Shown here: positions 1 to 64,000 of the stretch, piece by piece
Layout: every line of letters starts with the position of its first letter
Position numbering within the stretch: position 1 is the stretch's first letter
Assembly: GCA_003134375.1 (NCBI GenBank)
Contig: PLAY01000179.1
Span: 851 to 64,850 of the forward strand
Reading direction: 5' to 3'
Length of the DNA: 64,000 bases
Source of the DNA: Limisphaerales bacterium
GTDB lineage: Bacteria; Verrucomicrobiota; Verrucomicrobiia; Limisphaerales; UBA11358
Position numbers and translations under genes: made by a program
Notes under the pieces: model-generated
Databases searched by the model: none
The model's input: only the letters and a program-made list of their open reading frames with translations
Told to the model about the DNA's origin: nothing

Positions 1-254
1 ACGGGTTTGGCCGTGGTCTTCCGCAGGATGGAAATGAGTTCGTCCAAGTCTTCGGCTTGGCCGTTTAACGGCGTCAGCTTGACCTGGCCGGGGAACAATC
101 GGGATAGGGTGCGGTTGTCCCCGTCCAGATCAAATCCCTGCCATTGGATGCCACGTTGATTAAGCCAGCACGCGCGGGCGGCGGCTTCGATGCTTTTACC
201 CATGTTTCCTTTGGCCTGCATGGGCAGTATCAGGCGATGTTTCGTTGTTTTCAT
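1..254 (-). CDS. ParA/VirC1-like P-loop NTPase, 5' part only (gene continues past the left edge; absent from the ORF track)
   Basis: Manual minus-strand translation from ATG at 254 gives MKTTKHRLILPMQAKGNMGKSIEAAARACWLNQRGIQWQGFDLDGDNRTLSRLFPGQV... It has a deviant Walker-A-like KGxxGKS motif and is a clear paralog of 56271..57098 (RIHINPQSKGSLGKSFEAEFRTAWLDYYGIQWNGSDLDD). Its start overlaps the stop of 251..568 (ATGA). Confidence 0.6.
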   Translation of the reverse strand, partial: MKTTKHRLILPMQAKGNMGKSIEAAARACWLNQRGIQWQGFDLDGDNRTLSRLFPGQVKLTPLNGQAEDLDELISILRKTTAKP

Positions 255-568
255 ATATCGAGGTTGAACCGATGTTGGTTGTTTTTTGTTGCCGGTGTTT
301 GGATGGGAAATGATTTCGCAGCCGATTCCTCAACTGATTCCGTAGCTGGGAGCGGATCGTTGCTGCGTGGCCGGCGGGCGATTGTCCGCTGACAAAAACG
401 ATGAACGGCGCTCAACGTGATTTGAACGCCATGCTCATTGAGCCATTGGGCAATCTGCCGATGCGTCCAATGCTTGCGGCGCAACGCAAAGATGGCTTCA
501 CGATGCGTTTCCAATTTGCTGCGCGTTCTGCGCGCCTGTTCGGTTTCGGCTTGTGGTTGCAAATTCAT
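251..568 (-). CDS. small helix-turn-helix protein, first gene of the HTH/ParA-like operon; paralog of 57095..57454
   Basis: 105-aa ORF. The HTH-like segment RRKHWTHRQIAQWLNEHGVQITLSAVHRFCQR parallels QRRKTWQEIADLLLSEKGIRVTFHAPYLFYRR in the second copy. It is translationally coupled to the ParA-like gene. Confidence 0.55.
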   Translation of the reverse strand: MNLQPQAETEQARRTRSKLETHREAIFALRRKHWTHRQIAQWLNEHGVQITLSAVHRFCQRTIARRPRSNDPLPATESVEESAAKSFPIQTPATKNNQHRFNLDI

Positions 569-590
569 ATTTGCTCCGCTTTTTCAGCCC

Positions 591-701
591 CAATAATTCG
601 GTCGGACGTTCGCGCGAATTTTGCGCGAAATTCGCGCGAACGCGCGGCGCTGGCCGCGCCCCTCTAGCTGTGCTAAGGGAAGATGTCTGACCGAATTATT
701 G
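591..701. promoter_or_regulatory. candidate oriT / divergent control region with nested inverted repeats
   Basis: Outer arms are CAATAATTCGGTCGGAC (591-607) and GTCTGACCGAATTATTG (685-701), matching 16/17. An inner perfect 15-bp IR is CGTTCGCGCGAATTT (607-621) / AAATTCGCGCGAACG (628-642). A third hairpin is GCGCGGC-GCTG-GCCGCGC (642-659). The region lies between the divergent relaxase and the HTH/ParA-like operon. Confidence 0.45.
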
Positions 702-853
702 ATGCTTTGAACTGTCTTCATAGCTGTGTGTTACCGTTGCCATGAAGGTATAACCATTGAACCGTTTAGGCTTACCGAGTAGTGGGGGTAAACGTTCGGG
801 GTATGCGCGAATAGTGCCTTCAGGGGGATGACGAGGCGCAATTTCCGGTTACA

Positions 854-3586
854 GTGGCCTCTATGTTACGAGTCATTGCCAGTCGGAATGCGAAGGAATA
901 CTTCGCTCAATCCTTGAAGCGCGAAGATTATTACAGTGAAGGTCAGGAGGTCAGCGGCGATTGGCATGGCATGGCAGCGGTGAGATTGGGTTTATCAGGG
1001 GCGGTGACTCAAGCTGACTTTGATTCCCTGTGTGACAATAAAATTCCTGGGACTGACGAACGGTTGACGCAACGGAACAAAAGTAATCGCACGGTCGGCT
1101 ATGATTTTAATTTCCATTGTCCAAAGTCCGTTTCGGTTGCCTACGAATTCACCAGAGACGAGCGCATTTTGGGCGCCTTCAAATTATCGGTGAACCAAAC
1201 GATGCGGGAGATTGAATCGGAAATTAAAACACGGGTGCGGAAAAACGGGGCAGATGAGAATCGAACGACGGGCAACATGGTTTGGGCGGAGTTCGTTCAC
1301 TTCACCGCGCGTCCGGTCAACGGCGTTCCCGATCCGCATCTGCACGCGCACTGCTACACTTTCAACACGACCTGGGACGATGTGGAAAAGAAATGGAAGG
1401 CCGGGCAGTTCCGTGATTTGAAAGGTGATGCGCCGTATTTCGAGGCGGCGTTCCATGCGCGGTTTTCAAGGCAACTGGCGGAATTGGGTTATCGCATCGA
1501 ACGGACGGCCAAAGGTTGGGAGCTGGCCGGTGTGCCCCAGCGTGTGATTGACGAATTTTCCAAACGGTCGGAGCAAGTAGAACAAAAAGCGAAGGAATTG
1601 GGCATCACGTCGGCCAAACAAAAGGATGGCCTGGCCGCTTTGACCCGCGAACGCAAACGGAAGGACATCGAAAAATCAGAACTGCGTGAACTGTGGGATA
1701 AGCGGATTTCGGCGGATGAGCGCGCGGCGATTCAAAACAACCTGCGCCATACGACTGCTGACGCGCCGAAAGTTTCCGAAATGAAGGCGATGGATTTTGC
1801 CGTCACGCATTGCTACGAACGCGCCTCCATCGTCACCGAAAAGGAATTGCTCCGGCACGCGCTGCGCTTCGGGGTGGGTGATGTGGACGTGGAACAAATC
1901 AAACGCCAGCTTATGCGCGATGAGCTTATCAAGGAAAACGTGGACGGTCGGCAATGGCTCACGACTAAGGAAGTGCTGGCGGAAGAAAAGCGGCTGATTG
2001 ATTTTGTTCAGGATGGAAAGGGGAGATTCAAGCCGCTCGGTTCTGGCAAGTATCAATTTGTAAATCCAAAGCTTTCAGATGAACAGCGAAACGCCGTGCT
2101 TCATGTTTTGCAAAGCACGGATCGTGTCACGGCCGTTCGCGGTGGCGCTGGCACAGGCAAGACGACGATGATGCGCGAAACCGTTGCCGCCATTGAATCC
2201 ACCGGTCAGAAGGTTTTTACGTTCGCACCGTCGGCGGAAGCCTCGCGCGGTGTCCTGCGGTCGGATGCCGGATTTGCCAATGCCGAGACGGTCGAGGCAT
2301 TGTTGCAAAATTCAAAACTCCAAGCACAGGTTCGCGGGCAGGTGATTTGGATTGATGAGGCGGGTTTGTTGAGTGTTCGCACACTGGCGCGGGTGGTTGA
2401 TTTCGCCGAAAAAGAAAACTGCCGGATCATACTTTCGGGTGACACGGCGCAGCATCGCGCCGTGGAACGGGGCGACGCGCTCCGGCTGCTGGAACGACAT
2501 GCTTGCCTGCAAGCGGCTGAATTGACGCAAATCCGGCGGCAGAAGGCCGACGCGCACAAGGCCGTGGTCGCCGATCTGCGGGCGGGCAATCTGGAGAATG
2601 CTTTCAACCGATTGAACCGGCTCGGAATGTTACGGGAAATGGATGCTGACAAACGGCATGAAGCATTGGCGGCGGATTATGTCATCGCCGTAAAAAAGGG
2701 TAAATCAGCTTTGGTCATCTCCCCCACTCATGCCGAGGGCGAGCGCGTCACGCGCGAAATCCGCGCGAAATTAAAAACCGCCAAGGAACTCGGCGCTGAC
2801 GAACGTGAACTTGTTCAACTCAAAAATTTGCAATGGACTCAAGCGCAACGTGCCGATGCCCAAAATTATCAGGCCGGGCAGGTTGCACAGTTCCATCAAA
2901 ACGCGGCTGGCTTCCGGCGCGGTGAACGGGTTGCGGTGAAAACACGCGGCGCCGGCGGCATTATCATCGAGCGGCAAAATGGCGAAACAACATTGCTGCC
3001 GCTGAATCAGGCGGCGCGTTTCCAAGTTTATGAGTCCCGCGAAATCGTCCTGGCCGCCGGCGATTGGATTCGGATCACCCAAAATGGGTTCACCGAGGAC
3101 AAACGGCGGCTCAACAACGGTGATTTGAAGCAGATCAAAGGATTCACCAAGGACGGCGACATCAAGCTGACAAACGGCTGGGTGGTTTCAAAAGATTACG
3201 GCAACCTGACGCATGGCTATTGCCTCACATCGTATAGTTCGCAGAGCAAGGGCGTGGACTGCGTGTTCGTGGCCGAAAGCTCGGAGTCGTTCCGCGCCGC
3301 CGGGCGCGAGCAATTTTATGTCTCGGCCAGCCGGTTCAAAGAGGCTCTTAAAATTTACACGGATGACAAACGCCAGTTGCTGGAGGCCGTCCGCAAATCC
3401 TCGCACCGGCCTTCGGCGACGGATTTGGTCACTAAGGAAATTTCCGAATCAGCCGATGAGGCGGTGACAAAAAAGCCATTGCAGCCGGTGGCGCAGGTGA
3501 ATGTTGGAAACCTCCAAAGGTTAATGCTCGCAAAACAAAAAACGAACTGGCTGAGAAATCAGCATCGGAAAGGGGTTAAGATTTGA
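854..3586 (+). CDS. MobF/TrwC-family conjugative relaxase-helicase (TraI/TrwC-like), apparently intact
   Basis: 910-aa ORF. The N-terminus MLRVIASRNAKEYF..EDYYSEG...WHG..A..LGLSG is TrwC-like. The histidine triad is PDPHLHAHCYTFN and the helicase Walker A is GGAGTGKTT. The start may be ATG 863 rather than GTG 854. Confidence 0.9.
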   Translation: MASMLRVIASRNAKEYFAQSLKREDYYSEGQEVSGDWHGMAAVRLGLSGAVTQADFDSLCDNKIPGTDERLTQRNKSNRTVGYDFNFHCPKSVSVAYEFTRDERILGAFKLSVNQTMREIESEIKTRVRKNGADENRTTGNMVWAEFVHFTARPVNGVPDPHLHAHCYTFNTTWDDVEKKWKAGQFRDLKGDAPYFEAAFHARFSRQLAELGYRIERTAKGWELAGVPQRVIDEFSKRSEQVEQKAKELGITSAKQKDGLAALTRERKRKDIEKSELRELWDKRISADERAAIQNNLRHTTADAPKVSEMKAMDFAVTHCYERASIVTEKELLRHALRFGVGDVDVEQIKRQLMRDELIKENVDGRQWLTTKEVLAEEKRLIDFVQDGKGRFKPLGSGKYQFVNPKLSDEQRNAVLHVLQSTDRVTAVRGGAGTGKTTMMRETVAAIESTGQKVFTFAPSAEASRGVLRSDAGFANAETVEALLQNSKLQAQVRGQVIWIDEAGLLSVRTLARVVDFAEKENCRIILSGDTAQHRAVERGDALRLLERHACLQAAELTQIRRQKADAHKAVVADLRAGNLENAFNRLNRLGMLREMDADKRHEALAADYVIAVKKGKSALVISPTHAEGERVTREIRAKLKTAKELGADERELVQLKNLQWTQAQRADAQNYQAGQVAQFHQNAAGFRRGERVAVKTRGAGGIIIERQNGETTLLPLNQAARFQVYESREIVLAAGDWIRITQNGFTEDKRRLNNGDLKQIKGFTKDGDIKLTNGWVVSKDYGNLTHGYCLTSYSSQSKGVDCVFVAESSESFRAAGREQFYVSASRFKEALKIYTDDKRQLLEAVRKSSHRPSATDLVTKEISESADEAVTKKPLQPVAQVNVGNLQRLMLAKQKTNWLRNQHRKGVKI

Positions 3587-3676
3587 AACTGACGGTCAGA
3601 TACCAATTTTCAAAACACCGATGCTGTTGAGCGCGCGTTCTCCCATTTTCCGCCTCGCCCCAAATGGTTAACCAAG

Positions 3677-5335
3677 TTAACTGATTTGCGGCTGCTCCGC
3701 GCCAGTCAATTCCTTAATCTCCTCCGCGAGCTTTTCCGCCTGCTGTCGCAATTCAGCACTTTCCTTTTCCAGCAACTTCTTTCTCTCCGCCGCAAGTTCT
3801 TCCAACACGCCGGGCTTTTGCTCGCTAATCCGGCAAAGCTCGTAATCGGGGCTTTCGCGCAACTGGTTCAGTGATTCGATCACACTGATGATTTCGAGTT
3901 GCAACGTCTCGAACAGCCGCCGCAACTGGCCGATTTCCGCCGCATCGCTGAAATCGAGGCTCGCCCAGCCCTGGCGCAGAATGAAGCCGTGCGGGTCATC
4001 CGCAATTTCGCGCAGCGTCTGGATGTCGCCGCTGTCCTTCGCCCGGTTGATGGCCGCCGTCAGCTTGTGATACGTTTCCAGCTTTTCCGGCTCATGCGCG
4101 AAGCGGTCGGGGTGATACAACTTGACCAGTTTCTTCCACAGCCGGTTCAACTCAACTTCCTCCTCCGGCGTCAACTGCTTCTTCCCGGCCACGGCCGCCG
4201 CCGTTTCCTGATAATCCTTCTCGGATTGCGCCCGGGCTTTGGCGTAATTCTCCTCCGCCTGCCGGGCTTCCTCGTCACCGCCGCGAACCAGCGAATCCAG
4301 AAACTTCTTCCGATAATCCACAATCAGCCGGAGCCGGTCGCGCTTCTGGTAATGCTCGCGCAACCGCCGGAAAAGAACCGCCTGCATCGCGTCCACCCGC
4401 GATTTTTCCCGGGTGTAACTGGACTCCAATTCCGCCAGCCGCGCCCGCGCGCCGGCCACAAGCTGACGGAGCTGCTCCAATTCCGGATTGATATAGACGA
4501 CGATTGCAGCGACCCCGATTCCGGGTGGCGATTTGACCCGCTTTTTGCCTTCAATTTCCGGCGGCGCAAACATGGCGCTATCAATTGCCGGTTCCGTTTT
4601 GACTTCGAGTTGCCGCAAATACCAGCGGCCCATTTTCGCGCTGCGGGCATTGGAAGAACCGGCCAGCCAGTCCAGCCAGCGGCGCAATTCCGCATCCTTC
4701 CGGGCTTCCTGAAACAACCGCCCCTTGTGTTTTCCAAAGGCAATCCGGGATGGAAACCATTCTTCCGCCGCATACGCCGCCAGTTTTTCCCACGTATCCA
4801 AACCGCGATGCTCGGCGATGGGACAAAGCACCTGCGCGAACAAATCCACGACCGTTTGCACGTCGCCCAGCGCCGTGTGCGCGCCGCGCTCCGGCAGGCG
4901 GTAATACTGCCGCAACGTTTGCAGCTTGCAGTTGCCGGCGGGCACGGGATCGAGCAGACGCTGCGCCAGCCGCAGCGCGCAGAGACCCTGGCTGCCGATG
5001 GGCGAAATGCGCAGCCGTTTCCACTCCGGTTTCAACACTTCATCCAGATCGTATTCCAGATTGAACGAAACAAGCGGCAGGTTGCCCGCATATTCGGCAA
5101 ATTCGCGATAGACCTGATGCGCCGGCTCGCCGTCGCGCTCCAGAATTTCGCGGGTGTAGCCGTGAACACGGGATGCCTCGGCAGGAATCTCCTGGTTTTG
5201 ATTCAGCAGCTTGCGGAATGGTTCACCCTCCGGCGACCAGCCGCGCATCCGTTGCGCCGCCAACTCGACCACAAAAACGGGCGCAGATAAACCCGTCGTT
5301 TCAGTGTCCAAGAGGATCCAAAGTTTACTGTTCAT
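3677..5335 (-). CDS. DEDDh (DnaQ-like) 3'-5' exonuclease fused to a DUF3820-like segment, coiled coils and a DnaJ J-domain
   Basis: Exo motifs are LLDTETTGL (ExoI), SFNLEYDLD (ExoII) and HTALGDVQTVVDLF (ExoIII, H-x4-D). FGKHKGRLFQEARKDAELRRWLDWL resembles DUF3820. The J-domain core is LVKLYHPDRF. Its start overlaps the stop of 5332..6336 (ATGA). Confidence 0.8.
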   Translation of the reverse strand: MNSKLWILLDTETTGLSAPVFVVELAAQRMRGWSPEGEPFRKLLNQNQEIPAEASRVHGYTREILERDGEPAHQVYREFAEYAGNLPLVSFNLEYDLDEVLKPEWKRLRISPIGSQGLCALRLAQRLLDPVPAGNCKLQTLRQYYRLPERGAHTALGDVQTVVDLFAQVLCPIAEHRGLDTWEKLAAYAAEEWFPSRIAFGKHKGRLFQEARKDAELRRWLDWLAGSSNARSAKMGRWYLRQLEVKTEPAIDSAMFAPPEIEGKKRVKSPPGIGVAAIVVYINPELEQLRQLVAGARARLAELESSYTREKSRVDAMQAVLFRRLREHYQKRDRLRLIVDYRKKFLDSLVRGGDEEARQAEENYAKARAQSEKDYQETAAAVAGKKQLTPEEEVELNRLWKKLVKLYHPDRFAHEPEKLETYHKLTAAINRAKDSGDIQTLREIADDPHGFILRQGWASLDFSDAAEIGQLRRLFETLQLEIISVIESLNQLRESPDYELCRISEQKPGVLEELAAERKKLLEKESAELRQQAEKLAEEIKELTGAEQPQIS

Positions 5336-6336
5336 GGTGCTCGCTGAGCAGTGATTTTGAGGGCAGCTTCAAAAGCCGTCCGGAATTCTTTATACGTGTA
5401 AGGTTTGGACAGAAATGAGACGTTGAGATTCGGGCTCCAGTCACACCTCACAGCTTGAACCCAAACCGGTTCTCCAGAGTCTTCATAGACACCAAGCACC
5501 GCAGATATAACCAGGATGGGATACTTGACTTTTCTCTCAGCCAGCCGCGTCAGCATCTCTTTGCACGAAATTCCAACGTGCTGAATATCCGTAATAAAAA
5601 GATCGGGGGCGGTGCGTGATAATTCCTGCCAAGCATCAAGAGCATCTCCAAATTCCAGTATTTCGACCCCATGATGCAAAATACTCTTGAGCATTACCAC
5701 ACAGGATCGTCTCGGCCCTTCTTCGTCATCCAGAACAACGATTCTCAATGCTCGCTCATAGCGGGGCTGAGGCGCGGTCTCCACCGATTTTTCGATTGTA
5801 ATGCGCCGTTTTTTTAGAGCTGTCTCCACTGCCTTCAAAAAAGTTAATTGGTTAAAAGGTATTTGCAGGAGTGAAATATTCAGACCCTGATTGGAGAAAT
5901 CCCGGACCCAAGGTTCTGAACTATCCCCCCAGCCAGAAAGCACAATAATCGGACATGTTGCCTTTTTGTCTGCCAGGCGGCGGATTATCTCTTCACCCAT
6001 CATCCCCGCCATTACGTCGAGCGTGATCAGGAGATCAGGGGTTGTTCTTGACAACTCTTGCCAAGCTTCGTCACCGCGTTCAAATTCAAGTATTGTGACC
6101 CTCTCAAATTGTTTCTCAAGAATACGCTTGATGAGCACACGTGGGGCCTCTTCGTAATACACGATAAACACTCTCAGCGGATGAGGCTTCGTCTTTCGCA
6201 CCAGCGTCAGTGTATCCGTAACCATGCCGGAGAGGATGCGTTTTGCGCCCGGCTCCGCTTTTTCAAGCGCACCCGGCGGTCTTGGCACCAGTGCAAAATC
6301 ATTTTTCTCGCTCATAGCGCCAATTCCGCCAGACAC
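5332..6336 (-). CDS. tandem receiver-domain protein (degenerate REC + canonical REC) with no output domain
   Basis: Domain 2 has VVLDDEE, DLFITDIQ, PILVISA and FLSKPY, i.e. the acidic pocket, phospho-Asp, S/T and K positions. Domain 1 keeps DLLITLDV but has YYEE in place of DD and LQIPF in place of KP. The likely start is M8 (6315), giving MSEKNDFALV... Confidence 0.7.
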   Translation of the reverse strand: MSGGIGAMSEKNDFALVPRPPGALEKAEPGAKRILSGMVTDTLTLVRKTKPHPLRVFIVYYEEAPRVLIKRILEKQFERVTILEFERGDEAWQELSRTTPDLLITLDVMAGMMGEEIIRRLADKKATCPIIVLSGWGDSSEPWVRDFSNQGLNISLLQIPFNQLTFLKAVETALKKRRITIEKSVETAPQPRYERALRIVVLDDEEGPRRSCVVMLKSILHHGVEILEFGDALDAWQELSRTAPDLFITDIQHVGISCKEMLTRLAERKVKYPILVISAVLGVYEDSGEPVWVQAVRCDWSPNLNVSFLSKPYTYKEFRTAFEAALKITAQRAP

Positions 6337-6409
6337 GCACGCGCACCAGCCGCAAGCTGACGCAATTGCTCCAACGCTGGACTAGAGTAAACGATTGGAT
6401 CGGTGGTTT

Positions 6410-7834
6410 TCAATTTTTTGCCGATCGAAATTCGCGGTAGCGATGTTCGCCTTCTTGGAATTGTTCTGGTGATAATAAAGCTCGAATTGAAATTACCGAT
6501 TCAGATGCAACCTCGTGACCTCGCTCTGCGGCGATGCGAACCCATTTGTAGGCTTCTGTGTGGTCTTGTTGGACACCAAAGCCCCCGTCATAACAGTAGC
6601 CAAGAAAGAATTGTGCATTCGTATCTCCCTGCTCGGCAGCTTTACGAAACAACTTTACCGCTTCTGCGTAGTCCTGCGGCACGCCTTCGCCAGTGTGATA
6701 GCTCCAGCCAAGGCTGCACTGTGCCACAGCGTGATTCTGTTCTGCAGCTTTACGATACCACTGTACAGCTTCCACACGATCTTTGAGCACACCAAAGCCA
6801 TTTGCGTAGCATTTGCCCAGATTGCATTGAGCCTCGGCGTGATTTTGCTCGGCGGCTTTGCGAAACAACTTTACCGCCTCCGTATAATCTTTAGACACGC
6901 CTTCGCCATTAACATAACAGCCACCTAGATAACTTTGAGCCTCAGCGTCATTCTGCTCGGCAGCCTTGCGAAACCACTTCACGGCTTCCGCATAATCCTT
7001 CGACACGCCTTTGCCATTAACATAACAGCCGCCTAGATTGCATTGAGCTTCAGCGTGATTCTGCTCAGCGGCTTTGCGATACCATTTTACCGCTTCTAAA
7101 AAATTCTTCGGCAAGCCATTACCATTAGCGTAACAGACGCCCAGACTGAATTGAGCATAGGCAAAATTCTGTTCGGCTGCTTTGCGCCACCATCTCACCG
7201 CTTCCAACACCTCCTGCTCCACGCCTTTGCCCTTGTCGTAGCAGAAGCCCAGACAATACTGTGCGGCAGCATATTCTTGTTCTGCGGATTTGCGAAACCA
7301 CTTAACGGCTTCGGTGTTATTCTGCTGAACGCTTAAACCCTTTTGATAACACCAGCCGAGATTGAACTGCGCTTCGGCATCTCCCTGTTCTGCCGCCACA
7401 CGAAACCACTTCACCGCTTCGGTGTAATCCTGTTGAACACCAAAGCCCTCATCGTAGCAGTGGCCGAGATTGCATTGTGCTCTGACATCCCCTTGAGCGG
7501 CAGCTTCGCGAAACCACTTCATCGCTTCGGTGTAGTTTTGTTGAACGCCAAAACCATTTTGGCAGCACCAGCCGAGATTGTTTTGCGCTTCTCGATGTCC
7601 TTGTTCGGCAGCTTTACGAAACCATTTCGCCGCTTCGACGAAATCTGGCGGCTTGCTAAAGTAAGCTTCGCACCCCTTACCAAATTGTGCCTGTACATTT
7701 TCGATTGATGCCAGTGCAAGCATATCCGCGACCATGCCGGAAAAAATATGTTTCGCGCGGGGCGGAGCGTTTTCCATTCCGCTTTGAGGTCGTCGAACCA
7801 GGGCAAAACCGTTTTTCTCATTTGTGGTGCTCAT
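6410..7834 (-). CDS. Sel1-like repeat (SLR) protein, about 10 tandem 36-aa repeats
   Basis: The unit EAVKWFRKAAEQ(G/N)xAEAQxNLGxCYxNGxGVxKDY is iterated throughout the protein. The N-terminal roughly 40 aa are shared with 5332..6336. Confidence 0.9.
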   Translation of the reverse strand: MSTTNEKNGFALVRRPQSGMENAPPRAKHIFSGMVADMLALASIENVQAQFGKGCEAYFSKPPDFVEAAKWFRKAAEQGHREAQNNLGWCCQNGFGVQQNYTEAMKWFREAAAQGDVRAQCNLGHCYDEGFGVQQDYTEAVKWFRVAAEQGDAEAQFNLGWCYQKGLSVQQNNTEAVKWFRKSAEQEYAAAQYCLGFCYDKGKGVEQEVLEAVRWWRKAAEQNFAYAQFSLGVCYANGNGLPKNFLEAVKWYRKAAEQNHAEAQCNLGGCYVNGKGVSKDYAEAVKWFRKAAEQNDAEAQSYLGGCYVNGEGVSKDYTEAVKLFRKAAEQNHAEAQCNLGKCYANGFGVLKDRVEAVQWYRKAAEQNHAVAQCSLGWSYHTGEGVPQDYAEAVKLFRKAAEQGDTNAQFFLGYCYDGGFGVQQDHTEAYKWVRIAAERGHEVASESVISIRALLSPEQFQEGEHRYREFRSAKN

Positions 7835-7851
7835 AAATCAGTTTTCTCCAA

Positions 7852-8595
7852 TTACCTCCTTGATAGAATTCCGTTGCCAAGTTCTGCAAGATACTTGGCA
7901 AGAAATGGAATCTCTTGAATCTCGCTAATTACAATGCGCATCTCATTCTTCTTACTGATGCACGCATCAGCGAAGATTGCAGGCAGAGAATGGCTGGTGA
8001 CGTAAAACTGAAACAACATTCCATTGATGACAACACAGTAGCAATGCTTGCCGTCGCTTTTCATGTGCATTGGTTGTGAAATCCAATCTGGGGGAAGCTT
8101 ATTATCATGAACAACAGCCATCAGGCATGGGTATTGCAGCGGTTCAAGCGGGTCTTCATTCAGCAAAGCAAGTCGAAGAATTTCTTCATGTCTGCTGCCA
8201 AGATTCACGAGCGAGAAAAAATGCACGCTGCTGACTCCCATTCGCCACAGCAGTGAAAGAAGAAAAAGACGAAATTTGCGGTAATCGAGGTTCGACAACT
8301 TAAGAAGTGGTCCATCGGGCTCGATTTGAATGCCAATGCCCTGGCAGAAAGCTTCTTTGGCATATTTTTCCCAAACCGAGAATTTTTGTTCGCATGCCTT
8401 GCATAGAAGCTTTTCATAAATTCCTTTTTGCTTAAACCGTTCTGGCTCGGCAGCGTCAAATGGAACAGTGTGAAATCTGTGAAATTTATCGTAAAGTTCT
8501 GTGTAAAAGAATTCAGGAATGACGTGTGAATTCTGAAGCGGGCTATTGGATTGGCAGAGCGCACAACTCATATTTTCTTCCTTCGTGTATAGCAC
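7852..8595 (-). CDS. Cys-rich hypothetical protein with an HNH-like CxxC...SHVIP N-terminus
   Basis: 247-aa ORF containing CALCQSNSPLQNSHVIPEFF and a second CKAC pair. It lies 17 bp upstream of the Sel1 gene on the same strand and is AT-richer than its flanks. The family assignment is tentative. Confidence 0.45.
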   Translation of the reverse strand: MLYTKEENMSCALCQSNSPLQNSHVIPEFFYTELYDKFHRFHTVPFDAAEPERFKQKGIYEKLLCKACEQKFSVWEKYAKEAFCQGIGIQIEPDGPLLKLSNLDYRKFRLFLLSLLWRMGVSSVHFFSLVNLGSRHEEILRLALLNEDPLEPLQYPCLMAVVHDNKLPPDWISQPMHMKSDGKHCYCVVINGMLFQFYVTSHSLPAIFADACISKKNEMRIVISEIQEIPFLAKYLAELGNGILSRR

Positions 8596-8939
8596 GCCAG
8601 CGTCTGATGCGAAAGTGTATTCAAACCAGATTGCCCACGCCGCCGCCGCAAGGATTCCTTCATAGCCAAATCAAAAGGCGCGCTTTGCGCCGCGTCTCTG
8701 ATTCGTCATTGGCGCCCGGCGCCGGCGGCGCCGGCGGCACCGGCGCGGATCGAACCGTGGCTGGGCTAGCGCGGTGGCCAATTCTGCGCGACCCCCCTTT
8801 TGCAGCCCCGGATCGTAAAAACTCACCGTGGCCAACGTGTTGCCTAACGCCAACGTGCGGCTGGACGCCACCGGTGACGCCGCAAGAAGATCATCACCAC
8901 TTGACTGCTAAACATAAGCGAGCAAAATTGGACAGAATT

Positions 8940-9581
8940 ATGCAAACCTTGAATGCAGACCAAGTTGCCAGGCTGGTAAAGTCCATGCCGGAAAAAACCG
9001 CTTTTGACTGGAAGACGGATTTCACATTGCTGCAAGACGACGAGAAAAAGGGGGAGTTTCTCAAAGACCTCTCTGCCATTGCCAATGCGTGTGTGGACTC
9101 TTGCGGTTTTATCATTTATGGGGTGGACCCTCGAAAGCCAGACCCAATTTTAGGAATAACAGTGCATTATGACGACGCTAATTTACAGCAATTCGCCAGA
9201 GGGAAAATTGAACCATTGCCAGAATTTCTTTATTACGAAGTGCCTGTGAATTCCAAAACGCTGGGCGTTCTTCAAATAAATCCCACACGTCATCGTCCGC
9301 ATATAATTTCCGTTAACTTGGGGAAAGTTCGCAGAGGGCAAATTTTGATTCGACGCGGCTCTTCGACTGATGGTGTTGCAATAAAGGATCTTATAGAATT
9401 CTTCTACGGACCGACCAGCACCTATTTTCCGCAGGTCATAAAAAAGATGCAAGCAAATGCACAGCAACTAAGGGCAAGCGTTGAATATATGCGAGAATTG
9501 CGAGCACAGGGAAACGACGCTCTCCGCGACGCAGAAATTGTTGTAGGTGCGCCGAAAGGGTCGCTGGGAGCTATTTGGTAA
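8940..9581 (+). CDS. AlbA_2/Schlafen-like putative DNA-binding domain protein
   Basis: The in-frame ATG at 8940 starts MQTLNADQVARL... Motifs FIIYGVDPRKPDPILGI, LGVLQINPTRHRPHI and ILIRRGSST resemble divergent-AAA/AlbA_2 domains. The upstream part of ORF 8526..9581 is GC-rich low-complexity sequence and is unlikely to be coding. Confidence 0.55.
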   Translation: MQTLNADQVARLVKSMPEKTAFDWKTDFTLLQDDEKKGEFLKDLSAIANACVDSCGFIIYGVDPRKPDPILGITVHYDDANLQQFARGKIEPLPEFLYYEVPVNSKTLGVLQINPTRHRPHIISVNLGKVRRGQILIRRGSSTDGVAIKDLIEFFYGPTSTYFPQVIKKMQANAQQLRASVEYMRELRAQGNDALRDAEIVVGAPKGSLGAIW

Positions 9582-9748
9582 CATCCTTCAAATACCACAA
9601 CGCCCGCTCGCCCATCCCAAAATGACGGAATGCCCGGCGACTTTCCTTGACGAACCGATATTGGCCGCCACCGCAAGAATTCCTTCATGGTTTGAATTTA
9701 TCCGGCGTCCGCGCCTGCTTAACCGTATCCAGGCAAAAGATTTTCAAC

Positions 9749-9780
9749 GCAAAGGTGCAAAGGTGCAAAGGCGCAAAGGT
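9749..9780. repeat. 4 x 8-bp tandem repeat GCAAAGGY
   Basis: The sequence reads GCAAAGGT GCAAAGGT GCAAAGGC GCAAAGGT in a non-coding stretch. Confidence 0.85.
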
Positions 9781-10453
9781 TTGAAAAACCATTTTTGGCG
9801 GTCTTGGGCGTAGCCGTTTGGTGAGCGCAAGTTGCCAACCGCCCTCGTTCGGGCTTGCCCCCCAGCGAGGATGCCGAGCGCCGCAGGCGAGATGCCCGCG
9901 CTAGCCATCGGCACGCTTCGGTCGGCGGTTCGGGCGAACAGAAAAAGTGAAACGCCGGCGAAGAGACGGCGGGAACGGAGCCGGAGAGCAACGACCTCGC
10001 CGTGCCGCTGACGGAAGCTGGACGCGGATGCGTTTCCCATGCTGGGCCGCGACGAGCGCGCGTTACGCCACAGCGGAACGTGCGTTGGTCCCGGCCCACC
10101 CGCACTTGCATTCCAAGCGAATTGTGCTAATTGTCAAATTGAGACAGGGCGAAAGTCTGGATTCTCTCTTTTGGCTAGATCTGGCGAAAGCCGGTTCGAT
10201 GATGCCCCTTAATCCCATAATGGGTCAGGCAAATGCCTGCATAGCGAAAGCGCCCCTCAAATGAGGCTTATCTGGCGAGAGTTGACCGCCGGTTTGCGGT
10301 CGGCTTGATGACCCCCACTTCCCAACGGCATGGCTTTGCCATGCCTTGGGAGGTCGGTTTTGAATCCTGATGTGCCGAAAAGTTGTGATGAATTCATTAC
10401 AACCTTCACTTCGGGTTTTGCATAAAGTTGACGTAAAAAACGAAAGAACAATT

Positions 10454-11320
10454 ATGGAAATATCAAATGACGCGCCGGATCAAGAGGCCCCGACGATCAA
10501 GCAATGCGCGTTCGCCCTGGGGCTTCACGAGTTCAGCCTGTTCTCACGCATCCAAGCGGGCGACATCACCCCCACAAGGCTGCGGTCGGGCATCATGGCC
10601 ATTCCCGTCAGTGAACTGGAACGGCTCGCAAAATTGCCAATTCATTCGCTGGTCATGCCGCCGGAAAAACCGGCGGCGGTTTTGCCTGACAGTCGGTTGG
10701 GTATTAAAAGGGAACATTATTTTTGCACTTGGATGATACGGGATGGTGAACAGCAGGAATACGTTGTGCCGGGTGATTTTCGCCATTACACCGAAACTGA
10801 AGTCAAAGGCTACCGCGCCGCCTTCAGCACCATCGCCGACGAATTTGAATCTCTGACTGGCTTAAAAAAACAATTGGAAAAACCTGCCTCGCCTTCGCCT
10901 GAAAAGGAAATTTGCACTTCACAGCTTGGCGTCTGGCAGGTGCGTTCAACGCTGTTGAATCTCGGCCAGAGCAACATCCTGCTGTGCCAGCAGCAAAACG
11001 AATTCGCGGTGATTGAACGATTCCGGGATGAATCGCCCTACGCCAAGGCCAACGGCAACGCGGAGATTACGCTGGAGGGAAATGATGCCCGCCAGTTGGC
11101 GGCGGCTTTTAATGCCAATACGAAACACACGCTCGAATTCATGGCCAGCAACCAGGTCGCCATGGCGCAGAAGGTGATTTGGGAGCAGTTTCCTGATCAT
11201 CGTCCCGGCCATCTGGTGGCGGCGATTTCGGAGCGTTGCAGGTTGGCGGTCACGAACGAGGAAACGATTTCGCAGACGCACAAGCTGAACCAATCCACCG
11301 GCGGAGGCATGAGAATTTAA
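10454..11320 (+). CDS. HTH (excisionase/MerR-like) N-terminal domain protein with an unknown C-terminal domain
   Basis: ATG 10454 starts MEISNDAPDQEAPTIKQCAFALGLHEFSLFSRIQAGDI...IPVSELERL. It ends 10 bp before the next gene. Confidence 0.55.
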   Translation: MEISNDAPDQEAPTIKQCAFALGLHEFSLFSRIQAGDITPTRLRSGIMAIPVSELERLAKLPIHSLVMPPEKPAAVLPDSRLGIKREHYFCTWMIRDGEQQEYVVPGDFRHYTETEVKGYRAAFSTIADEFESLTGLKKQLEKPASPSPEKEICTSQLGVWQVRSTLLNLGQSNILLCQQQNEFAVIERFRDESPYAKANGNAEITLEGNDARQLAAAFNANTKHTLEFMASNQVAMAQKVIWEQFPDHRPGHLVAAISERCRLAVTNEETISQTHKLNQSTGGGMRI

Positions 11321-11329
11321 GGAGGTCGC

Positions 11330-11659
11330 ATGAACCCGAACATGGAACGTTTTTTGAATTTGAAGACGCATCCCGAACGGCTGACGGCGGAAGAGGCGGC
11401 GTGGATGCTGGGATTTTCCGCCCATGAAATCCCGATTCTGATCTCCAAGAATTTGTTGAAGCCGCTGGGACATCCGGCGCACAACGGCCCGAAACATTTT
11501 CTGACGGCGGCATTAAAAGATTTGGAGCGTGACGAGAAGTGGCACAGCAAGGCCGCAGATGCCGTCATGGAATACTGGCGATACAAAAATGGCCGGAAGC
11601 AGGACTCGACGGACACCCGGCAGCCGTCGCGTCTGCAAACCCAAAATGCCGGTGCGTAA
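11330..11659 (+). CDS. excisionase-like small HTH protein (three-member paralog family in this window)
   Basis: LTAEEAAWMLGFSAHEIPILISKNLLKPLGHP..GPKHF aligns with 41338..41646 (LNALEAAWYLGFQPHEISILTGAGMLEPLGHP..TPKFF). It is convergent with the integrase. Confidence 0.6.
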   Translation: MNPNMERFLNLKTHPERLTAEEAAWMLGFSAHEIPILISKNLLKPLGHPAHNGPKHFLTAALKDLERDEKWHSKAADAVMEYWRYKNGRKQDSTDTRQPSRLQTQNAGA

Positions 11660-11713
11660 GACTGGTCTGGAAAACAGGCGCGGGCGGAGAATCATCCGCC
11701 CGCGCCTTGCCGC

Positions 11714-12760
11714 TTACACGGCAGCGGCCATTGCCGGTGTTTCGACACGCAAGCCGGTGAACTTCGCCCGTTGCCGTTCGTATTCGCCCAGCGACGGCAG
11801 TTCCACTTTGGCTTTGCGCGAATAGGCGCGGTGGACGGCCTTGCTGTTTTGCCCCAAATGTTCCATCGCAAAGCGTTCGGGATAACCGGCGGTCTTCGCC
11901 CGTTCCGCCCACGCATAACGGTAGCTGTGCAGCGTCACGCCTTTGATTTTTAGGCCGACACAGCGTTGCTTGAACTCGGTGGCACGGTCGCCCGCGCGGA
12001 CGCTCCGCAGATATGGGAACAATGGGCCGTTCCCCGGCAGGTCCCGCAGGATTTCCGCCACGTCTTCATCGAGCCGCATGATGGCAACCGAGCCGGTCTT
12101 CTTGCGGGCATAGCTGATGACATGGTTTTCCCAATCAACATTCTCCGCCTCAAGAAACGCAAGGTCGGATTGCGCCGCGCCCAAGTGCCACGCCAGTTGG
12201 TAGAACGCCTTGCGTTCGGGATTCAGTTCGCGGGCAACGATGGCCTGATGTTCCGCCAGGGTGATGCCGCGCTTTTCCTTGAACTTGATGGCGGGCCAGC
12301 GTTTCTTGGGCAGCACCGGCCACGGCAGCCAGTTCATGTCGAGGGCGAAGTTGTGAACCCGGCGCAGATAAATGTTGGTGGACACCGAGCCAGTCTCCAA
12401 GACTTTCAGAAAATGCTCGGCCTGGGTTTCCAGCACGACCAGATTGCGGATGGAATCGAACGCCGTGTCCTTGATGGCGGTCAGCCAGCGATGATGCGTT
12501 TCGCCGGTTTTGAGTTTGGGGATTTCGTTCATGACGTGCTGCCATGTCCGGGTGGCTCCGGTGGGGTCGCCCGCCTTCCAATAGACGCGAGCCAAATGCA
12601 AGCTGAACGCCGGGGCGTCTTCGTTTTCGTTCTTGGCCGCGACGAGACGAAAGGCTTCATCCTTGTCGCGGGTCTTGAGGGTTGCCTGTTTGCCGGTCTG
12701 GTGGTCTTCGTAGTAGAAGACGCCCCAAGGGCGGAGGAATACGCTGTAACGTTGTTTCAT
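11714..12760 (-). CDS. tyrosine recombinase / integrase
   Basis: Catalytic-domain motifs are TLHSYRYAWAERA (HxxR) and LGQNSKAVHRAY (terminal Tyr region). It is highly similar to 46613..47662. The likely start is MKQRY at 12760, although the ORF extends to 12796. Confidence 0.9.
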   Translation of the reverse strand: MKQRYSVFLRPWGVFYYEDHQTGKQATLKTRDKDEAFRLVAAKNENEDAPAFSLHLARVYWKAGDPTGATRTWQHVMNEIPKLKTGETHHRWLTAIKDTAFDSIRNLVVLETQAEHFLKVLETGSVSTNIYLRRVHNFALDMNWLPWPVLPKKRWPAIKFKEKRGITLAEHQAIVARELNPERKAFYQLAWHLGAAQSDLAFLEAENVDWENHVISYARKKTGSVAIMRLDEDVAEILRDLPGNGPLFPYLRSVRAGDRATEFKQRCVGLKIKGVTLHSYRYAWAERAKTAGYPERFAMEHLGQNSKAVHRAYSRKAKVELPSLGEYERQRAKFTGLRVETPAMAAAV

Positions 12761-12774
12761 GTTCTCTTTCATGG

Positions 12775-15216
12775 TTAACCATGCAGCCGGTCCCAAAGCC
12801 GGTTGGCATGGCGCGGACGAATGCCGTGCGCCAGTTCCAATGCCAGCGGCCTGTGGCCGGAGCGAACCAGGTTCTCACGCAGTTGAATTTTATCCGGCGT
12901 GAAAATGCGGATGCCGCGCCGACCGCGTGAAATGGTGACATACCATTGCTGGGCATTCGTTGCCGCCTTGATGGTGGAGTCGGAAAAGAGAACGTGATCC
13001 ACGGTCTTGCCCTGGGAACCATAGGACGTGACCGCGTAGCCGGGGAGGAACTCCCGGAAACCTTTTCCCAAAACCCGGCCGTCGGCCAATTCGATTCCGC
13101 CATCGGCGCGGACGGTTTTGACCGTGACCAGTTCCCCGTTGGAGGTCCGCCCACCGGCAGCCAGGGTGCGATTGGCCTTGAGGTGCAGCCGCTCGCCATC
13201 CGCAATCGCAATTTCACGCGGGCGACAGACCGTGATTTTGTCGAGCAGCTTGTTGGCGACGGTGACGCATTTGCCATCCACCTCGACCAGCACGCCAATC
13301 TTTACGATGCCCAATAATTTTCCGCTCGCTCCGGGAGCGGCCTGACGCACCTTTTGATTGAACACAATCACACCGTCTTTCGGATAAAAACGCTGATCGC
13401 GCTTTTGGGCATTCGTCAGGTCGGATTTTTCCAGCACTTGAACGGTGACATCATTTGCGCCAAGCAATCCTTTGGACTTCAGCGCATCGCGCACGCGCGA
13501 GTTGACGCGGTGGACTTCCGCCCAAGTCTGCGAAACGACCACGGCGGACGATTTTTGCTCTGCCAACCGGAGATATTCGTCGGCCAGCTTGTCGGCCTGT
13601 TCACCCAAACCGCAGGCAACAATCGCGCCCATCTGGTCAAGCCGCTTAAATGATTCGACCAGCTTGCCCGCCGCCGCCGCTTCGACGGCTTTGCGATACT
13701 GCTTGATGCGCGCCCGTTCACCTTGATTGCGGGCCAGCGCCGGGTCTTGCCGTCGGATGGTGTGCAATTCAACCGGCGCAATGCCGGAATACCGCTCAAT
13801 GGCCAGCAGTGCATCGGAGGCTTCGACCGCGCCATGTTGGCGTGTATCACCAGAAAGAATCACCCGCGCATTACGCTCGCGTGCCAGTTGCAACAACTGG
13901 TGCATCTGGCGGCCACCAATCTGGCCGGCCTCATCCACAACAATGACCGCGCCAACGGCCAGTTCACCCTTGATCAAAAAATTGGCAATCGTCGTTGGCG
14001 ACGGGAATCCCGCGCTTTCCATGTCCACGACCTGCTGACGTTGCAGCGCGAGGACAATGACGCGACGGTCTGATTGCCGGATTTGTTCAACCAGCTCGCG
14101 CAGGACAAAACTTTTGCCGGTGCCGGCACCGCCTCGAAAAAGCGTCACGGTGTTGGTTGAACGCAGCAATGCGTCCAAAGCGTTGCGTTGTTCGTCATCC
14201 AATTTCGGATTCGCCGGCTGCGGATTCTCAACGAAGGGACGGCAAGCGCCGACGCCATCCTTTACGCTCTGGACGATTTCCAACTCGCGCAACAACACTT
14301 CGCGCAACGTCACTTCATTGGGACATTCAGGACTGTGGATGTAATTGCGCTGGCGGGTGAATTCCTTGAGTTCATCCAGCGTGAAACTTTCGCCGCGTGC
14401 CCGTTCCAATGCCTGTTGCCACAACTGGCATTCCAGTACGACCGAGTTGCGGTCGAACAAATGTTCTTCCGCCCATTGCACCGCCTCACCGATGTCAACG
14501 CGTCTGTCCGCAATGGCGACCTTTTCAGAACGGTTCGGAAGTTGTCGCAACAAAGCACGCTCGGCATCGCTCAATTGCGCGTCCCATAAAGTCCGCAATT
14601 CAGCCCGGCTCAAATCCTTCTGTTTCCGCGCCCGAGTTTTAACTGCCAGTTTGGCGCGTATCTCCTTGAGGTTTGCGCCGGCCAATTCCGGTTTTTCGTC
14701 CAGCAATTTTGCCAGCGCCTTGTCAATCTGCGCGTCCCGTTTGGAAAAGCGTTCGCAAATCGTTTCTGACACACCCTCGATTTGGAAATCCCCGCGTGCT
14801 TGGTTGCAAATCTGATAACCAAAACTCCGCAATTCACGGGCGAGTTCATGGTAATAGACGTTCTCGGCAAATTTTCGGGCGCGCAACAATTCATAATTTT
14901 GCAGTGCCTTCCAGCGTTGCTCCACCGGATCAAAGGTCGCGTTGAACACGACGCAATGCGTGTGCAAATGCGGGTCGAGGGCGCGCGAGGTGTCATGGGT
15001 GAACAACGCCGCCGCAAAATTGCCGGTGGAACGGTCGCCATGCCCGCCACCAGCCCGAACGCGGGTTGTGGCAAATGTTTCGAGTTCCCGCAATGCCGAC
15101 CAAACAGCATGATCGTGATTGATGATGGCAAAATCATCCTCGTGACCATGCCGCAGAAGTTCCAGACCGAGCGGCGTTATGTGAACACGTTCCTGAAACT
15201 GCTTTTTTACAATCAC
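12775..15216 (-). pseudogene. 5'-truncated MobF/TrwC relaxase-helicase, lacking roughly the first 80-100 aa with the catalytic Tyr region
   Basis: It retains FTHDTSRALDPHLHTHCVVFN and GGAGTGKSF. The ORF begins at an arbitrary GVG-type codon (GTG 15216), aligned to about residue 85-105 of the intact paralog 854..3586. It abuts a T4CP fragment on the opposite strand. Confidence 0.8.
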
Positions 15217-15744
15217 GCGCTTCGCCGGTTTGACAAGTCAAAGGCCGACCGCGCCGACGACAATTTGCTTATCCTGTGGGCGGACGAAGCGCAGCGGTTC
15301 ATGACCGCCAGCGAGGACGGCACCAGCGACTACAATTGCGTGGACGTGATCCGCGAAGCGGGCGCAACAATTGTCGCCGCTGCACAATCCACCACCTCAC
15401 TCATCCCGCCGCTTGGCAATGACAAATCAAAAGTGCTGACGTTGAATCTGCGCAACCGGATAATTTTCCGTTCTGCCGATGAAGCGGACGCCGTTCAAGC
15501 CGCCGATTTTCTCGGCAAGAAACAGGTTGTGAAGCGCTCCTGGGGTTCAAGTGCGGGAAAGCGCACTGTGAATTATTCCGAAATCGAGGAGCACAAAATC
15601 AAACCGCATCTGCTCCGCAGCCTGCGTGACCATGAATGTGTGCTGGTCCACTGCGAAAAGGGTTTCCAGCGTATCACGCTGCCGCCATTGGAAGCCGACG
15701 GAGAAACGCCAAAATGGTTTCCTTTATGGCGGCAGTTGATTTGA
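15217..15744 (+). pseudogene. C-terminal fragment of a type IV coupling protein (VirD4/TraG/TraD-like) with no start codon
   Basis: LLILWADEAQRF (Walker-B-like), ATIVAAAQSTTSL, NRIIFRSAD and HKIKPHLLRSL are consistent with a T4CP C-terminus. The N-terminal half, including the TM segments and Walker A, is absent. The upstream part of ORF 14782..15744 is antisense to the relaxase. Confidence 0.7.
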
Positions 15745-15932
15745 AGGCACCCTGGGAGCTGCGCGGCCTCTCACTCAACTCCGTTCCATCCGCTCCGTCT
15801 TCCGCTCGCACGCCGCCATCTCCAGACCGAAGCGTGTCTTGCCTTTCGCATCGTACGCAGCAAACTATCGCCAGTTCAGCCGAAGCCGAACCGAACATCG
15901 CACGCACGCCAAAGCGATGCTGAAGGTCAAGG

Positions 15933-17192
15933 GTGTCAACGTCGCCAAACCCAGCACCATGGTTCGTTTCACGCCGCCCCGCTACTAATCCCCCCCCCGA
16001 ATTTATTCGTCGCTTGGACAAGCGACTGTTGTCTTGCCCGTGGGCTTTTGCCGAATCATGGCATCGCTACCAATTGGCCCTCGCGACGGACGCGGCGGCT
16101 TCCGATGCCAGTGCGCGTGCCGCCGAGTCCGCCGTGCGCGAGGAGACCGGAGACGACCTTGAAGCCGAAAGCCGCCACCAGCACGCCGTCCACACCGTGG
16201 GACTGTGGTTGAAGCCTTTCCTTTCTGTGTTGAAGGCAGAGACCGCCGCGCTTGATGCTGCGTTGTCGTTTCATTCAGGGCGAGGATGTATCGATCTTGG
16301 AGAAGGAATTCGACCTCGGTGTGCCACAGGCCCAGAAGCGCGTTGAGATTCCCCGCGACACACAGATACAGCCGCAAAACGACGATGCCTTGGCAAGCCG
16401 CGCCCAACTCGCCGCGCTCGCCGCCGAACTCGATCTCAGCCCCACCACGCTCCGGCAAACCTTAGAAACCGCCATGGCGTTTGATTTCCGTTTTCCTGTT
16501 TTTCGCGACGAAGGTTCTACCACGCGCGTCCGATTCTCCACCGAGGTTCCCCCGGCGTGGCAAGCGATTGTGGACGATTCAGTGCGGCAGGCGCGCACCG
16601 GGGGTTTGCCCGCTCTAACTTTCGACCCCGCCTATTTCATCGACACCCTCGCGAATGGCCGCCAAGTTTTTCGACCCAAGCGCGACACGCTTCTCCTCCA
16701 CCTTGCACATCCGGTTTTTCTCCAAACCTTCGCCACGTTTGCCCGGCTGCGTTTCAAGGAAGGCGCACGCCAGCGCTGGATTGTGCGCCGGGGCGGAGTG
16801 CCTGCGGGTGCAGACGCCGTATTGTTGTTTACAGTGGAGGAACTCGCCGTCAACGACCTTCGCGAAACATTTCATCACTGGAGCCGCACGCTCGCATTGC
16901 CGGTCAAGGGCCGAACACTTGGTCAACTCCTGCCACACCAAAGCGCCAAAATCTGGCGCAGCAGCATTGCCGGTGCTGCCATCATTTCCACTTTCCGCTT
17001 TCCGCGTTTTCTTCCACCCTCTCACCCGTGCAACAGCCGCGCCAACTTGAAACTCTCGACGACCTGCTCGCCCAAGCCGCGCAACGCTGGACGGACCCGG
17101 ATAAATTTGTCAAGCTGGTCATTGACCAGACGCTGGCACGGATGAAACGCGGCTCCGCTTTCCTGCCGCCGAAAACGGGATTGGCAAATTGA
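15933..17192 (+). pseudogene. multi-frameshift remnant of a large, possibly helicase-associated, protein
   Basis: Protein-like sequence hops frames: frame 0 (..EFIRRLDKRLLSCPWAF..), frame 1 (..TLLLHLAHPVFLQTFATFARLRF..), then frame 0 again (..LETLDDLLAQAAQRWTDPDKFVKLVIDQTLARMKRG*). There is no intact start, and identity is uncertain. Confidence 0.4.
15990..15998. repeat. C9 homopolymer tract
   Basis: Nine consecutive C residues, read directly, lie inside the decayed gene region. Confidence 0.9.
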
Positions 17193-20056
17193 ATAAAACA
17201 TTTTTCATTCCAAACGTGATCAGCCAATGCGAGATTTCGCGGATGCAAATCTCGCCCGATCTTCGGTATGTCTGCAAAAGATTGAATCTTCGGAAAATGG
17301 CTGATTTGGGTGCAATTACCGAAAATGACCTGCGAAAAGTTTTTAAAAAAACTTCTCAAATAATTCCAGAGATTGAAGAACTAATACAATTGGCTAGAAC
17401 CAACTACGTAACGCCTCGGTTGGCCGGTTCACTTAAAGCTGCAGGATCTCCAAAATTACCAACACAAAAAAACCCATCAGACCAACCCAAGACGTTGCTC
17501 CAGGGAACGGAAACCCCATTAGAACCAGAGTTTGCCATCCATGATGTTATTTTCATCCCAATGACTGACAGGGGCCGATCATTGGGAACTGTCGAACTGT
17601 CTGTTCGTTTGAGACATATTTTGGATGCAAAGAATATTCGGATTTTTGGTGATTTAAATGGTTTGAATTACGAGGAAATAAAAAAATATAAGAATTGCGG
17701 GAGTAGAACCATCGTCGAACTTCGAGAATTGATCCGCCAACTGCAATTAGGGACGACGAATATTTCGCCGAGTCCGGCCAATTCGGAGCCAGCTAATTTT
17801 TCAATTTTTGTTGTGCCGATCATGGCGCGAGAATTTTTACTGTCTGATCTGCCGATTTCTCCTCGGTTGGAAAATGTTTTGCAACAGCGAGGGTGGAAAA
17901 AATTAGGCGAAGTCGATGGCGTTGAAATTAATGATTTGTCCGGTTCAAAAAACTGTGGGCGAAAAACCATTCAAGAATTACAATCACTCATTCGGCGGGC
18001 AAGCACAGGCGAATTCTCGCCGACGATAAGCTCTGACATTTCCTCTGTGTTAAGACAAATTACGGATTCAATTGAATCCAACTTGGCCAGATTTCCGCAG
18101 CGCAACAGAAAAATCCTCGAAGCGCGCATCAGCGGCAATAAAGGTGCCCCAAGAACCCTCGAAGATATCGCGCAAGAGTTCAAGATGACACGCGAGCGCG
18201 TTCGTCAGATAGTGAAAACAAGTATTCAAAAAATTCGCCGAAATGGCGGGCTGAAATTAACTGGGGCACTACTGGCACTCACCCGAGAATGCGAGCTGCG
18301 CGTGTGTCCGCTGACCGCTGATTTGTTCGCAAAATGGGTAAGCAAAACACCGACGTCAAATCCGCATGATTCAATGTTTTACGTTCGAGTGCTAGATACG
18401 TTAGAACCATCTGTGCCAGCGTGGCCAATTGGTTCAACCCGCGAAGGGGGGGATGATCCTCAATCCCCAGAAATACAAACGGCCCTAGAGAATTGGCTCC
18501 GACAAGCTGGCCACCACCCGACTGCTGCAGAAGCCTATACCTATCTGCGGCAAAAACCGGAGCTTGAGAGCCTGAAAGTAGCTCCATTTCTTGCGGCAAT
18601 CCGCATTGCGCGAAAGCTTATAATAGACTTTCCCGAGCCGGACCGCCCTCAATTGCGACTTCGCCGTTTACATTTTTACGAATTTGCACACCCAGTTTTA
18701 GATAATAGCTCTGAACCGTTAACCCCAGAGGAAATAGTGGAAAGGGCAAAAGCCCGATTTGGCGAGAAGGCGATAGTATCTCCATCGCGTGGCGTATTTA
18801 ACAATGCCACGCCTCAAAAAGACATCTTCTTGCTAGGCCCGCGATTACTGGGAGTTCGAAAGCACTTCAAGAGTCATAACCAAAACTGGCCCGCTTTCCG
18901 AAATATTTATGCGGACATGTTGCGAAAAGAAAAGCGCCCTATTTCAACGACTGAAGCTGTGGCTATGCCAAAAATGGCGGAATTTAATATTAGCAACCAC
19001 TATGAAATGGCTGTTATTTTGCGGGAAGACAAACGTTTCGTGGATCTCGGCCGGCTATTGTTTGGACTTACCAGCTGGGGCATACAGGAACGTGAATTCA
19101 TTAAAGATTTGCTGCCGCGGGTTTTGAAAGAAACTAATCGAGTAATGACTGTCGAGCAGATCTTAGAAAAAATCACCCGCTTGCGTTCCGTTTCCCCCAA
19201 TAGTATCGTGAATTATCTTAAAATTCATCCCGAGGTTCAATCCTTGGGTTTTGGCTACTACGGTCTCAAGAATTGGGGCAACAATGAACGAAATGTGATT
19301 TTGGCAGACCGGGGAACCGTGGAACGTGCCGTCCGTCGGGCGCCGAAGCCTGTCAGTTTCCAAACATTGTGCCGTATTTTTACTATTGATGTCACTGGCG
19401 AGCAGGCGGATCTGCTGTGGAAAAGCTGTGCCGGCTCGGCGAAAATTCGGCGCGCTCCAGACCAGCAAAGCCCTGAAACATTACTTCTACACAAATTTGT
19501 GTCGCTCGAACAGAGCCTTGCAGACGTCTCCCGCACGTTGCAGCGTCCAGCTCCTGCCTACGAGCTGCAGTGGGAATTGAGCGCAAAATACGGTGAGATT
19601 TTTGCTTCAATCAGCCTCAAGGAGGTTGAAGAAAGACTGGAGCAAAGTGAGTGGTTCTTGCGTGATTCTGCCGGCAAGTTCTTTTTGGATGAAGATTTTA
19701 ACAATGAGGATTTTGATCCGGACGCAATTCGTGAAGCGGCGACAAAATCGCTCGCTGATTCAATGGATATAGTGGGTTGCGACGAATTGATTGAGCGCCT
19801 GGATTTGCTTGGCTTTGAACTCGACGACCTGTCTGAAGACATGCTAGCGTCCATCTTGCGCGGGGCTGCAGGGCTATCTACATCCGCCAATCGGAGATGG
19901 AGCAACTCCCCGCGTCGCAGCCCGCAACAATACAACAATATCCACGCCAGCCGCATGGTTGGCCGCCGGAAGGAGTTCTGCCAGCCGACTTTTAACGTCG
20001 TGGTCTTGCATAATATCCGGGCAACTTCGGTTTTCGTCAGCAGGAAGGGGGCTTGA
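17189..20056 (+). CDS. multi-domain DNA/RNAP-module protein: 2-3 RNAP alpha-CTD-like HhH domains, sigma-70 region 4 HTH and 3-4 HARE-HTH-like domains
   Basis: VELSVRLRHILDAKNIRIFGDLNGLNYEEIKKYKNCGSRTIVELRELI and ISPRLENVLQQRGWKKLGEVDGVEINDLSGSKNCGRKTIQELQSLI match the alpha-CTD pattern. RTLEDIAQEFKMTRERVRQIVKTSIQKIRR matches sigma region 4.2. RFVDLGRLLFGLTSWG and VQSLGFGYYGLKNWG are HARE-HTH-like endings. The start is TTG 17189 or ATG 17243. The last roughly 60 codons (after about 19870) are antisense read-through of a recombinase remnant, so the true 3' end is uncertain. Confidence 0.65.
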   Translation: MNKTFFIPNVISQCEISRMQISPDLRYVCKRLNLRKMADLGAITENDLRKVFKKTSQIIPEIEELIQLARTNYVTPRLAGSLKAAGSPKLPTQKNPSDQPKTLLQGTETPLEPEFAIHDVIFIPMTDRGRSLGTVELSVRLRHILDAKNIRIFGDLNGLNYEEIKKYKNCGSRTIVELRELIRQLQLGTTNISPSPANSEPANFSIFVVPIMAREFLLSDLPISPRLENVLQQRGWKKLGEVDGVEINDLSGSKNCGRKTIQELQSLIRRASTGEFSPTISSDISSVLRQITDSIESNLARFPQRNRKILEARISGNKGAPRTLEDIAQEFKMTRERVRQIVKTSIQKIRRNGGLKLTGALLALTRECELRVCPLTADLFAKWVSKTPTSNPHDSMFYVRVLDTLEPSVPAWPIGSTREGGDDPQSPEIQTALENWLRQAGHHPTAAEAYTYLRQKPELESLKVAPFLAAIRIARKLIIDFPEPDRPQLRLRRLHFYEFAHPVLDNSSEPLTPEEIVERAKARFGEKAIVSPSRGVFNNATPQKDIFLLGPRLLGVRKHFKSHNQNWPAFRNIYADMLRKEKRPISTTEAVAMPKMAEFNISNHYEMAVILREDKRFVDLGRLLFGLTSWGIQEREFIKDLLPRVLKETNRVMTVEQILEKITRLRSVSPNSIVNYLKIHPEVQSLGFGYYGLKNWGNNERNVILADRGTVERAVRRAPKPVSFQTLCRIFTIDVTGEQADLLWKSCAGSAKIRRAPDQQSPETLLLHKFVSLEQSLADVSRTLQRPAPAYELQWELSAKYGEIFASISLKEVEERLEQSEWFLRDSAGKFFLDEDFNNEDFDPDAIREAATKSLADSMDIVGCDELIERLDLLGFELDDLSEDMLASILRGAAGLSTSANRRWSNSPRRSPQQYNNIHASRMVGRRKEFCQPTFNVVVLHNIRATSVFVSRKGA

Positions 20057-22005
20057 TGATCGTGTTTGCGGGGGAATGTCCTGACGTCCGGGACAAAGGT
20101 TGCCGGACGAAATCGAGCCAAATACCCGCAGAACTTGCGCACGCAAAGCATACGATGTCGGCGGGTGGTTGGCGAAACGATGGCGTGAACCTCCGCCCAC
20201 TTCGCAAACATATTAGCCGTGAGGGTGCGTCCTTTTGGGAAATCACCAGCCAGCACCTGATCAAGTGTGAGCAAAATCCATTCTTCAGAACGGAAGGCCC
20301 GGCCCAAGGCACGCTGTGTGGCCAGATAGTCGCTGATCGGTTTGGCGAGAAAACTGCGCCTGCCGACAGAATCGGTTAATGACCCCTTGGGCCGACGGGC
20401 AGCTTTTGCAACCGGCCTCGGGATCGGAGACTGACCGGAATCAATGGTTGTGATGATGGCGTTCGGGACCGGCAATGCCACGCGGCGGAGATCCTCGACG
20501 TTGAGCCGAAAATATGTGGCGGTTGAATTTGGATCCCGATGACCAAGGAGGTCGCTGATGCTTTTGAGCGCGGTGTCCTGACGAAGAAGTCGCAACGCGA
20601 AGGCGTGCCGCAAACCGTGAAAACTCGTGGTCTCAATCTTCACTCCGGTGGAACGGACGGCACGCGCCAACGCACAAGCTACACCCGGAGCCGCAAGGGG
20701 GCCGGCGGGAGCGCGCTGACGTAGAAACAACTGACGCACTTCCGAGGCTGGACGCCCCTTGCGCAAGTAGTCCACCAAGGCCCTGCCAATCGGGGCAGTG
20801 ATTGGCAGGGGCAATGTCTGCCGGGTCTTGGGCTGAAAAACATGCAGGGTGCGTTTTCGCCAGTCGATGCTATCAAGCGTCAACGCCGCGACCTCCGACC
20901 GCCGCAGGCCGTAGGAAGCCGCGAGCAGTAAAATCGTAAAATCGCGCGAACCCAGAGGAGTGGAACGATCCATGCGTTTTAGCAACTTCTGAAGCTCCAA
21001 CCAAGGCAACGGATGGGGCAACAGTTCTTCCCGATAAACCCGAACGGAATCGATCTGTGTGTGCAACGGTTGCCGCAGGACACCCTTCATGTATTGGAAA
21101 CGTAGAAACCCCCGGACCATGCCCACCACGCCTTTCATGGTCCGGCGCGAGCAACGCTGTGAAGCTTGCCGCAGAAAACGCTGCACTTTAGCCAGCTTCA
21201 GCTCACGCAATCTTGCCATGCCTCGATCAACACCAGTGAACGTGAGAAATCGGCGCAAATACTTGTCATGGCCCTGAATCGTGCTCTCCGCCAGACCACG
21301 ATCCCTTTTCAAATGCTCGCTGAATCTCTTGAGGGTGTTTTCGGAAAATGTTCGACGTTGGCTGCAACGCCCGTGCTTCAGCCAGCCACGCGCCTCCAAA
21401 TAGTCCTCCAAACGCACGATGCCGGGCATCCAACGTGGCTTGCGTGCATGGAAGAACTGCCGTGCCCGCCCAAAATCATCGCGATCAAAATCACGACAAG
21501 TTCGCTTGCCCAGAAGGATACATCGGGGTGCGAGACAGCCTAAAACCTGCAAGTGCATTCGGATCGTGCTGGGCGACGACTTGCGGCCCAAAGACCATTT
21601 AACGAAGTCATCAACGATGGGGCCGAAAATCGGCACTCGCCGATACCTTCGATAACTGCGGGGCTTGACCACGCGAACGGGTTCGCTCGGAGCCAAGCGA
21701 TCCGTGCTTTGCAAAAACGATCTAAACACAGCAATCCCGCGTGCAAGCGATGGAGACCGAAGACGACAGAAGCGCTGGATGTCATCCAAGTCGTCCACGG
21801 TGAGGTCGAGCAGGTTTGCTTTCTGCCGCCATCGAAATCGCGGACGCAGTCGCCGCAGATGGTCACAATATCTGTGAACTTTAATGGCCGAGACCCCGCG
21901 CTGACGACACCAGACCACAAAGTCATTGATGACGGCATTGGGGACTGCGATGAAACGCCCCGATTGTTTGCAATGGAGCCGATTGAGGTAGGATTTATTT
22001 TTCAT
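19870..22005 (-). CDS. large tyrosine recombinase fused in frame to the 5' part of a second recombinase, which is truncated at about 19870
   Basis: The first catalytic domain is complete (GLRRSEVAAL, HGLRHAFA, LGHRDPNSTATYF). It is followed by a second core-binding region plus GLRRGELLHLRLADVD and then non-homologous tail. The ORF tail 19558-19869 is antisense to the plus-strand gene. Confidence 0.75.
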
Positions 22006-22126
22006 AACCGGGATATTTTATACCCGGCTGTCACTCCCAAAAATGTGAAGTTCCCCAGCGCCGAAACGCTGGGGAACTGGGAGAATCTGCCTCAACTCAA
22101 CATTACTGCGAACTCAACATAAGCCC

Positions 22127-22150
22127 ATTTATGTGGAGCTGCACATAAAT
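22127..22150. promoter_or_regulatory. 9-bp inverted repeat ATTTATGTG-N6-CACATAAAT upstream of the recombinase gene
   Basis: Read directly. It lies in the 300-bp gap between the recombinase start (22005) and the end of the XRE gene (22311). Confidence 0.3.
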
Positions 22151-22310
22151 TGGAAATTCCAATCATACATCTCTTCGCGAATTAGGTTTCTTCGCATATT
22201 AAAAGTTGTAAATCCTTACGGCTTTGCCGCTGGGGATACTTTTTTATACGCGGTATTTGAACGGCAATTATTTTTGCCAAGAGCTGAAAATATGCTTTGA
22301 ACTGTGAATT

Positions 22311-22826
22311 TTAGGCCGTCGGCGGAACCTGGCCGCGTGAGAGTTTGACGCGGTAAAGCGGCGCAAGCTCTTTGACCTTGCCGCGCAGGTTGCGCGGGAA
22401 CAGGTCGTCGGCTTTGACGCCCAAAATCTTGGCAACGACAAACAGTTCCAAATCCGGCACCCGGCGGGATTGATTTTCCAGCCTCGTCACCGATTCCCGG
22501 CTGGTGTCCCAGCCAAAAAGTTGCAGTTTCAGAGCAAGCTGATTCTGCGTCCACCCTTTGTTCGTGCGAAGTTTGCGCACTTGAGGGCCGATGACATTTA
22601 AGCGTGAAGAATAATCTTCGATGCCCGCAACGTAGCAGGCGTCCGATTGCGTTTGTGTCTGCTTTACTGCACATTGAAACGCGAATATATCTTGCCGTGA
22701 CCGGCCTGATTTTGGGAATGTCCCCGGTAAAGTTTGGTCATTTGAACATGATTGGACTGTAAAGTCGCGGCGGTTAGAAGTTAAATCATTTAACCAACCG
22801 CACGTCCTAAACGTAGTAATTTGCAA
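22311..22826 (-). CDS. XRE-family HTH regulator (start uncertain)
   Basis: The C-terminal part IGPQVRKLRTNKGWTQNQLALKLQ...ESVTRLENQSRRVPDLELFVVAKILGVKADDLF is a typical XRE/Cro-C1 HTH. Confidence 0.6.
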   Translation of the reverse strand: MQITTFRTCGWLNDLTSNRRDFTVQSCSNDQTLPGTFPKSGRSRQDIFAFQCAVKQTQTQSDACYVAGIEDYSSRLNVIGPQVRKLRTNKGWTQNQLALKLQLFGWDTSRESVTRLENQSRRVPDLELFVVAKILGVKADDLFPRNLRGKVKELAPLYRVKLSRGQVPPTA

Positions 22827-22967
22827 TCGTTTTGAAATGAGCTAAATTCGTCTTTGCCAGCGAATAAGGCGGTCTTTTTGAAAGACCCTTAAAAATTTGG
22901 AGCCAGCGGGCAGAATAAATTGGCCTGTGCCGGTGCAAAAAGATCACGCGATTTTTTGATTCTCCGA

Positions 22968-23810
22968 ATGAAGCCAAAGCTTCACATAAAACGGTTTTAT
23001 TACCGTAACGGTCAAACCCACACGGAAAGCAGGGAAGTGGCGGGCAATTTTCATGGCGCTTACCGCGTTTGGCATCGCAACGGCCAGCTTGCCGAGGAGT
23101 TGCGTTATCGTCACGGCCTGATGCACGGTGTGAGCCGCGAATGGGATGAAACCGGTCGGTTGCTCGGCTCATTCACAATGGTCAACGGCTCCGGCCTCCA
23201 GCGTTACTGGCACGACAACGGCCAGATAAAGATGGAGATCAGTTCCCTCAACGGCAAATTTCATGGACGCTGCCGCGATTGGCTTCGGGATGGCACCTTG
23301 ATTCGGGAAGATTATTTAATCAGCAACCAGGATGTCACCCGCGCCGCTTACCTGAAAGCCGCCCGGAAAAATCCCAACTGGCCGCAATATGAAGGGGAGC
23401 CAGCCGGTCGCATTGCCCGCCCCGGCTTGGCCTTGGAACGGAAAAAACATGATTTGTTCATTCAACCCGTATTCGAGAAACCTCATCACGCAGAAGCAAG
23501 GGCATGGTTGAAAGCTGAACTGCGTCCCAAATCTCGGTCGCTTGCCAAATTTGCCACCACGAAGGCCGCGCTTAAATTTGTGGAACAATTATATTCTGCG
23601 GGCGCGGTTGCCGTCATCATCGCCGCAATTTCCGCCGGTCAGCGAAAGAAACTCTTTGCCGACTGGCTGCTCATTCAGTTGCCCGCAGCAAAATCAAAAC
23701 GGAATGTTTTGCGGAAAATCTGTCAGGCGTTTTGCCGGAAACGCGGCGGGGCAGTTCTGCCGGAATTTGACCTGGGTGAAACCCACCTGTGGCTGATGCT
23801 GCACGGTTGA
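22968..23810 (+). CDS. MORN-repeat (YwqK-like) protein with an unknown C-terminal half
   Basis: Repeats include YRNGQTHTES, WHRNGQLAEELRYRHGLMHGVSREWDETGRL and WHDNGQIKMEISSLNGKFHGRCRDWLRDGTL. The likely start is ATG 22968. Confidence 0.65.
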   Translation: MKPKLHIKRFYYRNGQTHTESREVAGNFHGAYRVWHRNGQLAEELRYRHGLMHGVSREWDETGRLLGSFTMVNGSGLQRYWHDNGQIKMEISSLNGKFHGRCRDWLRDGTLIREDYLISNQDVTRAAYLKAARKNPNWPQYEGEPAGRIARPGLALERKKHDLFIQPVFEKPHHAEARAWLKAELRPKSRSLAKFATTKAALKFVEQLYSAGAVAVIIAAISAGQRKKLFADWLLIQLPAAKSKRNVLRKICQAFCRKRGGAVLPEFDLGETHLWLMLHG

Positions 23811-23979
23811 AGCGGACACTGGCGCGAATCGCCGTTCGATTGTATGGCTCAACTGCGCTTGTCAAGGTAGTGCCGTCGGTATGCCCTCCGGCCTCCACCG
23901 TTGACAAGCACAGTTGAGCCTGAAAGGGGACGGCGATTAGGAATTCGCGCCGGGGTTTCTGACCAGTGGGGGGACAGGG

Positions 23980-24921
23980 TTATTCAATCTTGAGGCGGTC
24001 ATTGGCCGGGTCAGCCGTGAGGCATCCGTCCGCGCTCCCGTTCAGCAGCAACGCCATGGCCACCGCGTCGCCCACGAGCTTTTCCGCCGCATCCCGCATG
24101 GGGCGCGCTCCCAGCTTGGGATGGAATCCTTTGCGGACAACAAACGACAGGACGGATTCTGCCACCCGGATGTTGCAACCGCGCCCGGTCAAAAAACTGA
24201 TTTCCTTCTCCAAGAACTTCGCGGCGATTTCAAGCTGGTGTTCGTAACTCAAACGGTGAAACACCAGTTTCTCCGTGATGCGGGCGAAGATTTCCGGGCG
24301 CAATGATTGTTGAGCGCGGGAAAGGACATGGCGTTCGAGCGTGGATTCCGCCGAATGTTGGAGGGTCATCAATTCGGCGGAGCCAATGTTGGAAGTCATC
24401 ACGATATAAAATCCGCTCAAGTCGAGCGTCTCGCCGGTCGCAATGGTGACGCGCGCGGCATCCAGCATTTGCAGGAAAACATCCATGATGCGCGGATGCG
24501 CCTTTTCCACCTCGTCAAACAGCAGTGTTCCCGTTTTGGTGCGTTCATAGGCCGCGCCGAGAAATCCCTTTTCTCCCGGACGCGATCCCAGCAGCAGGCC
24601 GAGCGATTCCTGCGTTTGGAATTCCGACATGTCGTAGCGGACGAGCTTTTCCATGCCGAAAAGTTTGCCGGTGAAAACCTGCGTGAGTTCCGTTTTGCCG
24701 ACACCCGTGGGGCCGAGAAATAAAAAACTTCCGCGTGGCCGGCCCGCCTTGCTCAAGCCCAATTCACCGCGCTGCAACACCGACACCACGCGCGGAATAA
24801 TGTGACGCTGTCCGCGAATTTCCATTTGCAACATATCGGCAAGCTGGCGCAGGCGTTCCGTTTTTTCAGGTTCAATGATTGTCTTATTCATGCTTCCAGA
24901 CTGCCGGAAACATTTTTTCAT
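23980..24921 (-). CDS. stand-alone ClpA/ClpB D2-like AAA+ ATPase (313 aa; no N-domain, D1 or middle domain)
   Basis: Walker A is FLFLGPTGVGKTEL, followed by RYDMSEF. Walker B is LLFDEVEKAHP, followed by MTSNIGS and RPEIFARI. Sensor-2 is GARPMRD. It is collinear with the second nucleotide-binding domain of Clp/Hsp100 proteins. Confidence 0.85.
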   Translation of the reverse strand: MKKCFRQSGSMNKTIIEPEKTERLRQLADMLQMEIRGQRHIIPRVVSVLQRGELGLSKAGRPRGSFLFLGPTGVGKTELTQVFTGKLFGMEKLVRYDMSEFQTQESLGLLLGSRPGEKGFLGAAYERTKTGTLLFDEVEKAHPRIMDVFLQMLDAARVTIATGETLDLSGFYIVMTSNIGSAELMTLQHSAESTLERHVLSRAQQSLRPEIFARITEKLVFHRLSYEHQLEIAAKFLEKEISFLTGRGCNIRVAESVLSFVVRKGFHPKLGARPMRDAAEKLVGDAVAMALLLNGSADGCLTADPANDRLKIE

Positions 24922-24987
24922 TTTGTGTAAAGATTACACAAAACGGGTTTGGAGAGTTGCTAAAACTTTACGCGTGATTGGCGGCGT

Positions 24988-25386
24988 GTGCCGCCAGCAA
25001 AAATAAAAATGAATGCCCGCACCAACAATGATATGAAAAAAATACCCGCTCCGAAACTCCGTTCGCGGCTGCGCCCGCTCCTCACCGTGGCCGCCCTGTT
25101 CGCCCTCAACACCATCTCCGCTTTTGCCCAAAGCACGACGTTCAGTTCCACCGACCTGAGAACGGGCATCAGCAACAGTCTCGCCGTCATCATGATGTTC
25201 GGGTTTGTCCTCGGCATCTCATCCGTCATCTACGGCGGCTTTGCCATCCGGCGCGGCGATGTTGACCAGGGCAAGATGTCCATCATCGGCGGTGCCATCA
25301 TCGCGGCGGCTCCGGCGGTCGTTTATGCCTTCTACAAAATCTTCGGCCTCGATTCCAACAGCGCGGTCGGCGTCGGCACTTTCTAA
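24988..25386 (+). CDS. VirB2/TrbC-like T4SS pilin candidate
   Basis: A signal-like N-terminus ends in ..ISAFA/QS, followed by two hydrophobic helices. It is the first gene of the T4SS operon. Confidence 0.55.
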   Translation: MPPAKIKMNARTNNDMKKIPAPKLRSRLRPLLTVAALFALNTISAFAQSTTFSSTDLRTGISNSLAVIMMFGFVLGISSVIYGGFAIRRGDVDQGKMSIIGGAIIAAAPAVVYAFYKIFGLDSNSAVGVGTF

Positions 25387-25416
25387 CCCACCAAACCAAC
25401 TCCGCCCGATCCGACC

Positions 25417-25752
25417 ATGAGCACCAAAAACGAACTCCGCCTGACCGACACCAATGCCGCGTCCGATTCCAAAGGCCGCACCTGGGGTTTGGAAGGCGGT
25501 CTCTTTTGGTGGCTCATCGCCGGCATCGGCGCGGGCATCATCATTTTTTTCGTCCTGCTGGTCGTCCTTGACGTATCCCTCGCCATGTCTTTTGTCGCCG
25601 CCCTCGTGCCGGTGTTGATCTGCCTCGCCTACATCTTCGCGTTGCGGCAGGGCAAACCACCCGGTTACGACCGTGACTGTTTTGAATACCTGACGACGGG
25701 ACGCGGTTTCAGCCCCCAGACCGGACACAACTCCAATCATCCTCTTTTATGA
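25417..25752 (+). CDS. VirB3-like small inner-membrane protein
   Basis: 111 aa with two TM segments (LFWWLIAGIGAGIIIFFVLLVVL and FVAALVPVLICLAYIF). It sits between the pilin gene and virB4. Confidence 0.5.
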   Translation: MSTKNELRLTDTNAASDSKGRTWGLEGGLFWWLIAGIGAGIIIFFVLLVVLDVSLAMSFVAALVPVLICLAYIFALRQGKPPGYDRDCFEYLTTGRGFSPQTGHNSNHPLL

Positions 25753-26171
25753 AATCTGATAAATCACATCCACCCAAACCCAAGCGGGAATTTGGCGGTT
25801 GTATTGAACTCATTCCCGCCCGCCCGGATTATACCGAATTCGTTGACTCGCGCCGCATCTGGGGGTTTCCCATCAGCTATCTGACGCATTTTCTCCTTCA
25901 GGAAAACCCACATTTTAGCGGCCAGAAAACTTTGCCGCCCGACCAGCTCGTTTTGGTTTATTCCAACGCAATTGTGATTCTCCGGGGCTGGCGGCTGGAG
26001 TTGATGTTGTCCCATCTCATTTGCGGTCGCGTGGCCCGCGTTCATGCCGAGCAGCATCTTGGCCCGCTGATGCTCGATGAATCGTGGGTTTCAGAAATTC
26101 TTGTCCTGCTGCGTGACAACACGATTCTGGACGAGGAAAAACTGGAGCGCTGGATTTCAGAACAATCATGA
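25749..26171 (+). CDS. hypothetical protein in the T4SS operon
   Basis: 140-aa ORF whose start and stop both overlap neighbouring genes. I recognise no motif. Confidence 0.45.
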   Translation: MKSDKSHPPKPKREFGGCIELIPARPDYTEFVDSRRIWGFPISYLTHFLLQENPHFSGQKTLPPDQLVLVYSNAIVILRGWRLELMLSHLICGRVARVHAEQHLGPLMLDESWVSEILVLLRDNTILDEEKLERWISEQS

Positions 26172-26446
26172 ATCCCGGCGAACTCCAGGCGATTGAAAGC
26201 CAGCGGCAGGCGCTGCTCGGCCAGCTTACCGCCGCCGAAACTGCCTTGCGCAGCGGTTTGCCCACGCGCGGCTTTGGCGAGACCGCCCGCGCCCACATGG
26301 AACGGGCACGGGCGCACATCTGCGAAGCCTATATCGCCATCAACGAAAGCAAATCCGTCCGCACCGTCCCGCAACTCGTGGATGCCCTGAACCGCATCCA
26401 GCAGATGATGGACCACGTGCAACGGCGAAAATCCCTACGCATCTGA
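26168..26446 (+). CDS. hypothetical helical protein in the T4SS operon
   Basis: 92-aa ORF that overlaps the upstream stop and ends 4 bp before virB4. Confidence 0.45.
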   Translation: MNPGELQAIESQRQALLGQLTAAETALRSGLPTRGFGETARAHMERARAHICEAYIAINESKSVRTVPQLVDALNRIQQMMDHVQRRKSLRI

Positions 26447-26449
26447 TTT

Positions 26450-29164
26450 ATGTTTGAACGTCCACCCAACGGTTTCTTTGTCCGCGATTTGATTTTGTTC
26501 AATCATCTGCGGCGCGGCGGTTATGTCGCCAAAGGCTTTGTCTTTGAACCGCCTGATTTGACCAACAGTCCCATCGCCGACCTGAATGAATTTCAGGAGC
26601 AGCTCTGTTTGCTGCTGGCATCCCTCCATGACAATCAGCGGCTGCAAGTCCAATACTTCTCCGACTCGGACTACAAAACCGAATTGCTCCGCTATCAGCA
26701 GGAGACCGAACGGTTTGAAAATGTCTGGACGAAGCGGTCGCGCAACGAACGGTTCGCGCGTTACTGGCAGGCAATGGTTGAGCGAAAACTCCGCCGTCAA
26801 CGCGTGGTTTTCTATATCTCACGCTCGCTGGAAAATGTTCCCCGAACACTCACCAGCAACGCCGCCTTGCGCGAGTATTACCTGACCCTGCTCGACCAGT
26901 TGGAAATGGAGTTCACGCACGTTCATCATCTGCTCAAGGAAATTTTCGCCAGCGCCGGAACGCGCGTGCTACCCATGACCGACCTCGACCATTTCAAGCA
27001 TTACAAAACTTTTCTCAATCCGTCGCTGGCCGACCGGTTTGATTTTGACGCCGCCCAGGATTTTCAGCCGGAACTTTCCGTTCAGGAAAATTGCTGGCAC
27101 AGCGAAGGCAACGGCCAGAGCGATTTCGGCTTCTACCTGGACGGCCATTATCATTCCGTCATCGCGCTCACCCGCTGGCCGCGCACCACCTATCCCGGCA
27201 TCATCCAACGACTCACCAATCTGCGCCTGCTGGACTACGCCATCACGGTCAATGTTGATCCGCTGCCCATCACCCAGGAAATCAACAAGGAGGAAAAAGA
27301 ACATGACCGCGTGGCCGGCGACTATGCCAGCGAAAAGAAAATCTCGCTGCTCACCGTCATGGAAAAGAAGCAGAAGAAGATTCACGCGCTCATGCAGGGG
27401 CAGACGATCCCGTTCAAGGCGCTGTTTGTCATCCGCATTTGGGACAAATCGAAGGACGGACTGAATGCGAAAGCCAGTGCCATCAAGAACGCCATCAATT
27501 CGATGAATTCCGCGCAGTATTTCGAGAGCAATCTGCCCAGCACTTCCAAAAATCTTTTCTTCCAGACGTGGCCGGGCTGGACGTGGGGACGCTACGAACA
27601 TCGCAAACTGTATTCTGAACATCGTTATCTGGCCGACATGCTGCCTGTCACCAGCACGTTCACCGGCCATCTGGCAACCGCCGAGGCCATCTACGACGGC
27701 CTCAACAACAATTTGATCGGCGTGGAAACTTTCTCCGGCTCGAAGGACAATCAATCGCCGCAACACGCGGTGTTGTTGGGGATGTCGGGCGCGGGCAAAT
27801 CCGTGACGGTTTGCGATTTGCTTTCACAAACGGAAGGATACTTCGCCTACACCGTCATCATTGAGGAGGGATTGTCCTACGGCATCTACACACAAACCGT
27901 CGAGGAGGGCGCGCGGCCCATCATCATTCATCCTGACGGCGACCTCACCATCAATTACCTCGACACGAAAGGTCTGCCGCTGACGCCCGATCATTTGTCG
28001 GCGGCGACCGCCCTGGTCGCCCGCATGATTGGCACATCGGCACAGGAGGACAAACAGATGCTCCGGCAGGCGCAAATCGCCAAATACTTGAATCTGCTTT
28101 ACGAGGATTCGTTTCAAGACTGGCAGAAAAAACGGCACGAGCAGTTGCTCGACATCGCCCGGCACGCGCTGGCCTTGCAAAAATTCCGCGCCGAAAAAAT
28201 GCCGCCGGGCGCGACCACCCTCGAAACTTTTGCGGACTTCCGAGACTGGAAGGCCAGCCACCTCAATGAGGCAAAAGAGTATCTCGCCGCGTTTAACGAA
28301 GGCGACGTGCTCCGGTTCTTGAAAGAACCCAAGACCAGCCGCGAAGTCCGCAACCTCGCTTTCGCCTATTTCACGCCGGAGGAATTTCCGACGCACCGGA
28401 TGCTTCAGGAACTGATGATGCTCGACCCGGTGGGTTCAGAGCGCGACCAGATCATCGAGATTGCCACGCTCATCCTGCCGTGGTGTCGCGACGGCAACTA
28501 CGGCTGCCTGTTCGACGGCGTGACAAACATTTCACTTACGGGAAAAATAGCGCACTTCGAGCTGGGCTATATCCCGGAATCGGCCAAGGAGTTGAAGGCA
28601 GCGGCGGGCTTCCTCATCACGAATCACGCGCGCAAGCATATCATCACGCTGCCGCGTGCCGTGCGGAAACGGAACGTCTATGAGGAAGTCGCCCGCTTCC
28701 TCGACATTCCCGGCGGCCAGGAAATCGTCCAAGAGTCTTATGCCCAATTGCGGAAATTCAATTGCTGGAACATTTCCATCGTCCAGCAATACGCAAGGTT
28801 CAAACAGTCGCGCATCCGCTCCGCCGTGTTTGGCAACAGCCGCCAGTTTTTCATCATGCGCCAGAACGACCGCGCGGATTTGGAGGACATGGCCCATGAC
28901 ATCGCGCTGCCCGAAGTCACCAAGCACGCGATTATGAATTATCCGCTGCCCGACCATCAGTCAGGGCAGAAGTATTCGCCGTTCACTTATTTTCACACCG
29001 ACTCCGGCCGGAATCTTTGCGGCACGGCTCACAACATTTCGTCGCGCGAAATGCTCTATTGCAGTTCTTCCAGTGGCGAACATTTCGACAAGCGCGCCCG
29101 CGAACTTCGCCAAAGTCCCAACATCGTCGAGGGCATCATCGCCCACGCCAATCCACCCAAATAA
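26450..29164 (+). CDS. virB4: VirB4/TrbE/TraC-like T4SS ATPase
   Basis: 904 aa with Walker A LLGMSGAGKSV. Size and operon position are typical of VirB4. Confidence 0.9.
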   Translation: MFERPPNGFFVRDLILFNHLRRGGYVAKGFVFEPPDLTNSPIADLNEFQEQLCLLLASLHDNQRLQVQYFSDSDYKTELLRYQQETERFENVWTKRSRNERFARYWQAMVERKLRRQRVVFYISRSLENVPRTLTSNAALREYYLTLLDQLEMEFTHVHHLLKEIFASAGTRVLPMTDLDHFKHYKTFLNPSLADRFDFDAAQDFQPELSVQENCWHSEGNGQSDFGFYLDGHYHSVIALTRWPRTTYPGIIQRLTNLRLLDYAITVNVDPLPITQEINKEEKEHDRVAGDYASEKKISLLTVMEKKQKKIHALMQGQTIPFKALFVIRIWDKSKDGLNAKASAIKNAINSMNSAQYFESNLPSTSKNLFFQTWPGWTWGRYEHRKLYSEHRYLADMLPVTSTFTGHLATAEAIYDGLNNNLIGVETFSGSKDNQSPQHAVLLGMSGAGKSVTVCDLLSQTEGYFAYTVIIEEGLSYGIYTQTVEEGARPIIIHPDGDLTINYLDTKGLPLTPDHLSAATALVARMIGTSAQEDKQMLRQAQIAKYLNLLYEDSFQDWQKKRHEQLLDIARHALALQKFRAEKMPPGATTLETFADFRDWKASHLNEAKEYLAAFNEGDVLRFLKEPKTSREVRNLAFAYFTPEEFPTHRMLQELMMLDPVGSERDQIIEIATLILPWCRDGNYGCLFDGVTNISLTGKIAHFELGYIPESAKELKAAAGFLITNHARKHIITLPRAVRKRNVYEEVARFLDIPGGQEIVQESYAQLRKFNCWNISIVQQYARFKQSRIRSAVFGNSRQFFIMRQNDRADLEDMAHDIALPEVTKHAIMNYPLPDHQSGQKYSPFTYFHTDSGRNLCGTAHNISSREMLYCSSSSGEHFDKRARELRQSPNIVEGIIAHANPPK

Positions 29165-29182
29165 ACCAAAATCAAAACACTA

Positions 29183-29602
29183 ATGAAAAAATTATTTGTT
29201 CAATTCATCCCCCTTGCCTGTGTCGTGTGTCTGTTCACGGGCTGCGCCGCTGTCACCCGAACCACCACCGATGTGGCGTTGGGGGCAGGCGGCGCGGCTC
29301 TCGGCGGTGTGCTTTCCAAAGGCAATCCCGCCGCCATCGCGGGCGGCGCGGTGGGCGGAGTCGCCCTTGGCGAGGGACTCCACTACGCCAACAGCAAACA
29401 GAACGAACAGTCCTACCAGACCGGCTGCGACAAAGGCCGCAGTGATGCGGTGAAACAACAATACTGGCTCTACGTTTCCATGCAGCAGGCCAAGGCGGGT
29501 GACGAAGGCCGTATCCGGCTCTACCAGGTGCATCTGCCCGAGCAAGTCATTGACGGTGTGATTTTCAAACCCACCACCCAAAACCTCCGCATTGAGGAGT
29601 AG
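29183..29602 (+). CDS. lipoprotein with a glycine-zipper segment (VirB7/TrbH-like position)
   Basis: Lipobox is LFTGC. A Gly-zipper reads GAGGAALGGVLSKGNPAAIAGGAVGGVALG. Confidence 0.55.
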   Translation: MKKLFVQFIPLACVVCLFTGCAAVTRTTTDVALGAGGAALGGVLSKGNPAAIAGGAVGGVALGEGLHYANSKQNEQSYQTGCDKGRSDAVKQQYWLYVSMQQAKAGDEGRIRLYQVHLPEQVIDGVIFKPTTQNLRIEE

Positions 29603-29653
29603 GAAGAAAATAATTGCCCGCTCAACCACCAAAAAAAGGAAAGGAGAACAAAC

Positions 29654-30454
29654 ATGAAAAAACTAATCGTAACAGCCCTCATCGTCCTGCCGCTGGCGTT
29701 CTCCGCCCGCGCACAGTGGGTCGTCTTTGACCCGACAGTGAACATTGAACAGATTCTGGACGAAGCTGAAAATCTCGCTGAATACGCCGAGATGATCGAT
29801 AACGAGGTGCAGCAAATCACAACGCTCGGCGACCAGTTGAGTGAGTTCAAAAACTATGAATCCCTGTTCGGCAATCCGTCCAAAGTGGTGCTGTCAATGG
29901 TTGCGCCATTGAACGCCGATTTGCAGAGCATCGAGCCGGGGGTGAACCTCGAAAACCTCGTCGCCAATGCCAATGGCAGTTCGGCGCTGACCTACAATGA
30001 TTCTGGCATCTACGCCACGGTGGGCACCAGCTTCCAGACGCCGGGCGGCCAGACCATCCAACGACCCGCCGACCAATACAAACCGATTACGGCAATCATC
30101 AACACCGCCAGCAATTATGTCACGGTGGCTGACAATGCGGCGCAACGGCGCGCGACCATCAAGGACGAAATCGCACAAACCACCCAGCAACTCCAGAACG
30201 CCACCACGGATGCCGAGGTGCAGAAGTTGCATGGCGTTCTCACCAGCCTGAACGGCGATCTGGCCAGCACCGACGACGAAGTAAATCAGGCGGCGTCGTC
30301 CGCAATGGTGCAGGACATCCAGAACCGGAACGACCAGCAGAAACAAATTCAGGCGTTGACCGAACAGCAGAACGCCGAATTTGAAGAATCCGTCAGCAAT
30401 TACACGGCGAAGTTTCAGTTGCTGAACGCACCGACTGTGTTTCCCACCCCATAA
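29654..30454 (+). CDS. TrbJ/VirB5-like secreted protein
   Basis: A signal peptide is followed by QWVVFDPTVNIEQILDEAENLAEYAEMIDNEVQQI, which is TrbJ-like. The protein is helical and Q-rich. Confidence 0.6.
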   Translation: MKKLIVTALIVLPLAFSARAQWVVFDPTVNIEQILDEAENLAEYAEMIDNEVQQITTLGDQLSEFKNYESLFGNPSKVVLSMVAPLNADLQSIEPGVNLENLVANANGSSALTYNDSGIYATVGTSFQTPGGQTIQRPADQYKPITAIINTASNYVTVADNAAQRRATIKDEIAQTTQQLQNATTDAEVQKLHGVLTSLNGDLASTDDEVNQAASSAMVQDIQNRNDQQKQIQALTEQQNAEFEESVSNYTAKFQLLNAPTVFPTP

Positions 30455-30475
30455 CCTTCAATCCCTTCAATCATT

Positions 30476-31543
30476 ATGGCCACGTTCGACAGCATCTTCC
30501 CCACGTTTCTCGCCAAATGTGGTGAACTCCACACGTTGTTGTTGAGCGTGGCCTTCGCGCTTTTCATCGTCGGCATCATCGTCACCGTGATGCACCATTC
30601 CTCGCACAAATCCATTCTGAATTTGCTCCTGCGTTTGCTGTTGCTTACGTCGCTCCTCGTGTTCCTGCCTGCCTGGGGCAACACGCTTCAGAATTTGCTG
30701 CAAACTTCAATCCTCTCCGGCTTGGGCGTTGACCCGGCCAATGTTTATCAGCAGTTCAATCAACTGCTCGTCATCAAACGTGACCCTGCCACGACCTCGT
30801 CCTGGTGGAATGTCATGTCGCAGCTCCACAATTTCACCACCGACCTGATCATCTCCGCCGTCCTCTGGCTCGTCGGCCAGTTCGCTTCGCTGATGATGTT
30901 CTGGGCTTACATCTTTCAGACGATCATCCTGAATCTCGGCTACGCGCTCTCGCCCTTGCTCATCGGTTTCATGGCAATTCCGGCTCTGAAGCACACCGGC
31001 AACCGCTACCTCATGAATCTTGTCGGTGTTTTGTTGTGGCCGCTGGGCTGGGCGCTCGCCGCGCTCGTGACCCAGGGCATTCTCGATTTCATGACCGACC
31101 CCAGCTTTGAATATATTGACCCCACTTCCACGCTTCCCGATTTGCAAAAAACCATCGGCGTCGCCGTGGTCGGTTTCTGGATTATTTTCAGCACCGTTGC
31201 CGCGCCGGTCATCATCCAGAACGTCATCGCCCACGGCATTCAGCCCGGAGGCCCGTTGCTCGCGGGCGGTGTCAGCAGCGCGCTTCAAACCGCCGCCACC
31301 ACTGCGGGCGCTGCCGCCAGTGCCGCGCCCATCGGCATTCCCGCCGTGACCGCTGGCGCGGCGGGCATGGCGGCATTGTTAAGCACCATGTCGTCCGCCG
31401 CCAACATGGGCAGTGCGGGGGCCATCATCATTGCCGGTTCCGGCCTGCCGCCGCGCTCCGCTCGCGGTCGGCCCGGTGACGACATTACCGGCAACAAGGC
31501 CGTCCGCGACCTCATCGCCAAATCCAAACCAAACTATTACTGA
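30476..31543 (+). CDS. TrbL/VirB6-like polytopic membrane protein
   Basis: 355 aa with at least 6 predicted TM helices and an Ala/Gly-rich C-terminus. It follows the TrbJ-like gene. Confidence 0.7.
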   Translation: MATFDSIFPTFLAKCGELHTLLLSVAFALFIVGIIVTVMHHSSHKSILNLLLRLLLLTSLLVFLPAWGNTLQNLLQTSILSGLGVDPANVYQQFNQLLVIKRDPATTSSWWNVMSQLHNFTTDLIISAVLWLVGQFASLMMFWAYIFQTIILNLGYALSPLLIGFMAIPALKHTGNRYLMNLVGVLLWPLGWALAALVTQGILDFMTDPSFEYIDPTSTLPDLQKTIGVAVVGFWIIFSTVAAPVIIQNVIAHGIQPGGPLLAGGVSSALQTAATTAGAAASAAPIGIPAVTAGAAGMAALLSTMSSAANMGSAGAIIIAGSGLPPRSARGRPGDDITGNKAVRDLIAKSKPNYY

Positions 31544-31546
31544 CCT

Positions 31547-32209
31547 ATGGACACCTCCGAATTACGAACCACCGAAACTAAAAATGCCGTCGCCGCCAAG
31601 CCGGCACCACGCCGCTTTGATCCGACACGGCTTTTGGTCCAGCGCGACCGGCTGCCGTGGTTCTGGTTCTTTTTCACCGTCGCCGTCTTGTTGCTCTCGG
31701 CGATGGACCGCTACCACATTGTCTCCCAATTCAAACTGCGCGAGCGCGTTGTCATCATTGACCCCGCCGGCACTTACTACTTGAGTCCGTTGCTCCAGTT
31801 TTCAGAGGCCAAAGATTTGCACATCCAACAGGCCGAACTCGCAACGATGGCGTTCCTCGAACGCAATCCCAAGGATTTCGACAATCCCGATTTGCTCAAA
31901 TTGTTGTTCCTCAAATCTGCGCTGGGCAAGGCGCAGGACGAGCGCGTCAAAGAGATGGTCGAGTTTCGCGCCAAACAGTTGCACCAAAAAGCCGAGATTG
32001 CCCGCATTGACATCCTGGCCACGCGCGAAAACGAGGTGCTGGCCGCTGTCACCGGTCAGATCATTCGCAGCGGCATTTTTCAAGAAAAGGCGTTCACCGA
32101 GGCGTTTCCGTTCACGCTCCGGCTCCGCCTCATCCGCAACCCCAACATGTCCCTAAACGGACGCTTCCCAACCGCAGTAGGAGACTTCAAATATGAAATC
32201 AACCGTTAA
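31547..32209 (+). CDS. VirB8-like bitopic protein
   Basis: A single N-terminal TM (WFWFFFTVAVLLL) precedes a periplasmic domain of about 150 aa. The call rests on topology and operon position. Confidence 0.5.
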   Translation: MDTSELRTTETKNAVAAKPAPRRFDPTRLLVQRDRLPWFWFFFTVAVLLLSAMDRYHIVSQFKLRERVVIIDPAGTYYLSPLLQFSEAKDLHIQQAELATMAFLERNPKDFDNPDLLKLLFLKSALGKAQDERVKEMVEFRAKQLHQKAEIARIDILATRENEVLAAVTGQIIRSGIFQEKAFTEAFPFTLRLRLIRNPNMSLNGRFPTAVGDFKYEINR

Positions 32210-33116
32210 TATATTATTGCTCACCGTCACGGTGCTCACTGCCAATGTTGCATTGGCGCAACCTTCCAAAGAAATTTTGAAAGATTTCCTGGATGAGAAC
32301 GTATTGATAGTAGTGCCGGTTGCCACCAACCGCGTCACCACGATCAGTTTTCCAAGCGCCATCACCGCCATTGACGGTGCGGGCGTCACGGTGGACGGAA
32401 AAACGCCGGGTCTGTTTCAACTGGCCCACACTAAAGGCTCGGCGTTTCTTTCCGTGCGCGCCCTGTTCCCAAAGGCATCGGCCAATCTCAACATCCGCTG
32501 GAATGACCACACCTACGTTTTTGAACTGACTGAAAGCGGCCAGCCGGTCTTATCGCTCAACCTGGCAGCCATGCCGACGCCGGACGAAGAAGGCGTTGGC
32601 CATGCGCCCGAAGTCAGCCCGATTAAACTTCTGGCCTTGCTCGACAAGGCCAAGGCGTTTCCGTTGCTCAAAGCGCAGCAGCCCGAAAGTGTCGCCGACG
32701 TGGACTTCACCACCTACGACGGCAAGCCGCTCGCCAGTGATTTCAACGATTACGAAATCCAGATCGAAGAAACCTTCCGATTCAACGCCGAGGACACACT
32801 GGTTTTTCGCCTCGTCATCACCAACAAGATTGACGCGCCCCTGATTTATCAGCCGGACAGTTTCGCATTGCGCGTGGGTAACCGGCTCTACCCGCAATCC
32901 ATCAGCGACGCCGACGGCACCGTGCCGCCCAAAGGCCAAAGCATCGTTTATTTCGCCGTCACCGGCACACCAGACGGCGGGCGCAACGAATTGTCATTGC
33001 GCAACGCCTTCACGGTTTTGGTGACGCGCCTATCGCCGCCGCCCCCACCGCCCGTTGTCACTGTCACCAATGCTCCCATTGTGAATCCCATCCGTTCACC
33101 CCGAGGCCACCTATGA
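32193..33116 (+). CDS. VirB9/TrbG-like outer-membrane-complex protein
   Basis: It has a signal peptide, then NRVTTISFPSAITAIDG...ANLNIRWNDHTYVFELTE resembling the VirB9 N-domain, and a Pro-rich tail. Confidence 0.6.
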   Translation: MKSTVNILLLTVTVLTANVALAQPSKEILKDFLDENVLIVVPVATNRVTTISFPSAITAIDGAGVTVDGKTPGLFQLAHTKGSAFLSVRALFPKASANLNIRWNDHTYVFELTESGQPVLSLNLAAMPTPDEEGVGHAPEVSPIKLLALLDKAKAFPLLKAQQPESVADVDFTTYDGKPLASDFNDYEIQIEETFRFNAEDTLVFRLVITNKIDAPLIYQPDSFALRVGNRLYPQSISDADGTVPPKGQSIVYFAVTGTPDGGRNELSLRNAFTVLVTRLSPPPPPPVVTVTNAPIVNPIRSPRGHL

Positions 33117-34174
33117 AACCGCGCGATTTCCTCAATTTTTTCAAAACCAGAAGCGGCAAGCTCCTTGCCTTTGGCGCAGTGTTCGCCGCCGCACTGATCA
33201 TTTTCAGTGTCGTTCGCAAACACCATACGTCCACCGATGATGCCGTGAGTGTCACGGTTCTGGCCACCAACGTCACGGACAAGCCCCAGGTGGTGCAGTC
33301 CGTCACGCGGCCAATGCAGGTTTATTATCCGCCGCCATCCAAGGCGCAACCAACGACGTCGTCGTCATCGCCGCCATCGGCATTTCCGAATCCTTCTCCG
33401 TTGCCAGTGGTGCCCGCGAACCAGTCGCCAACGCTCTCCCCCATCAGTTTGTTTGGCGACAGTTCGGCGGGAATTCCGCCGGCCAAAAAGTTGAGCGCGG
33501 TGTTTGCCCCGTTCGGACGGCTGATTCCCTGCGAAACCGTGGTTACGATTGACTCGGCTTCCATCCAGACACCCATCGTCGGCTTAGTCACTGAGAACAT
33601 CTATTATGGTGGCAGGCTGGTGATCCCGGCGGGCACGGAGATTCATGGAACGGCCCAAACCGACCATCAACGTGAACGCATCGCCAGCGGCAACATCTGG
33701 ACGTTGATCTGGCAAAACGGGATGGAAATGCAAATCAAGGCCATCGCCCTTGACCGCGAGTTTGCAAACGACACCAACCAGACCGGCTGGGCCATCACCG
33801 ACGGCAGCGCCGGTTTGCGCGGTGAGGTCATCAAGTCCGACAATTTCGCCGACCTCAAACTTTTTGCCGCGACATTCCTCTCCGGCGCGGCGGGCGCGCT
33901 GACGGAAAAACAACAAACCGTCTTCGGTCCCATCAACAGTCCCACGCTCAACAACGCGCCCTTTGCGGGCGCGCAGGCCGTGCTGCAAACCTACGCCCAA
34001 CAAATGTTGGATTCGATTCAAAAGAACGGTTTCTACGTCCGCGTGCCGAGCGGAAAACAATTTTATCTCTACGTCCTGCAAACCATTGACGCCGCCGATG
34101 CCTCACTCGGTGGCACCGCCATTCCCGTCACCCAGGAAACCGATGAACCAAACAAAACCAAATCAAAACCATGA
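33113..34174 (+). CDS. VirB10/TrbI-like protein
   Basis: It has an N-terminal TM, a Pro/Ser-rich linker, and a C-terminal domain LIPCETVVTIDSASIQTPIVGLVTENIYYGGRLVIPAGTEIHG...DGSAGLRGEV typical of TrbI/VirB10. Confidence 0.75.
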   Translation: MKPRDFLNFFKTRSGKLLAFGAVFAAALIIFSVVRKHHTSTDDAVSVTVLATNVTDKPQVVQSVTRPMQVYYPPPSKAQPTTSSSSPPSAFPNPSPLPVVPANQSPTLSPISLFGDSSAGIPPAKKLSAVFAPFGRLIPCETVVTIDSASIQTPIVGLVTENIYYGGRLVIPAGTEIHGTAQTDHQRERIASGNIWTLIWQNGMEMQIKAIALDREFANDTNQTGWAITDGSAGLRGEVIKSDNFADLKLFAATFLSGAAGALTEKQQTVFGPINSPTLNNAPFAGAQAVLQTYAQQMLDSIQKNGFYVRVPSGKQFYLYVLQTIDAADASLGGTAIPVTQETDEPNKTKSKP

Positions 34175-34734
34175 AAATGTTTTATCTCATTCCCTTGTTG
34201 TTTCTGTCCGCGTGTTCCACCGCGCCCAAGCTCACGTTGCGGCCACAACAGCCGCCAGCACCGGACGCCGCCGGCATTCGTTATCCCGAAGTTCTCCACG
34301 CCTACCACGTCGGACGCTACGGCGATCCGAATGACGATTCACTCATGCACGAACAGCACGTCGTCTATCGCGTCGAGGAAAACACGCGCTGGAATTTTCA
34401 TCCCGGACCGGTTGACGGCAATCTGCCCGCATTGCCATCGCGCGACGCGGCGTTCGCCCCGGCCCCGGTCAACGATGACATCCTGGCTGAAGTCAATTCG
34501 CAGCGGCTCGCCACGACCCAAATCATGATGCAGGCCCGAACCCTCTCGACTGCGCTCGCGCAATTTCAAACCGCGTTGTCGCAGACCAAAACCAATTTGC
34601 AGGAAACGGCGCGGCTGCGCGCGTCGGTGAACGAGATGAAGCAGCGGCTCGATACGCTTGAAACCGCGCCAGGGCAAATGCTGGCAACACCCATTTCCAC
34701 GACCAATGAACCGGCTGATCCATTGCGTCCGTGA
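34171..34734 (+). CDS. lipoprotein with a C-terminal coiled coil (T4SS accessory)
   Basis: Lipobox is LLFLSAC. Its start overlaps the virB10-like stop. Confidence 0.5.
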   Translation: MKMFYLIPLLFLSACSTAPKLTLRPQQPPAPDAAGIRYPEVLHAYHVGRYGDPNDDSLMHEQHVVYRVEENTRWNFHPGPVDGNLPALPSRDAAFAPAPVNDDILAEVNSQRLATTQIMMQARTLSTALAQFQTALSQTKTNLQETARLRASVNEMKQRLDTLETAPGQMLATPISTTNEPADPLRP

Positions 34735-34789
34735 AACACTTTGTCGGCAAACACGCCGGCAAAATTAACAACCAACAACCAAACTCATT

Positions 34790-35200
34790 ATGAGCACAAC
34801 AAAAACAAAACCCGCGCCTAATGGCGCCGCCAGCGCAAATGCAACTCCCGACCAATCCAACTACCGAATCAATCCCGAAGTCGAGGCCAAGATTGACGCC
34901 CACATCAAAGAGAACCCGAAACATTGGGCTTACCTGCAAAGCATGCCCCGCGACCGCCTGGAGCGCACCGTCGTCCTGAATGAAGTGCGCCAGCTCGAAC
35001 GTCAGGAGCGGATGCGCGATGGCATGATGAAAAAAATCAACGCCAATCCCGAACTGAAACAGGCTTACGAGATTCTGGTAAAGAACGTCCCGGAAGAACA
35101 ACGCGAAGAAGTCATGAGCCAGATTGCGCGCCAGACCCAACGCGCCGTTTCCCGCTCACAAACCCAGCAACAAACCAAAGGACAGGCGGTTGGTGTTTGA
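34790..35200 (+). CDS. hypothetical charged protein, last gene of the T4SS operon
   Basis: 136-aa ORF with no recognised motif. Confidence 0.45.
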   Translation: MSTTKTKPAPNGAASANATPDQSNYRINPEVEAKIDAHIKENPKHWAYLQSMPRDRLERTVVLNEVRQLERQERMRDGMMKKINANPELKQAYEILVKNVPEEQREEVMSQIARQTQRAVSRSQTQQQTKGQAVGV

Positions 35201-35212
35201 TGACGCTCATGC

Positions 35213-35242
35213 CGGTCTGACTCTGGCAGCAGAGTCAGACCG
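35213..35242. other. perfect 13-bp stem hairpin (CGGTCTGACTCTG-GCAG-CAGAGTCAGACCG) after the T4SS operon, with no T-tract
   Basis: Read directly. The lack of a U-run argues against a canonical intrinsic terminator. Confidence 0.5.
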
Positions 35243-35550
35243 CACCCCGATTGTGGCAGTCAGATTTGGTCGCAGAATTCATGTGCTGGATTAAAAGGCA
35301 TGAAATTTGCATCAAAGAGCCATGAGGGGTGTTTTTGCGCCTATATTCACCTTTTCGTCAGAATTATGTGCGAGCCGGCAATTTTCTGGGCACTTCGATC
35401 TGGAAGCACTTCAGCTTTCACTGCTTGGGTTGAGCTATCCCCTTTGTTCCTCGATTTCATTGGCACACCTCAAAAATCAGAAAGGAAAGAAAGTGAGTTC
35501 AATATTTCCACCTGATATTTGCGCCGAAAGCATGGTCCAGGGGTTGTCTG

Positions 35551-35868
35551 ATGGGTTGCATCATGCCCTTCCTGAATATCATCGGTCCTGTGGTGATTAA
35601 ACTTCGCCAAGCGCGGAGTTGGTCACAAGAGGTTCTGGCGGCGCGATTGCAATGCCAGGAAGCGGATATTTCGCGTGACGTGCTGGCCAACATCGAGTCC
35701 GGTCGGACACAAGTGACGGACAAACATATCCGGGCGCTTCACAAGGCATTCGGAGTGCCAGTCGTCCAGCTTTTTCCCAAGTTGGTTCAGGAACTGGACG
35801 AAACATTTACCCAACGTAAGGACGACCGTCCCATGAAAAAGCCACGCCACCCCAGACGTAAATCCTAG
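35551..35868 (+). CDS. XRE-family HTH regulator
   Basis: IGPVVIKLRQARSWSQEVLAARLQ...DVLANIESGRTQVTDKHIRALHKAFGVPVVQLF. Confidence 0.7.
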   Translation: MGCIMPFLNIIGPVVIKLRQARSWSQEVLAARLQCQEADISRDVLANIESGRTQVTDKHIRALHKAFGVPVVQLFPKLVQELDETFTQRKDDRPMKKPRHPRRKS

Positions 35869-35982
35869 ACATAAACCAACTCGGCTTGCACCTCCGGGCC
35901 GGCGCTGGCAAATTTTCCATGGCAGTCAGACGAACAACGGCAAATGACCAGCTTGACCTTTTTTCAAATCAAAGGCCGACTT

Positions 35983-36234
35983 ATGAAAGCATTGACACAA
36001 TACGGCCGCCAGGCCGAGAAACACTGGCGCGAACATTGCCCAAAAATGGTGAGCGCACTGGAGGCGCAGGGACAGTTGCACGCGATGTTGCTGGAGGCCG
36101 AGGAGAAGACGAAGGACGAGATGATCGAACTGACGCAACAGTTCAGAAAACAGGGTCTGACCGCGCAGCAGGCCCACGACCGGGCATGGGAAATGGTGCG
36201 GGAGAGTTACATCCTGCTTCCAGCCGAGACCTAG
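35983..36234 (+). CDS. small conserved-looking helical protein in an alternative frame over the annotated 5' end of the giant ORF
   Basis: MKALTQYGRQAEKHWREHCPKMVSALEAQGQLHAMLLEAEEKTKDEMIELTQQFRKQGLTAQQAHDRAWEMVRESYILLPAET is well-formed helical sequence. The competing frame (35886-36185) is G/R/D-rich low-complexity sequence. Confidence 0.55.
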   Translation: MKALTQYGRQAEKHWREHCPKMVSALEAQGQLHAMLLEAEEKTKDEMIELTQQFRKQGLTAQQAHDRAWEMVRESYILLPAET

Positions 36235-39200
36235 CCGTCGGCCACCATGACGGCCAGCAAACAAACGCGGAGCAAAAGAATCTAAATAATTATCGCATTA
36301 CCGACGCCGACCGGCTGGGTGAAGGCGGACCCAAGCAGAAGTTTTCCCAAAATCTCAAGGCCATCGAAATCTTGCGGGCGCTGGATGCGGAGGATCGTCC
36401 GGCTTCACCGGATGAAAAAGCTTTGCTGGTCAAATATGTCGGCTGGGGTGCAATGCCCCAGGTGTTCGACGTGGACAGCACGAGCTGGCACAACGAACAA
36501 ATCCGGCTTTCGGAAATTTTGTCCGACGAGGAACACCGTTCCGCCCGCGCCACCACCCTCAACGCCCATTACACCGCCCCGGTGGTCATCCGCTCCATGT
36601 ATGAAGCCGCACAGCGTTTTGGTTTTCAGGGCGGCAACATCTTGGAACCGGCCTGCGGCATCGGCCACTTCATCGGTCTCATGCCGGAGACGATGCTGAA
36701 AAATTCAGCCATCACCGGCATTGAAATTGATCCGTTGACCGCGCGCATCGCCAAGGCGTTGTATCCTGATGCCGACATCCGCGAGCAACCGTTTGAAAAA
36801 TCAAAACTGTTGGACGATGCTTTCGACCTCGCCATCTCCAATGTGCCGTTTGGCGATTATACCGTCCATGACCCGCGCTGGAATGATTTCAAGTTTCCCA
36901 TTCACGATTATTTCTTTGCCGCCGCGCTCGACAAGGTGCGTCCGGGCGGCCTGCTGATGTTTGTCACGTCGCGTCACACGCTGGATAAACTAGATTCAAC
37001 TCTGCGTGAAACGCTCTCCAGCAAAACTGAATTCCTTGCTGCGATTCGTCTGCCCAACACCGCGTTCAAGAAAAATGCCGGCACGGAAGTGACCACCGAC
37101 ATCGTGATGCTTCGCAAGCTGCGCGTCGGCGAATCCCCACCCGGCCCGGCATGGAAATCAGCGGTAGATTTTACCAACGACCGTCAGGAAAAGTTTTCCC
37201 TTAACGAATACTTCGCCGCCCATCCCGAAATGATGCTGGGCAATATGCGGCTCGCTCGTGGAATGTATCGGGACGGTGAACCCGTCTTGCTGCCGGACGA
37301 CCGGGACCTGGGCGAGGCACTGGCACAGGCGGTTGCCCGGCTGCCCCAAAACATTTACGAAGTCCAAACCGAATCCGCCGCCGAAAAAGTTTTTGATCCG
37401 GCGATTCCCGCGCCGGATTACATCAAACCCAATGCCTATTGCATTCACGAGGATGGCCGGTTGTGCCTGAACGAAGATGGTGTCCTGTGTCCGCTGGATG
37501 ATATGCCCGTCGAGACCCGTTCGCGGATTCGACGGCTGATTGACGTGCGGGATGCGGTGCGGGATTGCCTGCGCTCGCAACTCGATGGCAGTGGTGAGGA
37601 GCGGGTGATTGAGACCCGCGAAAAGCTAAATCATGCCTATGACCGCTTCATTGCCCGTTTTGGCCCCATCAATGCCACGGTCAATCAGCGGGCTTTTCAC
37701 GGCGACCCGGATATGCCGCTGCTGCTCTCGTTGGAAAATTACGACGAGGAAACCAGCCGGGCGGTCAAAGCGTCCGTCTTCCGCGAACGGACGATTCACC
37801 ACAAGCAGCCGGTTCAATCGGTCGGTTCGCCCAAGGAAGCGCTGCTCGTTTCGCTGAATGAAAAAGGCCGGGTGGATTTGAACCGCATGGCTTCATTGCT
37901 GGCCCGTCCGGCAGAGGAATTTTTGCCCGACTTGAAGGGGATGATTTTTCTTCATCCGCAGACCAAGCAGTGGGAAACCGAAGACCAATACCTTTCCGGC
38001 AATGTCCGCGAGAAACTTGTCGCCGCCGATTCCGCCAGCGTCGCCGATGCCCGCTTCCGCGAAAATGTCGAGGCGTTGAAATCGGTGCAACCAGCGGATT
38101 TGCCCGCCACCGAGATTGACGTGCGGCTGGGCGCGTCCTGGTTGCCGCCCTCGGACGTGCAAGATTTCGTCCACGGATTGCTCGGCGTTCCGTCAGGTGT
38201 TGAGGTCGGCCACATCCACGCGCTCGGCTCTTGGCATGTCACCGCCAATTGGGAGGCGAAAGGGGCGACCGCCAACACGACCGATTGGGGAACGAATCGC
38301 TATACCGCCCTCGAACTCATCGAGGAAACGCTCAATCTCAAAACGCCCACCGTTTATGATTATGTGGACAAGAAACCCGTCGTCAACGCGCAGTCCACCG
38401 AGGCCGCGCGGGAGAAGCAGGAACGCATCAAGGAACGGTTTGCGAAATGGATCTGGTCGGATGACGACCGGCGGGAACGGCTTTGCCGCCTTTACAATGA
38501 CACGTTCAATCATTCGCGCGTTCGCACATTCAACGGCGAACACCTGACCTTGCCGGGAGCCAGTGCGGCCGTTCAACTTCACATTCACCAGAAGTCAGGC
38601 GTGTGGCGCATTTTGCAAACGCCCAACACGCTGCTCGGCCATGTCGTCGGCGCGGGCAAGACTTACACGATGGTTGCCGCCGCGATGGAGTTGAAGCGGC
38701 TGGGGCTGGCGCGCAAGCCCATGTTCGCCGTGCCCAATCACATGCTCGGCCAGTTTTCGACCGAGTTGCTCATGTTGTATCCGGGCGCAAACATCCTCGT
38801 GGCGGGCAAGGAAGACTTCGAGTCGCAGAACCGCAAGAAACTATTCAGCCGCATCGCCACCGGCAATTGGGATGCCGTCATCGTCACACACTCTGGTTTC
38901 GAGCGCATCCCATTGTCACGCGAAACCCAGGAACGTTTTTTTAAAGAGCAGTTGGAGGAATTGGAAAAGATCAAACGGGAACATGCCAACGACGATAATC
39001 GGCGCTTGGTGAAGGAACTCGAAAAGGCCAAAAAACGATTGGAAGCCAAACTCGAAGCCCTCGCCGCGACACACAAGAAAGATAACACTCTGACTTTCGA
39101 GGAACTCGGCATTGACCGGCTCTTTGTGGACGAGGCGCACTATTTCAAAAATCTTTTCTACATTTCAAAAATGACCCGCATCGCCGGGCTACCGCAAACA

Positions 39201-41075
39201 GCCAGCGAGCGCGCCTTTGATATGTATTTGAAAGTTCGTCACATCCAGTCAGCGAACGGCGGCGGCGGTGTCGTCTTCGCTACCGGCACGCCCATCGCCA
39301 ACAGCATGGCCGAGATGTTCACCATGCAACGCTATATGCAGCCGGAGGATTTGAAAAAGCACAACCTGAATCATTTTGATTCATGGGCCGCGACCTTCGG
39401 CGAGCCGGTAACGGCGATGGAGCTTGCGCCGGACGGTGCCGGCTACCGGCTGAACACGCGCTTCGCGCGGTTCATCAATGTGCCGGAGCTGATGCAGATT
39501 TTCCGGCAGACGGCAGACGTGCAGACCGCGCAAATGCTCAATCTCGCGCGTCCGAAACTGGAAGGTGAAAAACCAGGAATCCGTAATGCGCCGGCATCGG
39601 CGGAACTGAAAGAGTTTGTCGAAGGTCTCTCGCGCCGCGCCGAGGCGCTGAAACGCGGGCGGGTTGACCCGCGCGAAGATAACATGCTCAAAATCACCAC
39701 CGAAGGCCGCAAGGCCGCGCTGGATTTGCGGCTGATGAAACCCGGCTTGCCGGATGATCCGCAGAGCAAAGTAAATCTCGCGGTGGAAAAAATTCATCAG
39801 ATTTGGGAGGCGACGAAGGATGATCGTTTGGCGCAGCTTGTGTTTTGCGATTTGTCCACGCCGCAAGACCGTGGCTTTTCCGTTTATTGCGACATGGCCG
39901 ACAAATTGAAACGCCTGGGCATCCCGGAAAACGAAATCGCTTTTATTCAGGATTACGATGCGGACGATGCGAAGCTGGCGTTGTTCCGTTCCGTCCGCGC
40001 AGGCAAAGTCCGTGTCCTGTTCGGCAGCACACAGAAAATGGGTTCTGGCACGAACGTCCAAGAGCGGTTGATTGCGCTGCATCATTTGGACGCGCCGTGG
40101 CGACCGGCTGACGTGGAGCAGCGCGAGGGACGTATTCTCCGGCAGGGCAACAAAAACTCCACCGTGCAGATTTATCGTTACGTCACCGAAGGCTCGTTCG
40201 ATGCCTATATGTGGCAGACGTTGGAGACGAAGGCGAAGTTCATCTCCCAAGTGATGAGCGGGGACATGACGATTCGCCGTCTCGAAGACATGGACTCCGC
40301 TGCGTTGACCTATGCCGAGATCAAAGCAATAGCGTCCGGCAATCCGCTCGTCATTGAAAAAGCCCAGGTGGATGCCGAGTTGATCCGGTTGACCCGGCTG
40401 CGCTCCGCCCATGCCGAGGAGCAGTATCGCATCCGCGCCAGCCTGCGCCATTCACACGAGGAGGTGCAGACCTGGACGGAACGACTCGCAAACTTGCGCG
40501 AGGATTTGACTCTCCGGCAGGACACTGCCGGCGACAAATTTCGCGTCGAGCTGGATAAGCAAACTCTGGACAATCGCGGCATCGCCGGGGAATTGTTATT
40601 ACGGCGGGCGGAGAAGATCAAAACTCGTTTCGGTGAGGACATCCGCCTTGGACGCTTTGCCGGTTTTGATTTATCCATCCGTGCCGGTTTCAACAACACC
40701 GCCGAACTCATTCTGCGCGGCAAAAACAGTTACAGCACCCGCATCACCGACACGGCCCTTGGCACCATCCGCTCGCTCGAATCGGTGGTGCAGGGATTTG
40801 AAGAACGCGCCGCGCGGCTGGAATCCGACATCAAGGATTCGCAAAAGCGCGCGACCGAACTGGAAGCCAAGGTCGGCTCGCCCTTCGAGAAGGAGGAGCG
40901 TTATCACAAACTGGTCAACCGCCAGTCGGAAATCGAGGAGAAACTTGATCTCACCAAGAATCAGGCACCGAACCAGCTTGAGGCCGCTGAAAACACCGAG
41001 GCCAGCGTCCAAGTTGAGCAGCCCGATAATACTGAAACTATCAAACATAAACCCACCCGGAGAATGAAAGTATGA
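36186..41075 (+). CDS. N6-adenine DNA methyltransferase fused to an SNF2/DEAD-like helicase (P1 DarB-like, MGE anti-restriction type)
   Basis: MTase motif I is LEPACGIGHFIG and motif IV is ISNVPFG. The helicase has VVGAGKTY, LFVDEAHYFKN, TGTPIANS and QREGRILRQGN. The start is uncertain: the ORF opens at 35886 and the first plausible ATG is 36186. Confidence 0.9.
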   Translation: MGNGAGELHPASSRDLAVGHHDGQQTNAEQKNLNNYRITDADRLGEGGPKQKFSQNLKAIEILRALDAEDRPASPDEKALLVKYVGWGAMPQVFDVDSTSWHNEQIRLSEILSDEEHRSARATTLNAHYTAPVVIRSMYEAAQRFGFQGGNILEPACGIGHFIGLMPETMLKNSAITGIEIDPLTARIAKALYPDADIREQPFEKSKLLDDAFDLAISNVPFGDYTVHDPRWNDFKFPIHDYFFAAALDKVRPGGLLMFVTSRHTLDKLDSTLRETLSSKTEFLAAIRLPNTAFKKNAGTEVTTDIVMLRKLRVGESPPGPAWKSAVDFTNDRQEKFSLNEYFAAHPEMMLGNMRLARGMYRDGEPVLLPDDRDLGEALAQAVARLPQNIYEVQTESAAEKVFDPAIPAPDYIKPNAYCIHEDGRLCLNEDGVLCPLDDMPVETRSRIRRLIDVRDAVRDCLRSQLDGSGEERVIETREKLNHAYDRFIARFGPINATVNQRAFHGDPDMPLLLSLENYDEETSRAVKASVFRERTIHHKQPVQSVGSPKEALLVSLNEKGRVDLNRMASLLARPAEEFLPDLKGMIFLHPQTKQWETEDQYLSGNVREKLVAADSASVADARFRENVEALKSVQPADLPATEIDVRLGASWLPPSDVQDFVHGLLGVPSGVEVGHIHALGSWHVTANWEAKGATANTTDWGTNRYTALELIEETLNLKTPTVYDYVDKKPVVNAQSTEAAREKQERIKERFAKWIWSDDDRRERLCRLYNDTFNHSRVRTFNGEHLTLPGASAAVQLHIHQKSGVWRILQTPNTLLGHVVGAGKTYTMVAAAMELKRLGLARKPMFAVPNHMLGQFSTELLMLYPGANILVAGKEDFESQNRKKLFSRIATGNWDAVIVTHSGFERIPLSRETQERFFKEQLEELEKIKREHANDDNRRLVKELEKAKKRLEAKLEALAATHKKDNTLTFEELGIDRLFVDEAHYFKNLFYISKMTRIAGLPQTASERAFDMYLKVRHIQSANGGGGVVFATGTPIANSMAEMFTMQRYMQPEDLKKHNLNHFDSWAATFGEPVTAMELAPDGAGYRLNTRFARFINVPELMQIFRQTADVQTAQMLNLARPKLEGEKPGIRNAPASAELKEFVEGLSRRAEALKRGRVDPREDNMLKITTEGRKAALDLRLMKPGLPDDPQSKVNLAVEKIHQIWEATKDDRLAQLVFCDLSTPQDRGFSVYCDMADKLKRLGIPENEIAFIQDYDADDAKLALFRSVRAGKVRVLFGSTQKMGSGTNVQERLIALHHLDAPWRPADVEQREGRILRQGNKNSTVQIYRYVTEGSFDAYMWQTLETKAKFISQVMSGDMTIRRLEDMDSAALTYAEIKAIASGNPLVIEKAQVDAELIRLTRLRSAHAEEQYRIRASLRHSHEEVQTWTERLANLREDLTLRQDTAGDKFRVELDKQTLDNRGIAGELLLRRAEKIKTRFGEDIRLGRFAGFDLSIRAGFNNTAELILRGKNSYSTRITDTALGTIRSLESVVQGFEERAARLESDIKDSQKRATELEAKVGSPFEKEERYHKLVNRQSEIEEKLDLTKNQAPNQLEAAENTEASVQVEQPDNTETIKHKPTRRMKV

Positions 41076-41320
41076 AACAAGGCAACATCATTGGAAAACG
41101 TATCCGCCTCGTGCGCGAACTGCGGAGATGGACGCAGCAACAGTTCGCCCGAAAACTTCGCGACGCGGGCCACGATGTCAGTCGTGACATCGTGGCGCGC
41201 TGGGAACTCTGCGAAACCCCGGTCACAGACACGCGCCTGCTTGGCATCGCCACCGTCCTGCGGGTTTCCGTTCTGGATCTGTTTCCGCCCAGAGGACGGG
41301 GACGGCCTCGGATATTTTGA
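41072..41320 (+). CDS. XRE-family HTH regulator, translationally coupled to the MTase-helicase (ATGA)
   Basis: IGKRIRLVRELRRWTQQQFARKLRDAGHDVSRDIVARWE...LGIATVLRVSVLDLF. Confidence 0.75.
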   Translation: MKQGNIIGKRIRLVRELRRWTQQQFARKLRDAGHDVSRDIVARWELCETPVTDTRLLGIATVLRVSVLDLFPPRGRGRPRIF

Positions 41321-41337
41321 CCGGCCAGATTTTTTCC

Positions 41338-41646
41338 ATGAACAAGGAAGATAAATATACGTTTCTCGCTTTGCCGTTGCTTCCCGTCCGGCTGAACGCC
41401 TTGGAAGCGGCATGGTATCTCGGCTTCCAGCCCCATGAGATTTCCATTCTGACCGGCGCGGGGATGCTGGAACCGCTCGGCCATCCTCCCGCCAACACGC
41501 CCAAGTTTTTTTCTACCGAATCGCTGGCGGAGTTGCGGGACAATCAGAAGTGGCTTGAAAAGGCGACGGATGCCATCAGCACTTACTGGCGGCGCAAGAA
41601 TGGACAAAAGCGGGCTGGCCGAAATGGCCGGACCAGCCAATCCTAG
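41338..41646 (+). CDS. excisionase-like small HTH protein (intact copy)
   Basis: It is a paralog of 11330..11659. Its 3' 214 bp are duplicated at 46051..46264. Confidence 0.6.
   Translation: MNKEDKYTFLALPLLPVRLNALEAAWYLGFQPHEISILTGAGMLEPLGHPPANTPKFFSTESLAELRDNQKWLEKATDAISTYWRRKNGQKRAGRNGRTSQS
41425..41638. repeat. 214-bp direct repeat, copy 1
   Basis: A hand alignment to 46051..46264 gives 7 mismatches and no indels. Confidence 0.85.
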
Positions 41647-41849
41647 CGTAGCCAGTTGATTTCTGGGCATTTGCTACAATTTACTGCATCACCGCCTGAT
41701 GGAACGCTACAAGGACAGCAACGCGGATTTCTACGGTGCGTATCAAGTCGCTCGCATCATGGTGGACGCTGGCGGCGGCAGCGGCACACCGCCCACGCCG
41801 CCGACACCGCCCGCGACACCGGGCAAATAAAATCAATTCTCTCAAAAGC

Positions 41850-41879
41850 AAAACGGCCTTTGGAAGCAAAGGCCGTTTT
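41850..41879. terminator. bidirectional rho-independent terminator
   Basis: AAAACGGCCTTTG-GAAG-CAAAGGCCGTTTT forms a 13-bp perfect stem flanked by A-run and T-run. It lies 25 bp past the stop of the minus-strand giant gene. Confidence 0.75.
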
Positions 41880-41903
41880 TATTTTTAATCTCCGAAAACG
41901 AAT

Positions 41904-44900
41904 CTACGGCGTCACCCGGTAAAAACGCTGTTTGAAATTCGTGGCTGCGGAATCGTTCAAATAAAACACTGCATTCGAGCCGGTAAAATTCGTGAACGGC
42001 TGCCAGTTGATTAGGTTCGTCGAAGTTTGAACTATGTAGTTGCTGCTCATCAGGCCGTAAAATGCCAGTTGAAAATTGCCATTGGACAGTCGTTGCGGAC
42101 TTACAATTGTGTTGTCCGGCGGAGTCACAAAGAAAGATTGTGTCACGCTGGTTGCCGCTGCGTATGAATTATTGCCCGCTTGTGACGCGTTGACGGTGAC
42201 AGTTCCCCATCCATTCAAAACGAGAATGTTTCCGCTTAACGCCGCTGGACCGGACACAATCGAAAAACTTACCGGCAAGCCGGAATCCGCCGTTGCATTA
42301 AGCGGGAATGGCGCGTCGCCTTGCTTCTGCTGGCTTAATGCGCCAAACGTAATTGTCTGCTGCATCTGGCTTACATTAAAACTTTGTTGCACCGGCACTG
42401 CTGCACTGTAATTCGAGTTGCCGGGCTGCCACGCAATTGCCGTCACCGTGCCAGCGCCAAGCAATGTAAGAACATTGTTTGTGTCTAACGCTGCTGGGCC
42501 AGATAAAACATTAAGATAAACTGGCAAGCCAGAACTAGAGGTGGCCGAAAGCGCAAATGGCGCGTCGCCAAATACCTGATCGCTCAAAGCGCCAAAGGTG
42601 ATGGTCTGCGGCAATCTTGTATCAAGCGGCGAATAGGTCACGAGAATTGATGCGATGGCTGAATAATTTCCGGCACTATCGCGACTGCGAGCCTGAATCG
42701 TATTAGTTCCAGAAACCAGATTGACCGAGCCGGTCCAAATGGTCGTCCCGGTTGCTGTCTGCCACGCTCCGCCGTTAAGTTGCAACTCAACCAACGCAAC
42801 GGATGTATCATCTGCGGCAGTGCCGTTGACAGAAAGCACGGATTCATTGAATTGAGCCCCGTCAGCAGGATTGGTAATTGAAATCGTTGGAGGTAGCACA
42901 TCGCCAAAAGCCGACGCTTTTGCGGCCCATTTCAGAGCACTTCTGGTTGTGTTTCCATTATTATTTTCAAGCCAGTAGACGTTCGTCGAATCAACCGTTA
43001 TCGCGACAGGTTGAGCGAGATTTGTGGCCAGAGTAATAATCGGCCCGCCACTCAGAGGCATTTGCCTGACACTTCCATTCGTCCCGAGGGGATTCCCGGC
43101 TTCTACCCAATAAATGTTTGTAGCATCAAGTGCCAGATCGTATGCGTCATTCAGATTTGACGCCAAGGTTTGCCTTATGCCGCCTCCGATGGGCACGCGA
43201 TATATGCTTTCGCTACCCGTGAAATAAGCAAAACCGTCCTGAATCGCTAATCCCGGCTCAACGTTTACACCGCTGGACAGCGTTATTCTTGAACCGCCAA
43301 TTGGTTGTGCAAATACAACAGCGGGATAAGTCGTCTGTGACCAAACCACTGTATTGTTCGTGACACGAATCGAGGCGATGTCTTGTGAGCCTGTAGCGAC
43401 CGTCGTGACTGATCCTCCGGCGGTTGGAACAGAGTAAATCAAGCCAGAGGGGACGCCCCAAAAGACCACATTGTTTTGAACGGTGATGGCGTCATATAAC
43501 GAACTGCCAGTGGCAAGGGTCGTCGGCGTCCCGCCGGATTTCAAAAGTTTTTGCACCTTCGTTCCAGAATCCAAATAGTAAAGGTAGTTTCCATCTAATA
43601 CCATTTGGCCAAAGCCATACAAAGAACTTGTTGCTACGGCGGTTTCTCCGGCACCGGTTTTGGACACTCGTTTGAGAACACTGGGCTCTGACCAAAATAC
43701 ATAGTTGTCATCCACCGCAATACTTCGTGGAGAAGACAATCCCGTCGCCAGCGTTCCGGGTGGAGGCGGAGTTCCCGCCTGAGTGATAGTGAATGTAGCA
43801 ACAAATGTTTGTCCACCATCCGCCGAGAGCAAGATCGCTGCGCTCCGCGGCAATGAACCAAAATAAGGTTGGACTGTGTATTGGACCGAATCACTACCGG
43901 TGTGGTCTTGCTGGCTTATGAGCGTGATCCAATTGGCATTTCGCGATATTGACCAAAAACAGATTGAGCCTGCGTATACCGAGAATGAGTTGGTCCCACC
44001 AACCGCTGGCACATTGGCTCCCGGCGCACTCAGTGTAAACGTGCAAGCACCCGCATTTCCGTTTTGATTGATCGTGAAGGATCCCCCATCCGTGGTGATC
44101 ACACCGCTTCGCGGCGAAATTGAAGGATTGTAATCCACCTGATAAAATACGCCATGCGTTCCGTTGCCGGATGAGCCGGAGGTAATGGTCACCCAACTTA
44201 GATTTTCCGATGCAGTCCACGTGCAGCCGGCAGGTGCAATGACGTTGAATGCCCCGCTGCCACCCGCTGCCGCCCATATATCGCTATATGCGGAAAGAGA
44301 GTAGCTACAATTTGCGATTGCTGCATAAATGGCGTTCACCGTTATCTGCTGATTTGCCACAACGGAAAGAACCAAGTTCGTGGGCGTGTTGTAACCTGAA
44401 ACTGATTTGAGCGAAACTGTATGCGAACCCGGAGAAAGACCCACGGCAACATCGCCGTTGTTAAGATAACTGCCGTTGTCCACGCGCCATTGTGCTCCGG
44501 CGGACACCGCGCCTGATGGAGTGATATTCACGGTGATTGAGCCGGTGCTAGGCGGTGCATTTACCGTGTATGTTCCGCTCGCCGTGGTTTGTGCATTCGC
44601 GTTAATGGTTACGGTTTGGCTGGAAGGCGTCGTGTAGCCGGAAACCGGTTTGAATGAAACCGTGTGTGAGCCGGGCGAAAGCGCAGTAGCCACGCCACCG
44701 TTGACATAATAAGCACCGCCGTCCACTTGCCATTGTGCTCCGGCGGAAACCGCGCCCGCCGGTGAAAGATTCACGACCAAAGAACCTGTTGGATTTGCTG
44801 GCGGCGCATTGACGGTGAAATAACCAAAGTTCGATGTCTGACTCCCATTGACAACTTGCACCGTCCAATTCGCCTGACTTGTTCCGACTGAAATATAATA

Positions 44901-45914
44901 ATCAAGTTCGTTGGCAGCATAGGAACTTGGAATCCTGCCAGTGTAAGACGGATTCACGCCGTCATTGAATGTCAGCGTTGAACTGCCTGTAAAGCCCGAG
45001 CCGATGATACGGATGAGCTGTGTCTGTCCAATTGGCAGGCCGGTAAGAGTTGAAGGAGAAACGTAGGTGATAGAAGGAGCCGAGGCCGTCGCCACCACAT
45101 CAAAACGATTCCAAGATGATTGTGGCGCACCGAAAGTTGGATTGGCCAATCCTTGAAGCAGTTGCCATTTTGCAGGAAGGTTCAAAAGGTCTGCCGCAAG
45201 TGATAACAATCCGCTTGCATTGGAAAAAAATGTATTTACTTGATCGGTGGTGAAACCGTTCTTGGTCAAGATTTGGCCTATTGCGCTTTGAACCTGCCCA
45301 CAATTCGCTGCCAGCGATCCTATGTCAGTTGCGACGCCCGGCAGATTGAAATTTTTCAAATCAACGACCAATGATCCAATGCCGTTGCCGAGGGTTGAAA
45401 ATACATTGTCCAAAAGAGGATCAATATCGCCGGTCAGGGAATTCACAGGCGATTCATCGAACGCGTTCGGCGGAAGCGGAATTGTCAATAAACCGCGCGT
45501 CAGGAAATCCACTGTCGTAGCACCAAAGAGCGCCGCGCATTGAGGGTTCAGGGATTGAAAATTCAATCCGGTGGGGGTTGTCACGTCGAATTCAAGGTAG
45601 GAAGTTGCCGTGAATGAAACATTGTTAAAAGTTTTTGTTCCGCCTGGTCCCAAAAGGTAAACGGTGTAAGGGAGTGCGACGGGACTTTTTGGTGTGGGCG
45701 TGATGTTCTGTTGAATATAAACCCACGTTCCAGAAGTGTTTTGGATCTGGACTGTCACCTGCAATGTATTGCCCACAACGGTGGGATTGGAATAGGTGAC
45801 GTTTATCGCGGTCTGATAGCTCGCAGATGACGTGAGCGAAAGATTAACCGCCAAACTTTGCCCGCAAATAAAAACAACGAAAAGCATTCCGAGCAATGTG
45901 AATCTATTTTTCAT
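41904..45914 (-). CDS. giant secreted/surface protein with repeated beta domains, a BACON-like domain, a YWTD/DUF5050-like beta-propeller and Ig-like domains
   Basis: Signal peptide is MKNRFTLLGMLFVVFICGQSLA. The duplicated unit is PSGAVSAGAQW.VD.G.Y.NG..A..LSPGSHTVS.K.VSGY.TP. Propeller-like repeats are NYVFWSE/NVYWLE. The C-terminal YIVQTSTNLINWQP...RFYRV tail is similar to the end of 49114..53316. Confidence 0.85.
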   Translation of the reverse strand: MKNRFTLLGMLFVVFICGQSLAVNLSLTSSASYQTAINVTYSNPTVVGNTLQVTVQIQNTSGTWVYIQQNITPTPKSPVALPYTVYLLGPGGTKTFNNVSFTATSYLEFDVTTPTGLNFQSLNPQCAALFGATTVDFLTRGLLTIPLPPNAFDESPVNSLTGDIDPLLDNVFSTLGNGIGSLVVDLKNFNLPGVATDIGSLAANCGQVQSAIGQILTKNGFTTDQVNTFFSNASGLLSLAADLLNLPAKWQLLQGLANPTFGAPQSSWNRFDVVATASAPSITYVSPSTLTGLPIGQTQLIRIIGSGFTGSSTLTFNDGVNPSYTGRIPSSYAANELDYYISVGTSQANWTVQVVNGSQTSNFGYFTVNAPPANPTGSLVVNLSPAGAVSAGAQWQVDGGAYYVNGGVATALSPGSHTVSFKPVSGYTTPSSQTVTINANAQTTASGTYTVNAPPSTGSITVNITPSGAVSAGAQWRVDNGSYLNNGDVAVGLSPGSHTVSLKSVSGYNTPTNLVLSVVANQQITVNAIYAAIANCSYSLSAYSDIWAAAGGSGAFNVIAPAGCTWTASENLSWVTITSGSSGNGTHGVFYQVDYNPSISPRSGVITTDGGSFTINQNGNAGACTFTLSAPGANVPAVGGTNSFSVYAGSICFWSISRNANWITLISQQDHTGSDSVQYTVQPYFGSLPRSAAILLSADGGQTFVATFTITQAGTPPPPGTLATGLSSPRSIAVDDNYVFWSEPSVLKRVSKTGAGETAVATSSLYGFGQMVLDGNYLYYLDSGTKVQKLLKSGGTPTTLATGSSLYDAITVQNNVVFWGVPSGLIYSVPTAGGSVTTVATGSQDIASIRVTNNTVVWSQTTYPAVVFAQPIGGSRITLSSGVNVEPGLAIQDGFAYFTGSESIYRVPIGGGIRQTLASNLNDAYDLALDATNIYWVEAGNPLGTNGSVRQMPLSGGPIITLATNLAQPVAITVDSTNVYWLENNNGNTTRSALKWAAKASAFGDVLPPTISITNPADGAQFNESVLSVNGTAADDTSVALVELQLNGGAWQTATGTTIWTGSVNLVSGTNTIQARSRDSAGNYSAIASILVTYSPLDTRLPQTITFGALSDQVFGDAPFALSATSSSGLPVYLNVLSGPAALDTNNVLTLLGAGTVTAIAWQPGNSNYSAAVPVQQSFNVSQMQQTITFGALSQQKQGDAPFPLNATADSGLPVSFSIVSGPAALSGNILVLNGWGTVTVNASQAGNNSYAAATSVTQSFFVTPPDNTIVSPQRLSNGNFQLAFYGLMSSNYIVQTSTNLINWQPFTNFTGSNAVFYLNDSAATNFKQRFYRVTP

Positions 45915-46050
45915 ATCAAGCCTTTTGCCGATTTTCACCGACCTTCTCACCTGATGAAAACAATGTCAATCCAAGCATTTCCCACTTGTGGGAACGCCGG
46001 CGGCGCAAACTGCCCACATGGCAGCGTCCATGCAAAAGCAACTTGGTCAA

Positions 46051-46264
46051 TTCCAGCCCCATGAGATTTCCATTCTGACCGGCGCGGGGATGCTGGAACC
46101 GCTCGGACATCCTCCCGCCAACACTCCCAAGTTTTTTTCGACCGAATCGCTGGCGGAGTTGCGGGACAATCAGAAGTGGCTCGAAAAGGCGACCGATGCC
46201 ATCAGCACTTTCTGGCGGCGCAAGAATGGACAAAAGCGGGCTGGTCGAAATGGCCGGACCAGCC
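46051..46264. repeat. 214-bp direct repeat, copy 2
   Basis: See copy 1 at 41425..41638. Confidence 0.85.
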
Positions 46265-46290
46265 CGTCTTCGCGTGCGTCAGGCGGGTAG
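46051..46290 (+). pseudogene. 5'-truncated second copy of the excisionase-like gene
   Basis: It encodes ..FQPHEISILTGAGMLEPLGHPPANTPKFFSTESLAELRDNQKWLEKATDAISTFWRRKNGQKRAG.. but lacks the first roughly 30 codons and a start. Confidence 0.7.
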
Positions 46291-46299
46291 CGACAGGGC

Positions 46300-46602
46300 T
46301 TAATAGTCATCGTGATCACAACATGGCGGGTCGCGCAACGGCGGGAACGGGTCAAACGGTTCGGGCGGCGGCGTTGGCCGTCCAATTTTTATTTGCACTC
46401 CAATGGCCGCCGTTACATGAGGTGTGGGTTTGCCATTCAATTGTTTTCGTCGAAGTCCGCCACTCAACACCCAAGCCAGAAATGGAATCAGGAGAAACAC
46501 CAACCCCATAAAGATATAGACGCCATAGTCGGCAATGACTCCATCGAGGAATTTGAACACCGACTGCTCCAGTTCGAGTGCTTTAATTTGCATGGGTTGC
46601 AT
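46300..46602 (-). CDS. small single-TM protein downstream of the integrase
   Basis: ATG 46602 is preceded by AAGGAGG. The TM segment is YIFMGLVFLLIPFLAWVL, with a Pro-rich C-terminus ending CCDHDDY. Confidence 0.5.
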   Translation of the reverse strand: MQPMQIKALELEQSVFKFLDGVIADYGVYIFMGLVFLLIPFLAWVLSGGLRRKQLNGKPTPHVTAAIGVQIKIGRPTPPPEPFDPFPPLRDPPCCDHDDY

Positions 46603-46612
46603 GATGTCCTCC

Positions 46613-47662
46613 TTATGCGGTGACGACTTGCGCCACTGGTTCAATTCCTACGCCGTTGGCAAAGAGCTTCCGCTGCCGCTCGTATTCGCTTAACGACGGC
46701 AGTTCCACCTGCGCCCGGCGGGCGTAAGCGCGGTGCACGGCTTTGCTGTTATGTCCCAGGTTTTCCATCGCAAACCGTTCGGGATAGCCGGCGGTTTTTG
46801 CCCGTTCAGCCCAGGCGTATCGGTAACTATGTAACGTGACGCCTTTGATGTTAAGCCCCCGGCAGCGCTGCTTGAACTCCGTGGCCCGGTCACCCGCGCG
46901 GACGGTTCGCAGATGCGGAAACAACGGCCCGCTGCCCGGCAAATCCCGGAGAATTTCCGCCACATCTTCACTGAAGCGCATGATGGCAATTGAGCCGGTT
47001 TTCATGCGTGCAAAGCTGATGACGTGATGTTCCCAATCCACATTCTCCGCTTCCAGAAATGCCAGGTCGGATTGCGACGCGCCCGTGTGCCAGGCCATTT
47101 GGTAAAAGGCTTTGCGCTCCGGGTTTTTCTCGCGCCCGATGATCTGGCAATGCTCATCCCCAGTGATGGCCCGTTTGTCCTTGAACTCAATTGCCGGCCA
47201 CTGGCGCTTTACCACCACCGGCCACGGCAACCAGCCCATGTCCAAAGCAAAGTTGTGAATCCGGCGGAGGAAAACATTCGTTGAGACCGTGCCGACGTAC
47301 AGCACCTTCAGGAAATGCTCGGCCTGCGTTTCCAGAATCGGCAGGTCGCGAATCAAATCAAACGCCTTGTCCCGGATGGCGCGCTGCCAGCGGACGAGGG
47401 TTGGTCCACGCTTGGTTTTGCCCAGTTCGTCCATCGGCACCTGCCAGGTCCGCTTGGACACCATCGGATCGGTTGCGGCCAGATAGGTGCGTGCCAGTTG
47501 GAGATTCAGGTGCGCCTGCCGGTGCGACTGCGTTTTGGCGGCGAACAGTGCGGAGGCTTCCGCACGGTCACGGGTCTGCAGGCTTTCCTGCTTGCCGGTC
47601 TCATCGTCATGGACGTAATAAATCCCGCCATTGCGGCGGTAGAGACGGAATCGTTGCTTCAT
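46613..47662 (-). CDS. tyrosine recombinase / integrase (close paralog of 11714..12760)
   Basis: TLHSYRYAWAERA and LGHNSKAVHRAY are present, and it is collinear with the first integrase over its full length. The likely start is MKQRF at 47662, although the ORF extends to 47719. Confidence 0.9.
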   Translation of the reverse strand: MKQRFRLYRRNGGIYYVHDDETGKQESLQTRDRAEASALFAAKTQSHRQAHLNLQLARTYLAATDPMVSKRTWQVPMDELGKTKRGPTLVRWQRAIRDKAFDLIRDLPILETQAEHFLKVLYVGTVSTNVFLRRIHNFALDMGWLPWPVVVKRQWPAIEFKDKRAITGDEHCQIIGREKNPERKAFYQMAWHTGASQSDLAFLEAENVDWEHHVISFARMKTGSIAIMRFSEDVAEILRDLPGSGPLFPHLRTVRAGDRATEFKQRCRGLNIKGVTLHSYRYAWAERAKTAGYPERFAMENLGHNSKAVHRAYARRAQVELPSLSEYERQRKLFANGVGIEPVAQVVTA

Positions 47663-47700
47663 ATTTTTACGAAGCAGCGTAAGTCTGTCTTGGCTCCGCG

Positions 47701-48063
47701 TTGTGTAAGCTTTACACAATCCGACGCGGACAAATTGCCTGTCAGCGAGTTTTGCCGGAGTTTCAGCGGAGTTTTGGCGAGTCGTTGCCGAGTTTCACCA
47801 AGTCCGCCGTCTGCTGGCAGTTTTGCTGGCAGTTGCAACTTGATTCTTCACAACTCCTTGATGCCCAAGCATCGAAGTTGGAGGCGAGGGTCGGAATCGG
47901 ACGCGTCTCGCCTTCCACAAGCCACTCGAAATCAATTGCCTATGGCATCGCTGATGCCCTGAATATAAGGCGGTTACGTTTTATGTCAAGCTTAACTTCA
48001 TCCGACTTTTTTTAACTCCATTTAACCCTCACCGGATGCGGTTTGCTGGCATTTCTGCTGGCA
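47701..48063. promoter_or_regulatory. candidate att / integrase-binding region with clustered short repeats
   Basis: IR TTGTGTAA-GCT-TTACACAA lies at 47701-47719. Five tandem 11-bp units (GAGTTTTGCCG-like) span 47747-47801. TGCTGGCA(G) occurs four times as two pairs with 12-bp spacing (47812, 47824; 48044, 48056). Confidence 0.35.
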
Positions 48064-48317
48064 CTTTTTTTCGGTGAATTTTCCATACTGGAGACAACAA
48101 TGGCCTCCGTGCAATCTTTCCTGGCTGGCGGTGAGTTAGCGGGGAGCATACAGCTAATATCCCAAAGCCGTCTGTTCAAGTCCTGGCCTGATAAAATACG
48201 GAAACGAAATGAAGTGTCAGACCGGATTAAATTATTTACGTTTTGTTCTTGCATTGCGCGAGCTATGCGTATAGCTTGTGTTCGACGTGGAACGAACACG
48301 CAAAAATTAAAAACAAA

Positions 48318-48620
48318 ATGTCGGCTTACATTACACCAGACAAAGTAAACTCACCTCGGCGGCATTGGACGCTCCTTGTGGTGCTTGATTCAGGGGGTGA
48401 AGAAGACATTGCCCTGTGCGTTGGGCGCTGGGATAATACCCCATGCCTTGGGATGCGATGGAACGGAAGCGAAGAAAGTCCGCTCGGAAACCCCCAATCA
48501 AGGGGTATTCCAACATGGTTCATCATTCCTGCGGGCGATTATGCAAATGCAATCATCGAATCGCTTCCTCCTGAAAAGAAGAAAATGGCGCGGAATTTCT
48601 TGCCGCTGAATCCAAAATGA
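48318..48620 (+). CDS. hypothetical protein
   Basis: ATG 48318 starts MSAYITPDKVNSPRRHWTLLVV.. Its stop overlaps the next start (ATGA). Confidence 0.45.
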   Translation: MSAYITPDKVNSPRRHWTLLVVLDSGGEEDIALCVGRWDNTPCLGMRWNGSEESPLGNPQSRGIPTWFIIPAGDYANAIIESLPPEKKKMARNFLPLNPK

Positions 48621-48817
48621 ACGAAGACGAATCAACAAATGGAATTTGCGACCACTGCAATGAGCGTATCGAGGTATGCGAATGTGAAATCACTTGCCAG
48701 AAGTGCGAGGATGCACGCCCTCGAAAACACAAATGCGCCAAAGAAGCAACGCATTGCGAGTATTGCGACGAACCCATCGAGACTTGCCACTGCCAGCCAA
48801 GTGGACACTACGACTGA
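48617..48817 (+). CDS. small Cys/His-rich (probably zinc-binding) protein
   Basis: 66 aa with 11 Cys arranged as CxxC/CxC pairs (CDHCNERIEVCECEITCQKCE...CEYCDEPIETCHC). Confidence 0.5.
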   Translation: MNEDESTNGICDHCNERIEVCECEITCQKCEDARPRKHKCAKEATHCEYCDEPIETCHCQPSGHYD

Positions 48818-48841
48818 AATAAATATTAACAATACAATGCC

Positions 48842-49108
48842 ATGCAAGTAACCAAATCCAAGCCAATCTTAAACTGTCCGGGACACACAATTGAAATCGG
48901 AAAAGCGACTTGGGACGACCAAGAGACCTCTGTTCGGAACCGGTATCCAACAAAAACTGGAGGATTCAGTCCACGCAGTTCGAGCGAAATTCCACTTGGT
49001 GATGTAAAGGAGATTGTCAGCGTAGTCGCAGATAATGATCTCCTTGATCCAAAAGTGCTTGCGGACATGATTGGTGCTCTTTCCGACTCACTCAGCCGAC
49101 AGGTTTAG
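48842..49108 (+). CDS. hypothetical protein
   Basis: 88-aa ORF that ends 6 bp before the giant gene. Confidence 0.45.
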   Translation: MQVTKSKPILNCPGHTIEIGKATWDDQETSVRNRYPTKTGGFSPRSSSEIPLGDVKEIVSVVADNDLLDPKVLADMIGALSDSLSRQV

Positions 49109-49113
49109 AGAGC

Positions 49114-52100
49114 ATGAGAACAATACGGAAACTTATTCACGTTTGCCTGCTTTGGTTAGTATTGTATCAAGCAAACAAAAGCGAAGCGCAAACCTACAAG
49201 ACTCTGTGTAGTTTACAATATGGGGTTTTTCCGTATGCCGGATTGATTGTATCAAGCAACACTCTTTATGGGACAACAATTTATAGCAGCAGCGATGGTT
49301 ATGGCTCGGTGTTCGCCGTGAACACCGATGGCACAGGCTTAACAAACTTGGTTGATTTCACACTCATAGGACAAATAAACAATGATGGAGCTATGCCGTA
49401 TGGAGGATTGGTTTTATCGAGCAACACCCTATATGGGACGGGAAATATAGGTGGTAGTTCAGGCAATGGCGCGGTGTTCGCCGTGAACACCGATGGCACA
49501 GGTTTAACAAACCTGCACAGTTTTACGGCAAACTCTGGTCCTTCTGTAACAAACACCGACGGGTTTAATCCTGTTGGCGGGTTGATTTTATCGGGGAACA
49601 CCTTGTATGGGACGGCAGAATATGGCGGCAGTTCTGGCAGTGGAACGGTGTTCGCCGTGAACACTGACGGCACCGGTTTTACCAACCTGTATAGTTTTGC
49701 AGCAACTAAAACTAATTCTACAGGAGTTTTTACCAATAGCACCGGTGCTTATCCAAAAGCGAGTCTGATCTTGTCAGGCAACATTCTTTATGGAACAACA
49801 GCAAACGGTGGCAGTGCGGGTAATGGCACAGTGTTCGCCATAAACACCAATGGTTTTGGCTTTACGAATTTGTATAGTTTTAGTGCATTCGGTCACAATA
49901 ACAATATCAACAATGACGGGGCTTGGCCGGCTTCCAGTTTGATTTTATACGGCAACACGCTGTATGGGACAACAGTAAGTGGTGGTAGCTCTGGCAATGG
50001 CACGGTATTCGCCATCAATACAAATGGCACAGCCTTTAGCAATTTTCATAATTTTACGGCAATCTCTGGTTCTCCTGGAATCAACAGCGACGGAGCCAAT
50101 CCGGTTGGCGGACTGTATTTACTTGGAAACACCCTATATGGGACAACAATTTATGGAGGCAGTTCTGGCCAAGGCACGATATTCACAATCATCACAAACG
50201 GCACAAGTTTCACAACCCTGTTTAGTTTTTATAGTCAATTCGGTGGCAATCCAGGTATGCCGTATGGCGGATTGATTTTATCGGGCAGCAGCCTGTATGG
50301 AACAACAAGAAATGGCGGTGGTGGTAATGGCACGGTGTTCGGTCTAAATCTCGCGCCCGCCATTACGACCCAACCTCAAAACCAGACCAATCCGGTGGCT
50401 AGCACGGCCATTTTCACCGTGACAACTTTCGGCATACCTCCCCTATCTTACCAATGGCTGTTTAACAGTAACAATATTTCGGGAGGGGATAGCTCCCTTT
50501 ACATAGAAAATGCTCAGTTTACGAACGCAGGCAATTATCAAGTAATCGTTACCAACGTCTTTGGTAGCGTCACCAGTAGCGTGGCCACCTTGACAGTTAT
50601 ACCCGCAGCGGCAACAGTGACATTGAGCAATCTGACCCAAACATACGACGGCACAGCAATAATCGTAAATGTGTCAACAGTTCCTTCAGGATTGAATGTT
50701 ATACTCACTTACAATGGGTCTTCCATTGCCCCTACAAACATTGGAGTCTATACAGTTGTTGGAACGGTAAACAATGCGAATTACTTTGGCAGCGCAACAA
50801 ACCTCCTTATCATCGGGTTACTACCGCAAATCAGCCAACAACCATATTCTTTGTTGTGGGTCAATGGAGTGGACGCAACGCTCAACATTCAAGCCACCGG
50901 CTATCCTTTACCAACCTACAAGTGGTTTTTTAACGGCAACTTAATTACCAATGCGACCTCGCCAACACTTACGCTTGATCCTCTCGTAACAAATATGTGC
51001 GGCAGTTACTCGTGCATTGCATCAAATATCTTTACCAATGTCCAAACAGCAAATGTTGTAGTGCGTCTGCCTGGTCAGGCGATTTCAGTCCCAACAAATA
51101 GTCCGGCAAACGCTCCTGTTATCACGTTTGACGGGCTAGACCCGGTCGCTGGCATGATTCTGCGTGGAGACCGCACTTTGGTTTCCATGAACACGACATA
51201 TTCGGGCGGCAGCATTTTCTATACCCTAGATGGCAGTGTTCCCATTCCCGGTGCTAACGGAATCGAATACACCGGTCCGTTCTATCTGATTGATTCAACC
51301 ACTATCAATGCCGTAGCTTGGGATTCATTATTTGAGAATTCGGCCACTGCTCTTCCTATTAGTCTTGTAATCCGTTCACTTTACGCAGCCAGTTCGTTAT
51401 GCAAAGGAGGTGGTTTTGCCAGCCTAATCACTCCGGCATATAGTGGTAATTTATTTGTCAGCAATACACTGGTGCAAGTCACGGCCACGGCCAGCAATGG
51501 TTGGTCAATCTTATATTGGAATGGCGCAACAAATATAACCACCAACGCCAGCACACGGGTAGTTGCCCCAACCACTTTAGAAGCCGTTTTTGGAACTCCC
51601 TATACTGCGATTACTGGTGGCGTCGGGGTTGGGACCGTTGTCGCCACCCCCGATTTATTGCTATATCCTTTTGGTAGTAGTTTGAAGCTGCTGGCCCAGC
51701 CGCAATCGGGAAGTTATTTTTTCCGCTGGCAGCCGAGCACTCAAATAACAAATCCGCTTTTTTTAACTGTTACGAATGCCAACACGACAAATTCTGCCGT
51801 GTTTTCTCCGCTGCTGACGGGATACGTTTCTTTGGTTTTGAATGTGGTTGGTAACGGTCAGGCGACTGTCTCACCCTTACAAGGGGAATACTTGAATGGA
51901 ACCAGCGTGACCTTGATGGCTACTCCTAACAATCAATACAGCTTTGTCGGCTGGACAGGAAATGTCTCGTCCACGAACAATCCACTGACTGTTAATTTGA
52001 AAACCAATGAATCCATTCAGGCGGTTTTTGCGCCAAATATACAGGTAATATTAAATCCGGTATCCAAAAACGTCTTAGCTGGCACCGTGGTATATTTGGC

Positions 52101-53316
52101 TGTTGGCGCAAGTGGCCCAACGCCTCTAACGTATCAATGGTGCTTTAATGGAAACAGCATTTCTAGTGCAAGCAATTATCTTTTCAGTATCATGTCGGCT
52201 ACGGCGGCGAATGCCGGCAACTACAACGTGGTGGTCAGTAACGGCGGCATTAGTGTTACCAGTCAAGTAGCCAGTATCACCATATCACCACTTGGAACGG
52301 TGGTGGTTTGGGGCAACAGTCCGGCTGGTATGCCAAGCCCTATGACAAACAGTGCGGCTATCGCGGCGGGTTCTGCTTATGCGTTAAGCCTTCAAAACAA
52401 TACAACCATTGTAGGTTGGGGTGATAATTCAGAGGGACAAATCAGCATCCCTTACGGATTGACCAATATAATTGGAATAAGTGCTGGTCTCGATCATAGT
52501 GTGGCTTTGCGAAATGACGGTAAACTGATTGCTTGGGGGCGAAACAATTATGGCCAAATTAATATACCTCTCGGATTGAACCAGATTGTAGCCCTTTCGT
52601 CGGGAATACAATTTACGCTGGCTTTGGACGTAAACGGAAACATAACGGCATGGGGTCGTGGCGACAGCGGCCAAACCAATGTCCCGGTTAATCTAACCAA
52701 CGTTGTGAGCATCGCCGCTGGAGATGCTTTTGGATTGGCGTTGCAAGCGAATGGAAATGTGGTTGGCTGGGGCGATAACACCTATGGACAAATTAATATT
52801 CCTGCCAATATTACAAATGCAATCGCCATTGCGGCGGGTAGCAGCCATGCGTTGGCTTTGCTTAACACCGGAAATGTTATTGCATGGGGCAATAATGACG
52901 AAGGGCAGACGAACGTAACGCCAGGCTTGTCAAATGTAGTAGCCCTTGCTGCCGGATTGGCTCACAGTATTGCCTTGGAACAAAATGGAACGGTAACAGC
53001 GTGGGGGCAGAACAATTATGGCCAATTGACCTACCCAGCGGGATTGAACAAGGTTGCTGTAATCGATGCTGCAACAAATTATTCGATGGCCTTGATAACC
53101 ATTCCGCCGGTGATTCTTAGCGCGAATCGCTATGGCACGAATATGCAGTTTAACTGGCCTAGTCCAGCCGGTGCTTATTCATTGTATTCGGCAGACACAC
53201 TACTAAACCCGACGTGGAACCTGGTTAATTTACCTGTGTCGGTGAATGGCTCCGTAATATCAATCACGATTCCGACGACCAACTCGCAAGAATATTTTCG
53301 TCTTGGAGCGCAATAG
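49114..53316 (+). CDS. giant secreted protein with GloVer choice-of-anchor tandem repeats, Ig/MBG-like domains and an RCC1-like propeller
   Basis: It has a signal peptide and 7 repeats of NTLYGTTxxGGSSGNGTVFAxNTDGTGFTNLYSF. Ig-like segments read PPLSYQW..NAGNYQV.V.N. Six units of WG(D/R/N)NxxGQ are RCC1-like. Confidence 0.9.
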   Translation: MRTIRKLIHVCLLWLVLYQANKSEAQTYKTLCSLQYGVFPYAGLIVSSNTLYGTTIYSSSDGYGSVFAVNTDGTGLTNLVDFTLIGQINNDGAMPYGGLVLSSNTLYGTGNIGGSSGNGAVFAVNTDGTGLTNLHSFTANSGPSVTNTDGFNPVGGLILSGNTLYGTAEYGGSSGSGTVFAVNTDGTGFTNLYSFAATKTNSTGVFTNSTGAYPKASLILSGNILYGTTANGGSAGNGTVFAINTNGFGFTNLYSFSAFGHNNNINNDGAWPASSLILYGNTLYGTTVSGGSSGNGTVFAINTNGTAFSNFHNFTAISGSPGINSDGANPVGGLYLLGNTLYGTTIYGGSSGQGTIFTIITNGTSFTTLFSFYSQFGGNPGMPYGGLILSGSSLYGTTRNGGGGNGTVFGLNLAPAITTQPQNQTNPVASTAIFTVTTFGIPPLSYQWLFNSNNISGGDSSLYIENAQFTNAGNYQVIVTNVFGSVTSSVATLTVIPAAATVTLSNLTQTYDGTAIIVNVSTVPSGLNVILTYNGSSIAPTNIGVYTVVGTVNNANYFGSATNLLIIGLLPQISQQPYSLLWVNGVDATLNIQATGYPLPTYKWFFNGNLITNATSPTLTLDPLVTNMCGSYSCIASNIFTNVQTANVVVRLPGQAISVPTNSPANAPVITFDGLDPVAGMILRGDRTLVSMNTTYSGGSIFYTLDGSVPIPGANGIEYTGPFYLIDSTTINAVAWDSLFENSATALPISLVIRSLYAASSLCKGGGFASLITPAYSGNLFVSNTLVQVTATASNGWSILYWNGATNITTNASTRVVAPTTLEAVFGTPYTAITGGVGVGTVVATPDLLLYPFGSSLKLLAQPQSGSYFFRWQPSTQITNPLFLTVTNANTTNSAVFSPLLTGYVSLVLNVVGNGQATVSPLQGEYLNGTSVTLMATPNNQYSFVGWTGNVSSTNNPLTVNLKTNESIQAVFAPNIQVILNPVSKNVLAGTVVYLAVGASGPTPLTYQWCFNGNSISSASNYLFSIMSATAANAGNYNVVVSNGGISVTSQVASITISPLGTVVVWGNSPAGMPSPMTNSAAIAAGSAYALSLQNNTTIVGWGDNSEGQISIPYGLTNIIGISAGLDHSVALRNDGKLIAWGRNNYGQINIPLGLNQIVALSSGIQFTLALDVNGNITAWGRGDSGQTNVPVNLTNVVSIAAGDAFGLALQANGNVVGWGDNTYGQINIPANITNAIAIAAGSSHALALLNTGNVIAWGNNDEGQTNVTPGLSNVVALAAGLAHSIALEQNGTVTAWGQNNYGQLTYPAGLNKVAVIDAATNYSMALITIPPVILSANRYGTNMQFNWPSPAGAYSLYSADTLLNPTWNLVNLPVSVNGSVISITIPTTNSQEYFRLGAQ

Positions 53317-53332
53317 AAAAAAGATATTACGT

Positions 53333-53356
53333 GCTGGCAGGTTTTCGCCTGCCAGC
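53333..53356. terminator. hairpin GCTGGCAGG-TTTTCG-CCTGCCAGC after the giant gene (weak terminator candidate)
   Basis: A perfect 9-bp stem lies 17 bp past the stop, but there is no contiguous T-run. Confidence 0.4.
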
Positions 53357-53761
53357 CAGTTGAATGACCGAGTTGGTTATTTATTTTTTCGGGAGCGATA
53401 CGAAAAGCGATGCGCTCCGTCAAACGGGACGGTTGTTAAGCTGGATGTTGAAGCCGTTGCCGTCGGCGTGAGCCCATTCGCTGCCAATGCGAATCCAGTA
53501 GTTGTCGCCGCCTTAAATTGTCAGGCTGTGCCAATCGCGGCCTGGCACAAGGCGAAAAGCCCCTTTTTGCCGGAGCGAGACGCACCGAGCAAATCGGGAA
53601 ATTGGGGGCGACCTTCAGGGGAACCGAATTTCTGATTGCGCCGACGGGCGGGGACTTCAATGTGCCAATCAAAAAGCCTATGTGGCGTGGCGTGGCCAAC
53701 AAATTTATTCGTGGAGACGGCCTGACTGAACGGCAACATACCCGCCAGCGCGTTGTTGAGC

Positions 53762-54061
53762 CTAATCATTTTTCGCCATCGAATGCTCGAAGGAAGACCA
53801 TGATTCCATATCGAGATCACCGCAATAAGTTTGCGTGAGACACGAAAGAAATGCTTTCTTGGCCTTGCTGGAAGCTAGCAACAGTCCTTCATCTGAGTGC
53901 GGTGCGCTCACAATCCAGCGGTTGGAGCCTGTCGCGGGCTTTACGTTGTAAATGCCAAATGACGAGCAGTTCTCGACTGCCGTGTTTAGTGCGGAGACCT
54001 CTTGGTAGCCCTCAAGCTCTACGCCGTTGAGAAATTTTTGAAAATCACAGGTTATGCTCAT
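53762..54061 (-). CDS. hypothetical protein
   Basis: 99-aa ORF with no recognised motifs; weak call. Confidence 0.3.
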   Translation of the reverse strand: MSITCDFQKFLNGVELEGYQEVSALNTAVENCSSFGIYNVKPATGSNRWIVSAPHSDEGLLLASSKAKKAFLSCLTQTYCGDLDMESWSSFEHSMAKND

Positions 54062-54201
54062 AATCTAATAATCCGGCCAAAATTGATTTTGTCAACCCGT
54101 CTTGCCCTGCGGTCGTCCATCCAAAAAATTATTCGTCAACTGTTTTCGCAACTCCCCTATCCAAAACGAAAGAGGCGTGAGCTGAAGATCAATTCGCCAC
54201 C

Positions 54202-55368
54202 TTATTTAGTGCGTGCGTTGTCCAGTTCAGCTTCGATTTCCGCCACAGTCGGCAGGCTGCCTTTCAAATTTTTTGGCAGGGATTCGACCAGCTTGGTCTG
54301 CCATTGGGCGACGCCGATGGGCTTTTTCAAATCGCGCAGCGCATATTCAACGGTCAGATGGTCACGTTCCTTGCACAACAGCAGACCGATGGACGATCTG
54401 TCATCGGTATGGCGCAACTGGTCGTCCACGGCAGACAGGTAAAAATTCATCTTGCCCGCGAATTCCGGCTCGAAGGCTTTCATTTTCAGATCAATCACGA
54501 CGTAGCAGCGCAGCCGGAGGTGATAGAACAGCAGGTCGAGATAATAATCCTGGCCGCTGATTTCCATGTGATATTGCCGCCCGACAAATGCGAACCCGAC
54601 GCCGAGTTCGAGCAGAAATTTCTGAATGTGGTCGAGCAGACCCTGTTCGAGGTCGCGCTCATGCGCGTCGCTGCGGATCGTGAGAAAATCGAAATTGTAT
54701 GGGTCTTTGAGCGTTTGCTCGGCGAGATCGGACTGCGGCGGCGGCAGGGTGCGTTGAAAGTTGGTGACGGCTTTGCCTTCGCGTTCGTGCAGTTGCGTCT
54801 CAATGTGGTGCGTGAGCACCGCGCGGGACCAGCCATGTTCGATGGCCTTGTGGGCATACCAGAGGCGGATGAGCGGGGTTTTCAGTTTGGCCAGCAGAAC
54901 CAAATTATGTCCCCAAGGAATTTCCGCCACAGGTTGCGGCAAATTTGATCCAGCCAATTCTCCAACAAGCTGTGGGAGAAATTTCGAGGTGGATTCTCCA
55001 ACAGGCTGTTGGAGTTTTTGAGGTTCCTTGGTCCAAGCGAGATAAAAACTTCGCATATACCAGACGTTTTGCGGCGAGAAACCCGCCGTGCCGGGAAATT
55101 CCTTTTGCAGGTCTTCCGCCAGCCGTTCCACCACCTGTTTGCCGTAGCCCTTGGTCTTTTGCGCCTCGACAATGATTTTACCGATGTCCCAATAAAGCAG
55201 AATCAACTCGCGGTTGACGGAAACCGCCGCGCGAAGTTGCGCCGCGCGGACACGCGCTTTGAGGTCGGCGAGGAGCGTGGTGTAACCAGCGGGGAGTGCG
55301 CCGGGCAGTTTGCCGCCCATTCCGCTGGTTTTTGCCAAACCTGTGGCTGTCGTCTTTCGTTTCGTCAT
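54202..55368 (-). CDS. YhcG-like PDDEXK nuclease (DUF1016 family)
   Basis: Motifs are PWGHNLVLLAKLK, WYAHKAIEHGWSRAVL, DPYNFDFL, LELGVGFAFVGRQYH, YYLDLLFYH, VVIDLKMKAF and GKMNFYLSAVDD. Confidence 0.9.
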   Translation of the reverse strand: MTKRKTTATGLAKTSGMGGKLPGALPAGYTTLLADLKARVRAAQLRAAVSVNRELILLYWDIGKIIVEAQKTKGYGKQVVERLAEDLQKEFPGTAGFSPQNVWYMRSFYLAWTKEPQKLQQPVGESTSKFLPQLVGELAGSNLPQPVAEIPWGHNLVLLAKLKTPLIRLWYAHKAIEHGWSRAVLTHHIETQLHEREGKAVTNFQRTLPPPQSDLAEQTLKDPYNFDFLTIRSDAHERDLEQGLLDHIQKFLLELGVGFAFVGRQYHMEISGQDYYLDLLFYHLRLRCYVVIDLKMKAFEPEFAGKMNFYLSAVDDQLRHTDDRSSIGLLLCKERDHLTVEYALRDLKKPIGVAQWQTKLVESLPKNLKGSLPTVAEIEAELDNARTK

Positions 55369-55689
55369 ACAAAAAGTTTGCCTGCCGTTCTGCCCACAAC
55401 AATCCTCAATTGAGTTCGGAAACTTCGGGCATGATGCCTAATTTTTCTGGTGTTGAAAAGTTTTTCGCGCACATGACTTTCAAGGTGTCCGGTGCTGCTG
55501 GCCATACTTGTCGCAAGCAATTCTCCACGCGCCAAATCCTAAACGCAAAAGCCCCGGAGCCAGGCGGCGGGTCAACGGTGGAGGCCGAGGGCATACCGAG
55601 GCACTACCTTGACGCGACGACCGGCGACATACAATGGAATCTGGATTGGCGCGCGTTCTTGCCCGCGCGACTGCGCCCATGAACAAAGC

Positions 55690-56274
55690 TCAATGAATCC
55701 AATAATGGCCGATGCAAATTCCATAGCCGAGAACCAGCAAAAACCAAGCGACCGACCGAAGTATCACCCGCCACGCGAAACGGTCCTGCAAGTCATTGGA
55801 GACTTGTTCCAACCGTTCGCATTGAGCCGTCGTGCTGGCCTTGATGCTTCCCCATTCAGATGCCGCACTTTCCATCAAAGCCTTCACCCGGCTTGCGACT
55901 GCCTCCGCGTCGGCAAGCTGCACCTGGATTTGTTCCGCAGCCTGCCGGGTTGCCTGAATGTGAATTTCGACAGTTTTTTTCAACTCCTTGTTCTGGCCGT
56001 CCACCGTGTCGGCAAAATCATCTGCCATCGCCTGACTCTGCCGCCGGTATTCAGCCAGATGTAGTTCGATCAATTTGCGGGCGTCATTCATCAAGCGCGG
56101 CAGATTGGCCGCGATGCGCCATTGCGCCCTGGTCAGCAGAGCCAGTTGCACCGGAAAATTGCTGTCCGGCCCGACACTCCATTCGTGCAATAGCCGGTGA
56201 ACCCGGTCCACTTCGTCCGTCGTCAGCCCGGCACACAGCGCCGCCAAATCATCTTTGTCCAGGTCCATACTCAT
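55690..56274 (-). CDS. hypothetical coiled-coil protein with a C-terminal TM, third gene of the HTH/ParA-like operon
   Basis: 194 aa. Its start overlaps the ParA-like stop. The C-terminal segment is VAWFLLVLGYGICIGHYWI. Confidence 0.5.
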   Translation of the reverse strand: MSMDLDKDDLAALCAGLTTDEVDRVHRLLHEWSVGPDSNFPVQLALLTRAQWRIAANLPRLMNDARKLIELHLAEYRRQSQAMADDFADTVDGQNKELKKTVEIHIQATRQAAEQIQVQLADAEAVASRVKALMESAASEWGSIKASTTAQCERLEQVSNDLQDRFAWRVILRSVAWFLLVLGYGICIGHYWIH

Positions 56275-57098
56275 TCACCCAAATTGAGCATGGGCTGTTT
56301 GGAGCGAGCCGGTTTCGCCGCCGGTTCGGTCTGCGGTTCAACCTCCGGCATCTGTTCCAATGGCACCAGCAAATCGGCAATCGCGTCGTATTGCCGGAAC
56401 ATCTGCTGCATTGCCCATTGCATTTCCCCGGCCAGCATCAATTCCAAGTGCGACGCACCGGGAGTCGCCACTTCCGCAAAACTCAACTTGCGTCCCGCCT
56501 TGGCCTCGGCGCGTTTGATGGCCAGCAGCGTAATGGAAGTCACCACCGGCAACGTCAGTTCCTTCGCCCCGAACTTTTTCAACTCGGCTTCGATGTTGGA
56601 TTTCTTGAAGAGGTTCGTCCTCACTTTGGCCGGGTTGTGGACAATCACATAATCCACGCGGTCGCCGGCGAAATAAAACAGGTCGAGCAGATTGCTCATG
56701 CTCTCCGTGTCCTCGCTGGGAAACAGGAAAAACGTGAAGCGGATGCCCTGCGTGGCGAGCGATTCAAGCAGTTGCAACGACTCCAGTGCCTGCACGATGA
56801 GGCCGTCGGCCTGCGCCCGGCAATCAATGACGTGAACCGGCGCGTCACTGCGCGACGCGTTACGAAACAATCCGAGCAGGGTGGATTTGCTGTCGTCGTC
56901 ATTGCCCAAAACATAGGACTGCACCTGTTCGGGATGGCGGTCGGCAAAAGAATGGTGCCGGTCATCGAGGTCAGAGCCGTTCCACTGTATGCCGTAATAA
57001 TCGAGCCAGGCGGTGCGGAACTCGGCCTCGAAACTTTTGCCGAGGCTGCCTTTGGATTGGGGATTGATGTGGATGCGTTTGGTGATGTTGGTGTTCAT
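56271..57098 (-). CDS. ParA/VirC1-like P-loop NTPase (full-length copy)
   Basis: It has SKGSLGKS Walker-A-like sequence and is a paralog of the truncated gene at 1..254. It is coupled to the upstream HTH gene. Confidence 0.65.
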   Translation of the reverse strand: MNTNITKRIHINPQSKGSLGKSFEAEFRTAWLDYYGIQWNGSDLDDRHHSFADRHPEQVQSYVLGNDDDSKSTLLGLFRNASRSDAPVHVIDCRAQADGLIVQALESLQLLESLATQGIRFTFFLFPSEDTESMSNLLDLFYFAGDRVDYVIVHNPAKVRTNLFKKSNIEAELKKFGAKELTLPVVTSITLLAIKRAEAKAGRKLSFAEVATPGASHLELMLAGEMQWAMQQMFRQYDAIADLLVPLEQMPEVEPQTEPAAKPARSKQPMLNLGE

Positions 57099-57454
57099 GT
57101 GAATTCTTCAGTGTTGAGGTTGGAGGGGTCGGGACGTTTGAAAGTGGGTGCCGCCGACAACGGTGCCGAGCGGGATTGCGGCCGACTGGCCGTTGCGTTG
57201 TGGCGGCCGGGTTGGAATTCGGAATTATTTTCCGCATCTTCCCAATGCGGTTTGGTCGCCCGCTTCAATCTGCGCCGGTAAAACAGATACGGAGCATGAA
57301 ACGTGACGCGGATGCCCTTTTCACTCAACAGCAAGTCGGCGATTTCCTGCCACGTCTTGCGCCGTTGGCGCTGCTCGCGGATGAAATCGTAGTGCGGTTC
57401 CAAAATGCTGTGGAACGGTTTGCCGCCGCGTTTTTGATGTGCCGTTTCAGTCAT
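57095..57454 (-). CDS. small HTH protein (paralog of 251..568)
   Basis: 119 aa, with the same gene order and overlap as the first module. Confidence 0.55.
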   Translation of the reverse strand: MTETAHQKRGGKPFHSILEPHYDFIREQRQRRKTWQEIADLLLSEKGIRVTFHAPYLFYRRRLKRATKPHWEDAENNSEFQPGRHNATASRPQSRSAPLSAAPTFKRPDPSNLNTEEFT

Positions 57455-57547
57455 CGGCGGACAGAATAGCCCAATAACGAAAAACGGTGGATGAGAGCAG
57501 GTGAAAGTTAAAGTGAGATGAAATCACGCCGCAGGTAGCGGCCAAGG

Positions 57548-57652
57548 GCGACGAATGGCGACAAATTCAAGTGACGAAAAGCGGCGAGTGCCGACGAAAT
57601 GTCAGGAGTGGATGCGACGAAAAGTGACAAATGCGTTGTCGCTTTTCGTCGC
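57548..57652. repeat. iteron cluster with consensus GYGACRAAW (6 direct + 2 inverted copies)
   Basis: Direct copies start at 57548, 57558, 57571, 57591, 57614 and 57624. Inverted copies lie at 57636-57642 and 57643-57652. The cluster is immediately upstream of the HTH/ParA-like operon. Confidence 0.5.
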
Positions 57653-58486
57653 TTTTAGTTGCCTGGTTTCTGGTTGCGTTTTTCACTACCGATTTTGGTA
57701 GGGGATGGTGTCTCGCTAAAAATCATTCCTGCGGGCTTCCGTTTTCCATGTGATTTGCCTTTGCCTTGAACGTATAGATTTCCGTTTCCGTGGCATGGTT
57801 GGCGTTCCGTTTTTTCGCGTGATGTTGTGTTCTTTGGTTAGCTGGCATGATGGTCGTGCTTTTCTTCGTTGGGTTTGATGGGTTTCCTTGGTTGCGATTT
57901 TGGGCGTCGGTTTTGATTTCGTTGCCGTTCGAGATTTCGTGTCCGCTGGCCGTGATGGTTTTCGTGATTATTCTACGGTGTGTTTTTTTCGGCGTTCGAT
58001 TTGTGGGCGTGTCGGGATTGACCGTCATGTTGTCATGCTTCATTTGCTATTGCCGGGTGAATGGTGGTGGCGGATTCATTTTCTTCATCCGCTTGGATGC
58101 CCTTCGCACTGAACGTCCGATTCTGAAATCGAAGCGGAATGGAGCGCGGTTTTAGAATCGGACATTGAGTGCGCTGCCGTATAGGTTCAGTTTGGATGCG
58201 GAGATTTGTCTGGCCGGTTGCTGAATACCTGGAGGCAAGCCGGCCAGTCAAAGCGCCGAACATTACCTCACTGTTTTCTGCATGCCGGCGTGTCTGACGA
58301 ACAAGGGCAAAATATTTTATCGTTGAAAAATAATTGGGCGGGAGTATGTATTTAACGCAAATTGGTGTTCAAACGTGATGCAAAGCTCGATAACAGTCCC
58401 TATAAGATTCAATAAATTCTACGCCTAAAATTTCAGAGCAAGATTGCATAAAGCCTGATTTGCGTTATCTACACACTCCCGTAATT

Positions 58487-58496
58487 GGGGGGGGGG
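58487..58496. repeat. G10 homopolymer tract upstream of the cas cluster
   Basis: Ten consecutive G residues are followed by an imperfect hairpin GGGGTGGAC-N7-GTCCCACCCC. Confidence 0.9.
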
Positions 58497-58626
58497 TGGA
58501 CCGCATTTGTCCCACCCCGTTTGTTAAGGTTTTGGCAGTCATGAAACATTGTGAACAATTTTGGCTTGTCACCGGGGCGTTGGCGATTTACCAAGACACA
58601 TTCAATTTCAGGTTGAAGGGAAACGT

Positions 58627-58806
58627 GTGAAATATTTCGCGCACACTGCGGTCGGTGAAAACGGGACACCACTACCAGAATCTTCTGGCCGATGGCAGCC
58701 ACTGGCCACGCATTTGTCCAACGTCGCCGAATTCGCTGGGCAATTTGCCGCGCCATTTGATCTGACCAATGAAGCCAAGCTGGCCGGATTTCTGCATGAT
58801 TTATGA
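58627..58806 (+). pseudogene. cas3: cas3 stub: about 59 codons of a Cas3 HD-domain N-terminus ending inside the HD motif
   Basis: VKYFAHTAVGENG...GRWQPLATHLSNVAEFAGQFAAPFDLTNEAKLAGFLHDL* follows the typical Cas3 N-terminal layout (AHS/T...W.PL..HL..VA..A..FA...). Its stop overlaps the cas5 ATG. Confidence 0.6.
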
Positions 58807-59426
58807 AGCCCTATCCCATTCAACTTGAAATCTCCGGCCCGACCGCCTTGTGGACACGGCCCGACACCGGTTCGTCTCCCGTTTCATACGTTGCGCCCAC
58901 ATTCAGCGCGGTGAAGGGCATCTTTGAATCTGTGCTGCGCTGGAAATCCGTGAATGTGCGGCCAACCAAAGTTGAGATTTGCGCTCCGGTGCAATTCCAC
59001 CGCTACACCACGAATTACGGCGGGCCGCTCCGCGCCAGCGACGCGATGAACAAGGGTGCGTCGTTCCAGTTTTATACCGTCGTGCTGGTCAATGTGTGCT
59101 ACCGGCTTTACGCGCAGGCCGAGTTTGCCGGGCATCACGACGGCACTACTTGGCCGCCGCACGCCTATCACGACGTTTTCAATCGCGCCTTGGATCGCGG
59201 GCAATGGTTTTACACGCCCTGCCTGGGCTGGAAGGAATTTGCACCGGACTATGTTGGCCCGTTCCGCCCGGAGACGCGCGTCTGCGAAATCGAGAACCAC
59301 GAACTGCCCACCATGCTGAAAATGGTGTTCGACCAAATGCAGAATGGCCAAGTGAAGCCATCATTCTACAACAAACGCAATCACCCCGACCTGCGCGTCG
59401 AGAAAGGAGTCCTCACCTATGCTTAA
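58803..59426 (+). CDS. cas5: Cas5c (Cas5d)-like protein
   Basis: ISGPTALWTRPDTGSSPVSYVAPTFSAVKGIFESVLRWK matches the Cas5d N-terminal signature (G..A.F.RP......VSY...TPSA.RGI.E.I.WKP). It is 207 aa. Confidence 0.85.
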   Translation: MKPYPIQLEISGPTALWTRPDTGSSPVSYVAPTFSAVKGIFESVLRWKSVNVRPTKVEICAPVQFHRYTTNYGGPLRASDAMNKGASFQFYTVVLVNVCYRLYAQAEFAGHHDGTTWPPHAYHDVFNRALDRGQWFYTPCLGWKEFAPDYVGPFRPETRVCEIENHELPTMLKMVFDQMQNGQVKPSFYNKRNHPDLRVEKGVLTYA

Positions 59427-61614
59427 CGAACTTTCGCAAGTAGCGGACTCGCTGGAGCGGCTTGGAACGGTAGCGCCGTCGCGCCATCCGCGAATCAACC
59501 CGATGGGGAAGAACAGAGATTTGCTTGTCGTGTCGTTGGACGACGCTGGTAACGCTTCCCGCATTGAGGTTCTACCTGGTGAAACAGCCGCAAATTTGTT
59601 TCGTGTCGAACATGGTTCAGCCGGGTCAAGCTTTCCCGGGTTCAACATCCCAACGCCGCTCCGCCGACTTGATGAGGCTTCGGCAGACGCACTCAAGCCA
59701 GCCGTTGAGAAACTGCTCGCGCTAGGAAAGAACAAAAATTCCAGCGCCGCAGAAATCAAGGAGTCCATTCGTGCCCTGTTCACGCTCTCCAAGGCGCAGA
59801 CTTCCAGCGCGAGACAGCAGCAGCAATTTCAATGGTCGTGTTGCGAATTGGTTTCAGAACTCGCCGAGTTGTTACCCCGTGAACTGGCCGGTTTGAAAAA
59901 CTTTACGACGCTGGTGGAAACGCTCGTCAAATCGAAACCCACGCTGCCTTTTTTCACCGAGTCGCTGGCGGGTTTGATGGTGGATCAGAACGCGGAGTTT
60001 GACCGCAGGCAATTACTGCTGTTTCAAGAAGTTTTGTTTGGGACACTTGATTGGAAGAAACGCACACCAGAGATTGCATCGCCCGACTACTGGAAAGAGA
60101 AGGTCAAGCAGGACAAAAACGCCAATCAACCCGTTTATCTCGACCTGACCTCGCCAAATGCCGCGTTTTGCAGAGTTGCCCATTCGGAGACGAGCGCACT
60201 GATCAATACGGCTCTCATTCAGACGCAATCACACGCCGCCGCAGGCGAGCCGGAGCAAGGTGACTGGGCGGAGGACGCTTTCGGGGAAACGGCAGAATTG
60301 CAGGTCAAATTCCCTCCCGGGCCGAAAGTTGCCGAGCTTGGGAATGTGAAACTGTTTTCGGTGAACACCAACGAGGTGCAAGCGTTGCAGCGGTATGGCT
60401 TCAAAGGATCTCAATCATTTCCGGTTTCCTCGGCGCGGGTTCAGAAGATGAGCGACGCGCTGCTTTACCTCGCCAGCGAGGACAAGCGCGGCATCACCTG
60501 CCGTGCAATACCCAGTGCGCAGCCCGACAAGCGCGACTTGCTCGTTGCCTATCTGGAAGGTGAGCCGGAAGGCCGCGCGCAATTGGCTGAAATGTTCGGC
60601 GGCGAAGCCAACTTATTTTCGGACGCCGATTTCGCGGCCATTGCTCAACCGGTTTTGGAGATGCTAGAGGGCAAAGTGGCAGCCAACCCCAACCTCAATA
60701 TCCGGCTGCTGGCATTTTGCCCAATAGACAAGGCCAAAAAGCAAATCAGCCTCAACCGCAGCCTGCGTGTGCGGGATGTCATCCAGGCGGCGCGGGACTG
60801 GGAGGCGGGCGCACGCAACGTGCCTCAAGTGTCGGTTTGGTTTTACGACAAGAACACCAAGCAATCCGTTTTCCGGTCACACACCGCGCCATGCCCACTC
60901 GAATTGTCATCGGTCATAAACCGTGTGTGGAATGCGGACGCCAAAAATGGTTTCACCGCCTCTTACCAGCGGGCAATTTCGATTGCCGATGCTTATGACG
61001 TGTTTCTTGCGAACTCGCCGCTCGCGAAACAAAAGTCAGGTGCAGCCATGGAATTGCTTGTTAGGCGAATGAGCAATGTGTTGATTGCCATCGGCGCACT
61101 GAAAACGACGGGCAAGTGGAATGGCGTGAGTGATACCGTCCGCTGGCAGTCGGTCAAGGCAATCGCCCTTTTCGGAATTCTCCTCCAACAACAACGTCAC
61201 GACAAAGATAAATATATGAATGAAACAATCTATAACATCGGCCGACTGCTGGCTTTAGCAGACAGCCTGCATCTCCAATACTGCAAGTTCGTTCGCACTT
61301 CCGAGGAAAAGCGGAAGACGGGCAAGGTTAATTCGCCAAGCGAACTCATAGGCAATGCTCTTTTCAACACTGCTCTGGATCAACCGGTGTCGGCTTTGGC
61401 ACGTCTCGCAGAAAGGATCAAGCCGTATAAAGGCTGGGCTGACACATATTCAGGCGAAGACGCCGGCCTGATTCATTGGATTAATAGGCAAATGGCAGAA
61501 GTGCGTAAGGGCATTGATCTGGAAAAATTAGCGCCTCGAACTTCTGACGCAGACAAAGCCAAACTTTTGCTCGGCTATTTGGCCGATCATCAACAAAACG
61601 AAACTCCGAAATAA
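59419..61614 (+). CDS. cas8c: Cas8c (Csd1)-like large subunit, with a possible internal Cas11c start at 61216
   Basis: Its position between cas5c and cas7c, its size (731 aa) and its C-terminal region IYNIGRLLALADSLHLQY...LLLGYLADH resemble the Cas8c C-terminus / Cas11c. The N-terminal half is divergent. Confidence 0.7.
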   Translation: MLNELSQVADSLERLGTVAPSRHPRINPMGKNRDLLVVSLDDAGNASRIEVLPGETAANLFRVEHGSAGSSFPGFNIPTPLRRLDEASADALKPAVEKLLALGKNKNSSAAEIKESIRALFTLSKAQTSSARQQQQFQWSCCELVSELAELLPRELAGLKNFTTLVETLVKSKPTLPFFTESLAGLMVDQNAEFDRRQLLLFQEVLFGTLDWKKRTPEIASPDYWKEKVKQDKNANQPVYLDLTSPNAAFCRVAHSETSALINTALIQTQSHAAAGEPEQGDWAEDAFGETAELQVKFPPGPKVAELGNVKLFSVNTNEVQALQRYGFKGSQSFPVSSARVQKMSDALLYLASEDKRGITCRAIPSAQPDKRDLLVAYLEGEPEGRAQLAEMFGGEANLFSDADFAAIAQPVLEMLEGKVAANPNLNIRLLAFCPIDKAKKQISLNRSLRVRDVIQAARDWEAGARNVPQVSVWFYDKNTKQSVFRSHTAPCPLELSSVINRVWNADAKNGFTASYQRAISIADAYDVFLANSPLAKQKSGAAMELLVRRMSNVLIAIGALKTTGKWNGVSDTVRWQSVKAIALFGILLQQQRHDKDKYMNETIYNIGRLLALADSLHLQYCKFVRTSEEKRKTGKVNSPSELIGNALFNTALDQPVSALARLAERIKPYKGWADTYSGEDAGLIHWINRQMAEVRKGIDLEKLAPRTSDADKAKLLLGYLADHQQNETPK

Positions 61615-61641
61615 TAAACCATCGAACTGCTGATTAAATTT

Positions 61642-62535
61642 ATGAGCACAAACAAAGACAACAACCTTGTTCCCCGCATCACCGGACTCCTGATTTTGGA
61701 AGTCCGCAAATCCAATCCCAACGGCGACCCCGAACGTGAAAGTTCCCCGCGCCAGCGCCCGGATGGCAAAGGTGAAATTTCACCTGTCTCCGTGAAACGC
61801 AAACTCCGCGACCTTGTGTCTGAAAAAGAGGGCGTCGTTTGGACCACCGTGAAGGGGGATTTGAAAATCGAGAATGACAATCAGTTTCAAATTCTCGAAA
61901 CACGGCATCGAGATCGTCCAAGCATTCAAGCCATGCTAAAAGAAAACAACTCGCAGCCTTTCAAAGATGCGTTTTGGGATGGCCGTCTTTTTGGTAACAC
62001 ATTTCTTGAAGAAGGCGGCTCAGACACGATTCGTGCTGGGGTGGCGCACTTTGGCGTCGGTGTCTCTCTCGCTCCGATTGACATCGAGTTCTCAACCTGG
62101 ACCAACAAGTCCGGCGTTGAGGCCGACAAAGATCGTGGAATGGCTCCGATGGCATTTCGTGTGGTGAAGCATGGTCTGTATGCCGTTCCGTTTTTCGTGA
62201 ACCCGAACCAAGCGCATAAAACCGGATGCGCGAAGCTGGATGTGGATTTGATGCTGCACCTGCTCAAACACACTTACGCCAGCACCCGCTCGGTTGTTCG
62301 TTCGATGGTTGAAGTCGTCCACGCCCACACGCTCACCCACAAGAGCCGCGCCGGTTCGGTTTCTGATTTCGCGTTCCTTGACGCGCTCACACCGAAGAAA
62401 CTAGAAAAGCCGTCCGAATCGTTGGCAGATTACGGCGCGCTTCCAACGTGGGAGAATATCAAAGACCAGCCCATCCGCCCCGACAGCAAGGTGACGTTTG
62501 CGCAATGCGGTGAATACCACGATTACGCCTTGTGA
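61642..62535 (+). CDS. cas7: Cas7c (Csd2)-like backbone subunit
   Basis: LILEVRKSNPNGDPERESSPRQRPDGKGEISPVSVKRKLRDLV carries the Csd2/DevR NPNGDP signature. It is 297 aa. Confidence 0.9.
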   Translation: MSTNKDNNLVPRITGLLILEVRKSNPNGDPERESSPRQRPDGKGEISPVSVKRKLRDLVSEKEGVVWTTVKGDLKIENDNQFQILETRHRDRPSIQAMLKENNSQPFKDAFWDGRLFGNTFLEEGGSDTIRAGVAHFGVGVSLAPIDIEFSTWTNKSGVEADKDRGMAPMAFRVVKHGLYAVPFFVNPNQAHKTGCAKLDVDLMLHLLKHTYASTRSVVRSMVEVVHAHTLTHKSRAGSVSDFAFLDALTPKKLEKPSESLADYGALPTWENIKDQPIRPDSKVTFAQCGEYHDYAL

Positions 62536-64000
62536 CCGAACCCGCGACCACGCTTGAACCGCTGGCCCACAGCGCCCGTAATGGCGCAACGGAACAGTCG
62601 TATCGTGATCACGCGGGAAATGTCCTTCGTGATGCGACACTGTTTGCACGGGCAGCGGCAGCGTTGTCGCCCAAGTGGCACGGTTCATTTGTGGCAGCGG
62701 TCGAACGGGCGGCGGCGTATCACGACCTCGGCAAATTGGATGAGTTGTTTCAGGAAGTTCTGCGCCACAACCGGAGGAACAAACACGGGTTCAATCACGT
62801 CGAAGCGGGCACGGCGCATTTGCTACGTCTGAAACAATTCGAGGCGGCTTTCACGGCCTACGCGCATCACATCGGGCTGCCCTCGTTTCCCAAGGAGAAG
62901 GCCAAGTTTGCCAACGGTCAGAATCTCGTCTTTCGCGACACCGGCGATTTAGAAGGGCTGGGACAAGCCGCATGGCAACGAACCGACGAACATCTGGAAA
63001 GCTACCTGTATCAGCACCACAATCTGTTTGCGCCTGTATCGCCAGTTGTCAATCCGCACTTCACAGGCTTGGTTCGCCGACTCGCTTTGTCCTGCCTCGT
63101 GGACGCCGACCACTCGGACACGGCCCGGCATTATCAGAATGAGATCGAAGTTTCCTCACCCGACTTGCAGGCAGCGCAGCGGTTGGCGCAATTGGACAAA
63201 TATGTGGCCTGGTTGTCGGCCAAGAACCCGCCAGCGAATGACCGGGAGCAGCAACGGCTCAAGTTGCGACAGGACGTTTATCGCGCCTGCCGCGAGCGGG
63301 AAGTCAAACCCGACGAGCGCATCCTTGCTTGTGACAGTCCGGTTGGCACGGGCAAAACCACCGCAGTCATGGCGCATCTGTTGCGAGTGGCGGCGGAGCG
63401 CAAGTTGCGCCGCGTGTTCGTCGTGCTGCCGTTCACCAACATCATTGATCAGTCAGTGGACGTTTATCGCCGTGCGTTGTGTCTGGTCGGTGAATCCAAG
63501 GAAGCAATGGAGAATGTGGTAGCCGCTCATCATCATCGCGTGGATTTCTCCAGCTATGAGGCGCGATGTCTGGCCGCGCGATGGGATTCACCCATTGTCG
63601 TCACCACAGCCGTTCAATTCTTCGAGACGCTGGCCGCTCGTGATACGGCTTCGTTGCGAAAGCTCCATCAGGTGGCTGGCAGCGCCATCTTCGTGGACGA
63701 GGCGCACGCCGCCGTTCCGCCCGCGCTCTGGCCGCAGATGTTTCGCTGGTTGCGGGAACTTTGCGACGATTGGGGCTGCCATCTGGTGCTGGCCTCCGGC
63801 ACATTGCCGCGTTTCTGGAATCGTCCCGGTTTCTTGCAGGAAGACGAACGCTGCGAAATTCCCGATCTCATCACGTCAGAAGTCAGGGCAGAGACGATGG
63901 CGTTCGAGGATAAACGGGTGTCTATTTGCAGAGAGCCGCAGGCCATGTTCGTTGAACGTCTGGCTGATTTCGTTCACAACAAGCCCGGCCCGCGACTTAT
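62532..64000 (+). CDS. cas3: Cas3 HD nuclease-helicase, 5' 489 codons (continues past the right edge; absent from the ORF track)
   Basis: Manual translation from GTG 62532 (overlapping the cas7 stop, GTGA) is open to the end of the window. HD motifs are LAHSA, YHDLGK and LVDADHSDT. Helicase motif I is DSPVGTGKTT and motif II is FVDEAHA. Confidence 0.9.
   Translation, partial: MTEPATTLEPLAHSARNGATEQSYRDHAGNVLRDATLFARAAAALSPKWHGSFVAAVERAAAYHDLGKLDELFQEVLRHNRRNKHGFNHVEAGTAHLLRLKQFEAAFTAYAHHIGLPSFPKEKAKFANGQNLVFRDTGDLEGLGQAAWQRTDEHLESYLYQHHNLFAPVSPVVNPHFTGLVRRLALSCLVDADHSDTARHYQNEIEVSSPDLQAAQRLAQLDKYVAWLSAKNPPANDREQQRLKLRQDVYRACREREVKPDERILACDSPVGTGKTTAVMAHLLRVAAERKLRRVFVVLPFTNIIDQSVDVYRRALCLVGESKEAMENVVAAHHHRVDFSSYEARCLAARWDSPIVVTTAVQFFETLAARDTASLRKLHQVAGSAIFVDEAHAAVPPALWPQMFRWLRELCDDWGCHLVLASGTLPRFWNRPGFLQEDERCEIPDLITSEVRAETMAFEDKRVSICREPQAMFVERLADFVHNKPGPRL

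Follow-up and report, generated by a model that had tools for sequence, protein, structure and literature searches.

The closest described relatives of the locus studied here are the canonical type I-C CRISPR-Cas systems (Dvulg/Csd), whose genes follow the order cas3-cas5c-cas8c-cas7-cas4-cas1-cas2. In these systems Cas5 cuts the repeat, Cas5, Cas8c and Cas7 assemble into Cascade, target degradation is carried out by Cas3, and new spacers are acquired through Cas4-Cas1-Cas2; classical type I-C repeats are about 32 nt long. In type I-B loci (cas6-cas8b-cas7-cas5-cas3-cas4-cas1-cas2) cas3 follows the Cascade genes. In Pseudomonas aeruginosa, type I-C systems of canonical gene order are carried by integrative conjugative elements (pKLC102-like elements). 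The modular evolution of CRISPR-Cas loci, termed module shuffling, has been reviewed (Koonin and Makarova 2019, PMC6452270).

The window, i.e. the whole stretch of 64,000 nt analysed here, ends within a cas gene cluster, which together with the region in front of it comprises the following features:

58487..58496, plus strand: G10 homopolymer, read directly, at the left edge of the leader palindrome
58493..58626, plus strand: conserved leader (promoter/operator region), 84-92% nt identity by blastn to the region upstream of full-length canonical cas3 in loci L044-L053
58495..58515, plus strand: operator-like palindrome GGTGGACCGCATTTGTCCCAC, family consensus TTGGAC-N-G-N4-TGTCC(C/A)A
58550..58571, plus strand: second conserved leader box, TGTGAACAA-N6-7-GGCTTGTCA
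58627..58806, plus strand: cas3 stub, 59 codons with GTG start, HD motif I (AHT) and motif II (HD)
58803..59426, plus strand: cas5 (cas5v), PADLOC Cas5c 1e-23, Pfam Cas_Cas5d 2e-12
59419..61614, plus strand: cas8c, 731 aa, PADLOC Cas8c PDLC01562 E=4e-121 over residues 1-729
61642..62535, plus strand: cas7, 297 aa, Pfam Cas_Cas7 3e-40 (139 bits, cut-off 33), NPNGDP present
62532..64000, plus strand: second cas3 (divergent branch), first 489 of 766 codons, complete HD domain and DEAH helicase

Profile searches bore out the reading of cas5, cas8c, cas7 and a complete-looking cas3 in the window given by a first-pass annotation made from the sequence. The large-subunit signature of type I-C, Cas8c, is present by its PADLOC profile, and the best PADLOC profile of Cas7 is the joint I-B/I-C Cas7. 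Against NCBIfam, Cas5 scored 46.7 with Cas5c (cut-off 85), Cas8c 28.9 bits with TIGR01863 (cut-off 218.65) and Cas7 100.4 bits with Csd2 (cut-off 182.25), all below threshold, and Cas5 is 24-29% identical to canonical Cas5c. The Csd1 profiles of NCBIfam (TIGR01863) and Pfam (PF09709) match Cas8c at residues 597-725 only, its C-terminal 130 or so residues. In canonical type I-C the small subunit Cas11 is made from an internal start in cas8c; here Met600, invariant in 12 homologues, sits at the start of the only Csd1-matching region, and inspection of the sequence upstream of it revealed no clear Shine-Dalgarno sequence. Homologues of Cas8c fall into 233 clusters, and in the assembly collection 233 blocks contain exactly this Cas7 protein. 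The second cas3 opens with a GTG at 62532 that overlaps the cas7 stop as GTGA and leaves the window; on contig L001 (10891-13191) it is complete with 766 aa, including Helicase_C and Cas3-like_C_2. It carries the motifs AHS, YHDLGK, VDADHSDT, GTGKTT and DEAH (PADLOC Cas3c 8e-68), and thus has the fused HD nuclease and SF2 helicase of type I-C. Type I-B, which requires Cas8b and Cas6, was considered and rejected: no Cas8b or Cas6 match was obtained in any profile library, and there was no cas6 among the called genes of L001-L004.

The continuation beyond the window was read from metagenome contigs identical to it (e.g. L001). The cas3 stop lies about 830 nt past the window edge and is followed by an antitoxin/ParE pair, cas4, a DUF6429 gene, cas1, cas2 and a CRISPR array, the adaptation genes and the large array beginning approximately 0.9-3.8 kb beyond the edge. 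Pfam Cas_Cas4, Cas_Cas1 and CRISPR_Cas2 were all matched on L001, whose array contains at least 66 repeats of 37 nt (GTCGCCCCGGTCGCGTGACCGGGGCGCGGATTGAAAC, ending GCGGATTGAAAC); the adaptation module of type I-C and an adjacent array with repeats ending in ATTGAAAC are thus present, outside the window. The two newest spacers have no exact match in the viral collection. This rightward extension, one of the checks proposed by the first-pass annotation, refutes its suggestion of an interference-only or hybrid system. Its statement that the window lacks CRISPR repeats was correct, as a search of the 64,000 nt found no repeat copy.

The gene order, (cas3 stub)-cas5-cas8c-cas7-cas3-(TA)-cas4-(DUF6429)-cas1-cas2, is not the canonical one, and had been read as a private rearrangement. 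A survey of gene order refutes this: cas5-cas8c-cas7-cas3-cas4-cas1-cas2 plus an array was present in all loci of adequate length belonging to a divergent I-C branch, here named V, across 37 genomes of Verrucomicrobiota, Planctomycetota, Latescibacterota, Binatia, Acidobacteriota and Methylococcaceae, including chromosomes of complete metagenome-assembled genomes (MAGs) and one isolate. A common arrangement with adaptation module and array is the outcome that the annotation itself had named as counting against its view. Each of the sufficiently long V loci also has a 37-nt repeat ending in GCGGATTGAAAC. The order cas5-cas8c-cas7-cas3 is therefore the norm for the V branch, which is widespread but little described.

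It is consequently most improbable that a local rearrangement created an interference-only or hybrid I-C derivative on a mobile element, with G10 slippage as a possible on/off switch. The absence of repeats from the window, the G10 run in the leader and the conjugation genes in the same window would fit such an origin, and the conjugative element claimed earlier is indeed there (two TrwC relaxases, a TraG-like protein, TrbI and an integrase), while neither Pfam nor PHROG backs the HTH/ParA-like labels given to three genes at 55690-57454. However, besides the adaptation genes and array just past the edge, the gene order is universal in the V branch, V loci lie mostly on large chromosomal contigs, and no V-type Cas7 was found in 72,556 PLSDB plasmid records. 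The G10 tract is real, at 58487-58496 as described, but it is strain-specific, has an identical length in five of five independent assemblies of the same sequence and is absent from relatives, which carry e.g. TTTTCGGGTTGGAC at this position; on/off switching thus finds no support. As to the hairpin proposed beside it, the palindrome (GGAC-N7-GTCC) exists and is conserved in related leaders, but an RNA hairpin is the less likely reading. Of 123 loci, 43, with effectors of either type, have one copy of the palindrome each, usually some 130 nt before the start of cas3 or of the stub (distances vary from roughly 50 to 700 nt). Since its half-sites are invariant and lack covariation, it is more likely a protein-binding DNA site, and its conservation points to a putative regulator of these operons. 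The second leader box is present in the leaders of 20 loci, with both effector types represented; one of them is L024, whose stub has been deleted.

The short open reading frame in front of cas5 follows directly on the leader. Starting at GTG 58627 it encodes VKYFAHTAVGENGTPLPESSGRWQPLATHLSNVAEFAGQFAAPFDLTNEAKLAGFLHDL, ending LHDL before the stop, and its TGA shares the sequence ATGA at 58803 with the cas5 start codon, as previously noted. The proposal that it encodes the N-terminal part of a Cas3 HD domain holds: it matches Cas3 HD profiles (PADLOC Cas3 E=2e-8, Cas3c 1e-7, NCBIfam cas3_HD 8e-4), and alignment to the N-termini of full-length Cas3 proteins from canonical I-C loci gave 83-85% amino acid identity over all 59 residues, which is far beyond chance. 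In L044-L050 the 5' ends of full-length cas3 share 83-85% amino acid and 88-91% nucleotide identity with it. The GTG is the original start, and a GGGAAAC box upstream is conserved. These full-length parents support the view that the stub is the remnant of a cas3 once located in the canonical first position. No similarity was detected between the stub and the N-terminus of the downstream Cas3, which is 27-29% identical to the canonical Cas3 proteins that the stub matches and, as had been supposed, belongs to another lineage. The leader alignment to L044-L053 continues uninterrupted into the stub; by its sequence the leader descends from a cas3 operon of canonical type I-C.

The loci found with the stub profile confirm this connection. 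Among 80 such metagenome loci, Cas3 is intact (700 aa or longer) in 41, and in 39 of the 41 the next gene is a canonical cas5c; the proteins of L050 score above the NCBIfam thresholds for Cas5c, Cas8c/Csd1 and Cas7/Csd2, which those of the window fail to reach. Canonical loci align to the lineage of the window at 58493-58802 with 84-92% nucleotide identity. Homology stops at 58802, resumes 5 nt before the cas3v stop and continues into the TA pair or cas4 (72-84% nt); Cas4 of the window is 80-85% identical to canonical Cas4, in contrast to only 22-29% for Cas5, Cas7 and Cas3. In addition, the canonical loci L057 and L058 have the upstream three-gene operon in common with the window. As sharing is limited to leader and stub, the TA/cas4 side and, in these two cases, the upstream operon, the V cassette must have replaced the effector genes in place. 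The earlier idea that a second cas3 had moved to the start of the adaptation genes is thereby refuted: a four-gene cassette, of which cas5v is the first and cas3 the last gene, took the place of the resident effectors.

We therefore consider it highly probable that the window holds the 5' half of a complete type I-C system in which a V cassette was swapped into a canonical operon, leaving the stub as a scar. The resident, ordinary I-C parts would be the leader, the first 59 cas3 codons, the antitoxin/ParE pair, cas4-cas1-cas2 and the 37-nt repeats. A V cassette of 6 kb, with the cas5 ATG at 58803 and the cas3 stop as its ends, would have recombined into this operon and replaced cas3 (from codon 60 to the end)-cas5c-cas8c-cas7c. 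Transcription would presumably still start from the retained leader, and translation would begin at the former cas3 GTG, end at the TGA within ATGA and resume on cas5 by re-initiation. The complete system, which is probably active, would then work by the type I-C scheme.

A different explanation for the stub would be a function of its own, either as a small two-helix, HD-derived peptide of 57-59 aa acting on Cascade or Cas3 as decoy or regulator or, in a weaker form, as an upstream open reading frame loading ribosomes onto cas5. The frame is intact, with its original GTG, the conserved GGGAAAC box and the ATGA overlap, and hundreds of such short frames have been called in metagenomes, many of 57-59 aa and ending LLHDL (the stub protein P0163 is present on 61 contigs), although this tally is biased towards intact stubs because gene callers list only open frames. 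Its codons show dN/dS below 1 (0.16-0.43 in pairs including a V locus against 0.05-0.37 in canonical pairs), values from which any relaxed constraint appears weak at best, 59 codons giving little power. Many distinct database stubs terminate at an identical LHDL-stop junction, which needs either common descent and recombination within the stub, or selection for the frame. Inspection found no obvious Shine-Dalgarno sequence of its own upstream of cas5, and the stub frame may thus be needed for translational coupling of cas5 in this strain. However, 16 of 34 V loci have no stub at all; in the others it is truncated (nine), frameshifted (one), split by an IS element (one), longer (three) or intact, ending LH(D/Q)L-stop (four), and L024 has lost it almost precisely while keeping the leader. 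With HD motifs I and II only, nuclease activity is impossible, and the conservation is explained by the full-length canonical Cas3 parents, which are nearer to each stub than other stubs are. A functional small gene is thus unlikely, and the stub, decayed or absent in other V loci, is most likely a dispensable relic.

Could all stubs descend vertically from one ancient event, in which the V ancestor lost most of an upstream cas3, with no later exchange? Remnants starting M-x-Y-Y-A-H-T in deep V lineages (FCPU426, Methylobacter, Latescibacterota, Planctomycetota) and the same LHDL-stop/ATG junction in several V loci would agree with this, but the identities do not. V stubs have their nearest counterparts among the 5' ends of different canonical cas3 genes, not among one another: that of L011 is 91% identical to canonical L062 and 79% to the best other V stub, and that of L001 reaches 91% with a canonical cas3 5' end. 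Leader and stub are discordant with the cassette, L001 and L051 sharing 89/90% nucleotide identity in stub/leader yet only 63% in Cas5v and 36% in Cas8v, while L001 and L010 share 98% in Cas5v and 54% (aa) in the stub. Moreover, a neutral scar would not keep about 50% identity where Cas8c retains only 26%. Scars in the reverse direction also exist: in L103, L105 and L074 the first 54-62 cas5v codons directly precede canonical cas3. L097 and L061 are intermediates, in which longer cas3 and cas5c remnants precede cas5v, the scars of L061 being layered. A single event is accordingly very unlikely. Reverse scars, layered scars and discordant identities instead suggest repeated swapping of both cassette types, in both directions, behind one leader, with number and direction of swaps deduced from about 120 loci, mostly metagenome contigs.

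Replacement of the effectors at this locus could be part of a more general exchange, which we propose only tentatively and regard as rather doubtful: two deeply divergent I-C cassettes, canonical cas3-cas5-cas8c-cas7 and V-type cas5-cas8c-cas7-cas3, would repeatedly replace one another behind a single conserved leader that carries the operator, with the stub of the earlier first gene and the leader as the left homology arm and the TA pair, cas4-cas1-cas2 or the array as the right arm. Given the common 37-nt repeat ending in GCGGATTGAAAC, the whole effector could change while spacer memory is kept, e.g. to evade anti-CRISPR proteins aimed at one effector. Stubs would then document past swaps in readable form and also take part in the exchange mechanism itself. 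Should the two cassettes really share repeats and arrays, a swap of effectors that preserves immune memory becomes directly testable, including as a means of anti-CRISPR escape. A common I-C branch with cas3 last in the effector block has so far mostly been entered in public records as "hypothetical protein" and, because it fails the NCBIfam I-C cut-offs, is probably under-counted. The locus also provides a case of effector-module replacement within a CRISPR-Cas operon at base resolution.

As in canonical type I-C, no cas6 is seen among the called genes, cas5 is the first Cascade gene, Cas7 contains NPNGDP, the large subunit is of the Cas8c family (PDLC01562, 4e-121), cas4, cas1 and cas2 are separate genes, and the repeats have a stem-loop fold with ATTGAAAC at their end; at the nucleotide level, 72-92% identity to canonical loci is seen for leader, stub, TA pair and cas4. 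In contrast, cas3 lies after cas7 and not before cas5, Cas5, Cas7 and Cas3 are only 22-29% identical despite the same leader, all three Cascade proteins stay under the NCBIfam I-C cut-offs, and the repeat has 37 nt. With type I-B it shares a cas3 that comes behind the Cascade genes and immediately precedes cas4-cas1-cas2, as well as weaker matches to the profiles of Cas5b, Cas7b (Cas7b/c PDLC01614, 5e-42) and Cas3b (4e-45). Unlike type I-B, it has neither cas6 nor Cas8b, cas5 is first rather than after cas7, and the best Cas5, Cas8 and Cas3 profiles are those of I-C. Like the ICE-borne systems of P. aeruginosa, it lies in a window with TrwC, TraG-like, TrbI and integrase genes, whereas the V branch is mostly found on large chromosomal contigs and is absent from PLSDB plasmids. 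As in module shuffling, the effector module differs in ancestry from the adaptation module and array with which it is combined. Our literature search found no description of such an in-place exchange between I-C branches with scars; here the exchange is between two branches within one subtype and occurred in place, with base-level breakpoints, a retained leader and 5' stubs. Together with intermediates and reciprocal scars, this visible scar makes module shuffling mappable and testable.

The open reading frames and the sequence of the cas region agree with its description in the first-pass annotation. The genes of this region, all on the plus strand of the window, are as follows:

58627-58806, plus strand: cas3 stub, GTG start, 59 codons, encoding VKYFAHTAVGENGTPLPESSGRWQPLATHLSNVAEFAGQFAAPFDLTNEAKLAGFLHDL and followed by a stop
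58803-59426, plus strand: cas5 (ORF list), best profile type I-C
59419-61614, plus strand: cas8c, matched over its full length by one PADLOC Cas8c profile (4e-121)
61642-62535, plus strand: cas7 (ORF list), best profile type I-C
GTG 62532 to beyond the window end, plus strand: second cas3, best profile type I-C

The stop of the stub overlaps the ATG of cas5 (ttATGa at 58803), and the start of the second cas3 overlaps the cas7 stop as GTGA. The top profiles for Cas5, Cas7 and Cas3 were those of type I-C, with weaker matches to I-B, and all three Cascade proteins score under the NCBIfam type I-C cut-offs; relatives in NCBI records are called 'hypothetical protein'. In canonical type I-C systems the small subunit Cas11 is translated internally within cas8c. 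Met600 of the window Cas8c (61216-61218), which is unchanged in 12 Cas8c homologues and stands at the start of the only region matched by the Csd1 model (residues 597-725), is consistent with such an internally translated Cas11; no clear Shine-Dalgarno sequence was seen upstream of it.

The assembly collection lists the exact window Cas7 protein in 233 of its blocks. The stub region of the window, with its G10 run, recurs at 100% identity on four contigs of 55-117 kb. On L001, a contig identical to the window and extending past its right edge (window coordinate = L001 coordinate + 51641), the locus continues:

L001 10891-13191: complete cas3, 766 aa, with Helicase_C and Cas3-like_C_2
L001 13245-13732 (window 64886-65373, outside the window): 68-aa ORF and, overlapping it, a gene for a ParE-family toxin (Pfam 5.7e-20)
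L001 14338-14577 (in locus L005, 16934-17167): DUF6429 gene, 79 aa (Pfam 3e-28)
L001 from 16155: repeat array, GTCGCCCCGGTCGCGTGACCGGGGCGCGGATTGAAAC in at least 66 copies, spacers 33-37 nt long

In the identical contigs cas3 is followed by the 68-aa ORF and the ParE toxin gene (72 bits), cas4, the DUF6429 gene, cas1 and cas2. The cluster had been taken for an interference-only derivative because the view ended at base 64000; with cas4-cas1-cas2 and the array following past this edge, that inference was wrong. The 66 spacers gave nothing beyond 16-18-nt chance matches against the window and the fetched loci, and the viral collection contains no exact copy of either of the two leader-proximal spacers.

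Homologues of Cas8c form 233 clusters, most of them in Verrucomicrobiota, and a scan with the Cas8c alignment, using one genome per species, yielded 37 loci from Verrucomicrobiota, Planctomycetota, Latescibacterota, Binatia, Acidobacteriota, FCPU426 and Methylococcaceae, among them the complete genome of Methylomicrobium lacus. Wherever a locus is long enough for its gene order to be judged, tblastn with the window proteins gives cas5-cas8c-cas7-cas3-cas4-cas1-cas2, and nearly all loci carry an array of 37-nt repeats ending in GCGGATTGAAAC. Canonical and V-type loci together run into the thousands. What had been read as a private rearrangement is thus a common arrangement, complete with adaptation genes and array, and cas5-cas8c-cas7-cas3 is the norm for a divergent type I-C branch, here termed V (genes cas5v, cas8v, cas7v and cas3v), as opposed to the canonical order cas3-cas5c-cas8c-cas7c-cas4-cas1-cas2. 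Most V loci lie on large chromosomal contigs, and neither megablast of the locus nor tblastn of V-type Cas7 gave a match among PLSDB plasmids. Nothing relevant emerged from literature searches on the V gene order, 'truncated cas3' and 'I-C variant'; huge phages have an 'I-C variant' that is a different thing, since it lacks cas1 and cas2 and has a helicase replacing Cas3. Since one PADLOC profile matches it, V-type Cas8c is already within the profile sets used for classification.

The origin of the stub was traced through its relatives. In profile searches it matched Cas3 HD models of PADLOC (2e-8 and 1e-7) and NCBIfam (8e-4). The region 5' of cas5 was inspected in 34 V loci, and the cas3 5' remnant was found in all degrees of preservation:

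Intact stub, with its LH(D/Q)L-stop end on the cas5 ATG: 4 of 34
Longer remnant: 3 of 34
Remnant truncated after 10-40 recognisable residues: 9 of 34
Frameshifted remnant: 1 of 34
Remnant split by an IS element (L009): 1 of 34
No recognisable remnant: 16 of 34

A 2-kb gap in L009 had raised the possibility of a full second cas3 upstream; the gap is the IS element, whose 476-aa transposase gene (7319-8749, on a 3.0-Mb contig) lies within the stub. A partial duplication of the downstream cas3 as the source of the stub was rejected, as there is no similarity between the stub and the N-terminus of that Cas3. A protein search with the stub profile gave 478 matches, the best 120 of which are all at most 138 aa long, as would befit a family of small genes without a full-length parent. 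This explanation was overturned by a search of representatives, which returned full-length parents of 730-790 aa, and by a DNA-level metagenome scan with the stub profile, which yielded 80 loci:

Intact Cas3 of at least 700 aa with stub-type N-terminus: 41 of 80, with canonical cas5c next in 39
ORF running off the contig: 23 of 80
Stub followed by cas5v: 5 of 80
Interrupted or truncated: 11 of 80

Among the full-length loci, L050 scores above the NCBIfam thresholds for Cas5c, Cas8c/Csd1 and Cas7/Csd2. The window stub is 83-85% (protein) and 88-91% (DNA) identical to the 5' ends of full-length cas3 genes and is nearer to these than to most other stubs. With full-length parents in canonical loci and identities this high, the stub is therefore the 5' end of a canonical type I-C cas3. 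The first-pass annotation, which had recognized a Cas3 N-terminus here, was right on this point and wrong in its interference-only reading, and as a whole was thus partly right and partly refuted.

The breakpoints are sharp on both sides. In blastn comparisons of the window lineage with all loci, canonical loci match window 58493-58802, comprising a conserved leader of 134 nt and the stub, at 84-92% identity, and the alignment stops one base before the cas5 ATG. On the right-hand side the match begins 5 nt before the cas3v stop and enters the antitoxin/ParE pair in L046 and L086 or cas4 in L048, L050, L055, L062 and L104 (78-84%). L057 and L058 additionally match a three-gene operon upstream (73-76%), and blastn found nothing else in common. 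Window Cas4 is 80-85% identical to Cas4 of canonical loci, as against merely 22-29% for Cas5, Cas7 and Cas3. The simplest reading is an in-place replacement, in which a 6.0-kb cas5v-cas8v-cas7v-cas3v cassette took the place of the resident effector genes (cas3 from codon 60 to its end, cas5c, cas8c and cas7c) behind a retained leader and cas3 codons 1-59.

The pair of 68-aa ORF and ParE gene falls precisely on the right-hand junction. It separates cas3 from cas4 there and also in the V locus L007, and in canonical L046 and L086 it separates cas7 from cas4; L010 has retained the 68-aa ORF alone. A toxin-antitoxin pair at a module boundary within the cas operon might serve to stabilise the locus. 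The DUF6429 insertion between cas4 and cas1 was seen only in the window lineage and L005.

Intermediates, reverse scars and discordant identities among the loci suggest that such replacements have happened repeatedly. L097 carries a 316-aa cas3 remnant and 28 cas5c codons before a cas5v that is 98% identical to that of the window, and L061 contains layered fragments (cas5c, cas5v, an internally deleted cas3 and cas5c) followed by an intact V cassette. Conversely, the first 54-62 codons of cas5v directly precede a full canonical cas3 in L103, L105 and L074, with the leader palindrome upstream of the scar in L103. The window and L051 share 90% (leader) and 89% (stub) nucleotide identity, yet their Cas5v and Cas8v are only 63% and 36% identical; with L010 the window has 98% identity in Cas5v, yet only 54% in the stub at the amino acid level. 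The stub of L011 is 91% identical to canonical L062, compared to 79% for the best V stub. We infer that exchange uses the stub together with the leader as a homology arm. The interest of the locus would grow if a recurrent, memory-preserving exchange of effectors were confirmed.

Other loci have been remodelled as well. In canonical L042 (2962-4432), L054 and L055, an extra leader with about 43 cas3 codons precedes the real cas3 by roughly 1.1 kb; it is another stub, formed by insertion behind the leader. The two copies in L042 have a 70-aa ORF and a Fic-domain gene between them, and the cas3 of L042 has an in-frame stop at codon 116 that is absent from L054 and L055. In L043 (8001-8865) about 86 N-terminal cas3 codons, a gap of about 90 nt and the last 54 cas2 codons, partly over one 117-aa ORF, are followed by a 4-repeat array beside a tyrosine integrase; this is a collapsed locus, in which the whole cas operon between cas3 start and cas2 end was deleted. 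L106 (6001-8783) is an effector-less derivative retaining adaptation genes: its 285-aa N-terminal cas3 remnant continues into the 3' end of cas4, and cas1-cas2 come next.

The leader region contains both the G10 tract and the palindromic sequence that had been described as a hairpin. The palindrome, TTGGAC-N-G-N4-TGTCC(C/A)A, was found as a single copy in 43 of 123 loci, V and canonical alike. The start of cas3 or of the stub mostly lies about 130 nt downstream of it, with distances of roughly 50-700 nt overall, and a second conserved box, TGTGAACAA-N6-7-GGCTTGTCA, follows the palindrome. Because its half-sites are invariant and do not covary, the sequence suggests a putative protein-binding operator rather than a hairpin. 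Only in this strain does a G10 run border the palindrome on its left, where a T-rich/GGGTT sequence is usual, and its length is constant in five of five assemblies. Nothing supports slipped-strand switching, although length variation could escape notice at the level of assemblies. A promoter scan returned one consensus promoter-like site (58532-58559), no more than shuffled sequences give, and a terminator scan found none. No Rfam family matches leader or array, the only Rfam matches elsewhere being chance microRNA matches. Among these, a plant microRNA model matched both strands of a strong local palindrome at 57612-57656, which may be the 'iteron'/hairpin region of the first-pass annotation.

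For pairs of canonical genes, dN/dS over the 59 codons was 0.05-0.37; pairs of one V and one canonical locus gave 0.16-0.37, and a pair of V stubs gave 0.43. At low power, this suggests a mild relaxation of constraint. In L024 the stub was deleted nearly precisely and the leader retained; this deletion and the decay or loss of the stub in most V loci argue that its peptide is probably dispensable. In this strain translational coupling from the stub to cas5 is plausible, because the genes overlap as ATGA and no Shine-Dalgarno sequence is visible before cas5.

A conjugative element had been proposed for the window, and its presence is borne out by the following genes:

854-3586: TrwC-type relaxase/helicase
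12775-15216: second TrwC-type relaxase/helicase, without the first ~100 positions of the relaxase domain
26450-29164: TraG-like ATPase
33113-34174: TrbI
46613-47719: tyrosine integrase

With two TrwC genes, either a single conjugative element carries a duplicated relaxase here or two elements are nested. For the three-gene operon (55690-57454, minus strand; products of 194, 275 and 119 aa) the label 'HTH/ParA-like' finds no support in Pfam or PHROGs, which gave no matches. The operon keeps its synteny with the I-C locus whether the latter has the V form (window) or the canonical form (L057/L058 2978-5007; 73-76% nucleotide identity), and one of its products could be a regulator binding the leader palindrome, the 119-aa product of 57095-57454 being a candidate.

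Like type I-C, the V system has a Cas8c-family large subunit, an HD-helicase Cas3, cas4, cas1 and cas2, and ATTGAAAC repeats, and no cas6 was seen among its called genes. Unlike canonical I-C, it departs from the gene order and fails the NCBIfam equivalog cut-offs, and the order of its effector genes resembles that of I-B. It is best classed with I-C, as a divergent variant with I-B-like effector order; having most of the defining features, it is predicted to work like type I-C. The idea that effector modules are shuffled against adaptation modules is established (PMC6452270). In contrast to such known shuffling, the swap described here stays within one subtype and has exact breakpoints, and what is new is this intra-subtype exchange with its retained regulated leader, 5' stub scars in both directions and layered intermediates.
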